From the NCBI RefSeq assembly GCF_030684315.1, contig NC_081391.1, forward strand, positions 21,102,629 to 21,166,628: 64,000 nt of DNA. Reading direction: 5' to 3'. The notes under the pieces were generated by a model that saw only the letters and a list, made by a program, of their open reading frames with translations, did no database searches and had not been told where the DNA came from. Source of the stretch: Stegostoma tigrinum. Its lineage: Eukaryota. This document shows, one piece after another, positions 1 through 64,000 of the stretch (positions are counted from its first letter, which is position 1; each line of letters starts with the position of its first letter). Position numbers and translations under genes: made by a program.

Positions 1-155
1 CATTCCTGATTGGCCAGCAGCAACTGTCAGTCATCATCAGTTCGGTCTCCCTCTGGGTGAGTGCCGGTTCTCTCAGGAGTAGAAACACAACAGCTTTGGG
101 GATTGAGGCCTTTGTTCCAGAGTTGTCCTTGTGATTGTGAGCAGGAATAGTGAAG

Positions 156-2539
<2,384 letters not shown>

Positions 2540-3809
2540 ATGGGGTCAATAATGTGTATGTTGTACATGGTGACATAATGCTAGTAACTCGGTTGTGCTG
2601 AGCAAATCAAAATAGTGTTCACCATGGAACTGAGTACTTTGCCTAATTTCACAGCTGCTTCTGGCTCTTGGTATTGCTGTTTGCACATCTGATCATTAAA
2701 TCCTTTTCTGTTACTTCTGATTAACCTTTAATTCAATGCCTGCCCCAGTAGTTTGCTCCTCTTTTGTCGGTACGAATTCAGTCAGCAATCAATGTAGTGG
2801 AAATCCCACAAGTGTTCGGGTTTTTTTGTCAGTACAACACTGTTTACTAGCCAAACAACTTTTCAGGACCAGCTTCTAGTCAATAGGCAGGGGACTGGTC
2901 TCAGTCAAGCTAAGTGTTGGGAACTGAACTGGAGCCCTGCCCTGTGCAATGTTCAGGTCTCATTGGAATAAGCAGCTGCAGGAAATCTCAGGTTTGGCTG
3001 CACCTGGGGGAAGAACTGTTCAGTCCTAGGACCTGAGACACATTATCATCTCCTGACAGATGTTGCCACACCTGTGACTTTTTCTAGCACTTGGAGTCCA
3101 ATGATTTGAGCATACATTCACTTTTCAAACAAGAATATAAAGTAAAAAAAATTTAGCCTGGAAGATGCACTGATCTCTTTAGCAATTGCTTATCTACAAA
3201 GGATACAAGTGGTTTCGCTCCCATTTCCTTTGCTCCTTTATCACTGGTGGAAGGAGTGAGTCTCATGGCTGCCTGTAAGAGAATGAGAAAACTTGTTTTC
3301 ACTTGTCTCAGGCTCTCACGCGTGCACTCGCCAGAGAGAATGACCTGTTAGTCAAGGCAGCAGTGCCCATCTTGGAGCAGGTGTGGCACAACTTCTCAGT
3401 GCTCTGCAACGTAAAGATTACATAGGCTAAGAACACCAGGTGAAAGTAAAGTTAGAACCCAAATACCACGAGGAGAAATCAGCAGTTCCAATCTTTAGCT
3501 CTTTATTTTCAATGAAATCAGCTCTCCTGCTCTCAACTGACCTGCATGTGCCAGCACATGCACTGCTCTGTGCCTGCCTTGTTCCTGATGTTCAGGGGTG
3601 ACAGTCTCCTCTATTAAAAGGATGTGGATGTCTCTGAGCTGACAGCATTTATTATCCATTTCAAATTGCCACAAGGCCAGGTCAGAGGTGCACACATCGC
3701 TGTGCTTGCAGGGTCATATGCAGGCCAGGCTCGGTAAGGATGGGTTTTTGACACTGAATTGAATGCTCCTCATTACCTTCTTAATTCCAGAGCGGTGTCA
3801 GATAGAATC

Positions 3810-4200
3810 AGGAGATCAGGCCAACACTCCAGAAACTTGATGGCCTCCAGCTCCAAGCAATGATTGTCAAGCTCATTATTAGGTTCTTATTGCCAGAAGA
3901 GAGTTGTTCAGACAGAATCAGGTCAACGGGTATCGGTCCAACACGCCAGGAGCTTAAGAGCCTCCAGCTCAGAGCAGCCGCGAGATTCATTCTTTCCGCC
4001 ACTGACACACAGGGACTACAATATGTGCCGTCTAACAAATGCTGTAGAAATCCACCAAATCTTCTTAGACAACACCTTCCAAAGCCCCCATTCATCCAGT
4101 GTTGGTGGATCAAAATGCTGCCATTGCCTCACCAGGAGCATTGAGGATCTGCCTCCACTAAATCAACAACAGTTCAAGAAGGCAAGCCACCACATTCGCG
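3810..4200 (+). mobile_element. Old LINE 3'-end relic in each spacer (also ~10480-10810, 17270-17610, 23850-24225, 30840-31220, 38900-39250, 45640-45990, 61930-62310)
   Basis: Recurrent CCACCACTGACACACAG...CACCTTCCAAA...TCCTGGAATTCCCTC...CAAGAAGGCAAGCCACCAC block resembling an abundant shark LINE tail; family not assigned. Confidence 0.55.
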
Positions 4201-4689
4201 AATCTAATGTTAGGCCTGATCTCGGACCAGTTCAAATATCTCAGCGTGGAGGTTCTTTTGTTCTAGTTCAAACATATCTGGAGTGCACAGTTCGAGCAGG
4301 TTGGACGCAAAGATCGTTATGAACAGAATTTCTGGAATGCCCCCGGACAGAAAGTTAATTGGTTACGATGATAATACTTTGCCCAAGCCCCTCTGTGTAG
4401 AAGTGTAAAGGACGTCTGTGCTTCAAGTTTCAAAGTGGATTAATGCATTTGACAGGGTACATAGAGAGATCCTGCTTCTTTTCAATCCTCATCTAGGACT
4501 AAGAGTGGGGAATATGATTACAATCCTCGCATTAGAAGTAAATCATCTATGATAAAGCCAAAAACAGCTTCGTTTTGGAAAGGATAATATGTGAATCAGC
4601 AGATACATTTTTATTTGGTCAGATTTGATGTTGCCAATTGCTTTCCAATTTGAACATAAAAGATGAATGCATTTTGCTTGAACAAACGT

Positions 4690-5410
4690 AGAAAGACAAA
4701 ACAGGCTCGATGTTTCAATTCTGAGGCGAGTACAAGAGCAGAGGGACTTTGGGTTTCAAGTATGTGATTACTGGAAAGTGGCTGAGCGGGATAAAGCTGC
4801 TATGAGAAGGCTTTTGTGAAATGTGTGTTTTCAAATGGACGCAGAGAGTATAAAAGCGAAGAATAGATGTTACACCTGTACAAATCATGGGTTAGACCAC
4901 ATGTGCAGTGTTGTGTTCAGTTCTGGGCATGGTATTTAAGGAAGGACATTGAAGCCCTCGACAGAGTTCAAAGGGCATTTACGAGAAGAACACCAGGAAT
5001 GAGGTATTTCAGATACAAGGAAAGATGGAAGAAATTGGGGTAAATCTCCTTGGAGCATAAATGTTTAAGAGGTGACCCTGTTGAAGTGATCAAAATAATG
5101 AACAATTCTGTCAGGGTAAAGGAGGATATTCTGTTTTCACCAGTTGATTATGGCAGTAATGAGGGGTCACAGTTTGTCAGTAATGGAGCTCTGAGATGAG
5201 AACAAACCTCTCTATTCAGAAGGTTGTTAGGATTTGGAATGTGATGCCTGGGAGAGTGGCGGAGGTAGATCCCATAGGTGGCTTCAAAACAAGAACTGGA
5301 TATATACTTGGAAGTGACGAATATAGAGGGTATAGGGCTGGAGAGGGGGCCTAGGTGGGTAGCTCTTTCGGAAGCCGATACGGACATGATGGGATGAATG
5401 GCCTCTGTCA
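4690..5410 (+). mobile_element. Old degenerate CR1 3' relic present in most spacers (also ~11320-11900, 18110-18840, 25880-26605, 31730-33640, 39760-40480, 56210-56935)
   Basis: Decayed LYKSLVRPHL-YCVQFW...RVQRRFTR coding remnants and a 3' UTR motif like GATGGGCTGAATGGCCT. Boundaries approximate. Confidence 0.75.
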
Positions 5411-5766
5411 TTAAAAATCCTCTGAATGTCCACCCAGGAACTTTTGTAAATTTTGGGTTTGTATTCTTCTCAGTCTTAAATGTCCAACCCAGTCCTCTTA
5501 CATCAGGATACCCTGATCCTGGACTTCCCCCCCCCCATTGGGAACATCCTTCCTGTCCTTGCCCCGTCTGATCCTGTCACAGTTTTCTATGACCCAGAGT
5601 CAATTTCCCACCTTTCTGTCTCATATCCCAGCACAACGGGCTGAGAAACTGACACCTCTTGTTCGTTGACTTCCTCGTGCAGTTTGTCACAACCACCTTA
5701 ATTTAGAAACAAAATGTTAAAGCTTTTTTCAAACCAAATGCAGTTCTTTTTAAAAAAGAGCCAAAT

Positions 5767-5863
5767 AACTTATGAAGAAGTGTCCAGACCTGAAACATCA
5801 GCTTTCCTGTTCCTCTGATGCTGCTTGACCTGCTATGTTCATCCAGCTCAACACCTTGTTCTA
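5767..5863. mobile_element. 97-bp Penelope-like terminal-repeat fragment inserted upstream of the copy-2 promoter
   Basis: Absent at paralogous sites (e.g. 13080) and flanked by a CAAAT duplication; TGAAGAAG...CCTGAAAC...GATGCTGCTTGACCTGCT motif. Confidence 0.6.
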
Positions 5864-6168
5864 CAAATGACCCATGACCTGATTGAGTGGAGCAACAGGT
5901 TTGAGATGCTGAATGGCCTCCTGCTGTTCCAATCACAGAATAACCATCCAGACCTGATTATGATCTCCACCTGTGATCAGCTCTGCTTAACACACCCACC
6001 CCCTCTCTCTCATTGGTGCCTGTATGCATGGGTGGTTCCTGATTGGCTAGCAGCAATTGTCAGTCATCATCAGTTCTGCCTCTCCATGGGTGAGTGCAGG
6101 ATGGTCCCAGGACTATAAATACAGAGCTTGTGGAAGAGCAACTCACTTCTTGAGTGGGAATAGTGAAG

Positions 6169-9101
6169 ATGGCCTCCCAAGTATGTCAGAACTACCACAA
6201 GGACTGTGAGGATGCTGTTAACAAGCAGATCAACCTGGAGCTCTATTCCTCTTATGTTTACCTCTCCATGGTGAGCTTTGTGGAATTGAAGACCTGACCT
6301 CAAGTTGAAGCCTGTGATATATGTGCATTGACTCTCTTAGGTTTATTTTCTTGCCTAGTTTAATGATTTAGTTGTAGCATGTGTTTTGGTCTGTGGCCCT
6401 TCCCTGACTGAATCCCAGTGAAATGGTTCACACTGACTCTGTTGGAAACTTGAAGTTTGTCTTGTATTGCAACTGACTCCTGGGTGACAATGGCCACTTT
6501 GTTATCTCTGGACAATGTACTCCTTAGTGACTTTTCTCCTTCCTCTGAAGGGATGAGCTGATGTTGCTGATAAACCTATATTTTCCTTAAATTTGGTTGC
6601 AATTTTCTTTTAAAGAGAAGATTTCCCTGGTGAATTTTTCTATGCAAAACGTACTTGCACTCTTAAAACTTTGCCCCATTCACCAGGCTGCTGTCTGATT
6701 TGGCCCTAAATGAGTTCTTTCTTTTCTGAAAGAAAAGCAACTGCTGGAAATTAGAAACAGCAACAAAAACAGCTGGAATAGCTTTACAGATCTGGCAGGA
6801 TTTAGAGAAATCAGTTCATGTTTTGGGTCCAGTGACTCTTCCTCAGAAGTCATCCTCCTCCTAGCTATTCAGTAGGAGGAAAGACAAGTGTGGCATGTTT
6901 TCACACTCCAAATGTGAATTACAGGAAAAAAAAACCAGTTAGAACTCAGTGCTGAGTAGATGGTAGGACAGAGTGGGGTTATTCAGGTGGGTGATGTTTG
7001 TAATGCTGGCGCTCACTGCGATTCATGGCTCTGTCCATCCACGTGCTCTTTCTTAGTGCTGTGTCCTTGATCGGCTGGTTGTGTGTCCTCTTTCTTCTAT
7101 CTTCCATGGGAGAAGACCTTCTGCCTGTCTATCATGTTCCAGTAATTAAATGTCCAGTTCTGGTTGCCATACTAACAAAAGGATGTGAATGCTTTGGAAG
7201 GGGGTGCAGAGGAGGTTCACCAGGATGTTGCCTGGTATGGAGGGTGTGAGCTAGGAAGACAGGTTGAGTAGATGAGCATTATTTTCATTAGAAGGTGGCA
7301 GATTTGGGGGTGGGGTCCTGATTGAGCTCCTCAAATTCATGAGGGGTGTAGACAAGGTGGATAGCAAGAAGCTTTTTCCTTGAGTGGGGAACTCAATTAC
7401 TAGGGGTCATGAGCTCAAAGTAAGAGCAGGGAAGATTGGGTGAGATTCCTTTCAGTGTGGAAACAGGCCCTTTAGCTCAGTGCACACTGGCCCTTGAAGC
7501 ATCCCACCCAGACCCATTTCCCCTATAACCCCCATACCACTGAATGCTACAGGCAATTTATCATGTGGATATGTTTGGAAAGCTCTTTACGCAGAGGTTG
7601 GAGGGTGCCTGGCACACATTGCCTGTGGAAGTGGTAGATGCAGTCACACTAGTGTCTTAAGATCTATCTGGACAGGTACATGGATGGGCAGGGAGCAAAG
7701 GGATAGAGACCCTATGAAAATAGATGACCAATTTGAGACCAGATGTCGCTCGGTGCAGCCTTGGAGGGTCAAAGAGCCTGTTCCTGTGCTGCAGCTTTTT
7801 TGTCCTTAAATGTGGAATCAAGATGGTGACTGGGTTAGTTTCTGGTTGAGGAGTGCCATTGAATTTCAGATACACTTCCCCTTCCTGCCTGTTTCTTCCC
7901 CCACAGTTCTCTTACTTTGACCGGGATGATGTTGCCCTGCGTCACTTTGCTGAGTTCTTCAAGGAGCAGTCCCATGAGGAGCGAGAACATGGAGAGAAGC
8001 TGATCACATTCCAGAATAAACGTGGAGGTCGTGTCCTTCTGCAGGACATCAAGGTTGGATTCAAAATTTTTTCAGCTCAATACAATGGACTGATATCTCA
8101 ATATGATCAGGTTCAGGATTAGACAAATACTGTGTGAATGGGAGGTTGCTCACCACAATAAGATTCCCTTCACTAAAAAGAAACACTTTTGCACTTGTGA
8201 TTGAACAATAGTTGGCAATTGTGATAATCCAGTATTCTGGATGGTGAGCAAATATCGGTGTCTGCTGCAGCTTTGGACAAGATGAGGTGTCAAAAGGGAA
8301 AACAGAAGTCTTTCAGGTGCTGAATTCATCAGAATGAAGCCTTTATACATCTAGAAGATGTTTCTGATGCCTTGAGATCACTCTGATCACGGCCTAGCAG
8401 GATCTGTTTAGAAATGTCCCCTTCAAGAACAGTACCAAATACAGCATGTGTTTTACCAAGGTCAAGTTGGCCTGTAGTACCTCCCCTACAATGATGAGGG
8501 ATAACTAACTGATCAGATGTAGACTAATGATACAACTGCCTGCTGAGCTGTGCTTTCTGTTCCTGCTTCCCTCCCCGCAGAAGCCAGAGCAGGATGAGTG
8601 GGGCAGTGGCGTGGAGGCAATGCAGAGAGCTCTGCAGATGGAGAAGGATGTGAACCAGAGTCTGCTGGATCTGCACAAACTGGCCTCTGGCCACACGGAC
8701 CCTCATGTGAGTGTGGTGTATTTAAATCTGGGTTTTTGAATAAAAACAGGGATCAGACACTTGGTCCTTTTTGTTCGCCACAAGATCTCATTTGACATTG
8801 TGGAGGGTTTTCTTGGGTTGTACCAAGATCCTCCTGTTTCTAAAACTGAGCACTTTCTCGTGTGTATTTGGCAATCTCCATGACATCACTTCACTGTTCG
8901 GTCTCCCAATCTGCATTTGGTCAGATTTAACCAGTTCCCCTCTTTGCTTTCCAGCTGTGTGACTTCCTGGAGAGGCACTACTTGGATGAGCAAGTCAAGA
9001 TGATCAAGAAGCTGGGAGATCACACCACCAACCTGAAGAGACTGGGAGCCCCTGACAATGGCATGGGAGAGTACCTGTTTGACAGGCTCTCACTCAGCTG
9101 A
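6169..9101 (+). CDS. Ferritin copy 2, intact, 173 aa
   Basis: Exons 6169-6270, 7907-8053, 8581-8706, 8955-9101; GT-AG, no stops. Private changes HGEKLIT, GVEAM, DHTTN. TATAAATA at 6114, ATTAAA at 9174. Confidence 0.92.
7135..7795 (+). mobile_element. CR1 3' fragment in copy-2 intron 1 with a nested antisense SINE piece (~7442-7566); partial paralog at ~47657-48170
   Basis: Decayed CVQFW...KDV...RRFTRMLPG remnants interrupted by GATTCC..CAGTGTGGAAACAGGCCC...GGCAATTTA, recognised as the reverse strand of a shark HE1/V-SINE-type tail. Confidence 0.65.
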
Positions 9102-11955
9102 ATGGGGTCAATATCTATATCTGTTGTACATGGTGACCTCATTCTACTAAATGACTAGTTGTTCTCTGAGCAAATTAAAATAGTGTTCACCATGGAACTG
9201 AGTACAGTGTTTTATTTTCATAGCTTCTGGTTCTTGGAGCTCTGTGTTTTAATGTCTGATCATCAATCCTTTGTTCTTTGTGACATCCTTTGATTCAATG
9301 CCTGCCCCAGTAACTTGCTCAGTGTTTGATTCTGCTGTGTCTGGGGATTGAGTGGGCAATCCTTTTATTGGAAATTCCATAACTGGTAAGGTTGTTGACA
9401 GATAAATCAGCATTACTGACATGTACTCACAGGGACAAGTTTGCAGGACCAGCTTCTAATCAATAGACTGACTGAAATCAGTCCTTTGCCTAAAGGGTAG
9501 GCACTGATCTAATGCACTGCCCTTGGCCATGTGTTTGGGTCTCTTTTTAAATAAGCAGTTTCTGGAAACCAGGAACACAACCTGCTGGGAAATCTCAGGT
9601 TTGGCAGCATTGGGAGGGAGAAGGGTTGAACAGAACCTGGCCATGAGACACGTGATCATCTCTTGATTTGATGTTGCGTTGCCTGACAGTGAGGTGTTTT
9701 CCAGCAATTTGTTGTAATGCCTTGATGTTACTGATTTTAGTAGATTGTACAATTCCTCCTTTTAAAGTGTAATATACACTGCTTTTCTGCAGGTTTTTCC
9801 TCTTGATAAGGAATTGCTTATGTCACTGTTCCCAGAGCTAGGGAATTAGTTTCTTCGGTATTTCCTTTTATACAGGTAGGAGAAAGAAAAATCTACCTTG
9901 TCTCAGAATGCTAATGACTAGGAACTGCCTTGGGAATGAAGCAGTGCCCACCTTGTTCCCTGTGTGATAATTACTATTATTACCCTGCAAAGAGGTGACA
10001 AATACTGTGGATGCCTGGTAGAAAATCAAGCTAAAATGCAAATACCATGTACAGAAATCAGCAGTTCCAATTTTTACCTTTGTGTTCAATTTTCAAGCAG
10101 ATCAGCTCTCCTGCTGTCGACTGGCTGACCTGTGACTCCACACCGTGCACTGGGGTGGCTTGATAACTGTCAATCAGCTCTGAATTAAAATGTGACTAGT
10201 TTGTGTAAGGGCTTTAACAGGATCAGGCTATCACTGACAGGCAGCATTTATTATCCATCTCTGATTTACCACCCCGCCCCCCCCCACCCCCAGCCAGCCC
10301 ATGAGTAATTCAAATTAAAACCCTTTGCTGTGGGGTTACACAAAGGCCAGATCAGGTAAGGATGGCAGTTTCTTACAAACAAGGACATTAGTGAACCAGA
10401 AGAGGCTTGGTTGGACCCTGTCTTCTGGAATGAGAATGATGTGCGTGAAATTCAGTGATGTCAGACAGACTCAGGATAACAGGTAGCAGTCTAACACTCC
10501 AGAATGTTGACAGCCTCCATCAAACGAGTAGCCACTCTCGTCAATCCTTCCACCACTGACATACGCAGAGACTGCAATATATACCATCGACCAAAGCTCC
10601 TTAGACAACTTCTTAAAACCACAACTACTTTCCATCGGACAAGGGCTGCAGATATGTAGGAACACCACGCATCTCCACATTCTACACCAAGCCACCGATC
10701 ACCCAGCGTTGGAATCGTAACCCCACGTTCCCTCCCTAACAGCAGTATGGATTTGCCTACACCAAATGGGCTACAGTAATGCAAGAAGGCAAATCACCAC
10801 ATTCTCGAAACTAATGTTGGCCCTGATCTCTGAGGGGTTCAAATACCTCTGGATGAAGAGATTTTGGTGAAATTGTCAAGTTCCTGTTCAACCACAGCCG
10901 GAGTGCACAGTTCTGGCAGGTTCGACCCAAAGATGGTTATGCACGGAATTTCTGGAAGTAACCTGGACAGAGAGATGGTTAATTCATGATAATGGCTTGT
11001 CTAGTCCCTCTGTGTAGAAGGTTAAGGGATGGCTGTAATTGATATTTTTCGGAGGATTAATGGATTTGACAGGGTAGAGAGGAAAGAACCCATTTCTTCT
11101 CAATGATCATCTCGGACTGTGCGTAGAATGGGATGACAATCTTCACATGAGAACTACATCATCCAGGATCATGTCAAAAACAGTTACTTTGTGGAAAGGA
11201 CAAAATCTGCGCGCACAGATATTTACTGCACAAGGTTTGATGTTGCCAATCACTTTCCAATTTCAAGACATAAAAATAAAGTGAGTAATGCATTTTCGTC
11301 GAAGAAACACAGAAAGACAAAACAGGCTCGATGTTACAAATCTGATGTGAGTACAGGAGCTCAGAGACTTTCGGTTTCAAGTATGTGATTGTCTGAAAGT
11401 GGTCAGGCAGGATGAAGCTGTTATTAATGGAGATTGAGCCACTTAAGAAGATTTATTAGAATGACCCGAGGAATGAGGAATTTTAGATACACGGAAAGAT
11501 TCAGGAAAATGGGGTAAATCTCCTGGCAGGTGACCTTATTGAGAGGCGACCTTGTTGACGTGATCAAAACTATGATCAATTTTGATAGAGTAAACACGAT
11601 ATTCTGATTTCAGCAGTTGACTTGTCAGTGACGAGGGGTCATAGTTTGTCAGTAGGGGAGATCAGAGTGAAATGGGAAGAAACTTGTTTGCTCAGCAAGT
11701 TGTTCGGATTTGGAATATGCTGCCTGGGAGAGTGACGGAGGTCGATTCCACGGGTGGTTTCAAAACAAGAGTTGGATATGTCCTTGGAAGTGACGAATTT
11801 AGAGAGTGACAGCAATAGGGCTGGAAAGTGGGACTAATCAGGTAGCTCGTTCAGAAGCTATTACAGGACGGTGGGCTGAATGGCCTCCTGTTGTGAAAAA
11901 CACTCTGAATTTCCACCCAGGAAATTCTGAGAGTTTGGGGACGGGGTTTGAATTC

Positions 11956-12290
11956 CACCTGTACAAGGCACCTTTAATGTGGGAAAGCTGTTACACATCA
12001 GCAGAGACATGGTCCTTTACACAAGGTAGACCCAGTTCCACTGGCAAAGAAATGTTGACTGGGGATCCCCCCACTGCTGACCTTCACCCACTGTCACAGC
12101 CAACGGTAGCACACGCCTATCTTCCACCTGGATGGCCGTTGGGAACTTGTTTTGCATTGCACTTTATCAGGACCCTCCCCTCGATCGTACCATCCTGGGT
12201 GGCCCTGCCAGGAGGTGAAATCCACTTCAGGTATCACTCTGAGAACCAACAGAACACTCGAGGCTCTCCATCACTGCGTGGTGACAATCC
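11956..12290 (-). mobile_element. RTE-clade retrotransposon 5'-end relic (also 18896-19229, 33713-34047, 40541-40875, 56995-57329)
   Basis: Minus strand reads GGATTGTCACC...CTCCTGGCAGGGCCACCCAGGATGG...GGATCCCCAGTC...AAGGACCATGT, resembling RTE/BovB/Expander 5' UTRs (from memory). Confidence 0.55.
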
Positions 12291-12542
12291 ACAGGCAGGA
12301 GCTGGAGGCAGGGAGATGCTGCTCAGGTACAGACCCATCACAGAATCGGAGAATTGTTGTGGCACAGCAGGCAGCCATTCGGTCCTTTGTGCCTGCACCT
12401 GTTCTGGTTGTTTCCTAATTCTGCCTGTCGAGATGTTACAAAATCTCTGGATCTGGTATGGACTTGGACCAAGGCTTCCTGGTCCACAGCTAGGGACATT
12501 ACCCCTGCATCACAATACCCTGGCTGCACTGGTTGTACAAAC

Positions 12543-12905
12543 TTAGAATCATCGAAAAAAAATTGTTGTATTCGGCCATTCAGTCCCCTCCAGACTGCTC
12601 TGCCATTCCATGTGATTGTGGCTGATCCCCTAACTCAGTCCCATCTTCCCACTCTCTCTCCATACTCTTTGATCCCTTCAGCCCTCAAAGCTACACCCAA
12701 CTGCTCCTGGAAAACATTCAAAGTTTTGGCCTCAAATGTTTTCTGTGGCAGAGAATTCCACAGGACCCCCACTCTCTCGGTGAAGAGATTTCTCCTCATC
12801 TCAGTCCTAAATGTGTCCTTAGGCTGTGACCCCTGGTCCTAAACTTTTCCATCATCAGGAACATCCTTCCTGTCTTTTCCACAGCTGACACTATGACAAT
12901 TTTCG
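12543..12905 (-). mobile_element. Antisense CR1 3'-end relic upstream of the promoters (paralogs ~19485, 34300, 41130, 57585)
   Basis: TAGAATCAT...GGCCATTCAG...GAATTCCACAG...GTGAAGAGATTTCTCCTCATCTCAGTCCTAAAT is the reverse complement of a CR1 RT end and 3' UTR. Confidence 0.65.
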
Positions 12906-13404
12906 ATGACCCCGAGCCAATTTCCCATCTTTCTTTCCCAAATCCCAGCACAACAGGCTGAGAAACTGACACTCCCCTTCCTCAATGAGTCCCTTGTGCA
13001 GTTGATCACAACCACCATAATTTAAAAACAAAACGAGCAATCTTTTCTCAAACCATATTTACTTCTTTTAAAAAAGAACCAAATGACCCATGACCTGATT
13101 GAGTGGTGCAGAAGGTTTGAGATGCCGAATGGCCTCCTGCTGTTCCAATCACAGAATAACCATCCAGACCTGGCTCTCATCTCCACCTCTGATCAGCTCT
13201 GCTTAACACACCCTCCCCCTCTCTCTCATTGGTGCCTGTATGCAGGGGTGGCTCCTGATTGGCTAGCAGCAACTGTCAGTCATCATCAGTTCGGTCTCCC
13301 TCTGGGTGAGTGCCGGTTGTCTCAGGAGTAGAAACACAACAGCTTTGGGGATTGAGGCCTTTGTTCCAGAGTTGTCCTTGTGATTGTGAGCAGGAATAGT
13401 GAAG

Positions 13405-15918
13405 ATGGCTTCCCAAGTGTGTCAGAACTACCACAAGGACTGTGAGGATGCTGTTAACAAGCAGATCAACCTGGAGCTCTGTTCCTCCTATGTTTACCTC
13501 TCCATGGTGAGCTTTGTGGAATTGAAGCCTGTGTGATAACAGTGTTGACCTGTTTGGGTTTTTATGCTGGGTTAATGACTTAGCTGTAGCATGTATTGTT
13601 TTCTGTGGCCCTTCCCCTGATGCAATCTCGTGCAAGTCCTAACACTGACTCTCTGTTCAGGTTTTGAACACTGTCTTAATATACAACTGGCTCCTGGGTG
13701 TGGATCCCCAGTTGTCCATCTCGAGACAGGGTCGCCCTTGGTGATTGTTTTCATTGAACTCTGGAGGGTTGAGCTGGTTTTGCTGATAAATTTAACTTGG
13801 TTATATCCCTTTTCTTCAGAAAACCTTCCCTGGTAGGACACAAATGTATCCTTTTGTTTGAACCTTGCCCCATTTGCCAGACTGGCTTATGTTCAAGATC
13901 TAAAGTTCCCTTAACTAAAGACAGCAACTGCTGGAAATCAAACAGCAACAAGAATAGCTAGAAAAGTTCTACAGATCTGCAAGGAATGGTGGAAGAATTC
14001 CGGTCAAATTTTGGGTCCACTGACCCTTGCTCAGTGTGTTTTGTGAGCTATGACAAGTGGCACACACTTGAAATATTAACTCGTGTACAACAAAGCAGTT
14101 AGAATTCTGTGTGGAGTGGGTGGTAGGACACTAGGGTTATTCAGGTGGGTGATGGTGATAATGAGGCTGCTGACTGAGATTTCTGGCTGTGTTAATGACT
14201 GACTGCATTATTCATAGCATTTCATTCAGTTGGACAGGGGTCTAACTAGTCTCCACATCGCGAACAATAGTGTTTTATCACCTGCAGAACAGGGATATCT
14301 AATGGCTATAGACAGCTGTCCCCTTCATTGTGCACCATGCCACACTCTATCGCACCTTTTTAGCAAAACACAGGTGAGGGATTGCATTTGGTTTTTGTCC
14401 TCTATTTCCAGAAGTCTGGCTAAGTATCTGTTACATGGGTTATAATCCATGGAAGGTGACTTCCTGGCTCTCTCTAGTTTTGCCCACTTAAATGTGGAGT
14501 CAAGATGGTAACTGGGTTAGTATCTGAGAAGAGGCATTGATGTATTTCAGACATTTCCCTTTATTGCCTCTTCCCCCGACAGGTCTCTTACTTTGACCGG
14601 GATGATGTTGCCCTGCGTCACTTTGCTGAGTTCTTCAAGGAGCAGTCCCATGAGGAGCGGGAACACGCTGAGAAACTGATGGCTTTCTAGAATAAACGTG
14701 GAGGCCGAATCCTCCTGCAGGACATCAAGGTTGGATTCCAAAGCTTTCTTTTGCAGCTTTTTGTGAAATACCACTCAATTGTGGCTAGCTCAATCTGTTT
14801 AGCTTCAGGACTGAGCAAATACTGTATGAATGGGGGGATTGCTCACCACAATACGATTCCCTTCACTAAAAGGAAACACTTTTGCACGTGATTGAACAAT
14901 AGTTGGCAATTGTGATAATCCAGTATTCTGGATGGTGAGCAAATATCGGTGTCTACCGCTGCTTTGGACAAGATGAGGTGTCAAAAGGGAAAACAGAAAT
15001 CTTTCAGGTGTGGAAAGCATCAGTATGAAGCCTTAATACATCTAGAAGATGTTTCTGATGCCTTGTGATTACTCTGATCACAGCATAGCAGGATCTGTTT
15101 AGAAATGTCCCCTTCAAGAACAGTACCAAATACAGCAGGTGTTTCACCAAGGTCAAGTCGGCCTGTAGTACTTCCCCTACAATGATGAGGGATAATTAAC
15201 TGATCAGATGTAGACTAATGATACAACTGCCTGCTGAAATCAGAATATCCTGCTTTACTCTGACAAAATTGATCATAGTTTTGATCACGTCAATAAGGTC
15301 ACCTACAAGGAGATTTCCCCCATTTTCCTTAATCTTTCCGTGTATCTAAAATTCCCCATTCCTGGGGTCATCGTAATAAATCACCTTTGAACACTTTTGA
15401 GGTTTTTCACATCCTTCCTTGAATGTCATGCCCAGAACTGAGTACATAATGGAAATGTGGTCTAACCAATGATTTGTAGAGGTGTAACATCAATTCGTTG
15501 CTTTTATACTCGATGCCTCAATTTGAAATTAAATTTGTATTTAAATCTGGGTTTCTGAATAAAAACAGTGATCAGACACTTGGTCCTTTTTGTTAGCCAC
15601 AAGATCTCATTTGACATTGTGGAGGGTTTTCTTGGGTTATACCAACATCCTCCTGTTTCTAAAACTGAGCACTTTCGAAAGTATTTGGCAATCTCCATGA
15701 CATCACTTCACTGTTCGGTCTCCCAAGCTGCATTTGGTCAGATTTAACCAGTTCCCCTCTTTGTCTTCCAGCTGTATGACTTCCTGGAGAGGCACTACCT
15801 GGATGAGCAAGTGAAGATGATCAAGAAGCTGGGAGATCACATCACCAACCTGAAGAGACTGGGAGCCCCTGACAATGGCATGGGAGAGTACCTGTTTGAC
15901 AGGCTCTCACTCAGCTGA
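13405..15918 (+). pseudogene. Ferritin copy 3, pseudogene
   Basis: Exon 1 13405-13506; exon 2 14583-14729 with CAG>TAG at 14688; exon 3 absent, replaced by an inverted insert 15231-15528; exon 4 15772-15918. Confidence 0.93.
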
Positions 15919-18900
15919 ATGGGGTCAATATCTATATCTGTTGTACATGGTGACCTCATTCTACTAAATGACTAGTTGTGCTCTGAGCAAATTAAAATAG
16001 TGTTCACCATGGAACTGAGCACAGTATGTAATTTTCATAGCTTCTGGTTCTTGGAGCTTTTTGTGTTTTAATGTCTGATCATCAATCCTTTGTTCTTTGT
16101 GTCAAGCTTTTGATTCAATGCCTGCCCCAGTAACTTGATCAGTGTTTGATTCTGCTGTGTCTGGGGATTGAGTGGGCAATCCTTTTATTGGAAATTCCAT
16201 AACTGGTAAGGTTGTTGACAGATAAGTCAGCATTACTGACATGTACTCACAGGGACAAGTTTGCAGGACCAGCTTCTAATCAATACACTGACTGAAATCA
16301 TTCCTTTGCCTAAAGGGTAGGCACTGATCTAATGCACTGCCCTTGGCCATGTGTTTGCATCTCTTTTAAATAAGGAGATTCTGGAAACCAGGAACACATC
16401 CTGCTGGGAAATCTCAGGTTGGGCAGCATTGGTAGGGAGAAGGGTTGAACAGAACCTGGACATGAGACACTCAATCATCTCTTGATTGACTTTGTTGCCT
16501 GACAGTGAGGTGTTTTCCAGCAATTTGTTCTCATGCCTAGATGTTAGTGATTTTAGTAGTTTGTAAAATTCCTCCTTACAAGACTAAGATACAATGCTTT
16601 TCCACAGTCTCTTTTTTTCTTTGACATAAGCAATTGCTCATGTCATTGTTCCCAGAGCTAGGGAATTAGTTTCTTCAGTATTTCCTTTATACATGTAGGA
16701 GAAGGACAAATCTACCTTCTCTTAGAATGCTAACGTCTAGGAACGGCCATGCGAATGAAGCGGTGCCCACCTCGTTCCCTGTGTGATAACTTCTATTATT
16801 ACCCTGCAACGAAGAGGTGACAAATACTGAGGATGCCTGGTGGAAAATCAAGCTAAAATACAAATACCATGTGCAGAATCGGCAGTTCCAATTTTTACGT
16901 TTTTTAATCTTCAGCAGGAGAGCTGATCTGGCTGACCTGTGACTCCAAACAGTGCACTGTGGTGGCCTAATCACTATCAATCAGCCCTGAATTACAATGT
17001 GACTGGTTTGTGTAAGGGCTTTAACAGGATCAGGCTATCACTGACAGGCAGCATTTATTATCCATCTCTGATTACCCACCCAGCCCATGAGTAATTCAAA
17101 TTAAACCCCTTTGCTCTGCCTGTGGCGTTACGCAAAGGCCCGATCAGGTAAGGATGGCAGTTTCTTACGAACAAGGACATTAGTGAACCAGAAGAGGCTT
17201 GTTTGGACCATCTCTTCTGGAAAGAGAATGATGTGCATGAAATTCTGTCAAGTCAGACAGTATCAGGATTACAGGTGTCAGTCTAACACTCCAGAATGTT
17301 GACAGCCTCCAGCAAACGAGCAGCCACTTTCGTCTATCCTTCCACCACTGACATACGCAGAGACTGTAATATATACCATCTACCAAATGCTGTAGGAATC
17401 CACCAAAGCTCCTCAGACAACTTCTTAAAATTCTGACTACTTTCCATCGGACAAGGGCAGATGATATGTGGGAACACCACGTTCTACACCAAACCACCGA
17501 TCAGCTGGTGTTGGAAACATCGCTCCCAGGTTCCCTCCCGAACAGCAGTATGGGTTTGATTACACCAAATGGGCTACAGTAATGCAAGAAGGCAAGTCAC
17601 CACATTCTCTAAACTAATGTTGGCCCTGATCTCTGAGGGGTTCAAATACCTCTGGATGAAGAGATTTTGGTGAAATGGTCAAGTTCCTGTTCAACCACAG
17701 CCGGAGTGCACAGTTCTGGCAGGTTCGACCCAAAGATGGTTATGCACAGAATTTCTGGAAGTAACCTGGACAGAGTGATGGTTAATTCATGATAACGGCT
17801 TGTCTAGTCCCTCTGTGTAGGAAGTTAAGGGATGGCTGTAATTGATAATTTTCAGAGGATTAATGGATTTGACAGGGTAGAGAGGAAAGAACCCATTTCT
17901 TCTCAATGATCATCTCGGACTGTGCGCAGAATGGGATGACAATCTTCACGTGAGAATTACATCATCCAGGATAATATCAAAAACAAATTTCTTTGTGGAA
18001 GGGACAATATCTGCACACACAGATATTTACTGCACAAGGTTTGATGTTGCCAATCACTTTCCAATTTCAACAAAAAAAAGTGAGTAATGCATTTTTGTCG
18101 AAGAAACACAAAGTCAAAACAGGCTCGATGTTACAAATCTGATGTGAGTACAGGAGCTCAGCGACTTTCAGTTTCAAGTATGTGATTATCTGAAAGTGGT
18201 CAGGCAGGATGAAGCTGTTATTAATGGAGATTGAGCCACTTTTGTGAACCTTGTGTTTTCAAATTGAGGCATCGAGTATAAAAGCAACGAATTGATGTTA
18301 CACCTCTACAAATCATTGGTTAGACCAAATTTCCATTATGTACTCAGTTCTGGGCATGACATTCAAGGAAGGATGTGAAAAACCTCAAAAGTGTTCAAAG
18401 GTGATTTATTACGATGACCCCAGGAATGGGGAATTTTAGATACACGGAAAGATTAAGGAAAATGGGGGAAATCTCCTTGTAGGTGACCTTATTGACGTGA
18501 TCAAAACTATGATCAATTTTGTCAGAGTAAAGCAGGATATTCTGATTTCAGCAGTTGACTTGTCAGTGACGAGGGGTCACAGTTTGTCAGTAGGGGAGAT
18601 CAGAGTGAAATGGTTAGAAAACTCTTTGCTCAGAAAGTTGTTCGGATTTGGAATGTGCTGCCTGGGAGAGTGACGGAGGTCGATTCCATGGTTGGTTTCA
18701 GAACAAGAGTTGGATATGTCCTTGGAAGTGACGAATTTAGAGAGTGACAGAGATAGGGCTGGAAAGTGAGACTAATCAGGTAGCTCTTTCAGAAGCTATT
18801 ACAGGAACGGTGGGCTGAACGGCCTCCTGTTGTGAAAAACGCTCTGAATTTCCACTCAGGAAATTCTGAGAGTTTGGGGACGGGGTTTGAATTCCACCTG

Positions 18901-20119
18901 TAGAAGGCACCTTTAATGTGGGAAAGCTGTTACACGCCAGCAGAGACATGGTCCTTTACACAAGGTAGACCCAGTTCCACTGGCAAAGAAATGTTGACTG
19001 GGGATCCCCCCACTGCTGACCAACACCCACTGTCACAGCCAACGATCGCACACACCTATCTTCCACCTGGATGGCCGCTGGGGACTGGTTTTGCATTGCA
19101 CTTTATCAGGACCCTCCCCTCGATCGTCCCATCCTGGGTGGCGCTGCCAGGAGGTGAAATCTTCTTCAGGTATCACTCTGAGAAACAACAGAACACTTGA
19201 GGCTCTCCATCACTGCGAGGTGACAATCCACAGGCAGGAGCTGGAGGCAGGGAGATTCTGCTCAGGTACAGACCCACCACAGAATCGGAGAATTGTTATG
19301 GCACAGCAGGAGGCCATTCGGTCCTTTGTGCCTGTACCTGTTCTGGTTGTTTTCTAAATCTGCCTGTGGAGATGATTTAAGATCTCTGGATCTGGTAGGA
19401 ACTTGTACCAAGGCCTCCTGGTCCACAGCTAGGGACATGACCCCTTAACCACAAGACCCTGGCTGCGCTAGTTGCACAAACGTGGAATCATAGAAAATAA
19501 ATGTTGAGTCGGCCATTCATCCCTTCCAGCCTGCTCTGCCATTCCATGTGATTGTGGCTGATTCCATAACTCAGCACCATATTCTCACCCTCTCTGCATT
19601 CCCTTTTGATCCAGCCCTCAAAGCTCTCCCCAATTCCTGTTTTGGCTTCAATCCTTTTCTGTGGCAGAGAATTCCACAGGATCCACCACCCCGCCCCCCG
19701 AGGTGAAGAGATTTCTCCTCACCTCAGTTCTAAATGTATCCTTAGACTGCAAACCCTGGTCCTGAACTCCCCCATAATCAGGAACATCCTTCCCGTCTTT
19801 TCCACAGCTGACACTGTTGCAATTTTCTATGACCCAGAGACAATTTCCCAACTTTCTTTCCCAAATCCCAGCACAACAAGCTGAGAAACTGATGCCCCTC
19901 TTCCTCATTGAATCCCTCGTGCAGTTGCTCACAACCACCTTAATTAAAAAAAATGTGAAAACTTTTCTCAAACCAAATTGACTTATTTTAAAAAAGAACC
20001 AAATAACACACGACCTGAGTGAGTGGTGCAGAAGGTTTGAGATGCCGAATGGCCTCCTGCTGTTCCAGTCACAGAATAACCATCCAGACCTGGCTCTCAT
20101 CTCCACCTCTGATCAGCTC

Positions 20120-20257
20120 TGCTTAACACACCCTCCCCCTCTCTCTCATTGGTGCCTGTATGCTGCGGTGGTTCCTGATTGGCCAGCAGCAACTGTCAGT
20201 CATCATCAGTTCTGCCTCTCTCTGTGTGACTGCAGGATGGTCCCAGGACTATAAATA
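20120..20257 (+). promoter_or_regulatory. Ferritin proximal promoter: CACCC box, two inverted CCAAT boxes, TATA (repeated before copies 2, 7, 9; TATA-degenerate before 1, 3, 6)
   Basis: ACACACCCTCCCC, CATTGG, GATTGG, then TATAAATA about 77 nt before the ATG; block conserved among copies. Confidence 0.7.
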
Positions 20258-20326
20258 CAAGAGCCTGTGGGAGAGAGAGACTTAGTTCTAGAGTTTTCTT
20301 GGTGCTTGTGAGCAGGAATAGTGAAG

Positions 20327-22605
20327 ATGGTTTCCCAAGTGTGTCAGAACTACCACAAGGACTGTGAGGATGCTGTTAACAAGCAGATCAACCTGGAGCT
20401 CTATTCCTCCTATGTTTACCTCTCCATGGTGAGCTTTGTGGAATTGAAGCCTGTGCTATGATAGTGTTGACCTGTTTGGTTTTTATGCTGAGTTAATGAA
20501 TTAGCTGTATCATGTATTATTTTCTGTGGCCCTTCCCCTGTTGCAATCTAGTGCAGGTCTTAACACTGACTCTCTGTTTTGTCTTCATGTCCAACTGGCT
20601 CCTGGATGTGGATGCCCAGCTTGCTGTCTCTGGACAATGTAACCCTTGGTGATTTTTCATCTAACTCTGGAGGGATGATCTGGTCTTGGTCAATAATTAA
20701 TTTTTGTAAAACTTTGGTTGTATTCCTTTTCTCAACAAAAGCCTTCCCTGGTGGAAACTTTTGCTGACACAAATATACTCCTTTTTTCAAACCTTGCCCT
20801 ATTCACCGGACTGTCTTGTGCTCAAGATGTAAAGTTCCCTGAACTAAAAGAACAGCTGCTGCTAGACATTAAACACTAACAAAAATAGCTAGAAAAGCTC
20901 TACAGAGCTGGAAGAAATCCAAGCTCTGGGTCCATTGACCCTTTCTCAGAAGTGGCTTTGAGCGATGCAATGTGAGGAAAGGGGCACATTTTCAGACGAT
21001 GTATGTGTTTTTTTTCTTTCTCTCTAACAAAGCAGTTAAAATTCTGTGGAGTGGGTGGTAGGACACTGCGGTTATTCAGGTGGGTGATAGTGATAATGAG
21101 ACTGCTGACTGAGCTTTCTGGTTGTGTTAATGAACACATGTCCCTTCATTCAGTTGGACAGGGGCTGAACTGGTCTCCACCTCCTGAACAATAGTGTTTC
21201 TAACCTGCAGAGCAGGGATGTCTAATGGCTATAGACAGCTCTCCCCTTCATCATCCATGGAAGGTGACTTGCTGCTTTGTCTGTTTTTTTTTTTAACCAC
21301 TTAAATGTGGAATCAAGATGGTGCCCAGGTTAGTTCCAGAGTGAGGAGTGTCAGTCATGAATTTCAGACAGTTTCCTTTTAGCCTCTCTCTTCCCACAGT
21401 TCTCTTACTTTGACCGGGATGATGTTGCCCTGCATCACTTTGCTGAGTTCTTCAAGGAGCAGTCCCATGAGGAACGGGAACACGCTGAGAAACTGATGGC
21501 ATTCCAGAATAAACGTGGAGGTCGAGTCATCCTGCAGGACATCAAGGTTAGATTCTGAAGCCTTCTGTTTGCAGCTTTTTGTGAGCAGCTACAATCGACT
21601 GGTATCTCCATCTATTTAGCTTTAGCCTTGAACAAATACTGTGTGAAGGGGAGGTTGTTCACCAAAATAGGATTCCTTTAGGTGAAAGGAAATACTCTGC
21701 ACTTATGAGGGCAATTGAGAGGAACCAGAATAGTGAGTAGACATCAATGTGAATGACTCTCCTTCAGACAGAATGAGGTAACAAAAGCTAAGACAGGAAA
21801 TTGTTGCAGTGTGGAAAGTAGCAGTGTCCAGCCTTTCTGAATCTGGAAGATGTTTCTAACACCACAATAGTGAAGCCAGGAATTACTTCCATTGGTACCT
21901 ATTCTCTACATGTGAATTCTGAGAATCTACATTAACAGTAGAATGTGTTTAGAAAATTTGTTATTCCCTCAGTACAAAATCTAGTTGTTGTCTTCAAATT
22001 CAAGTTGGTTTGCAGTACCTCCCCTACAATGATGAGGGATAACTAACTGATCAGATGTCGACTAATGATACAACTGCCTGCTGAACTGTGCTTTCTGTTC
22101 CTGCTTCCCTCCCTCCAGAAGCCAGAGCAGGATGAGTGGGGCAGTGGTCTGGAGGCAATGCAGAGAGCTCTGCAGATGGAGAAGGATGTGAACCAGAGTC
22201 TGCTGGATCTGCACAAACTCGCCTCTGGCCACACTGACCCTCATGTGAGTTTGTAAACTTTCTTCTTGGAAGAAAGTGGTGTGTTTGTGCACTCTCTGGG
22301 TAAAAATCCAATTACCTTCTCCCAGCCTCCTGCAGGCTGTTAAAACAAACTTACAAATGCATCACCTCAGTGGACCTCCACCTGGTTGTGATGGTCACAT
22401 CTGTCATGGGGGTCACTTTCAGACACTTTTGATCCTCTGGATTAATTTTCTCTTCCAGCTGTGTGACTTCCTGGAGAGGCAATACTTGGATGAGCAAGTG
22501 AAGATGATCAAGAAGCTGGGAGATCACATCACCAACCTGAAGAGATTGGGAGCCCCTGACAATGGCATGGGAGAGTACCTGTTTGACAGGCTCACACTCA
22601 GCTGA
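20327..22605 (+). CDS. Ferritin copy 4, intact, 173 aa
   Basis: Exons 20327-20428, 21400-21546, 22119-22244, 22459-22605; GT-AG. TATAAATA at 20250. Confidence 0.94.
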
Positions 22606-24687
22606 ATGGGGTCAATAATGTGTATGTTGTACATGGTGACATAATGCTAGTAACTTGGTTGTGCTCTGAGCAAATTAAAATAGTGTTCACCATGCAACTG
22701 AGTACTTTGCATAATTTCACAGCTGCTTCTGGCTCTTGGTATTGCTGTTTGACACCTGATCATGAAGTGTTTTTCTGTTCTGATTAACCTTTGATTCAAT
22801 GCCTGCCCCACTGGTTTGCTCCTTTTTCTCTTGTTTGTAGGAATTAGGTGGGCAATCCTTGTAGTGGAAATTCCACAAGTGTTCAGTTTGGGTTTTTTGG
22901 CTAGTAAGCAGTGTTGTATTGACTTTTTTATTCCAAACCAGCTTCTGGTCAATATCTTCAGTGAAACCAGCCCCCTGTCTCAATGTTAGACACTGCCCTT
23001 GCAAATGTTTAGGTCTCTTTTGTAAATAAGCAGGGGCAGGAAATAGCAGGTTTGGGGAGCATCTGTGGAGAGAAAACTGTTCAGTCCCAGGACCCAAGCT
23101 TTCCAGCAATTTTGTTGTCGCACTTCAAATCTAATGATTTGAGCATACATTTACTCTTTTTGGAACAGGAATATATATATAGCAGAACATCCAGCATTTC
23201 AGATGCACTGATCTTTAGCATTTAGATAAGCAATTGTGTCCAGATCTGGGAAATTGGTTTCTCTCTTTTGCTGCGGTGGTGGAAGGAGTGAGGGCAGTGG
23301 CTGTTTGTAGGAGAATGGCAGAGTTTGTTTTCTTGTGTATCAGTCTCTCTGCTTCTAGACAATGATCCTGATTAGGTAATGAAGCAGTCCCCACCTTCGA
23401 GCCCCTGTGGTAGAACTTCTATCACTTCTCTGCAGTCTAAGGACGCCAAATGCTCATGACACCAGGAGAAAATAAAGCTCCAACCCAAATGCCACTGGTA
23501 GAAAGCAGCAGTTCCTATTCTTAGCAAGGAAATAAGCTCTCCTGATGTAGATTGACTGACTGGAATGTACCTACACCTGCAGAGCACTCTGGCTGCCTAA
23601 TTACTGATGCTCAGGGGTGACAGATTCCTTTATAAAAAGGATGAGGATGTCTCTGAGCTGACACCATTTATTTATCCATTTCCGATTGCCCCCTGCCAAA
23701 GCCAGGTCAGAGTGTCACGCTTTGCTGTGGTTGCAGTGTCATATGCAGGCCAGACTAAGTAAGGATGCATTTTTGACACTGAATTTAATGCTACTCATCA
23801 GTTTCTTAATTCTAGAACTCCAGAGAGTTGTTGCACAGAATTAGAAGATCAGTCCACCACTCCAGAAATGTGATGGCCTCCCGCTCCCACCAGCCACGAG
23901 ATTCATTCTTTGCACCACTGACACACACAGAGTACACTGTGTACTGCCTCCCAAAAGCTGCAGAAATCCACCATCGCTCCTGAGACAATACTTTCCATAG
24001 CCCTAATTATGTGCCATGGGAGAAAAGCATCTGATACAGGGGAACACCACCCCCTCTAACTACTCCACCAAGCGACATGCCATCCTGAGTTGGAAACGTG
24101 ACCCGCCATGCTCCAGGGTCGGTGGATCAGAATCCTGGAATTCCCTCACTCAGAACATTATGGATCTGACGACAGCAAATAGGCACCAGCAATTCAAGAA
24201 GGAAAGCCACCACATTCTCTCATGGTGAGCCTGATCTCAGACCGGGTCCAATACCTCGGGATGGGCCTTCTTTTGTGAAATTGTCAAGTCCTAGTTCAAC
24301 CCCATCTGGAGTGCACTGTTCCAGTAGGTGCAATCCAAAGATGCTTATGCACAGAATTTCTGGAATGAACCTGGGCAGAAAGTTAATTGGCTACGATGAT
24401 AATAGTTTTCCCAAGTCTCTCGGTGTAGAAGTGGAAGGGATGTCTGTGCTTGAAATTTACAAGTGGATTCATGGATTTGATAGGGTAGATAGAGAGATCC
24501 TGCTTCTTTTCAATTCCATTCCAGGACCGAGAGTGGGGAATATGATTACATTCCTAGTAGTAGAAGTAAATCATCCATGATAAAGCAAAAAACAGCTGCT
24601 TTTTGGAAAGGATAATATGTGAATGAGCAGTTAGATATTTATTCGGTAAGATATTGATGTTGCCAATCACTTTCCCATTGCAACATA

Positions 24688-25849
24688 TGACCAAACAGGT
24701 AGATGAGAGAAAACCGGTTGATGTGGTGTATATGGATTTCGGCAAGGCTTTCGATTAGGCTCTTGTACAAAATACGGAGGAATGGGATTGTGGGAGATAT
24801 AGCAGTTTGGATCAGAAATTGGCTTGCTGAAAGAAGACAGCGTGGTGGTTGATGGGAAATGTTCATCCTGGAGACCGGTTACTCGCGGTGTACCGCAAGG
24901 GTCGGTGCTGGGTCCACTGCTGTTTGTCATTTTTATAAACGTAGAAGGATGGGTTAGTAAATTTGCAGACGACACGAAGGTCGGTGGAGATGTGGATAGT
25001 GACGAAGAATGTTGTAGGTTACAGAGAGACGTAGATAAGTTGCAGAGCTGGGCTGAGAGGTGGCAAACGGAGGTTAATGCGGACAAGTGTGAGGTGTTGT
25101 ACTTTGGTAGGAGGAACCGGAAGGCAAAGTACTGTAAGATTCTTGGTAGTGTAGATGAGCAGAGAGATCTCGGTGACCATGTACACAGATCCTTGAAAGT
25201 TGCCACCCAGGTTGACAGGGTTGTTAAGAAGGCATACAGTGTTTTAGCTTTTATGAATCCAGGGATCATGTTCCGGAACCAAGAGGTTATGCTGCAGCTG
25301 TACAAAACTCTGGTGCGGCCGCACTTGGAGCATTGCGTACAATTCTGGTCACCGCGTTATAAGAAGGATGTGGAAGTTTTGGAAAGGGTGCAGAGGAGGT
25401 TTACTAGGATGTTGCCTGGTATGGAGGGAAAGTCTTACGAGGAAAGGCTGAGGGACTTGAGGCTGTTCTCGTTAGAGATAAGAAGGTTGAGAGGTGACTT
25501 AATTGAGACATATAAGATAATCAAAGGGTTAGACAGGTTGGATAGGGAGAGCCTTTTCCCTAGGACGGAAACGGCGAGCACGAGGGGGCATAGCTTTAAA
25601 TTGAGGGGTGAAAGATATAGGACAGATGTCAGAGGTAGTTACTTTACTCAGAGAATAGTAAGGGTATGGAACGCTTTGCCTACAACGGTCGTAGATTCAC
25701 CAACTTTAAGTACATTTCAGTCGTCATTGGACAAGCATATGGACGTACGTGGAATAGTGTTGGTTAGATGAGCTTCAGATCGGTATGACAGGTCGGCACA
25801 ACGTCAGGGCCGAAGGGCCTGTACTGTGCTGTAATGTTCTATGTTCTAT
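24688..25849 (+). mobile_element. 5'-truncated CR1 (RT C-terminal part + 3' UTR)
   Basis: GVPQGSVLGP and FADD motifs, TGTTCTA tail, TSD AACATA (24682-24687 / 25850-25855); empty site at ~4652. Confidence 0.92.
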
Positions 25850-27056
25850 AACATAAAAGATTAATGCATTTTGGTTGAGAAACATAGAAAGACAAAACAG
25901 GCTCGATGTTACAAATCTGAGGTGAGTACGGGAGCAGAGGGACTTTGGGTTTCAAGTATGTTATTATCTGAAAGTGGCCGAGCGGGACTAACCTGCTATG
26001 AAGAAGGCTTTTGTGAAATGTGTGTTTTCAAATAGATGCGGAGAGTATAAAAGCGAGGAATAGATGTTACACCTCCACAAATCATGGGTTAGACCACATT
26101 TGCAGTACTGTGTTCAGTTCTGGGCATGGTATTTAAGGAAGGACATTAAAGCCCTCGACAGAGTTCAAAGGGCATTTACGAGAATGACACCAGGAATGAG
26201 GGATTTTAGATACAAGGAAAGATGAAGGAAATTGGGATAAATCTCCTTGAAGCATAGTTGATTAAGAGGTGTCCCCGTTGAAGTGACAAAAATAATGAAC
26301 ATTCTGGCAGGGTAAAGGAGGATATCCTGTTTTCACCAGTTGATACGGCAGTGATGAGGGGTCACAATTTGTCAGTAAGGGAGCTCTGAGATGAGGACAA
26401 ACCTCTCTATTCAGAAGGTTGTTAGGATTTGGAATCTGATGCCTGGGAGAGTGGCGGAGGTAGATCCCATAGGTGGCTTCAAAACAAGAGCTGGATATAT
26501 ACTTGGGAGTGACGAATATAGAGGGTATAGGGCTGGAGAGGGGGACTAGGTGGGTAGCTCTTTCGGAAGCCGATACGGACATGATGGGCTGAATGGCCTC
26601 TGTCGTTAAAAATCCTCTGAATGTCCACCCAGGAACTTTTGTAAATTTTGGGTTTGTATTCCTCTCAGTCTTAAATGTCCAACCCAGTCCTCTTACATCA
26701 GGATACCCTGATCCTGGACTCCCCCATCATTGGGAACATCCTTCCTGTCCTTGCCCCGTCTGATCCTGTCACAGTTTTCTATGACCCAGAGCCAATTTGC
26801 CACCTTTCTGTCTCATATCCCAGCACAACAGGCTGAGAAGCTGACACCTCTTCTTCATTGACTTCCTCGTGCAGTTTGTCACAACCACCTTAATTTAGAA
26901 ACAAAATGTTAAAGCTTTTTTCAATTGCCAGTCATCATCAGTTCTGCCCTTCTCTGTGTCAGTGCGGGATGGCCCCCAGGAGTATAAATACAGAGCTTGT
27001 CGGGGAGCAACTCAGTTCTAGGGTGGTCTTGGTTTTAATGAACAAGGCTAGTGATG

Positions 27057-29465
27057 ATGGCCTCCCAAGTGTGTCAGAATTACCACAAGGACTGTGAGGA
27101 TGCTGTGAACAAACAGATCAACCTGGAGCTTTATTCCTCCTATGTTTACCTCTCCGTGGTGAGACTTGTGATCTTGAATGGTCTATTTCAGTGTTAGGGC
27201 TGTGATATGATTGTACTGAGCCTTTAAGTGGCTTCTTGCTCAATGATTTAGTACTACCATATATCGTGTCTGTTGTCCTTCCTGGAATGAATCCTGTGAG
27301 TGCTCTTAATACTAATTCTGTAGCAATTTTAAGCTTGTCTTGTGTTGGAGCTGGCTCTTGTCTAGGAGTCCCCAGTATGTTGTAATTCTGGGCAGAGCAC
27401 ATTTTTGGTGCTGAGGGATGGCCTGGTTCTGCTTCTTAATTCAACTCCTCCTTCCATGTTGATATCAATGGCCCATTTATATTTGAAATCATTTACATCC
27501 TTGTGGAAGCCTGCATCAGTCCAAATCTAACTTTTTATATCTTGTCCTTTTAATGAAGCCTTTTTTTTAATAAGCATCCTAACTGTGATTAACTACTGGA
27601 AATAAAAGACTAAAATGAGCTGCTGGAAAAGCTTAGTGGGTCTGGTAGGATCTGTGGTGAGAAATCAGTTCCTGTTTTTGGTCCAGTGACCTTTCCTTCA
27701 TGGTTTTTAGTTGCTAATTATGAGGAGCAGACTTTTTCCACTCCCAAGATGGATTATCTGGAACAAAAATCAGTCACTGTCTCTTGTGCAGATGAGGTGT
27801 TAGGACAGTGGGGCTAAATCAGATGAGTGATGTTGGTAATGTGAGGAGCTCAGATTTCAGCTTCTCTTGGTCAACATGCACATGTCCCTTCATTCAGTTG
27901 GACAATGCCCTGATTGGCTTCCAGCACTGGGTAATAGTGTTTCTGACCTGCAGTGCAGGGATGTCTAATGCCTGTTGCCAGCTGTGACCGTCACCGTGCA
28001 CTGTCTCACCAAGTCACCGACCAGCGGTTGTAGCGGGTGCTACTTAATCTTTATTTCTAGATGTTTGAACAAATATCTGTCTAGTTTAGTTTATGGATGA
28101 CCATAAATGTAAATACCTGTCTTCTTACTGTCCATCTAACTTCCATTTCGTGAGCAAAACCAAGCTGAATTGAGTGAAATTTACTTCCCATTTTGTCTGT
28201 TTGCAGTTCTCTCTCTTTGACCGGGATGATGTTGCCCTCCATCACTTTGCTGAGTTCTTCAAGGAGCAGTCCCATGAGGAGCGGGAACACGCTGAGAAAC
28301 TGATGGCATTCCAGAATAAACGTGGAGGCTGAGTCCTCCCGAGGACATCAAGGTTGGATTCTGAGAATGTCTGTCTGTTTGCAGCTTTTTGAGCAGCTAC
28401 AATCGACTGGTATCTCCATCTATTTAGCTTCAGGATTGATCAAATACTATGTCAAGGGCAAGTTGTTCACCAAAACAGGATTTGTTTAGGGAAAAGGGAA
28501 ATACTTTGCATTTGTGACTCAATAGCAGAAGGCAATTCAGATGATCCAGGCTACTGGATGGTGAGCACATGTCCCTGTATGTGACTCTATATGGACAAGG
28601 TGAGGTAACAAAAGGTAAGGCTGAGAACTTGCAGCTACAAAAAGCAGCAGCATCCAACCTCACTACATCCAGAAGAGGTTTGTAATGCCTTGGGACCATT
28701 CTGGTCACTACATCAAACAGTAAAGCAAGGGATTACTTCCATTGCGACTGATTCTAGATACGACTTCTTTCAGAATTCACAGTAACAGTGGGATATGTTA
28801 ACATTTCTTTATTCTCAGACCAGCATAAAATCTAGAGGGTTTTTGTATCCAAGTAAAATTTTTTGTCTGAATGTAACCCCTGGAAATGATGAGGGATAAC
28901 TAACTGATCAGATGTAGACTAATGATACAACTGCCTGCTGAGCTGTGCTTTCTGTTCCTGCTTCCCTCGCTTCAGAAGCCAGAGCAGGATGAGTGGGGCA
29001 ATGGTCTGGAGGTGATGCAGAGAGCTCTGCAGATGGAGAAGGATGTGAACCAGAGTCTGCTGGATCTGCACAAACTTGCCTCTGACCACATAGACCCTCA
29101 TGTGAGGTTTTATCCCTTTCCTGGAAGAAAGTGATCTGTTTGTGTACTTCCAGGGTGGGGAATCCAATTATTTTTCTATCTGCCTCCTGCAGGATGTTTA
29201 AACAAAACCTTGTGAAGGCATCACTTGCATGCCCCTCCCCCATAGTGAGGTGATGGTCACTTCTGTCATGGGAGGTCACTGACATTTTTTGATCCTTGTT
29301 GGATTAATTTTGTCTTCCAGCTGTGATTTCATGGAGAGGCACTACTTGGATAAGCAAGTGAAGATGATCAAGAAGCTGGGAGATCACATCACCAACCTGA
29401 AGAGACTGGGAGCCCCTGACAATGGCATGGGAGAGTACATGTTTGACAGGCTGCCACTCCGTTGA
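27057..29465 (+). pseudogene. Ferritin copy 5, pseudogene (most divergent introns)
   Basis: Exon 1 27057-27158; exon 2 28207-28352 with CGA>TGA at 28330 and a 1-nt deletion; exon 3 28976-29101; exon 4 29321-29465 with a 2-nt deletion at its start. Proximal promoter deleted. Confidence 0.92.
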
Positions 29466-31856
29466 ATGGGGTCAATATCTATATCTGTTGTACATGGTGA
29501 CCTCATTCTACTAAATGACTAGTTGTTCTCTGAGCAAATTAAAAGAGTGTTCACCATGGAACTGAGTACAGTGTGTAATTTTCATAGCTTCTGGTTCTTG
29601 GAGGTTTTTTGTGTTTTAACATCTGGTAATCAAATCCATTTTCTGTTCTTTCTTGCAACCTTTGATTCAATGCCTGCCCCAGTAATTTGCTCGGTGTTTG
29701 CTTCTGCTGAGAGTCTGTAGGGATTGAGTGGGCAATCTTGTCCTTGGAAATGCCACAACTGGCAAATATCTGCATTGCAGACAATGCCAGAACAAAATCT
29801 GTCCTCAGCTTTCCCAGGACAATTTTTCAGGACCAGCTTCGGCTCAAAACCATGACTGAAATCTGTCCTGTGCCTAAACATTAGGCATTGCCAAGGCCTG
29901 TCCATTCATTCAATCTTCAGCATTTTTGGAAAAACCAAGCTGACACTGGAAACCAGGAACAAAAGCTGCTGGGAAATCTCAGGTTTGGTAGTGAGAAGTG
30001 TTGAACAGAACCGGGACACGAGACACGTGTTTATCTCTTGACTGATTTTGTTGCCAGGCCATGAGGTGTTTTGCACCTACTTGTTCTCTTGCTTAAATCT
30101 TACTGACTTTAATAGGTCACAAAATTCCTCATTACAAGGATATAAAGTTGACCAATCGTGCAAGGTACACCTGCTTTTCTGCAATTGCTTACCATTTACA
30201 TGTTTCCTGAGCTAGAGAATTGTTTCTCTAGTATGTCCTTTCCATTCAGTAGAATGAAAGCTCTGCTTTCTCCCTGACAATGCTAATGACTATGGCCTCT
30301 ATTAGGCAATGAAGCAGTGCCCACCTTCTAAAGCATCTGCTGTAACTCCTGTCCTTGCTCTGCAATGCAAAGGTGACAAATGCTGAGGACACCTGATGAC
30401 AATAAAGCAAAAACCAAAATACCACTTGCAGAAGTCAGTAGTTCCAATTTCCTTGACATTTAATTGTGAAGAAAATCAGCTTTCTGATGTAATCTGGCCT
30501 CCATGTGGCTCCACACACGCTGCATTGGGTCTAGCTCATTGCTGTCAATCACAATCAGTCACTGGTTTCTAATGGGTGACCACTGACAATTCCTTGACAG
30601 GATAAGGATGTCACTGACCAGGCAGCATTTATCCTCTGTCTGAACTGCCCATGGGCCCATTAGTCAACTACAGTGCTTTAGGCTTGGTGTCATATACTGG
30701 CCAGACCAGGTAAGGATGGCAGTTTGGCAGTTCCCTTCCCTGAATGACTTCAGTGAAAAGGATATTTTATTCAGACTAGGAATTGCATGCTCATTTTTAG
30801 GTTCATAATGCCCAAAGAGAGTTTTTCAGACAGAATCAGGACAATGGGCCTCAGTCCCACACTCCAGAAGCTTAACAGTTGCCAGCTCAGAGCAGCCACG
30901 AGATTCACTCCTTCCACCACTGACACACAGGGACTGCAATGTGTACTATCACCAAATGTTGTAGAAATCCACCAAAGCTCCCTAGACAACACCTTCCAAA
31001 GCCCCCATTACTTGCCATGGGACAAGGGCAGCAAATACATGGAACACAACCGCCTCTAAGTTCTACACCAAGCCATTCACCATCCTGAGTTGGAAACATG
31101 GTCCCATTCCCCTAGTGTGCTGGATCAGAATCCTGGAATTCCCTCCCTAACAGCATTGGGGATCTGCCTACACCAAATGGGCAACAGCAATTCAAGAACG
31201 CAAGCCACCACATTCTCTCATCTAATGTTAGGCCTGATCTCCGAGGGTTTCAACTACCTCTGGCTGATGGTTCTTTTGTGAAATTGTCAAGTTCTAGCTC
31301 AACCACAGCTGGAGTGCTCAGTTCTAGCAGCTTCGACCCAAAGATGGTTATGCACAGAATTTCTGGAATGAACTTGGACAGAGAGCTGGTTCATTGATGA
31401 TAACGGTTTGTCCCAGTCCCTCTGTGTAGAAGGTTAAGGGATGGCTGTGTTTGAAATTTCAAAGAGGATTAATGGATTTGACAGAGTGGACAGACAGAAT
31501 CTGTTTCTTGTCTATGGTCATTGAGGACTGTGTGCAAAATAGGATTATAATTTTCACATTACAACTAAATCATCCAGGATAGTGTCAAAAACAGCTTCTT
31601 TGTGGAGAAGATAATATGTGCACGTGCTGTTAGATATTTATTGGGTAAGGCTTGACTTTGACAATCACTTTCTAATTTCAACACTAAAAATATGTGAATA
31701 ACACATTTTCTTTGAGAAACATAGAAAGACAAAACAGGCTCAATGTTACAAATCTGATGTGAGTACAGGAGCAGAGAGACTTTGGGTTTCAAGTATGTGA
31801 TTATCTGAAAGTGACCAGCCAAGATGATGCTGTTATTGAGAAGGCTGTGGTGAACC

Positions 31857-33046
31857 AAGCATGTGGATGAGGGAAGGGCAGTTGACGTGGTGTACATGGA
31901 CTTCAGTAAAGCCTTTGATAAGGTTCCACATGGTAGGCTATTGGAGAAAATACAGAGGCAGAGGATTGAGGGAGATTTAGCAGTTTGGATTAGAAACTGG
32001 CTTTCTGTAAAAAGGCAACGAGTGGTGGTTGATGGAAAATATCCAGCCTGGAGTCAGGTCACTCGTAGTGTGCCTCAAGGATCTGCTTTAGGACCACTGC
32101 TGTTTGTCATTTTTATAAATGACTTGGACGCAGGCATAGGTGGATGGGTTAGTAAGTTTGCAGATGACACTAAAGTCGGTGGAGTGGTGGACGGGGTGGA
32201 AGAATGTTGCACGTTGCAGGGAGACTTGGATAAACTGCAGAATTGGGCTGAAAGGTGGCAAATGGAGTTCAATGCAGATAAATGTGAGTTGATTCAATTT
32301 TGGGGGAATAACAGGAAGGCAGAATACCGGGTCAATGGAAAGATTCTTGGCAGTGTGGATGTGCAGATGGATCTTGGTGTCCATGTACATAGATCCCTGA
32401 AAGTTGTCACCAGGTTGATAATGCTGATAAGAAGGCTTACCGTGTGTTAGGTTTTATTGGTAGAGGGATTGAGTTCCGGAGCCGTGATGTCATGCTGCAA
32501 CTGTACAAAACGCTAGTGCGGCCTCATTTGGAATATTGCGTGCAGTTCTGGTCACCCCATTACAGGAAGGATGTGGAAGCATTGGGAAAGGTGCAGAGGA
32601 GATTTACCAGGATGTTGCCTGGTCTGGAGCGCAGGCCCAATGAAGAAACGCTGAGGGACTTGGATCTGTTCTCATTGGAGAGAAGTAGGCTAAGAGGGGA
32701 TTTAATAGAGACATACAAGATGATCAGAGGATTAGATAGGGTGGACAGTGAGAGTCTTTTTCCGAGGATGATGACTTCAACTTGTACAAGGGGGGCATAG
32801 CTACAAATTGCGGGGTGATACATTTAAGACATTTGTCAGAGGCAGGTTCTTTGCTCAGAGAGTGGTAAGGGCGTGGAAAGCACTGCCTGCCAATGTAGTT
32901 AACTCAGCCACGTTAGGGGCATTTAAACAGTCCTTGAATAAGCATATGGATGGTGACGGGATTGTGTAGGAGGTGGGGCTTGGATTAGCTCACAGGTCGG
33001 CGCAACATCGAGGGCCGAAGGGCCCGTTCTGCGCTGTATTGTTCTA
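31857..33046 (+). mobile_element. Independent 5'-truncated CR1 inserted into an older LINE relic
   Basis: RT motifs, GTTCTA tail, TSD TGAACC (31851-31856 / 33047-33052); empty site at ~18245. Confidence 0.92.
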
Positions 33047-35161
33047 TGAACCTTGTGTTTTCAAATTGAGGCATCGAGCATAAAAGCAAGGAATTGATGA
33101 TACCCCTCTACAACTCATTGGTTAGACCACATTTGCAGTGATGTGCTCAGTTCTGGGCGTGGCTTTTAAGGAAGGGCATGCAAGCACTGGACAGAGTTCA
33201 AAGGTGATTTATAATAATGACACCTGGAATGGGGAATTTCAGACACACGGAAAGATTAAAGAAATAGCGCTTATTCTCCTTGGAGCAAGGAGCACTTGTT
33301 GAAGTGATCAAAATTATCACCAATTCTGTCAGGGTAAAGGGGGATATTCTGTTTTCACCAGTGGATACGTTAGTGACGAGGGGTCACAATTTGTCAGTGA
33401 GGGAGCTCACAGTGAGAGGAGGAGAAACCTCTTCACTCAGAAAGTTGGTAGGGTTTGGTATGCGTAGCTGACAGGAGTGATGGACGCAGATTCCGTAGGT
33501 GGCTTTAGAAAAGCAGCTGTATACATATATGGAAGTGGCAAATTTAGAGGGATACAGACATAGGGCTGGAGAGTGGGGCTGGGTGTGGAATGCTTTCAGA
33601 AGCTGAATCAGGCACGATGGACCAAATGGCCTCCTATCATTAAAAATCCTCTGCATGTTCCCCCAGGAAATTCTCAGAGTTTGGAGAGGGCCTTTGTACT
33701 CCTCTCAGTGGGCACCTGTACAAGGCACCTTTAATGTGGGAAAGCTGTTACACATCAGCAGAGACATGGTCCTTTACACAAGGTAGACCCAGTTCCACTG
33801 GCAAAGAAATGTTGACTGGGGATCCCCCAACTGCTGACCTTCACCCACCGTCACAGCCAACGATAGCACACGCCTATCTTCCACCTGGATGGCCGTTGGG
33901 AACTTGTTTTGCATTGCACTTTACCAGGACCTTCCCCTCGATCGTACTGTCCTGGGTGGCCCTGCCAGGAGGTGAAATCCTCTTCAGGTATCACTCTCAG
34001 AACCAACAGAACACTCGAGGCTCTCCATCACTGCGAGGTGACAATCCACAGGCAGGAGCTGGAGGCAGGGAGATGCTGCTCAGGTACAGACCCATCACAG
34101 AATCGGAGAATTGTTGTGGCACAGCAGGCGGCCATTCGGTCCTTTGTGCCTGTACCTGTTCTGGTTGTTTTCTAATTCTGCCTGTAGAGATGTTACAAAA
34201 TCTCTGGATCTGGTATGGACTTGGACCAAGGCTTCCTGGTCCACAGCTAGGGACATTACCCCTGCATCACAATACCCTGGCTGCACTGGTTGTACAAACT
34301 TAGAATCATCGAAAAAAAATTGTTGGATTCGGCCATTCAGCCCCCTCCAGACTGCTCTGCCATTCCATGTGATTGTGGCTGATTCCATAACTCAGTCCCA
34401 TCTTCCCACTCTCTCTCCATACTCTTTGATCCCTTCAGCCCTCAAAGCTACACCCAACTGCTCCTGGAAAACATTCAAAGTTTTGGCCTCAAATGTTTTC
34501 TGTGGCACAGAATTCCACAGGACCCCCACTCTCTCGGTGAAGAGATTTCTCCTCATCTCAGTCCTAAATGTGTCCTTAGGCTGTGACCCCTGATCCTAAA
34601 CTTTTCCATCATCAGGAACATCCTTCCTGTCTTTTCCACAGCTGACACTATGACAATTTTCGATGACCCCGAGCCAATTTCCCACCTTTCTTTCCCAAAT
34701 CCCAGCACAACAGGCTGAGAAACTGACACTCCCCTTCCTCAATGAGTCCCTTGTGCAGTTGATCACAACCACCATAATTTAAAAACAAAACGAGCAATCT
34801 TTTCTCAAACCATATCTACTTCTTTCAGAAAAGAACCAAATGACCTATGACCTGAGTGAGTGGTGCAGAAGGTTTGAGATGCCGAATGGCCTCCTGCTGT
34901 TCCAATCACAGAATAACCATCCAGACCTGGCTCTCATCTCCACCTCTGATCAGCTCTGCTTAACACACCCTCCCCCTCTCTCTCATTGGTGCCTGTATGC
35001 ATGGGTGGCTCCTGATTGGCCAGCAGCAACTGTCAGTCATCATCAGTTCGGTCTCCCTCTGGGTGAGTGCCGGTTGTCTCAGGAGTAGAAACACAACAGC
35101 TTTGGGGATTGAGGCCTTTGTTCCAGAGTTGTCCTTGTGATTGTGAGCAGGAATAGTGAAG

Positions 35162-37555
<2,394 letters not shown>

Positions 37556-40500
37556 GTGGGGTCAATATCTATATCTGTTGTACATGGTGACCTCATTCTA
37601 CTAAATGACTAGTTGTGCTCTGAGCAAATTAAAATAGTATTCACCATGGAATTGAGTACAGTGTGTAATTTCTATAGCTTCTGGTTCTTGGAGCTTTTTG
37701 TGCTGTCATGTCTGATCATCAATCCTTTGTTCTTTGTGACATTCTTTGATTCAATGCCTGCCCCAGTAACTTGCTCAGTGTTTGATTCTGCTGTGTCTGG
37801 GGATTGAGTGGGCAATCCTTTTATTGGAAATTCCATAACTGGTAAGGTTGTTGACAGATAAGTCAGCATTACTGACATCTACCCGCAGGGACAAGTTTGC
37901 AGGACCAGCTTCAAATCAATGCACTGACTGAAATCAGTCCTTTGCCTAAAGGGTAGGCACTGATCTAATGCACTGCCCTTGGTCATGTGTTTGGGTCTCT
38001 TTTTAAATAAGCAGATTCTGGAAACCAGGATCAAAACCTGCTGGGAAATCTCAGGTTTGGCAGCATTGGGAGGGAGAAGGGTTGAACAGAACCTGGCCAT
38101 GAGACACGTGATCATCTCTTGTTTGATTTTGTTGCCTGACAGTGAGGTGTTTTCCAGCAATTTGTTCTAATGCCTTGGTGTTACTCATTTTCGTAAATCG
38201 TAAAATTCCTCCTCCCAAAGAGTAAGATAGAATGCTTTTCCGCAGTTTTTTTCTTTGACATAAGCAATTGCTTATTGCACTCTTCCCTGAGCTAGGGAAT
38301 TAGTTTCTTCAGTATCTCCTTACATGTAAGAGAAAGGAAACATCTACCTTGTCTTACAATGCTAAAGATGATGAGGAACTGCGTTGGGAATGAAGCAGTG
38401 CCCCCCTTGTTGCCTGTGTGATAATTTCTATTATTACCCTGCAACGAAGAGGTGACAAATACTGAGGATGCTTGGTGCAAAAGCAAGCTAAAATGCAACG
38501 AGCATGTGCAGAAATCAGCAGTTTCAATTTTCAAGCAGATCAGATCGCCTGCTGTCGACTGGCTGATCTGTGACTCCACACAGTGCACGCTGGGGGCCTA
38601 ATCACTATCAATCAGCCCTGAATTACAATGTGACTGGTTTGTGTAAGTGCTTTAACAGGATCAGGCTATCACTGACGGGCAGCATTTATTATCCATCTCT
38701 GATTACCCACCCAGCCCATGAGTAATTCAAATTAAACCCCTTTGCTGTGGCCGTGGGGTTACACATAAGCCAGAGCAGGTAAGGATGGCAGTTTCTTACA
38801 AACAAGGACATTAGTGAACTAGAGGCTTGTTTGCACCATCACTTCTGGAATGAGAATGATGTGCAGGAAATTCAGTGATGTCAGACAGAATCAGGAAAAC
38901 AGGTAGCAGTCTAACACTACAGAATGTTGACAGCCTCCAGCAAACGAGCAGCCACTTTAGTCAATCCTTCCACCACTGACATACGCAGAGACTGCAAAAT
39001 ATATACCATCTACCAAATGCTGTAGGAATCCACCAAAGCTCCTCAGACAACTTCTTAAAACCATAACTACTTTCCATCGGACAAGGGCCGCAGAAATGTG
39101 GGAACACCATGCCTCTCCACGTTCTACACTAAGCCACTGCTCATCTGGCATTGGAAACATAGCCCCACATTCCCTCCCTAACAGCAGTATGGCTTTGCCT
39201 ACACCAAATGGGCAACAGTAACGCAAGAAGGAAAGTCACCACGTTCTCTAAACTAATGTTAGCCCTGATCTCTGAGGGGTTCAAATACCTCTGGATGGAG
39301 AGGTATTGGTGAAATTGTCAAGTTCCTGTTCAACCACAGCCGGAGTGCACAGTTCTGGCAGGTACGACCCCGACAATGGTCATGCACAGAATTTCTGGAA
39401 GTAACCTGGACAGAGAGATGGTTAATTCATCATAATGGCTTGTCCAGTCCCTCTGTGTAGAAGGTTAAGGGATGGCTGTAACTGATATTGTTCAGAGGAC
39501 TAACGGATTTGACAGGGTAGAGAGGAAAGAACCCATTTCTTCTCAATGATCATCTCGGACTGTGCGTAGAATGGGATGACAATCTTCACATGAGAACTAC
39601 ATCATCCAGGATCATGTCAAAAACAGTTACTTTGTGGAAAGGACAACATTTGCACGCACAGATATTTACTGCACAAGGCTTGATGTTGCCAATCACTTTC
39701 CAATTTCAAGACATAAAAAAAAAAGTGAGTAATGCATTTTTGTCCAAGAAACACAGAAAGACAAAACAGGCTCGATGTTACAAATCTGATGTGAGTACAG
39801 GAGCTCAGAGGCTTTCGGTTTCAAGTATGCGATTATCTGAAAGTGGTCAGGCAGGATGAAGCTGTTATTAATGGAGATTGAGCCACCTATGTGAACCTTG
39901 TGTTTTCAAATTGAGGCATCGAGAATAAAAGCAATGAATTGATATTGCACCTGTACAAATCATTGGTTAGACCACATTTCCATTATGTACTCAGTTCTGG
40001 GCATGGCATTCAAGGCACGACATGAAAAACCTCAAAAGAGTTCAAAGGAGATTTATTAGAATGACCCCAGGAATGAGGAATTTTAGATACACAGAAAGAT
40101 GAAGGAAAATGGGCTAAATCTCCTTACAGGTGACCTTGTTGACATGATCAAAACTATGAACAGTTTTGATAGAGTAAAAAGGATATTCTGATTTCAGCAG
40201 TTGACTTGTCAGTGACAAGGGGTCACAGTTTGTCAGTAGGGGAGATCAGAGTGAAATGGGAAGAAACCTCTTTGCTCAGAAAGTTGTTCGGATTTGGAAT
40301 GTGCTGCCTGGAAGAGTGACGGAGGTAGATTCCATGGGTGGTTTCAAAACAAGAGTTGGATATGTCCTTGGAAGTGACGAATTTAGAGAGGGACAGAGAT
40401 AGGGCTGGAAAGTGGGACTAATCAGGTAGCTCTTTCAGAAGCTAATACAGGAACGGTGGGCTGAACGGCCTCCTGTTGTGAAGAACGCTCTGAATTTCCA

Positions 40501-41973
40501 CCCAGGAAATTCTGAGAGTTTGGGGACGGGGTTTGAATTCCACCTGTAGAAGGCACCTTGAATGTGGGAAAGCTGTTACACATCAGCAGAGACATGGTCC
40601 TTTACACAAGGTAGGCCCAGTTCCACTGGCAAAGAAATGTTGACTGGGGATCCCCCCACTGCTGGCCAACACCCACTGTCACAGCCAACGATCGCACACA
40701 CCTATCTTCCACCTGGATGGCCGCTGGGGACTGGTTTTGCATTGCAACTTATCAGGACCCTCCCCTCGATCGTACCGTCCAGGGTGGCCCTGCCAGGAGG
40801 TGAAATCCTCCTCAGGTATCCCTCTCAGAACCAACAGAACACTCGAGGCTTTCCATCACTGCGAGGTGACAATCCACAGGCAGGAGCTGGAGGCAGGGAG
40901 ATTCTGCTCAGGTACAGACCCGCCACAGAATCGGAGAATTGTTATGGCACAGCAGGAGGCCATTCGGTTCTTTGTGCCTGTACCTGTTCTGGTTGTTTTC
41001 TAAATCTGCCTGTAGAGATGATTTAAGAGCTCTGGATCTGGTAGGAACTTGTACCAAGGCCTCCTGGTCCACAGCTAGGGACATTACCCCTAAACCACAA
41101 GACCCTAGCTGCGCTGGTTGCAGAAACATAGGATCATAGAAAAGAAATGTTGAGTCGGCCATTCATCCCTTCCAGCCGGCTCTGCCATTCCATGTGATTG
41201 TGGCTGATTCCATAACTCGGCACCATATTCTCACCCTCTCTGCAATCCCCTTTGATCCAGCCCTCAAAGCTCTCCCCAATTCCTGTTTTGGCTTCAATCC
41301 TTTTCTGTGGCAGAGAATTCCACAGGTTCCACCACTTCGCCCCCCGAGGTGAAGAGATTTCTCCTCACCTCAGTCCTAAACGTATCCTTAGATTGCAAAC
41401 CCTGGTCCTGGCCTCCCCCATAATCAGGAACATCCTTCCTGTCTTTTCCACAGCAGACACTGTTATAATTTTTCTATGACCCAGAGACAATTTCCCACCC
41501 TTCTTTCCCAAATCCCAGCACAACAAGCTGAGAAACGGATGCCCCTCTTCCTCATTGAATCCCTCGTGCATTTGGTCACAACCACCTTAATTTTTAAAAA
41601 ATGTGTAACTTTTTTGAAACCAAATTGACTTCTTTTAGAAAAGAACCAAATGATCTATGACCTGATTGAGTGCTGCAGAAGGTTTGAGATGCCGAATGGC
41701 CTCCTGCTGTTCCAATCACAGAATAACCATCCAGACCTGACTCTCATCTCCACCTCTGATCAGCTCTGCTTAACACACCCTCCCCCTCTCTCTCATTGGT
41801 GCCTGTATGCAGGGGTGGTACCTGATTGGCCACCAGCAACTGTCAGTCATCATCAGTTCTGCCTCTCTCTGTGTGACTGCAGGATGGTCCCAGGACTATA
41901 AATACAAGAGCCTGTGGGAGAGAGAGACTTAGTTCTAGAGTTTTCTTGGTGCTTGTGAGCAGGAATAGTGAAG

Positions 41974-44369
<2,396 letters not shown>

Positions 44370-46455
44370 GTGAGGTCAATAATGTGTCTGTTGTACATGG
44401 TGACATAATGCTAGTAACTTGGTTGTGCTCTGAGCAAATTAAAATAGTGTTCACCATGGAACTGAGTACTTTGTATAATTTCACAGCTGCTTCTGGCTCT
44501 TGGTATTGCTGTTTGACACCTGATCATTAATTCCTTTTCTGTTCTGATTAACCTTTGATTCAATGCCTGCCCCAGTCGTCTGCTCCTTTTCTCTTCACTT
44601 GTTTGTAGGAATTAGGTGGGCAATCCTTGCAGTGGAAATTCCACAAGTGTTCAATTTGGGTTTTTGGCTAGTAAGCAGTGTTGTGTTGACTTTTTTATTC
44701 CAAACCAGCTTCTAGTCAATATCTTCAGTGAAACCAGCCCCCTGTCTCAATGTTAGACACTGCCCTTGGCAATGTTCAAGTCTCTTTTGTAAATAAGCAG
44801 GGGCAGGAAATAGCAGGTTTGGGGAGCATCTGTGGAGAGAACTGTTCTCAGTCCCAGGACCCAAGATACAGTCACATCTCGTGACAGATGTTGCCAGACC
44901 TGTGAGGCTTTCCAGCAATTTTTTTGTCGCACTTCAAATCTAGCAATTTGAGCATACTTTCACTCTTTTGAACAGGAATATATAGTGGAACATCCAGCAT
45001 CTAAGATGCACTGATCTTTAGCACTTTAGATAAGCAATTGTTTCCAGAGCTGGGAAATAGTTTACTCTCTTTTGCTGCAGTGGGGGAAGGAGTAAGGGCA
45101 CTGCCTGATTGTAGGAGAATGGCAAAATTTGTTTTCTCGTGTATCAGTCTTTCTGCTTCTAGACAATGATCCTCATTATGTAATGCAGCAGTGCCCACCT
45201 TGGAGCCCCTGTGGTAGAACTTCTATCATTGCTCTGCAATGTAGAGATGCCAAAGGCTCAGGACACCTAGTAAAAATAAAGCTAGAATGCAAATGCCACT
45301 AGCAGAAAGCAGCAGTTTGTGTGCTTAGCAAGGAAATAAGCTCTCCTGATGTACGCTGACCGGCATGTACCTCCACCTGCAATGTGCTATGGCTGCCTAA
45401 TTACTGGTGCTCAGGGGTGACAGTTTCCTTTATTTAAAGGATGAGGATGTCTCTGAGCTGACACCATTTATTTATCCATTGCTCATTGTCCCCAAGGCCA
45501 GGTCAGAGTCACACACGTGGCTGTGGTTGCAGCGTCATACGCAGGCCAGGTAAGGATGGGTTTTTGACACTGAATATAATGCTCCTCATCAGCTTCTTAA
45601 TTCTAGAACTCCAGAGAGTTGTCGCACAGAATTAGGAGATCATTCCACCACTCCAGAAACTTGATGGCCTCCAGCAGCCACTAGATGCATTCTTTGCACC
45701 ACTGACACACACGGAGTACACTGTGTACCGCCTCCCAAAAGCTGGAGAAATCCACCAAAGCTCCTGAGAATACTTTCCAAAGCCCTAATTACTTGCCATG
45801 GGAGAAAGGCATCTGATACAGGGGAAAACCACCCCCTCTAAGTTCTCCATCAAGCTACCTGCCATCCTGAGTTGGAAACACAACACCCCATTCTCCAGTG
45901 TCGGTGGATCAGAATCCTGGAATTCCCTCACTAGGAACATTGTGGATCTGACTACAGCAATTAAAGAAAGAAAGCCACCCCATTCTCTCATGGTGGGTGT
46001 GATCTCCGAGCGGGTCAAATACCTCTGGCTGGGCCGCCTTTTGTGAAATTGTCAAGTTCTAGCTCAACTCCATCTCGAGTGCATGGTTCTAGTAGGTTCA
46101 ATCCAAAGATGCTTATGCACAGAATTTCTGGAATGAACCTGGGCAGAAAGTTAATTGGCTACGATGATAATCGTTTTCCCAAGTCCCTCGATGTAGAAGT
46201 GGACGGGATGTCTGTGCTTGGAATTTACAAGTGGATTCATGGATTTGACAGGGTAGATAGAGAGATCCTGCTTCTTTTCAATTCACATCCAGGACTGAGA
46301 GGGGGGAATATGATTACATTCCTAGCAGTAGAAGTAAATCATCCATGATAAAGCAAAAAACAGCTGCTTTTTGGAAAGGATAATATGTGAATGAGCAGTT
46401 AGATATTTATTCGGTAAGATGTTGATGTTGCCAATCACTTTCCCATTGGAACATA

Positions 46456-47631
46456 TGACCAAACAGGTAGATGAGAGTAAACCGGTTGATGTGGTGTATA
46501 TGCATTTCGGCAAGGCGTTCGATTAGGCTCCCCACAGTAGGCTATTGTACAAAATGCGGAGGAATGGGATTGTGGGAGATATAGCAGTTTGGATCAGAAA
46601 TTGGCTTGCTGAAAGAAGACAGGGTGGTGGTTGATGGGAAATGTTCATCCTGGAGACCGGTTACTCGCGGTGTACCGCAAGGGTCCGTGTTGGGTCCACT
46701 GCTGTTTGTCATTTTTATAAACGTAGAAGGATGGGTTAGTAAATTTGCAGATGACACTAAGGTCGGTGGAGATGTGGGTAGTGACGAAGAATGTTGTAGG
46801 TTACAGAGAGACGTGGATAAGTTGCAGAGCTGGGCTGAGAGGTGGCAAATGGAGGTTAATGCCGACAAGTGTGAGGTGATGCACTTTGGTAGGAGGAACC
46901 GGAAGGCAAAGTACTGTAAGATTCTTGGTAGTGTAGATGAGCAGCGAGATCTCGGTGACCATGTACACAGATCCTTGAAAGTTGCCACCCAGGTTGACAG
47001 GGTTGTTAAGAAGGCATACAGTGTTTTAGCTTTTATGAATACAGGGATCGTGTTCCGGAACCAAGAGGTTATGCTGCAGCTGTACAAAACTCTTGTGCGG
47101 CCGCACTTGTAGCATTGCGTACAGTTCTGGTCACCGCATTATAAGAAGGATGTGGAAGTTTTGGAAAGGGTGCAGAGGAGGTTTACTGGGATGTTGCCTG
47201 GTATGGAGGGAAAGTCTTACGAGCAAAGGCTGAGGGACTTGAGGCTGTTTTCGTTAGAGAAAAGAAGGTTGAGAGGTGACTTAATTGAGACATCTAAGAT
47301 AATCAAAGGGTTAGACAGGTTGGATAGGGAGAGCCTTTTTCCCAAGACGGAGACAGCGAGCACGAGGGGCATAGCTTTAAATTGAGGGGTGAAAGATATA
47401 CGACAGATGTCAGAGGTAGTTTCTTTACTCAGAGAATAGCAAGGGTGTGGAACGTTTTGCCTGCAACGGTAGGAGATTCACCAACGTTAAGTACGTTTAA
47501 GTTGTCATTGGACAAGCATATGGACGTACATGGAATAGTGTAGGTTAGATGAGCTTCAGATCGGTATGACAGGTCGGCACAACGTCAAGGGCCGAAGGGC
47601 CTGTACTGTGCTGTCATGTTCTCTGTTCTAT
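46456..47631 (+). mobile_element. Segmental-duplication copy of the 24688 CR1 fragment
   Basis: Same AACATA TSD, same internal deletions and flanks; additional stop and frameshift. Confidence 0.92.
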
Positions 47632-48283
47632 AACATAAAAGATGAATGCATTTAAGATTATTTTCATTAGAAGGGTGATGGGGTCGGGGGGGAACCTGAC
47701 TGAGGTCAACAAAATCATGAGAACTATAGACAAGGTGAATAGCAAGAAGCTTTTTCCCAGAGTCGGGGATTCAATGACTCGGAGTCATGAGTTCAAAATA
47801 AGAGCAAAGTTTAGAGGGGATTTGGTTAGATTGCCTACAGTGTGGAAACAGGCCCTTTAAGCCAAAAATGTCCACACTGGCCCTTGAAGCATCCCACCAA
47901 AACCCCCCACACTTCTGAACGCTACGGGCAATTTATCATGTGGATGTGTGGCAAGCTCTTTACGCAGAGGTTGGAGGGTGCCTGGCACACTTTGCCTGTG
48001 GAGGTGGTAGACGAAGTCACGCAAGTGTCTTTTTAAGATGTATCAGGACAGGTACATGGATGGGCAGGGAGCAAAGGGATACTGACCCTAGAAAAGAGAT
48101 GACAGACTTACACAGGATCTCGATCGGTGCAGGCTTGGAGGGCCGAAGGGCCTGTTCCTGTGCTGTGATTTTCTTTGTTCTTAAATGTGGAGTCAAGATA
48201 GTGACCAGGTTAGTTTCTGATTGAGGAGTGCCATTGATTAACATCAGATATGTTTCCCTTTCCTGCCTTTCTCTTCCCCACGG

Positions 48284-49494
<1,211 letters not shown>

Positions 49495-51050
49495 ATGGGG
49501 TCAATATCTATATCTGTTGTACAAGGTGACCTCATTCTACTAAATGACTAGTTGTGCTCTGAGCAAATTAAAATAGTGTTCACCATGGAACTGAGCACAG
49601 TGTGTAATTTTCATAGCTTCTGGTTCTTGGAGCTTTTTGTGTTTTAATGTCTGATCATCAATCCTTTGTTCTTTGTGACAAGCTTTTGATTCAATGCCTG
49701 CCCCAGTACCTTGATCAGTGTTTGATTCTGCTGTATCTGGGGATTGAGTGGGCAATCCTTTAATTGGAAATTCCATAACTGGTAAGGTTGTTGACAGATA
49801 AATCAGCATTACTGACATGTACTCACAGGGACAAGTTTGCAGGACCAGCTTCTAATCAATACACTGACTGAAATCATTCCTTTGCCTAAAGGGTAGGCAC
49901 TGATCTAATGCACTGCCCTTGGCCATGTGTTTGCATCTCTTTTAAATAAGGAGATTCTGGAAACCAGGAACACAACCTGCTGGGAAATCTCAGGTTGGGC
50001 AGCATTGGTAGGGAGAAGGGTTGAACAGAACCTGGACATGAGACACTCAATCATCTCTTGATTGACTTTGTTGCCTGACAGTGAGGTGTTTTCCAGCAAT
50101 TTGTTCTCATGCCTAGATGTTAGTGATTTTAGTAGTTTGTAAAATTCCTCCTTACAAGACTAAGATACAATGCTTTTCCACAGTCTCTTTTTTTCTTTGA
50201 CATAAGCAATTGCTCATGTCATTGTTCCCAGAGCTAGGGAATTAGTTTCTTCAGTATTTCCTTTATACATGTAGGAGAAGGAAAAATCTACCTTCTCTTA
50301 GAATGCTAACGTCTAGGAACGGCCATGCGAATGAAGCGGTGCCCACCTCGTTCCCTGTGTGATAATTTCTATTATTACCCTGCAACGAAGAGGTGACAAA
50401 TACTGAGGATGCCTGGTGGAAAATCAAGCTAAAATACAAATACCATGTGCAGAATCGGCAGTTCCAATTTTTACGTTTATTAATCTTCAGCAGGAGAGCT
50501 GATCTGGCTGACCTGTGACTCCAAACAGTGCACTGTGGTGGCCTAATCACTATCAATCAGCCCTGAATTACAATGTGACTGGTTTGTGTAAGTGCTTTAA
50601 CAGGATCAGGCTATCACTGACAGGCAGCATTTATTATCCATCTCTGATTACCCACCCAGCCCATGAGTAATTCAAATTAAACCCCTTTGCTCTGCCTGTG
50701 GCGTTACGCAAAGGCCCGATCAGGTAAGGATGGCAGTTTCTTACGAACAAGGACATTAGTGAACCAGAAGAGGCTTGTTTGGACCATCTCTTCTGGAAAG
50801 AGAATGATGTGCATGAAATTCTGTCAAGTCAGACAGTATCAGGATTACAGGTGTCAGTCTAACACTCCAGAATGTTGACAGCCTCCAGCAAACGAGCAGC
50901 CACTTTCGTCTATCCTTCCACCACTGACATACGCAGAGACTGCAATATATACCATGTACCAAATGCTGTAGGAATCCACCAAAGCTCCTCAGCCAACTTC
51001 TTAAAACCGTAACTACTTTCCATCGGACAAGGGCAGATGATATGTGGGAA

Positions 51051-51459
51051 CTTTTTGAGTGCGAGCAGCAGCGGAGGCAAGACGGACCCGGAAGACTGCA
51101 GCTAAGGTAAAGCAGTTTATTTTTAAAACTACTTACCGGTAGCGGGCAGCGGTGTTTTTTTTTGCTCTTTCAGAGAAGGAGCGGGAGCATCAGAGGAAGT
51201 GACGAGGACCAGAGGGGCAGCCGGGAAGGAAAGCAGTGAGTATAAATACTCACCCTTCGACGCCAACGGCCTTTTTGAGTGCGAGCAGCAGCGGAGGCAA
51301 GACGGACCCGGAAGACTGCAGCTAAGGTAAAGCAGTTTATTTTTAAAATTACTTACCGGTAGCGGGCAGCGGTGTTTTTTTTTGCTCTTTCAGAGAAGGA
51401 GCGGGAGCATCAGAGGAAGTGACGAGGACCAGAGGGGCAGCCGGGAAGGAAAGCAGTGA
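51051..51459 (+). repeat. 220-bp tandem monomer (about 1.9 copies) forming the CR1 5' end
   Basis: CTTTTTGAGTGCGAGCAGCAGCGG... begins at 51051 and again at 51271; the two copies are almost identical. Confidence 0.95.
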
Positions 51460-51660
51460 CCATATATATCAGCAAGGCAGCTAAATCCGAGACTCTACAA
51501 CTGTAGTGTCACCCACCCGCCCTCCTCCTCTAACCTAGTTAATAAGGTAAGGTTCATTCTAAACTTTCTCTATTGAACATAAGTTTGTTATTAATTTGTT
51601 ATTATTACTTGAAGTGAGCTTTCTGCTTTAGTACTGAGTGGGTGTTCAGATAAGTGGGGT

Positions 51661-52596
51661 ATGGATGCTAGGGCAGTTGCTTGCTCCTCCTGCAAAATGT
51701 GGCAGTTGGGAGATGTGGCACACGTCTCCGCTGGCTACATCTGCGGGAAGTGCACCCAGCTACAGCTCCTTGAAAACCGTGTTAGGGAAATGGAGCTGGA
51801 GCTGGATGAACTACGGATCATTCGGGAGGCAGAGGGGGTAATTGAGAGGAGTTATCGGGAGTTGGTCACTCCTAAGGCTCAGGACGAGGATAGATGGGTT
51901 ACAGTTAGGGGGAGGAAAGGGGACAGACAGACAGTGCAGAGATCCCCTGTGGGCATTCCCCTCAGCAATAAGTATACCGTTTTGGATACTGCTGGGGGGG
52001 TTGACCTACCAGAGGAAAGCCATAGTAGTCAGTTCTCTGGCACTGAGCCTGACACTGTGGCAAAGAAGGGAAGGGGGCAGAATAGAAAAGTACTCGTGGT
52101 AGGGGACTCGATAGTTAGGGGAATCGACAGGAGATTTTGTGGGCAAGATCGGGATTCCCGGAAGGTATGTTGCCTCCCTGGTGCCAGGGTCCGGGACGTC
52201 TCCGATCGGGTGTATAAAGTTCTGAAAGGGGAGGGTGAACAGCCAGAAATCGTGTTACATATTGGCACAAATGATATAGCCAGAAATAGGTTTGAGGATA
52301 TAAAAAGTGATTTCAGGGAGTTAGGATGGAAGCTGCAGAGCAGGACGAACAGAGTAGTGTTCTCTGGTTTACTACCGGTGCCACGAGATAGCGAGGTGAG
52401 GAACAGGGAGCGGGCGCAGCTGAACACGTGGCTACGCAGCTGGTGTAGGAGGGAGGGTTTCAGATATGTTGATAATTGGGATGCCTTCTGGGGAAGGTGG
52501 GACCTGTACAAGAAGGACGGGTTGCATCTGAACTGGAAGGGGACCAATGTCCTGGGTGGAAGGTTTGCTCGAGTAGTTCGAGAGGGTTTAAACTAG
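51661..52596 (+). CDS. CR1 ORF1: CxxC-CxxC zinc finger, coiled coil, SGNH esterase domain (311 aa, intact)
   Basis: CSSC...CGKC; LELDELRII heptads; VVGDS, HIGTND and DGLH esterase motifs, as known for CR1 ORF1p. Confidence 0.9.
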   Translation: MDARAVACSSCKMWQLGDVAHVSAGYICGKCTQLQLLENRVREMELELDELRIIREAEGVIERSYRELVTPKAQDEDRWVTVRGRKGDRQTVQRSPVGIPLSNKYTVLDTAGGVDLPEESHSSQFSGTEPDTVAKKGRGQNRKVLVVGDSIVRGIDRRFCGQDRDSRKVCCLPGARVRDVSDRVYKVLKGEGEQPEIVLHIGTNDIARNRFEDIKSDFRELGWKLQSRTNRVVFSGLLPVPRDSEVRNRERAQLNTWLRSWCRREGFRYVDNWDAFWGRWDLYKKDGLHLNWKGTNVLGGRFARVVREGLN

Positions 52597-55486
52597 TATG
52601 GCAGGGGGGTGGGAACCTGAGCTGTATACCAGAGGTGAGCGTTGATGCAGGTGAGGCAGTAGCAAGAGGTAGACCAGCTAGTGGGAAGGATTTTCCTGGG
52701 AAGGAACCAAGGGATCGGTTAAAGTGTGTTTGCTTTAATGCAAGGAGTATCAGGAATAAAAGTGATGAACTTAGAGCATGGATCAGTACCTGGTGCTATG
52801 ATGTTGTGGCCATAACAGAGACATGGGTTTCTCATGGGCTGGAATGGTTGCTGGATATTCCAGGGTTTAGAACATTTAAAAAGAATAGGGAGGGGGGAAA
52901 AAGAGGAGGGGGTGTAGCACTACTAATCAGAGAGGGTATCACAGCTACAGAAGCTTCCATTGTCGAGGAAGATCTGCCTACTGAGTCAGTATGGGTGGAA
53001 ATTAGGAACAGCAAGGGAGTAGTCACCTCGTTAGGGGTTTACTACAGGCCCCCCAATAGCAGCAGGGAGATTGTAGAAAGCATAGGTCGACAGATTTTGG
53101 AAAAGTGTGCACGCAGTAGGGTTGTTGTAATGGGTGACTTTAACTTTCCTAATATTGATTGGAACCTCCTTCGAGCAGAAGGATTTGAATGGAGCTGTTT
53201 TTGTAAGGTGTGTTCAGGAGGGTTTCCTAACGCAGTACGTTGACAGGCCGACGAGGGGAGAGGCCATTCTAGACTTGGTGCTCGGAAACGAGCCGGGGCA
53301 GGTATCAGATCTTGTGGTGGGAGAGCATTTTGGTGATAGTGACCATAACACTCTCTCATTCTACATAGCTATGGAGAAGGAGAGGATTAGGCAGAATGGG
53401 AGGATATTTAATTGGGGAAGAGGAAACTATGATGCGATTAGACACGAGTTAGGAAGCATGGACTGGGAGCAGTTGTTCCATGGTAAGGGAACTATAGACA
53501 TGTGGAGATGGTTTAAGGAACAGTTGTTGGGAGTGATGAGTAAATATGTCCCTCTGAGACAGGCAAGACGGGGTAAGATAAAGGAACCTTGGATGACGAG
53601 AGCGGTGGAGCTTCTAGTGAAAAGGAAGAAGGTAGCTTACATAAGGTGGAGGAAGCTAGGGTCAAGTTCAGCTAGAGAGGATTACATGCAGGCAAGGAAG
53701 GAGCTCAAAAATGGTCTGAGGAGAGCCAGGAGGGGGCACGAGAAAGGCTTGGCAGAAGGAATCCGGGAAAACACAAAGGCATTTTACACTTACGTGAGGA
53801 ATAAGAGAATGGTCAAAGAAAGAGTAGGGCCGATCAGGGATAGCATAGGGAACTTGTGTGTGGAGCCTGAGGAGGTAGGGGAAGCCCTAAATGAGTTTTT
53901 TGCTTCTGTCTTTACGAAAGAAACGACCTGTGTAGTGAATGAAACCTTTTGAAGAGCAGGTGTGCATGCTGGAATGGATAGAGATAGAGGAAGCTGATGT
54001 ACTGAAAATTTTGTCAAACATTAAGATTGACAAGTCGCCAGGCCCGGATCAGATTTGTCCTCGGCTGCTTTGGGAAGCGAGAAATGCAATTGCTTCGCCA
54101 CTTGCGAAGATCTTTGCATCCTCGCTCTCCACTGGAGTCGTACCTGAGGACTGGAGAGAGGCAAATGTAATTCCTCTCTTCAAGAAAGGAAATAGGGAAA
54201 TCCCCGGCAATTATAGACCGGTAAGTCTCACGTCTGTCGTCTGCAAGGTGTTAGAAAGGATTCTGAGGGATAAGATTTATGACCATCTGGAAGAGCATGG
54301 CTTGATCAAATACAGTCAACACGGCTTTGTGAGGGGTAGGTCATGCCTTACAAACCTTATCGAGTTTTTTGAGGATGTGACTAGTAAGGTTGATGAGGGT
54401 CAAGCTGTGGATGTGGTGTATATGGACTTCAGTAAGGCATTTGATAAGGTTCCCCATGGAAGGCTCATTCAGAAGGTCAGGAGGAATGGGATACAGGGGA
54501 ACTTAGCTGCTTGGATACAGAATTGGCTGGCCAACAGAAGACAGCGAGTGGTAGTAGAAGGAAAATATTCTGCCTGGAAGTCAGTGGTGAGTGGGGTTCC
54601 ACAGGGCTCTGTCCTTGGGCCTCTACTGTTTGTAATTTTTATTAATGACTTGGACGAGGGAATTGAAGGATGGGTCAGCAAGTTTGCAGACGACACAAAG
54701 GTCGGAGGTGTCGTTGACAGTGTAGAGGGCTGTTGTAGGCTGCAGCGGGACATTGACAGGATGCAGAGATGGGCTGAGAGGTGGCAGATGGAGTTCAACC
54801 TGGATAAATGCGAGGTGATGCATTTTGGAAGGTCGAATTTGAAAACTGAGTACAGGATTAAGGATAGGATTCTTGGCAGCGTGGAGGAACAGAGGGATCT
54901 TGGTGTGCAGATACATAGATCCCTTAAAATGGCCACCCAAGTGGACAGGGTTGTTAAGAAAGCATATGGTGTTTTGGCTTTCATTAACAGGGGGATTGAG
55001 TTTAAGAGTCGTGAGATCTTGTTGCAGCTCTATAAAACTTTGGTTAGACCGCACTTGGAATACTGCGTCCAGTTCTGGGCGCCCTATTATAGGAAAGATG
55101 TGGATGCTTTGGAGAGGGTTCAGAGGAGGTTTACCAGGATGCTGCCTGGACTGGAGGGCTTATCTTATGAAGAGAGGTTGACTGAGCTCGGTCTCTTTTC
55201 ATTGGAGAAAAGGAGGAGGAGAGGGGACCTAATTGAGGTATACAAGATAATGAGAGGCATAGATAGAGTCGATAGCCACAGACTATTTCCCAGGGCAGAA
55301 ATGGCTAGCACGAGGGGTCATAGTTTTAAGCTGGTTGGTGGAAAGTATAGAGGGGATGTCAGAGGCAGGTTCTTTACGCAGAGAGTTGTGAGAGCATGGA
55401 ATGCGTTGCCAGCAGCAGTTGTGGAAGCAAGGTCATTGGGGTCATTTAAGAGACTGCTGGACATGCATATGGTCACAGAAATTTGA
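52584..55486 (+). pseudogene. CR1 ORF2 (AP endonuclease + reverse transcriptase) broken by two +1 insertions
   Basis: FNARS, AITETW, GGGVAL, YYRPP, MGDFN and SDH APE motifs; NYRPVSL, YMDFSKAFD, GVPQGSVLGP and FADD RT motifs. Frame changes near 53183 and 53950; no internal stops otherwise. Confidence 0.9.
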
Positions 55487-58424
55487 GGGTGCATCCATGA
55501 GGATCAATGGTCGGCACAACATTGTGGGCTGAAGGGCCTGTTCTGTGCTGTACTGTTCTATGTTCTATGTTCTAACACCACGTTCTACACCAAACCACCG
55601 ATCAGCTGGTGTTGGAAACATCGCTCCCAGGTTCCCTCCCTAACAGCAGTATGGGTTTGATTACACCAAATGGGCAACAGTAATGCAAGAAGGCAAGGCA
55701 CCACATTCTCTAAACTAATGTTGGCCCTGATCTCTGAGGGGTTCAAATACCTCTGGATGAAGAGGTTTTGGTGAAATGGTCAAGTTCCTGTTCAACCACA
55801 GCTGGAGTGCACAGTTCTGGCAGGTTCGACCCAAAGATGGTTATGCACAGAATTTCTGGAAGTAACCTGGACAGAGTGATGGTTAATTCATGATAACGGC
55901 TTGTCTAGTCCCTCTGTGTAGGAAGTTAAGGGATGGCTGTAATTGATAATTTTCAGAGGATTAATGGATTTGACAGGGTAGAGAGGAAAGAACCCATTTC
56001 TTCTCAATGATCATCTCGGACTGTGCGCAGAATGGGATGACAATGTTCACATTAGAATTACATCATCCAGGATAATATCAAAAACAATTTCTTTGTGGAA
56101 AGGACAATATCTGCACACACAGATATTTACTGCACAAGGTTTGATGTTGCCAATCACTTTCCAATTTCAACAAAAAAAAGTGAGTAATGCATTTTTGTCG
56201 AAGAAACACAAAGTCAAAACAGGCTCGATGTTACAAATCTGATGTGAGTACAGGAGCTCAGCGACTTTCAGTTTCAAGTATGTGATTATCTGAAAGTGGT
56301 CAGGCAGGATGAAGCTGTTATTAATGGAGATTGAGCCACTTTTGTGAACCTTGTGTTTTCAAATTGAGGCATCGAGTATAAAAGCAACGAATTGATGTTA
56401 CACCTCTACAAATCATTGGTTAGACCACATTTCCATTATGTACTCAGTTCTGGGCGTGACATTCAAGGAAGGATGTGAAAAACCTCAAAAGTGTTCAAAG
56501 GTGATTTATTACGATGACCCCAGGAATGGGGAATTTTAGATACACAGAAAGATTAAGGAAAATGGGGGAAATCTCCTTGTAGGTGACCTTATTGACGTGA
56601 TCAAAACTATGATCAATTTTGTCAGAGTAAAGCAGGATATTCTGATTTCAGCAGTTGACTTGTCAGTGACGAGGGGTCACAGTTTGTCAGTAGGGGAGAT
56701 CAGAGTGAAATGGTTAGAAAACTCTTTGCTCAGAAAGTTGTTCGGATTTGGAATGTGCTGCCTGGGAGAGTGACGGAGGTCGATTCCATGGTTGGTTTCA
56801 GAACAAGAGTTGGATATGTCGTTGGAAGTGACGAATTTAGAGAGTGACAGAGATAGGGCTGGAAAGTGAGACTAATCAGGTAGCTCTTTCAGAAGCTATT
56901 ACAGGAACGGTGGGCTGAACGGCCTCCTGTTGTGAAAAACGCTCTGAATTTCCACTCAGAAAATTCTGAGAGTTTGGGGACGGGGTTTGAATTCCACCTG
57001 TAGAAGGCACCTTTAATGTGGGAAAGCTGTTACACGCCAGCAGAGACATGGTCCTTTACACAAGGTAGACCCAGTTCCACTGGCAAAGAAATGTTGACTG
57101 GGGATCCCCCCACTGCTGACCAACACCCACTGTCACAGCCAACGATCGCACACACCTATCTTCCACCTGGATGGCCGCTGGGGACTGGTTTTGCATTGCA
57201 CTTTATCAGGACCCTCCCCTCGATCGTACCATCCTGGGTGGCCCTGCCAGGAGGTGAAATCCTCTTCACTTATCACTCTGAGAACCAACAGAACACTCGA
57301 GGCTTTCCATCACTGCGAGGTGACAATCCACGGGCAGGAGCTGGAGGCAGGGAGATTCTGCTCAGGTACAGACCCACCACAGAATCGGAGAATTGTTATG
57401 GCACAGCAGGAGGCCATTCGGTCCTTTGTGCCTGTACCTGTTCTGGTTGTTTTCTAAATCTGCCTGTAGAGATGATTTAAGATCTCTGGATCTGGTAGGA
57501 ACTTGTACCAAGGCCTCCTGGTCCACAGCTAGGGACATGACCCCTTAACCACAAGACCCTGGCTGCGCTAGTTGCACAAACGTGGAATCATAGAAAATAA
57601 ATGTTGAGTCGGCCATTCATCCCTTCCAGCCTGCTCTGCCATTCCATGTGATTGTGGCTGATTCCATAACTCAGCACCATATTCTCACCCTCTCTGCATT
57701 CCCTTTTGATCCAGCCCTCAAAGCTCTCCCCAATTCCTGTTTTGGCTTCAATCCTTTTCTGTGGCAGAGAATTCCACAGGATCCACCACCCCGCCCCCCG
57801 AGGTGAAGAGATTTCTCCTCACCTCAGTTCTAAATGTATCCTTAGACTGCAAACCCTGGTCCTGAACTCCCCCATAATCAGGAACATCCTTCCTGTCTTT
57901 TCCACAGCTGACACTGTTACAATTTTCTATGATCCAGAGACAATTTCCCAACTTTCTTTCCCAAATCCCAGCATAACAAGCTGAGAAACTGATGCCCCTC
58001 TTCCTCATTGAATCCCTCGTGCAGTTGCTCACAACCACCTTAATTAAAAAAAATGTGAAAACTTTTCTCAAACCAAATTGACTTATTTTAAAAAAGAACC
58101 AAATGACCCATGACCTGATTGAGTGGTGCAGAAGGTTTGAGATGCCGAATGGCCTCCTGCTGTTCCAATCACAGAATAACCATCCAGACCTGGCTCTCAT
58201 CTCCTCCTCTGATCAGCTCTGCTTAACACACCCTCCCCCTCTCTCTCATTGGTGCCTGTATGCAGGGGTGGTTCCTGATTGGCCACCAGCAACTGTCAGT
58301 CATCATCAGTTCTGCCTCTCTGTGTGACTGCAGGATGGTCCCAGGACTATAAATACAAGAGCCTGTGGGAGAGAGAGACTTAGTTCTAGAGTTTTCTTGG
58401 TGCTTGTGAGCAGGAATAGTGAAG

Positions 58425-60700
58425 ATGGTTTCCCAAGTGTGTCAGAACTACCACCAGGACTGTGAGGATGCTGTTAACAAGCAGATCAACCTGGAGCTCT
58501 ATTCCTCCTATGTTTACCTCTCCATGGTGAGCTTTGTGGAATTGAAGCCTGTGCTATGATAGTGTTGACCTGTTTGGTTTTTATGCTGGGTTAATGAATT
58601 AGCTGTAACATGTATTATTTTCTGTGGCCCTTCCCCTGTTGTAATCTAGTGCAGGTCTTATCACTGACTCTCTGTTCAAAACTTGACCACTGTCTTCATG
58701 TCCAACTGGCTCCTGGATGTGGATGCCCAGCTTGCTGTCTCTGGACAATGTAACCCTTGGTGATTTTTTTCATCTAACTCTGGAGGGATGATCTGGTCTT
58801 GGTCAATAATTAATTTTTGTCAAACTTTGGTTGTATTCCTTTTCTTAACAAAAGCTTTTCCTGACACAAATATACTCCTTTTTTCAAACCTTGCCCTATT
58901 CACCGGACTGTCTTGTGCTCAAGATGTCAAGTTCCCTGAACTAAAAGAACAGCTGCTGCTAGACATTAAACACTAACAAAAATAGCTAGAAAAGCTCTAC
59001 AGAGCTGGAAGAAATCCAAGCTCTGGGTCCATTGACCCTTTCTCAGAAGTGGCTTTGAGCTATGCAATGTGAGGAAAGGGGCACATTTTCAGACTATGTA
59101 TGTGTTTTTTTTTCTTTCTCTCTCTAACAAAGCAGTTAAAATTCTGTGGAGTGGGTGGTAGGACACTGCGGTTATTCAGGTGGGTGATAGTGATAATGAG
59201 ACTGCTGACTGAGCTTTCTGGTTGTGTTAATGAACACATGTCCCTTCATTCAGTTGGACAGGGGCCGAACTGGTCTCCACCTCCTGAACAATAGTGTTTC
59301 TAACCTGCAGAGCACGGATGTCTAATGGCTCTAGACAGCTCTCCCCTTCATCATCCATGGAAGGTGACTTCCTGCTTTGTCTGTTTTTTTAACCACTTAA
59401 ATGTGGAATCCAGATGGTGCCCAGGTTAGTTCCAGAGTGAGGAGTGTCATTCATGAATTTCAGACAGTTTCCTTTCAGCCTCTCTTCCCACAGTTCTCTT
59501 ACTTTGACCGGGATGATGTTGCCCTGCATCACTTTGCTGAGTTCTTCAAGGAGCAGTCCCATGAGGAACGGGAACACGCTGAGAAACTGATGGCATTCCA
59601 GAATAAACGTGGAGGTCGAGTCCTCCTGCAGGACATTAAGGTTAGATTCTGAAGCCTTCTGTTTGCAGCTTTTTGTGAGCAGCTACAATCGACTGGTATC
59701 TCCATCTATTTAGCTTTAGCCTTGAACAAATACTGTGTGAAGGGGAGGGTGTTCACCAAAATAGGATTCCTTTAGGTTGAAAGGAAATACTCTGCACTTA
59801 TGAGGGCAATTGAGAGGAACCAGAATAGTGAGTAGATATCAATGTGAATGACTCTCCTTCAGACAGAATGAGGTAACAAAAGCTAAGACAGGAAATTGTT
59901 GCACTGTGGAAAGTAGCAGTGTCCAGCCTTTCTGAATCTGGAAGATGTTTCTAACACCACAATAGTGAAGCCAGGAACTACTTCCATTGGTACCTATTCT
60001 CTACATGTGAATTCTGAGAATCTACATTAACAGTAGAATGTGTTTAGAAAATTTGTTATTCCCTCAGTACAAAATCTAGTTGTTGTCTTCAAATTCAAGT
60101 TGGTTTGCAGTACCTCCCCTACAATGATGAGGGATAACTAACTGATCAGATGTAGACTAATGATACAACTGCCTGCTGAACTGTGCTTTCTGTTCCTGCT
60201 TCCCTCCCTCCAGAAGCCAGAGCAGGATGAGTGGGGCAGTGGTCTGGAGGCAATGCAGAGAGCTCTGCAGATGGAGAAGGATGTGAACCAGAGTCTGCTG
60301 GATCTGCACAAACTCGCCTCTGGCCACACTGACCCTCATGTGAGTTTGTAAACTTTCTTCTTGGAAGAAAGTGGTGTGTTTGTGCACTCTCTGGGTAAAA
60401 ATCCAATTACCTTCTCCCAGCCTCCTGCAGGCTGTTAAAACAAACTTACAAATGCATCACCTCAGTGGACCTCCACCTGGTTGTGATGGTCACATCTGTC
60501 ATGGGGGTCACTTTCAGACACTTTTGATCCTCTGGATTAATTTTCTCTTCCAGCTGTGTGACTTCCTGGAGAGGCAATACTTGGATGAGCAAGTGAAGAT
60601 GATCAAGAAGCTGGGAGATCACATCACCAACCTGAAGAGACTGGGAGCCCCTGACAATGGCATGGGAGAGTACCTGTTTGACAGGCTCACACTCGGCTGA
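58425..60700 (+). CDS. Ferritin copy 9, intact, 173 aa
   Basis: Exons 58425-58526, 59494-59640, 60214-60339, 60554-60700. TATAAATA at 58348. Near-identical to copy 4. Confidence 0.94.
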
Positions 60701-62773
60701 ATGGGGTCAATAATGTGTATGTTGTACATGGTGACATAATGCTAGTAACTTGGTTGTGCTCTGTGCAAATTAAAATAGTGTTCACCATGCAACTGAGTAC
60801 TTTGCATAATTTCACAGCTGCTTCTGGCTCTTGGTATTGCTGTTTGACACCTGATCATGAAGTGTTTTTCTGTTCTGATTAACCTTTGATTCAATGCCTG
60901 CCCCACTGGCTTGCTCCTTTTCTCTTGTTTGTAGGAATTAGGTGGGCAATCCTTGTAGTGGAAATTCCACAAGTGTTCAGTTTGGGTTTTTTTGGCTAGT
61001 AAGCAGTGTTGTATTGACTTCTTTATTCCAAACCAGCTTCTGGTCAATATCTTCAGTGAAACCAGCCCCCTGTCTCAATGTTAGACACTGCCCTTGCAAA
61101 TGTTTAGGTCTCTTTTGTAAATCAGCAGGGGCAGGAAATAGCAAGTTTGGGGAGCATCTGTGGAGAGAAAACTGTTCAGTCCCAGGACCCAAGCTTTCCA
61201 GCAATTTTGTTGTCGCACTTCAAATCTAATGATTTGAGCATACATTCACTCTTTTTGGAACAGGAATATATATAGCAGAACATCCAGCATTTCAGATGCA
61301 CTGATCTTTAGCATTTAGATAAGCAATTGTGTCCAGATGTGGGAAATTGGTTTCTCTCTTTTGCTGCGGTGGTGGAAGGAGTGAGGGCAGTGGCTGTTTG
61401 TAGGAGAATGGCAAAGTTTATTTTCTTGTGTATCAGTCTCTCTGCTTCTAGACAATGATCCTGATTACGTAATGAAGCAGTCCCCACCTTCGAGCCCCTG
61501 TGCTAGAACTTCATCACTTCTCTGCAGTCTAAGGACGCCAAATGCTCATGACACCAGGAGAAAATAAAGCTCGAACCCAAATGCCACTGGCAGAAAGCAG
61601 CAGTTCCTATTCTTAGCAAGGAAATAAGCTCTCCTGATGTAGATTGACTGACTGGAATGTACCTACACCTGCAGAGCACTCTGGCTGCCGAATTACTGAT
61701 GCTCAGGGGTGACAGATTCCTTTATAAAAAGGATGAGGATGTCTCTGAGCTGACACCATTTATCCATTTCCGATTGCCCCCCGCCAAAGCCAGGTCAGAG
61801 TGTCACGCTTTGCTGTGGTTGCAGTGTCATATGCAGGCCAGACTAAGTAAGGATGCATTTTTGACACTGAATTTAATGCTACTCATCAGTTTCTTAATTC
61901 TAGAACTCGAGAGTTGTTGCACAGAATTAGAAGATCAGTCCACCACTCCAGAAATGTGATGGCCTCCCGCTCCCACCAGCCACGAGATTCATTCTTTGCA
62001 CCACTGACACACACAGAGTACACTGTGTACTGCCTCCCAAAAGCTGCAGAAATCCACCATCGCTCCTGAGACAATACTTTCCATAGCCCTAATTACGTGC
62101 CATGGGAGAAAAGCATCTGATACAGGGGAACACCACCCCCTCTAACTACTCCACCAAGCGACATGCCATCCTGAGTTGGAAACGTGACCCGCCATGCTCC
62201 AGGGTCGGTGGATCAGAATCCTGGAATTCCCTCACTCAGAACATTATGGATCTGACGACAGCAAATAGGCAACAGCAATTCAAGAAGGAAAGCCACCACA
62301 TTCTCTCATGGTGAGCCTGATCTCAGACCGGGTCCAATACCTCGGGATGGGCCTTCTTTTGTGAAATTGTCAAGTCCTAGTTCAACCCCATCTGGAGTGC
62401 ACTGTTCCAGTAGGTTCAATCCAAAGATGCTTATGCACAGAATTTCTGGAATGAACCTGGGCAGAAAGTTAATTGGCTACGATGATAATAGTTTTCCCAA
62501 GTCTCTCGGTGTAGAAGTGGAAGGGATGTCTGTGCTTGAAATTTACAAGTGGATTCATGGATTTGATAGGGTAGATAGAGAGATCCTGCTTCTTTTCAAT
62601 TCCATTCCAGGACCGAGAGTGGGGAATATGATTACATTCCTAGTAGTAGAAGTAAATCATCCATGATAAAGCAAAAAACAGCTGCTTTTTGGAAAGGATA
62701 ATATGTGAATGAGCAGTTAGATATTTATTCGGTAGGATATTGATGTTGCCAATCACTTTCCCATTGCAACATA

Positions 62774-63935
62774 TGACCAAACAGGTAGATGAGAGAAAAC
62801 CGGTTGATGTGGTGTATATGGATTTCGGCAAGGCTTTCGATTAGGCTATTGTACAAAATACGGAGGAATGGGATTGTGGGAGATATAGCAGTTTGGATCA
62901 GAAATTGGCTTGCTGAAAGAAGACAGCGTGGTGGTTGATGGGAAATGTTCATCCTAGAGACCGGTTACTCGCGGTGTACCGCAAGGGTCGGTGCTGGGTC
63001 CACTGCTGTTTGTCATTTTTATAAACGTAGAAGGATGGGTTAGTAAATTTGCAGACGACACGAAGGTCGGTGGAGATGTGGATAGTGACGAAGAATGTTG
63101 TAGGTTACAGAGAGACGTAGATAAGTTGCAGAGCTGGGCTGAGAGGTGGCAAACGGAGGTTAATGCGGACAAGTGTGAGGTGTTGTACTTTGGTAGGAGG
63201 AACCGGAAGGCAAAGTACTGTAAGATTCTTGGTAGTGTAGATGAGCAGAGAGATCTCGGTGACCATGTACACAGATCCTTGAAAGTTGCCACCCAGGTTG
63301 ACAGGGTTGTTAAGAAGGCATACAGTGTTTTAGCTTTTATGAATCCAGGGATCATGTTCCGGAACCAAGAGGTTATGCTGCAGCTGTACAAAACTCTGGT
63401 GCGGCCGCACTTGGAGCATTGCGTACAATTCTGGTCACCGCATTATAAGAAGGATGTGGAAGTTTTGGAAAGGGTGCAGAGGAGGTTTACTAGGATGTTG
63501 CCTGGTATGGAGGGAAAGTCTTACGAGGAAAGGCTGAGGGACTTGAGGCTGTTCTCGTTAGAGAGAAGAAGGTTGAGAGGTGACTTAATTGAGACATATA
63601 AGATAATCAAAGGGTTAGACAGGTTGGATAGGGAGAGCCTTTTCCCTAGGACGGAAACGGCGAGCACGAGGGGGCATAGCTTTAAATTGAGGGGTGAAAG
63701 ATATAGGACAGATGTCAGAGGTAGTTGCTTTACTCAGAGAATAGGAAGGGTATGGAACGCTTTGCCTACAACGGTCGTAGATTCACCAACTTTAAGTACA
63801 TTTAAGTCGTCATTGGACAAGCATATGGACGTACGTGGAATAGTGTTGGTTAGATGAGCTTCAGATCGGTATGACAGGTCGGCACAACGTCAGGGCCGAA
63901 GGGCCTGTACTGTGCTGTAATGTTCTATGTTCTAT
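62774..63935 (+). mobile_element. Segmental-duplication copy of the 24688 CR1 fragment
   Basis: Same TSD and flanks; nearly identical to 24688-25849. Confidence 0.92.
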
Positions 63936-64000
63936 AACATAAAAGATTAATGCATTTTGGTTGAGAAACATAGAAAGACAAAACAGGCTCGATGTTACAA

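Follow-up and report, generated by a model that had tools for sequence, protein, structure and literature searches.

The third of nine ferritin genes in a 64,000-nucleotide stretch of the Stegostoma tigrinum genome (the window) lacks exon 3 and carries an inverted sequence in its place. The locus raises the question of how this state arose, and whether the inverted sequence shares an origin with the apparent fusion of two ferritin genes around it.

The nine ferritin copies of the window are arranged in tandem, all on the + strand. Each of the four exons of copy 6 gives a match to Pfam model PF00210 (two of these matches are above the curated cut-off), and the array has both the ferritin domain and the four-exon gene structure of vertebrate ferritins. 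Middle-subunit ferritins are the best relatives of solved structure. When exon 2 was searched at the protein level, 268 of 998 candidates matched, and the nearest among the 120 matches listed are shark ferritins, carpet sharks foremost, several per contig. Copies 1 and 9 agree at 173 of 173 residues with two Stegostoma tigrinum records among the 151 proteins compared, and an open 173-aa product is obtained from six of the nine copies (1, 2, 4, 6, 7 and 9). Copy 5 (27057-29465) is a frameshifted pseudogene. Copy 8 is without exon 1 and its exon-2 acceptor is broken (AG to GG); its promoter and exon 1 are gone because of a non-homologous junction at 47653-47657, where DNA from downstream of copy 7 passes into copy-8 intron 1. 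No iron-responsive element was found in the 5' region of any copy (Rfam, 0 matches at gathering score in the window); a motif pattern for this element has a single match, at 4900, within CR1-like sequence. The array probably extends past the window. A large tandem ferritin expansion is shared with the Greenland shark, for which a passage of bioRxiv 10.1101/2024.09.09.611499 reports 155 FTL and 179 FTH1 copies, in clusters syntenic with the white shark and expressed in the ovary; the window is probably part of the corresponding cluster. That passage deals with counts and synteny, to which the analysis of copy 3 adds mosaic structure and junctions.

Copy 3 retains exon 1 (13405-13506, + strand) and exon 2 (14583-14729, +), both of copy-6 type, and exon 4 (15772-15918, +), which lies on the copy-8 side. 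Its private coding changes are three in number, and all are amino-acid-changing or nonsense: Tyr to Cys in exon 1, a stop codon at 14688-14690 in exon 2 and Cys to Tyr in exon 4. Exon 3 measures 126 bp, and its deletion by itself would preserve the reading frame. Copy 3 is best regarded as an exon-3-less pseudogene; the private changes, small in number, are consistent with this, and the sequence offers no evident function for the rearranged product.

The inverted templated insert is 298 bp long (15231-15528, - strand). Its reverse complement agrees with 18257-18554 at 297 of 298 positions and with 56357-56654 at 296 of them, and together with these donors it forms the sole long inverted match family in the window. 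The stretch replaced, in copy-6 coordinates, amounts to 170 bp and comprises 34 bp of intron 2, the whole of exon 3 and 10 bp of intron 3. At the left junction lies a 7-nt microhomology, CTGCTGA (15231-15237, +), common to intron 2 of copies 2, 6 and 8 and to the donor end; a junction match of at least 7 nt was obtained in 0.056% of 200,000 random forward/reverse junctions. The right junction shows no microhomology and instead a 7-nt filler, TTAAATT (15529-15535, +), which is absent from both parents. The filler is all A/T and fully tiled by TTAAAT from the right flank and AATTTG from the insert end; the chance that a random 7-mer is tiled by two overlapping local 6-mers is 0.02-0.04. A seamless in-register junction is absent: 170 bp is gone, and in its place stand 298 bp, of which 7 nt are the microhomology, and a filler of 7 bp. 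The insert was made by synthesis, since the donor at 18257-18554 is still in place. A preliminary description of this DNA had reported the replacement of exon 3, the microhomology and the filler, and all are present as it gave them.

The presumed donor (18257-18554, +) lies within a decayed CR1 ORF2 fragment at about 18148-18702, and its sister copy (56357-56654, +) in the block of copies 8 and 9. It is situated 2,721 bp past the right break, 3,190 bp behind the copy-8 position and 15.1 kb from the copy-6 break. A 90% paralogue with the same 7-mer (39904-40200, +), 3,203 bp behind the copy-6 break and inside the lost interval, was left unused. At 18356 the insert and the 18-kb donor share the allele of three of four outgroup copies, and at 18446 (a CpG) that of four of five, although the closest outgroup agrees with the 56-kb copy. 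Position 18328 still has its ancestral state in the insert, and has since changed in the 18-kb donor. The earlier count of two diagnostic bases in three in favour of the 18-kb donor is therefore true, but it does not identify the donor, as the two shared alleles are those of the outgroup majority and the third base of the insert is ancestral. Identification of the 18-kb donor by SNP polarisation was rejected, the SNPs fitting a common ancestor of both donors equally well. By origin the insert is transposon sequence, yet it is a product of DNA-templated copying and not of retrotransposition, because the donor is an internal slice of an older CR1 ORF2 fragment that extends on both sides of it. 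A young, near-full-length CR1 LINE (51052-55574, +) is found in the 8-9 block only, with an empty site at about 17475. This element has a 220-bp tandem at its 5' end, an ORF1-like frame and a GTTCTAT-type tail, and contains, in pieces, putative endonuclease and reverse-transcriptase frames.

The flanks of the insert were assigned site by site. Substitutions separating copies 6 and 8 are of copy-6 type at 45 of 46 sites to the left and of copy-8 type at 140 of 147 sites to the right, where one further site matches neither (Fisher p=3e-35). The final site of copy-6 type lies at 15196 and the earliest of copy-8 type at 15548, so that the switch brackets the insert; between 15197 and 15547 no base tells copy 6 from copy 8, exon 3 being gone. 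The left arm (11964-15237, +, starting at about 11960) is 98.3% identical to the copy-6 block 33717-36997, and the right arm (15536-25914, +) is 98.9% identical to the copy 8-9 block 49112-64000, the young CR1 set aside. Near the junction each arm differs from its partner by about 1% (12 of 1,238 bases on the left, 22 of 1,925 on the right). Over its whole length the left arm shows greater divergence than the right (55 of 3,278 versus 116 of 10,325 bases, p=0.015), and the excess clusters far from the junction in what look like conversion tracts. The interval missing from copy 3 has as its reference 36998-49111 (+), which holds the 3' part of copy 6, the whole of copy 7 and the 5' remnant of copy 8; its 12,114 bp equal the 6-to-8 paralogue offset of 11,944 bp plus 170. 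Sequence comparison supports copy 3 as a 6/8 chimera that, relative to 33713-64000, has lost about 12.1 kb, a twin of copy 7 among it. This figure presumes the block shown, and nearer parents may lie past the window. Copy 6 or copy 8 as the recombinant in place of copy 3 was considered and rejected, as either would call for two exchanges instead of one. The preliminary description had assigned the flanks in the same way and had put the loss at about 12.1 kb with a whole gene, and both points are borne out; it had named a 6-to-8 switch away from the insert as a finding that would tell against it, and the switch falls within 15196-15548. Its block end at 25913 has to be given up: this position (about 25913) is merely the partner of window base 64000, and the true end lies beyond the window.

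The left break has its equivalent at 36997, inside the longest tract over which copies 6 and 8 are perfectly identical (142 bp, 36957-37098, +), as in an exchange of the NAHR type. This tract falls within the end of intron 2 and exon 3 (36945-37157, +), a segment that is homogenised array-wide. The final 87 bp of intron 2 (36945-37031 and its paralogues) are 97-99% identical to copy 6 in five of the seven other copies compared, while the neighbouring intron in distant copies is 55-64% identical to it. Identity between copies 5 and 6 reaches 97% in the intron tract and falls to 55% immediately upstream of it and to 36% over the initial part of intron 3; exon 3 and the end of intron 2 of copy 5 are 96-97% like copy 6 despite its frameshifted state. 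This likeness may reflect a conversion hotspot or an unrecognised constraint. A search around the copy-6 break for a G-quadruplex-type pattern gave 0 matches.

Changes of affinity are also seen elsewhere in the array. Over positions 1 to 965 of the window, copy 1 matches copies 3 and 6 at its 5' end to 98-99%, and thereafter to about 90%; this switch at about 965, with no insert, reads as a recent homologous exchange. A further clean homologous switch without an insert lies at 11954-11964. At 33700-33720 the DNA upstream of copy 6 changes paralogous family where there is an indel of 11 bp. This may be the junction of a tandem duplication, in which case a copy-5 twin would be predicted past 64000. 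The segments upstream of copy 5 (25850-26924) and of copy 2 (4653-5732) are 93% identical and appear to mark another recent exchange.

Public reads were compared for four of the seven runs listed; the contigs drop rare variants, and the array has many copies. No junction-bridging contig or read was found among the 16 pieces listed for these four public runs (1,681 others fall outside the listing). In two bisulfite runs, of which about 1% was sampled, 5 and 6 listed reads at the left site run into the native intron. The bisulfite depth bins hold no read entering the insert at the left site, and the right junction is beyond their resolution. The copy-3 allele may be private, polymorphic or filtered out of the contigs. 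In runs X1 and X2, the contig path that predominates over 14763-15713 resembles copy 6 in intron 2 and, in intron 3, comes near the consensus of copies 2, 6 and 8; its depth, about 5-7 times that of neighbouring contigs, suggests that this gene type has further copies beyond those in the window.

The history that we tentatively favour is a single homology-guided repair event in the germline, which derailed into microhomology template switching and made both fusion and scar. It would have started from a duplicated block of the [6,7,8,9] type, in whose copy-6 twin a break occurred or a fork collapsed close to where intron 2 ends. The broken end would have engaged the copy-8 twin 11.9 kb downstream by way of the 142-bp perfect tract. 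At CTGCTGA synthesis would have come off its template and started anew on the opposite strand, within the decayed CR1 fragment about 3.2 kb farther along. About 290 nt were copied backwards, presumably at this stage; the locally templated 7-nt filler was added, and rejoining took place in copy-8 intron 3, 170 bp beyond the point of exit. The outcome would be the loss of the 12,114 bp and the exon-3-less pseudogene that also bears the exon-2 stop. The long tract suits synthesis of the MMBIR/FoSTeS type and the filler suits end joining of the Pol theta type; as to the priming end of the inverted copy, snap-back from a resected right end would suit the filler equally. An experimental precedent, in PMC5104497, is a gene conversion whose final part is a copy of 146 bp in inverted orientation, taken from about 3.5 kb away, together with an insertion of 21 nt. 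Copy 3 likewise has a short inverted copy from kilobases off, a short insertion and a microhomology join, whereas in the published case the break was induced, in a reporter in mouse cells, and the sister chromatid served as template; copy 3 is natural and of the germline, involves paralogues, and its homologous initiation is a conjecture. The MMBIR templated insertions (MMB-TI) described in PMC8421209 include inverted ones that occur as human germline variants, and copy 3 resembles them in its inverted templated insert and its return to the forward strand; microhomology is present at its left junction, and filler at its right one. The template is nearby and retained, as in MMBIR/FoSTeS, but at 2,721 bp it lies far outside the template distance of about 100 bp in the definition of PMC8421209; that survey covered templates up to 100 bp, while the copy-3 template is 2.7-3.2 kb off and accompanies a 12-kb paralogue fusion.

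Insert and fusion probably arose together, and the argument is one of probability: two independent events, if uniformly placed, would overlap by chance in 0.3% of cases over the window and 1% over the block. The chance that a homology-blind deletion ends within 170 bp of register is 0.5-6% under log-uniform size models; these near-register and overlap chances come from rough models devised for this analysis. A single homology-guided event removes both coincidences. It is also fitted by the position of the left break in the longest 6/8 tract and in the homogenised segment, and by the use of a donor behind copy 8 and not of the equidistant paralogue behind copy 6. The homogenisation and the choice of donor suit as well a history in two steps, in which unequal crossover (NAHR or single-strand annealing) in the intron-2/exon-3 tract joined the copy-6 and copy-8 twins as an intact gene, and a local deletion of 170 bp with an inverted templated insert later took exon 3 away. 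A local event on an already fused gene would be expected to draw on a donor 3.2 kb behind the copy-8 position; the uninformative zone holds 8-34% of the 6/8 crossover weight by identity-tract weighting, and the clean homologous switches at about 965 in copy 1 and at 11954-11964, which count against the favoured event, show such crossovers elsewhere in the array. The greater divergence of the whole left arm may count against the favoured event too. The copy-3 junction is not the seamless one of unequal crossover, although a later scar could mask it. A rare complex event would, however, have had to hit the earlier crossover point (the 0.3-1% above, if uniform), both events would have to fit into a branch of about 0.6% divergence, and the three damaging private changes out of three, few as they are, suggest that any working chimera was short-lived. 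We hold the two-step history to be possible but unlikely; with the informative part of exon 3 lost, sequence does not separate it from the single event. Less likely again is double cutting, one event without strand invasion: the copy-6 and copy-8 twins would each break at one shared sequence, for instance at paired meiotic hotspots, which would free 12 kb, and fold-back synthesis from the resected right end would precede joining. Here near-register ends would follow from a break-prone sequence common to the paralogues; homogenisation of the tract is at most a hint of such hotspots. The study bioRxiv 10.1101/2020.06.23.168138 describes mouse deletions between adjacent SPO11 hotspots that carry inverted local inserts of 16-709 bp and in which microhomology marks one junction but is scant at the other, and PMC7615360 reports template switching and TMEJ signatures at human hotspots. 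Copy 3 is like the mouse deletions in being of the germline, with an inverted insert of similar size and one-sided microhomology; the mouse inserts, however, stem from hotspot centres at the breakpoints, whereas the donor of copy 3 lies 2.7 kb past the right break, outside the deletion, and is retained. If the homogenised tract is a break hotspot, two separate events become far less unlikely, which would weaken the case for the favoured event and strengthen both the two-step and the double-cut models.

The preliminary description had proposed one template switch by MMBIR/FoSTeS or Pol theta. A DNA-templated origin, probably in one event, stands, and the homology-blind form of the proposal does not fare well, the ends being only 170 bp off register. 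Such a switch with ends near register by chance needs only a single event and agrees with the junction microhomology and filler; we consider it improbable, in view of the near-register chance given above and of a left end that would have skipped a nearer paralogous donor with the same 7-mer. As the agent of the main insert Pol theta is a poor fit. According to PMC7165422, its inserts are typically 3-30 bp, from templates usually within about 30 bp (distal templates in less than 0.1% of repair), and the longest insertion reported there is 157 bp; 298 nt from 2.7-3.2 kb away falls outside this range, and only the filler, short, A/T-rich and copied from the flanks, together with the microhomology join, is Pol theta-like. 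An assembly artefact, either a chimeric junction or two alleles (11956-33712 and 33713 onward) set in tandem, is likewise improbable. In its favour are the difference of only 1.1-1.7% between the two blocks, the 0.65-0.66 of sampled words contained in the four runs (below the 0.72-0.75 suppliable by paralogues alone), the contigs that cross both junction positions by donor or native-intron paths, and the near absence from contigs of the copy-3 alleles at 14688 and 14838. Against it, no N occurs in the window, the insert is identical to neither of the donors there and retains an ancestral base, the filler is tiled from local sequence, copy 3 has decay mutations of its own, and the upstream contexts of the two blocks differ; the loss of rare variants from contigs has also to be set against those absences, and a false duplication would leave the junction real, as an allele. 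Insertion of a CR1 retrotransposon by target-primed reverse transcription with deletion of the target is very improbable. The insert is CR1 ORF2 sequence and CR1 is active here, but the insert is an internal ORF2 slice with no 3' tail and no target duplication, the target is deleted, and the donor fragment continues beyond the slice to ORF2 residue 504 at 18702; over its best 83 bp the insert is about 72% like the young element, and it shares the decay indels of the local copy. The standing given here to the favoured history and its rivals expresses our judgement.

Exon-3-less ferritin models recur, whether through splicing, deletion or annotation error. Relatives with exons 1, 2 and 4 and without exon 3 number 4 among the 120 relatives listed, and further exon-3-less members in other sharks are labelled isoforms X2 or X3 (the relatives bearing on these models are P0016, P0017, P0018, P0029 and P0121-P0123).

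The copy-3 junction was not found in the literature searched, in which subscription journals are thinly covered, and the shark ferritin expansion was. The event is a further instance of a published class of mechanism, well described in mammals and yeast, in a published gene cluster, and the view of ferritin biology is unchanged. The rearrangement is unusually legible: a stretch of 50 kb still holds both types of parent along with the donor, and so each base of the junction can be assigned. Copy 3 shows the death of one copy in a shark cluster reportedly expressed in the ovary, and that clean unequal crossover is not the only route of gene loss from a tandem array. A wider reading, which we regard as doubtful, is that the intron-2/exon-3 tract of about 210 bp, which is homogenised in the most diverged copies too, is a recurrent site of germline breakage and exchange, where paralogue-guided recombination, microhomology template switching and Pol theta-like sealing would follow one another as a regular route of gene death. 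If this were true, more near-register, insert-scarred losses of exon 3 would be expected in shark arrays, and the value of the present case would rise if such fusions turned out to recur at the homogenised tract.

Follow-up and report, generated by a model that had tools for sequence, protein, structure and literature searches.

How LINEs with monomer promoters avoid promoter wear is a long-open question that has been studied almost only in mouse L1. The same question is raised by a CR1-type LINE of Stegostoma tigrinum, whose 5′ end carries a duplicated unit with a consensus TATA box just ahead of the second copy; if transcription starts behind such a box, the driving sequences would be left out of the RNA. 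The element lies in a 64-kb window—the whole stretch of DNA analyzed here, 64,000 nt in length—that corresponds to a ferritin array, with nine ferritin gene copies in tandem on the + strand. The LINE, 4.5 kb long and on the same strand, sits between a ferritin copy ending near 49491 and the next, beginning near 58425. Its 5′ end is laid out as a 189-bp core, a 31-bp spacer, a second 189-bp core, and a 201-bp tether, after which comes the ATG. The features referred to below are as follows.

51049–51051, + strand: left target-site duplication, AA(C), the C common to the first base of the element
51051–55573, + strand: full-length CR1-type LINE, ends fixed by an empty paralogous site
51051–51239, + strand: monomer core 1, 189 bp, CpG-rich; T-run start, CCGGAAG at 51088, mini-intron at 51107–51173, GGAAGTGACG at 51195
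51236–51253, unstranded: perfect inverted repeat around the TATA box; 8-bp arms at 51236–51243 and 51246–51253, 2-nt loop
51240–51270, + strand: spacer, 31 bp, completing the 220-bp unit; TATAAATA at 51241–51248, at −30 to the next unit
51270–51276, + strand: candidate TCT/YC initiator; C at −1, C at +1 (51271), five T
51271–51459, + strand: monomer core 2, 189 bp; putative first exon at 51271–51326 (56 nt), then intron; CCGGAAG at 51308, GGAAGTGACG at 51415
51327–51393, + strand: GT-AG intron, 67 nt; AAG/GTAAAG donor, branch-like CTTAC, T-tract, CAG acceptor; twin at 51107–51173
51460–51660, + strand: tether, starting CCATATATAT; TATATAT at 51463, with a C 30 nt later (51493)
51661–52596, + strand: ORF1, 311 aa, intact; N-terminal CxxC..CxxC, coiled-coil-like stretch, SGNH/GDSL esterase
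52476–55486, + strand: ORF2 (AP endonuclease and reverse transcriptase), in three frames: 52476–53243, 53131–53952, 53939–55486
55487–55573, + strand: short 3′ UTR; TTCTATG repeats at the end, no poly(A)
55574–55576, + strand: right target-site duplication, AA(C)

Empty paralogous sites occur at 17440–17510, 39070–39150, and 10630–10710, and the first of these gives a target duplication of AA or AAC. C51051 may be target-derived, in which case the element would begin at 51052; the initial annotation had the element and the unit beginning at the same base, which stands for 51051 or 51052, the C being ambiguous with the target duplication. A paralogue of the surrounding DNA at 15536–25914 is 98–99% identical on both sides and lacks the element. 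The window contains a higher-order duplication with a period of ~38 kb (15536–25914 versus 49112–64000, 98–99% identity). The CR1 inserted after this duplication, which makes the insertion very recent and the element at 51051–55573 young.

ORF1 matches Pfam Lipase_GDSL_2 (E = 1.6e-13) and the ORF1 esterase of PDB 4c1b (E = 2e-28). Over 86% of its length, ORF1 shares 99% identity with a protein of Stegostoma tigrinum; the next named matches come from other sharks and rays, and full-length homologues are named from turtles and a bird. ORF2 matches Exo_endo_phos (E = 3e-14) and RVT_1 (E = 2e-35) and is broken in this copy, being split over three frames. The 3′ UTR folds no better than shuffles (z −0.30, 72 of 200 shuffles as good), and its tail presumably resembles that of HER1/HE1. 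Assignment to the CR1 clade is probable, based on the ORF1 homologues and the short-repeat tail. Chicken CR1, turtle PsCR1, and shark HER1, the last named as a shark/ray LINE (PMC3747384), share with the element a Cys-rich N terminus and esterase in ORF1, an APE-RT ORF2, a short-repeat tail, and a very short target duplication; the tail here is built on the heptamer TTCTATG, whereas that of amniote CR1 is described as an octamer (PMC4316615). The 5′ UTRs of CR1 elements are reported to be poorly known because of heavy truncation (PMC4316615).

TRF recovers a single array in the window, at 51051–51459, with a period of 220, 1.9 copies, and 99% agreement. The cores at 51051–51239 and 51271–51459 are identical except for one C/T difference at 51129/51349 (1 of 189 bases), the spacer at 51240–51270 is present once, and CpG observed/expected is 0.91 in the unit against 0.27 in the window. 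These values bear out the initial annotation in its description of 220-bp CpG-rich tandem monomers, and the motifs that it named, CCGGAAG (51088/51308), GGAAGTGACG (51195/51415), and the inverted repeat around the TATA box, were recovered as well. So was its central observation: CTTTTTGAG occurs at 51051 and 51271, and TATAAATA at 51241 lies exactly 30 nt upstream of the second. TATAWAWR beginning 28–33 nt before the unit end appeared in 0 of 20,000 dinucleotide shuffles, and this site forms the only TATAWAWR–YCTYTYY pair among the 29 TATAWAWR sites on both strands of the window. The YC dinucleotide followed by at least four pyrimidines at 51270–51276 matches the definition of a TCT/5′TOP promoter. 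A perfect 7-bp inverted repeat arose in 25 of 1000 shuffles; among motifs chosen after the fact, CCGGAAG arose in 64 of 2000 and GGAAGTGACG in 1 of 2000. The claim that the TATA box of one monomer precedes the next monomer stands for the first unit; the second is followed by the tether, which starts CCATATATAT and has no TATAAATA hairpin. The unit contains no YY1 motif, searched as GCCATCTT or ATGG, the monomer RNA folds no better than shuffles (z −0.48), and a bacterial promoter/terminator scan, not applicable to shark DNA, stayed at chance level.

No other copy of the full-length element is present in the 64-kb window, and the prevalence of the array was read from public sequencing runs. Of 24 listed runs, none of them on record as RNA, four (X1, X5, X6, and X23) were aligned at 80% likeness to a reference with one whole core, 51211–52110; with such a one-unit reference, two units are indistinguishable from three. 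Organism A, the source of X1, X6, and X23, is taken to be the host species or a very near one because 704 of 3199 aligned X1 contigs are at least 99% alike. Run X23, which consists of raw bisulfite DNA reads, gave 1850 aligned reads out of 12.8 million (1938 Mb), or coverage of ~0.52x given a genome of 3.71 Gb (PMC10620051). Depth in the spacer bin was 22.8 (+) and 46.9 (−), ~70-fold in total, which corresponds to ~130–180 copies as a floor. Minus-strand bins surviving bisulfite have depths of 47 in the spacer, 70 in the monomer core, and 94–97 in the tether. In X1, summed contig depth is 61,702 for the spacer, 127,000–244,000 for the core, and 55,000–182,000 for the tether, compared with 11–27 for eight listed lone contigs. 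In X6, a 61-nt contig covers 51211–51271, the core end plus spacer, with 0 differences at depth 893; in X5, a 199-nt contig has 166 nt of monomer running into the spacer; and one X23 read carries the 220-nt back-joint itself, with 65 letters on the short side. The monomer–spacer–monomer chain is thus family-wide, in a young CR1 family of multi-hundred copies. The junction-to-tether ratio of ~0.5, about one junction per two tethers, implies a mix of one-unit and multi-unit copies, ~1.5 units on average by depth; bisulfite treatment and contig overlap bias such depths, which are not copy numbers.

In organism B (run X5), the unit is nearly unchanged at depth 16–30 and the tether is at 2.5–10; this may reflect contamination, a low-copy relative, or recent transfer, and it is not counted as a second species. 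Runs X5, X8, and X11–X16, from five other organisms, contain 20–50% of the leader's sampled words, and organisms C–F have shares of 0.11–0.36. Neither viral contigs nor prokaryote genomes yielded a locus in exact-pattern scans. Scans by ORF1 alignment recovered 0 of 46 candidates in genome contigs, 0 of 24 in viral contigs, and, in metagenomes, one locus of 227 candidates (L001), 46% identical and with no 5′ UTR. Several X23 features were set aside: the loose ends at 51536, 51683, 51770, 51861, 51943, and 52106 are bisulfite-converted continuations of the reference rather than junctions, and a back-joint from 51357 to 51241 (3 reads, side 22) is likely a misalignment of A/T-rich converted reads.

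Each unit also contains a GT-AG mini-intron (51107–51173 and 51327–51393), a feature absent from the initial annotation. Strong donors lie at 51107, 51327, and 51547, exactly 220 nt apart; 403 of 5000 unit shuffles contain a donor of this kind. The intron was predicted from sequence, with boundaries off by one base, ahead of the read test, in which its exact GT..AG removal is one of 14 listed joints, carried by 3 reads with 3 different starts (side 53) in the DNA run X23; in these intron-skipped reads, the letters between the joint flanks are marked as not known. GT..AG ends make up 0.6% of possible cuts of 30–150 nt, and intron-less cores are ~2% of cores by depth. Genomic copies lacking the intron imply retrotransposition of spliced RNA: every module has an intron, and it was removed from some RNAs that were later copied back into the genome. 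No X6 contig has the intron-skipped joint and the intron is well covered there, so that most X6 molecules retain it. Two X6 contigs depart from the reference precisely at the donor (51326) and continue in other sequence, one of them at depth 313; if X6 is RNA, this suggests splicing to host exons. CR1 ORF1 sequence is also annotated within host-gene isoforms (RPS24, TMEM204, NUBP1) of rays and a turtle (P0025, P0082, P0083, P0101), of which P0025 is ORF1-like throughout; these isoforms suggest frequent splicing of such elements into host transcripts. Each arm of the inverted repeat opens with a GTGAGT donor-type hexamer, one per strand. The sense donor within 51236–51253 could splice out the TATA box together with the first exon of the next unit; no splicing from it is seen among the joints listed, for which the reference began just 25 nt upstream.

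The positions at which copies begin were read from 24 of 694 loose ends and 24 of 4310 pieces. Among those listed, two X6 contigs have foreign sequence ahead of 51272, an X1 contig enters at 51274 after 589 foreign nt, and another X1 contig joins ORF1 sequence, at 52015, to 51273. With the copy at 51051, this makes five listed 5′ ends within 4 nt of the unit boundary, the other four at +2 to +4; the +1 C is kept in 0 of these 4 contigs. Three listed X6 contigs enter inside the unit, at 51355, 51357, and 51360, and may be truncations, another family, or T-rich chance matches. The possibility of random 5′ ends, raised at the outset as an objection, is thus countered by the four contigs that begin 1–3 nt after the boundary, but not by the three at 51355–51360. 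No place where many molecules begin appears in the reads of the four runs, and contigs are unable to show one; in X6, which is probably RNA, the spacer is as deep as the unit start (1438 versus 1447), with no step at 51271. Phasing of 5′ ends at the unit boundary is therefore likely, not proven.

Within the tether, a block at approximately 51486–51537 is common to older families: in organism A, other families also carry it and diverge after 51535–51537, and in organism B (run X5) the block at 51481–51540 reaches a depth of 67,000–187,000 with cores at just 16–30, a comparison in which cores diverged beyond 80% would escape alignment and the low-depth copy may be contamination. We read 51486–51537 as a probable conserved CR1 leader element just 3′ of the tether's TATA-like box, and this distribution suggests that, in this CR1 lineage, a monomer promoter was newly added to an older, shared leader. 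Haas, in the title of a 2001 paper, reportedly claimed that CR1 subfamilies differ in their 5′ UTRs, and an older leader with a new monomer promoter would echo this. The third donor, at 51547, lies 220 nt after the second, with candidate acceptors ending at 51631 and 51649. Despite this spacing, derivation of the tether from an old, diverged monomer is suggestive only, with 29 of 1000 shuffles doing as well in global alignment and 188 of 1000 in local. The 610-nt leader (51051–51660) has no ATG; its 421 non-redundant bases are ATG-free in 102 of 5000 shuffles. Rfam gave two matches on the leader, both far below threshold. One X6 contig lacks 90 tether bases (51482–51573) with non-canonical ends at depth 44, and is a deletion variant.

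Taken together, the explanation that we favor, on balance, is a promoter made of a chain of 220-bp modules, with starts at boundaries behind an upstream TATA box and with units lost and regained. Its parts differ in strength: a family-level monomer promoter with phased starts is probable; that the upstream TATA box sets the start is rather likely; and ongoing regeneration of units has slightly better than even support. Each module may be a compact Pol II promoter of housekeeping type that has been opened at the start site. Read as a circle, it would comprise ETS/half-CRE sites at −76, TATA at −30, a YC + T5 start, an ETS site at +38, a donor at +56, and a short intron. The 3′ half of one module (ETS/half-CRE, TATA at −30) would fire at the C/T-run opening the next, whose 5′ half would supply a 56-nt first exon, a downstream ETS site, and the intron. 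RNA started at a boundary would lack the module that drove it, such that daughters would tend to have one module fewer and long-term survival would need new units. In a one-module copy, transcription might still be driven by the TATA-like box heading the tether, but the daughters would be promoter-less. By weaker reasoning, chains could be lengthened through slippage or unequal exchange between units that are 99.5% identical, or by re-annealing of the reverse transcriptase's 3′ end to an inner unit, whose start is identical; growth and loss from the 5′ side would keep the units alike. One sign of renewal is position 51384, which reads C in 98% of the depth of both X1 and X6, in the X5 contig, and in 14 of 16 minus-strand reads of X23, and which is G at the equivalent place in both monomers of the copy at 51051–55573. 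A minority G in both units hints at re-duplication or homogenization after the variant arose, on the evidence of a single site beside a T-run with many indels.

An ordinary internal promoter in a doubled unit, the strongest of the competing explanations, would account for much of this differently: the start would be set by downstream elements (initiator, ETS at +38, intron), a one-unit copy would reproduce itself, the upstream unit and its TATA box would merely boost output, and no regeneration would be needed. Most non-LTR elements are described as using internal promoters (PMC1636488), TCT promoters as mostly TATA-less and, in Drosophila, TRF2-dependent (PMC8047918); about half of the 5′-intact copies lack the spacer by depth, and X6 molecules containing the spacer must have started upstream of it. 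Yet an internal promoter leaves unexplained a consensus TATA box at exactly −30 (0/20,000 shuffles), found in the very part of the unit that boundary-started RNA leaves behind, as well as a further TATA-like box in the equivalent position behind the last unit, and we consider it unlikely, if quite conceivable. Regeneration could also be dispensed with if one or a few fixed source copies of at least three units, formed once, had made all two-unit and one-unit daughters, the family eroding until it ends with its sources. The low junction-to-tether ratio of ~0.5 fits such erosion, as do the reported fall of monomer number with subfamily age in mouse (PMC9022269) and the reported weakness of mouse daughters relative to their donors (PMC10620060), but the minority variant shared by both units points to homogenization or re-duplication after subfamilies split, and the units differ at just 1 of 189 bases; we judge fixed sources improbable. 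They do temper the view of the initial annotation that the element must regenerate monomers, which applies in the long run only; a few long-array source copies could feed the family.

The boundary might instead be a preferred place of 5′ truncation, through a reverse transcriptase stop or joining at the T-run, in RNAs arising from host read-through or further upstream. The other boundary contigs do begin inside the T-run at +2 to +4, and X6 has both contigs with foreign sequence ahead of 51272 and spacer-containing molecules. However, microhomology with the target at 51051 is just 1 nt, the hairpin that might stop reverse transcriptase ends 17 nt upstream of the boundary and not at it, and the TATA spacing, ATG-free leader, and 56-nt exon followed by a donor fit a transcript start, all of which makes truncation very improbable. 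Least credible of all is a one-off duplication at insertion, or an assembly artefact. The array at 51051–51459 does have just two units, with no other copy in the window; against a duplication unique to this copy, which the initial annotation had named as fatal to its reading, stand a spacer depth of ~70 at ~0.5x coverage, a contig depth of 893, and a junction covered deeply in three organism A runs and also present in one run from organism B. This depth refutes a one-off event unless, in organism A, it stems from a detached unit satellite, and unit and tether depths of the same order speak against a satellite. The observation made in the initial annotation is confirmed, and its interpretation is partly supported.

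Among known systems, mouse L1 (L1Md A, Tf, Gf) and rat L1 come closest, with ~200-bp CpG-rich tandem units and a ~200-bp tether before ORF1 (PMC5381506, PMC9022269). Mouse L1 also has 5′ ends phased within the unit, and unit loss is expected in its daughters (PMC9022269, PMC10620060), which are reported to lose monomers and to begin at a fixed place in the unit (PMC10620060, PMC9022269). In the mouse, however, starts are described as clustering at a YY1 motif, and the shark CR1 unit has neither GCCATCTT nor ATGG. The shark element has a CR1-type affiliation, an esterase ORF1, and a short-repeat tail rather than an L1-clade affiliation and poly(A); its unit has a consensus TATA 30 nt upstream of the probably phased end, a putative C/T-run start, and a working mini-intron; and its arrays seem short, at ~1.5 units on average by depth compared with the 3–4 given for young mouse families. 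The shark CR1 promoter would work like the rodent L1 monomer promoters without belonging among them, given its other clade, lack of YY1, upstream TATA, and intron in each unit. At Drosophila telomeres, HeT-A likewise draws on a repeat unit for a promoter that lies upstream of its start, and for TART a template jump between direct repeats has been proposed to rebuild the 5′ end (PMC1636488). The HeT-A promoter is described as coming from the 3′ end of a neighbor, whereas in the shark the upstream unit lies in the element's own 5′ array at an interstitial insertion; the 5′ flank is ferritin intergenic DNA matching the empty site, not an upstream element. The spliced integrated retrotransposed elements (SpIREs) of human L1 are genomic copies that lack a 5′ UTR intron exactly (PMC5860796); the spliced shark copies differ in being CR1, in having a 67-nt intron in every unit, and in being known from 3 reads, with no whole spliced copy seen. 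Among the papers listed by full-text literature searches, none concerns a CR1 promoter that is monomeric or carries an intron; an earlier description may exist in older CR1 work or in Repbase.

Ribosomal-protein-type promoters have a short first exon followed by an intron. Vertebrate TCT/5′TOP housekeeping promoters, those of ribosomal-protein genes among them, further resemble the shark unit in a YC start with a pyrimidine run, GABP/ETS-type sites, and, in a minority, a TATA or TATA-like box (PMC8047918, PMC10716046); 5′TOP is defined as CYYYY (PMC10716046). In the shark unit these parts stand in circularly permuted order and as repeats within a mobile element, with a putative start at C and putative LARP1/mTOR control; no host source gene for the unit was identified. 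Since the C is absent from all four other boundary contigs, and at 51051 is ambiguous with the target site, the link from TOP to growth signaling suggested in the initial annotation derives from the motif itself, and TOP/mTOR control of translation is a doubtful proposition. A bolder synthesis is more speculative still. A vertebrate CR1 family may have taken up a housekeeping promoter of TATA/TCT type, complete with first exon and intron, and chained it after a cut at the start; each transposition would remove exactly one unit, and survival of the lineage would depend on reverse transcriptase or the genome restoring units; the RNA would be a capped, 5′TOP, intron-bearing message under mTOR/LARP1 control, passing as a ribosomal-protein-like mRNA; and the units would be ready-made first exons for neighboring host genes. 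We regard this combination as improbable.

Even so, the case would be informative for promoter wear. Mouse L1 starts scatter around YY1 sites; if the start in the shark is fixed by an upstream TATA box, whole units would be lost countably, and one long-read shark genome could show the rate and route of their regain. The monomer solution would also have arisen outside L1 and outside mammals, with other core-promoter parts, and this is among the few CR1 5′ ends with evidence of splicing.

Some minor observations concern the remainder of the window. At the Rfam gathering score there are 0 matches in the 64 kb, with no iron-responsive element in the ferritin array, and a tRNA search found none. 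Older CR1 families are represented by 5′-truncated copies at 24690–25843, 31854–33048, 46458–47650, and 62776–63930; these four are ~70% identical to the full-length element and are carried by the array duplications. The ferritin array extends over 141–60697, with four exons per copy and copies ~6–8 kb apart. Exon 1 gave no match in the copy at 48278–49491, and most of exon 3 is missing from the copy at 13390. An in-frame stop interrupts the exon-2 match of two copies (14559–14738, 28204–28338).

Follow-up and report, generated by a model that had tools for sequence, protein, structure and literature searches.

How is the second open reading frame of a LINE retrotransposon translated? This is called an open question (PMC3894237, PMC3708506). 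It is raised here by a CR1-type element in a 64,000-nucleotide stretch of DNA (the window), in which ORF2 overlaps the end of ORF1 in the -1 frame and has its first ATG inside the endonuclease domain. CR1 elements dominate the LINE complement of birds, reptiles and sharks. A preliminary description of the locus had proposed that ORF1 and ORF2 are joined by programmed -1 frameshifting at a tandem slippery site followed by a stem. Comparative sequence evidence upholds the core of this proposal, and neither the tandem site nor the stem: ORF2 is probably translated by a minority of ribosomes that slip back one base at a single conserved heptamer, U_UUA_AAC.

The element and the junction of its reading frames

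The element and its parts lie in the window as follows.

51051-55573, + strand: full-length non-LTR retrotransposon (CR1-type LINE)
51051-51660, + strand: CR1 5′ UTR, with a tandem monomer of 220 nt (1.9 copies) at 51051-51459
51516-51535, + strand: C-rich 5′ UTR element, present in all five shark families; candidate pairing partner of the junction G motif
51661-52596, + strand: ORF1, 311 aa; N-terminal Cys motif and SGNH/GDSL esterase, ending L-N-stop
52584-52590, + strand: G_GGT_TTA, second in-phase heptamer, in 3/13 lineages only
52587-52593, + strand: T_TTA_AAC slippery heptamer, predicted -1 shift site
52594-52603, + strand: spacer of 10 nt containing the ORF1 stop; length fixed, sequence variable
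52604-52613, + strand: GGGGG-NN-GGG motif, candidate frameshift stimulator, in 12/12 lineages with downstream DNA
52587-55486, + strand: ORF2, in the -1 frame relative to ORF1; linker, APE endonuclease and reverse transcriptase
55487-55573, + strand: 3′ UTR, with short TTCTATG-type repeats at its end

The esterase domain of ORF1 matches PF13472 (E 1.7e-13, Pfam), with 4C1B as the best match among solved structures (E 3.7e-43), and ORF2 contains an endonuclease (PF03372, Exo_endo_phos, E 4.6e-14) and a reverse transcriptase (PF00078, RVT_1, E 2.1e-35). An SGNH esterase in ORF1 with APE and RT domains in ORF2 is the arrangement of CR1-type APE LINEs, as are the frequent 5′ truncation and the short-repeat 3′ end seen here; the CR1 clade label, as against L2, is provisional and is based on domain content and on homology to bird and turtle ORF1s. 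The 5′ UTR also contains splice-like signals. By sequence the window's family is young, with sibling copies 99.2-99.8% identical; the closest protein is 99% identical and carries the source label zebra shark. In the window copy, two private insertions of one base each, near 53181 and 53947, interrupt ORF2, and the argument is therefore built on sibling copies.

Divergent ORF1 queries retrieved four further families from the same genome (ORF1 identity 40-71%), and a metagenome scan gave 44 loci, ten of which reach the junction, as host DNA of bird/reptile type. We scored 13 lineages, which share ancestry: the five shark families, A to E, each represented by its most frequent base in every column, and eight bird/reptile-type loci, each a single copy. 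Left out before scoring were L070, which is frameshifted at the site; L082, a +1-frame locus that keeps the heptamer and GGGGG at +11 and has lost the second G block; and six shark copies in which insertions or deletions lie close to the anchor (L054, L061, L116, L118, L122, L127).

Two overlapping heptamers, GGGTTTA at 52584 and TTTAAAC at 52587, had been described as lying in X_XXY_YYZ phase with ORF1, with ORF2 open across the junction in the -1 frame and lacking an ATG until 53130, inside the endonuclease; all three observations were confirmed, the open junction in the siblings as well. ORF1 stops at TAG (52594-52596), the G run at 52604-52609 consists of six Gs, and the ATG at 52598 lies in the +1 frame. 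In 9/9 full-length siblings the -1 frame is open for 966 codons from the equivalent of 52584, with its first Met at codon 183; among 30 shorter loci it is open to the end of the locus in 29 and stops after 110 codons in the other. This first Met directly precedes the GDFN motif, after about 137 endonuclease codons. Measured against two copies of family C, the part of the endonuclease that precedes the first Met has dN/dS values of 0.14 and 0.16, and such purifying selection upstream of the first ATG indicates that the region is translated. In families B, C and D, as in the majority of the loci from outside the sharks, a stop closes the -1 frame one to five codons before the heptamer, and upstream of it no copy has an in-frame ATG; ORF2 thus opens at the predicted slip site. 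The modal linkers between junction and endonuclease differ in length (125, 188, 119, 143, 176, 245, 134 and 92 nt), and all of them lead into the -1 frame. Family E is in this frame in only 4/11 scored copies, and L071 and L082 are in the +1 frame; we read the out-of-frame old copies, most of which belong to family E, as decay. Natural lineages that fuse ORF1 and ORF2 in one frame were looked for and not found (one gene model).

A template with one fewer base in the G run would place ATG 52598 in the ORF2 frame, and the same end might be reached at the RNA level, by splicing or by polymerase slippage that adds a base in the T/A or G run, either of which could bring ORF2 into frame with ORF1 or with this ATG. 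The shorter G run, which the preliminary description had named as evidence against frameshifting, was absent: six Gs and the same junction were found in 44/44 copies picked on flanking DNA rather than on the junction, which avoids circularity (30/30 of those picked on ORF1 and 14/30 of those picked on ORF2, the other 16 lacking the junction, mostly from 5′ truncation). Altered RNAs are hinted at by the variable length of the G run among old family E copies, by the splice-like signals of the 5′ UTR and by junction-spanning deletions in two single copies, L142 and L118, one of which creates an open frame of 1173 aa. The two deletions, however, have different right ends and no GT...AG ends, and the ATG equivalent to 52598 is not conserved. 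Public shark-like contigs list no joint across the junction, although contigs of this kind cannot show absence. New copies are templated by LINE RNA, so that altered RNAs would be copied into the genome, and yet the junction is unaltered in all 44 young copies; correction of the frame in the RNA is for this reason very unlikely.

Conservation of the heptamer and the ends of ORF1 proteins

Alignment of the junction across copies and lineages, a check proposed in the preliminary description, showed the first four bases of the heptamer (T, T, T, A) to be kept in 13/13 lineages and the last three (A, A, C) in 12, 11 and 12 of the 13. In the last 26 codons of ORF1, 12/13 lineages or more agree at just three third positions, and all three fall within the heptamer; the codons of the D-G-x-H-L motif are conserved, yet their third positions vary. 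Synonymous sites are saturated between lineages (pS 0.67-0.86), and TTA is rare among the leucine codons elsewhere in these elements (3/25, 5/80 and 6/89). The conservation of the heptamer is thus far above the synonymous background. Among all old copies fetched, in four sets, the heptamer is intact in 12/12, 10/11, 11/12 and 13/16, and GGGGG stands at exactly +11 in 8, 8, 7 and 7 of the same sets. A heptamer on its own is no more than chance would give, there being 272 words of the form XXXYYYZ on the window's + strand. Of the tandem slippery signal, the U_UUA_AAC half is conserved and the other half is not: GGGTTTA is present in 3/13 lineages only, and a tandem heptamer was rejected as a conserved feature. 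GGGUUUA is the -1 slippery site of the yeast L-A virus. The spelling G_GGU_UUA for that virus does not occur in the searched text of PMC5009743.

The heptamer leaves a trace in the protein, since TTA-AAC before the stop encodes L-N. Among 120 ORF1 homologues, 85 end in L-N (74 of the 76 with complete ends); by name, the homologues come from sharks, rays, coelacanth, a teleost, frogs, turtles, lizards and birds. The residue preceding L-N is one that cannot have a T-ending codon in 4 of these 85. A wider search among more distant ORF1s found 53 that end in L-N and 20 that end in G-N. A residue without a T-ending codon precedes L-N in 0/53 and G-N in 16/20, and a residue without a G-ending codon precedes G-N in 0/20 (15 Q, 2 A, and one each of S, V and K). 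Preceding residues of this kind are what U_UUA_AAC and G_GGA_AAC require, and both heptamers are named among the most shift-prone (PMC5009743). That distant G-N lineages use the different heptamer G_GGA_AAC is a lead drawn from protein sequences, and since these proteins are related, the Fisher p-value of the contrast is too optimistic. In the esterase tree the G-N proteins group in a single branch, which also includes a subgroup ending in F-F-x, and the ZfL2-1-like branch, the clade of 4C1B, has neither L-N nor G-N ends.

In public shark-like contigs the stretch from about 52582 to 52617 stands out as a conserved island, flanked on either side by many loose ends. This island shows constraint on nucleotides and not the kind of constraint, and its conservation could in principle be non-translational, with L-N preserved for the sake of the protein and the junction DNA serving as a cis element in transcription, RNA packaging or reverse transcription. 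ORF2 would still need a start under such an arrangement, and 4C1B and its clade show that a related esterase does without the L-N end; decoding, by contrast, is in keeping with the heptamer's phase, with a -1 frame that does not change and with ends that switch to G-N. We regard a wholly non-translational role as extremely improbable.

The downstream G motif and the codons around the stop

Downstream of the heptamer, G is present at +11 to +15 and at +18 to +20 in 12/12 lineages with downstream DNA, and the sequence of the spacer and everything beyond the motif vary between lineages. This GGGGG-NN-GGG motif, exactly 10 nt past the heptamer, is new here. It reads G-x-G in the -1 frame, and both glycines are always encoded by GGG, against a background of about 28-44%, which places the constraint on the nucleotides. 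In family B, 8/12 copies end L-N-F-stop, with the stop one codon later, and the motif still lies 10 nt from the heptamer; because its spacing is unchanged where the stop moves, the motif is phased to the heptamer and not to the stop. The window holds a single instance of heptamer plus G motif, where base composition predicts 0.0001 for a motif defined post hoc, and a pattern search for other variants returned four single copies and no new family.

The 10-nt spacing is longer than the 5-9 nt usual for stimulators that act as RNA structures (PMC7618472), and a canonical stem-loop or pseudoknot 5-9 nt downstream was not found: in folding without explicit pseudoknot modelling no lineage does clearly better than its shuffles (z-scores from -1.9 to +1.5), the lineages share no local structure, and there is no notable Rfam match. 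The stem ATGGCAGG...CCTGAGCTGT, suggested in the preliminary description, does appear in the minimum free energy (MFE) structure of the window copy; its z-score against shuffles is -0.02, it is missing from the centroid structure, and it is not common to the other lineages, and we do not retain it. A G-quadruplex was likewise rejected, its two-tier form appearing in the MFE structure of 5/13 sequences only.

The codons around the stop bear on termination-reinitiation, by which ribosomes would end ORF1 and restart in the -1 frame at an overlapping or adjacent codon, making a separate ORF2 protein, with the G motif holding the post-termination ribosome. SART1 works in a comparable way, from UAAUG with a downstream RNA element (PMC3708506, PMC3894237), and family D has the same geometry, its TAATG placing an ATG in the ORF2 frame (codon 4, 9/11 copies). 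In 4/7 bird/reptile-type loci an ATG is found at codon 5, one codon past that of family D; at the TAATG position itself family C has ATT and family B has CTG or GTG. Family B also has an in-frame ATG at codon 17 in 6/12 copies. Such ATGs near the stop are optional in the lineages that have them, and in families A, C and E the overlapping -1 frame encodes a conserved protein without a start of its own. An AUG overlapping the ORF1 stop in the SART1 manner is confined to family D: at that place the window's family, the youngest and intact, reads GTA and family E reads AGT, so that the start codon is not conserved. Reinitiation accounts neither for an active family that lacks the ATG nor for the constancy of the synonymous sites in TTTAAAC, which precedes the stop; it does not predict the G-N ends of the distant lineages, and it is at odds with a G motif that follows the heptamer rather than the stop in family B. 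Reinitiation as the source of ORF2 protein is unlikely on this evidence, and it may operate alongside frameshifting where an ATG exists.

Proposed decoding mechanism and known systems

In the frameshifting that we favour, ribosomes would pause with tRNA-Leu on UUA and tRNA-Asn on AAC; in a minority, the two tRNAs would re-pair on UUU and AAA, and translation would go on in ORF2. The predicted product is an esterase-endonuclease-reverse transcriptase fusion of 311 + 963, or about 1,274, residues. The majority of ribosomes would terminate at the adjacent stop codon and release ORF1p, which would give a high ratio of ORF1p to ORF2p. The G motif may stimulate the shift, acting through its sequence rather than through a local hairpin or pseudoknot; most likely, though this is conjectural, a protein would bind it at the entry channel for the mRNA, by analogy with the C-rich motif of PRRSV.

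The site resembles the coronavirus 1a/1b type of frameshift signal in having the same heptamer, U_UUA_AAC, in the correct phase, with the downstream frame in -1 (PMC5009743), and the predicted outcome follows the gag-pol logic of viruses, in which a small share of a structural protein is extended into a replicative enzyme. Unlike the viral signals, the predicted CR1 signal belongs to a non-LTR element, and no pseudoknot or stem-loop conserved among the lineages follows it at 5-9 nt; in the predicted CR1 fusion, Pfam detected no protease domain. The -2/-1 signal of PRRSV nsp2 offers a closer likeness downstream of the slip site: its C-rich motif has no obvious structure, is efficient at a spacing of 9-11 nt, and depends on bound proteins, nsp1beta and PCBP (PMC4937337). 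CR1 likewise combines a slippery site with a homopolymer-rich motif about 10 nt downstream, at a spacing fixed in 12/12 lineages, but here the motif is G-rich, its binder only predicted, the heptamer another one, and only a -1 shift enters ORF2.

Among LINEs, L1 translates its ORF2 by codon-tolerant reinitiation. L1 and SART1 share with the CR1 element a bicistronic RNA and a low level of ORF2 protein (in CR1 a predicted one), and the overlap of SART1 has the geometry of family D; unlike in SART1, the upstream heptamer is conserved in CR1 and the start codon is not. For Dictyostelium TRE5-A and TRE3-A a review states that ORF2 needs a -1 frameshift (PMC5911963); these are APE-type LINEs, as here, but of another clade and with another ORF1. 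ZfL2-1, whose ORF1p is PDB 4C1B, has an esterase ORF1 and an APE and RT ORF2 as in the window (PMC3905857), in contrast to which its relatives lack the L-N end; the word 'frameshift' is absent from the main text of that paper. A literature search found no proposal of frameshifting in CR1, although primary CR1 papers or Repbase entries may hold one. While -1 frameshifting itself is well known, its predicted use in CR1 LINEs is likely a new instance. Searches of viral contigs gave no match, and those of prokaryote genomes one 506-nt fragment, without the junction.

If the proposal is true, ORF2p would carry a multimerising esterase, ORF1p, at its N-terminus, in a gag-pol-like design with a bearing on RNP assembly and on the annotation of ORF2 starts, and a G-rich stimulator that acts without structure would be a rare case from a cellular genome beside the few protein-stimulated viral signals. 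The 27-nt cassette at 52587-52613 makes the question of ORF2 translation testable in one reporter series. More tentatively, and with the odds somewhat against it, a large CR1-type branch may have made ORF2 by -1 frameshifting since before the split of sharks and birds, with the G motif as a new kind of stimulator, to which a protein of the host or of the element binds or with which the element's own 5′ UTR pairs; distant lineages would then use other heptamers, G_GGA_AAC for example.

The candidate for such pairing, the C-rich element of the 5′ UTR, is complementary to the G motif at 8-10 of 10 positions in the five shark families; at the two variable positions, 36 of 120 permutations pair equally well. 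The element was not found in the six bird/reptile-type loci checked, and it may be a promoter box.

Conserved and splice-like elements of the CR1 5′ UTR

The 5′ UTR of the full-length CR1 copy contains the following elements:

51516-51535, C-rich element conserved across the five shark CR1 families
51105-51175, 51325-51395 and 51545-51632, splice-like signals (sequence motifs)

The C-rich element is common to all five families, whose ORF1 identities are 40-71%, and may represent a promoter box or an RNA partner of the GGGGG-NN-GGG motif at the ORF1/ORF2 junction. The splice-like signals, located in each 5′ UTR monomer and directly ahead of the ORF1 ATG, comprise donors of canonical appearance, a branch-like motif and acceptors with pyrimidine tracts. 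These sites are mostly retained in sibling copies long enough to include them, and donor-like sites are likewise present in the UTRs of the other CR1 families.

ORF1 termini in distant homologues

Distant esterase ORF1 proteins (P0173, P0177, P0190, P0203, P0208, P0252 and their relatives) end in Q-G-N, S-K-N or F-F-x; at the protein level, these termini would fit other slippery heptamers. CR1 ORF1 sequence was also observed in records labelled as bacterial (Pseudomonas, Providencia; protein P0008, locus L111), which most likely represent contaminating vertebrate DNA.

Variant and related CR1 copies

An internal deletion in one family C copy (L142, G000:C26:5591800-5597800) fuses ORF1 in frame to the endonuclease, giving an open frame of 1173 aa; this fused form appears to be a single copy. 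A related CR1 family, whose RT region shows about 70% identity, is represented in the window by the four 5′-truncated copies below; older fragments occur at other sites in the window.

24636-25849, 5′-truncated copy
31854-33048, 5′-truncated copy
46404-47631, 5′-truncated copy
62722-63935, 5′-truncated copy
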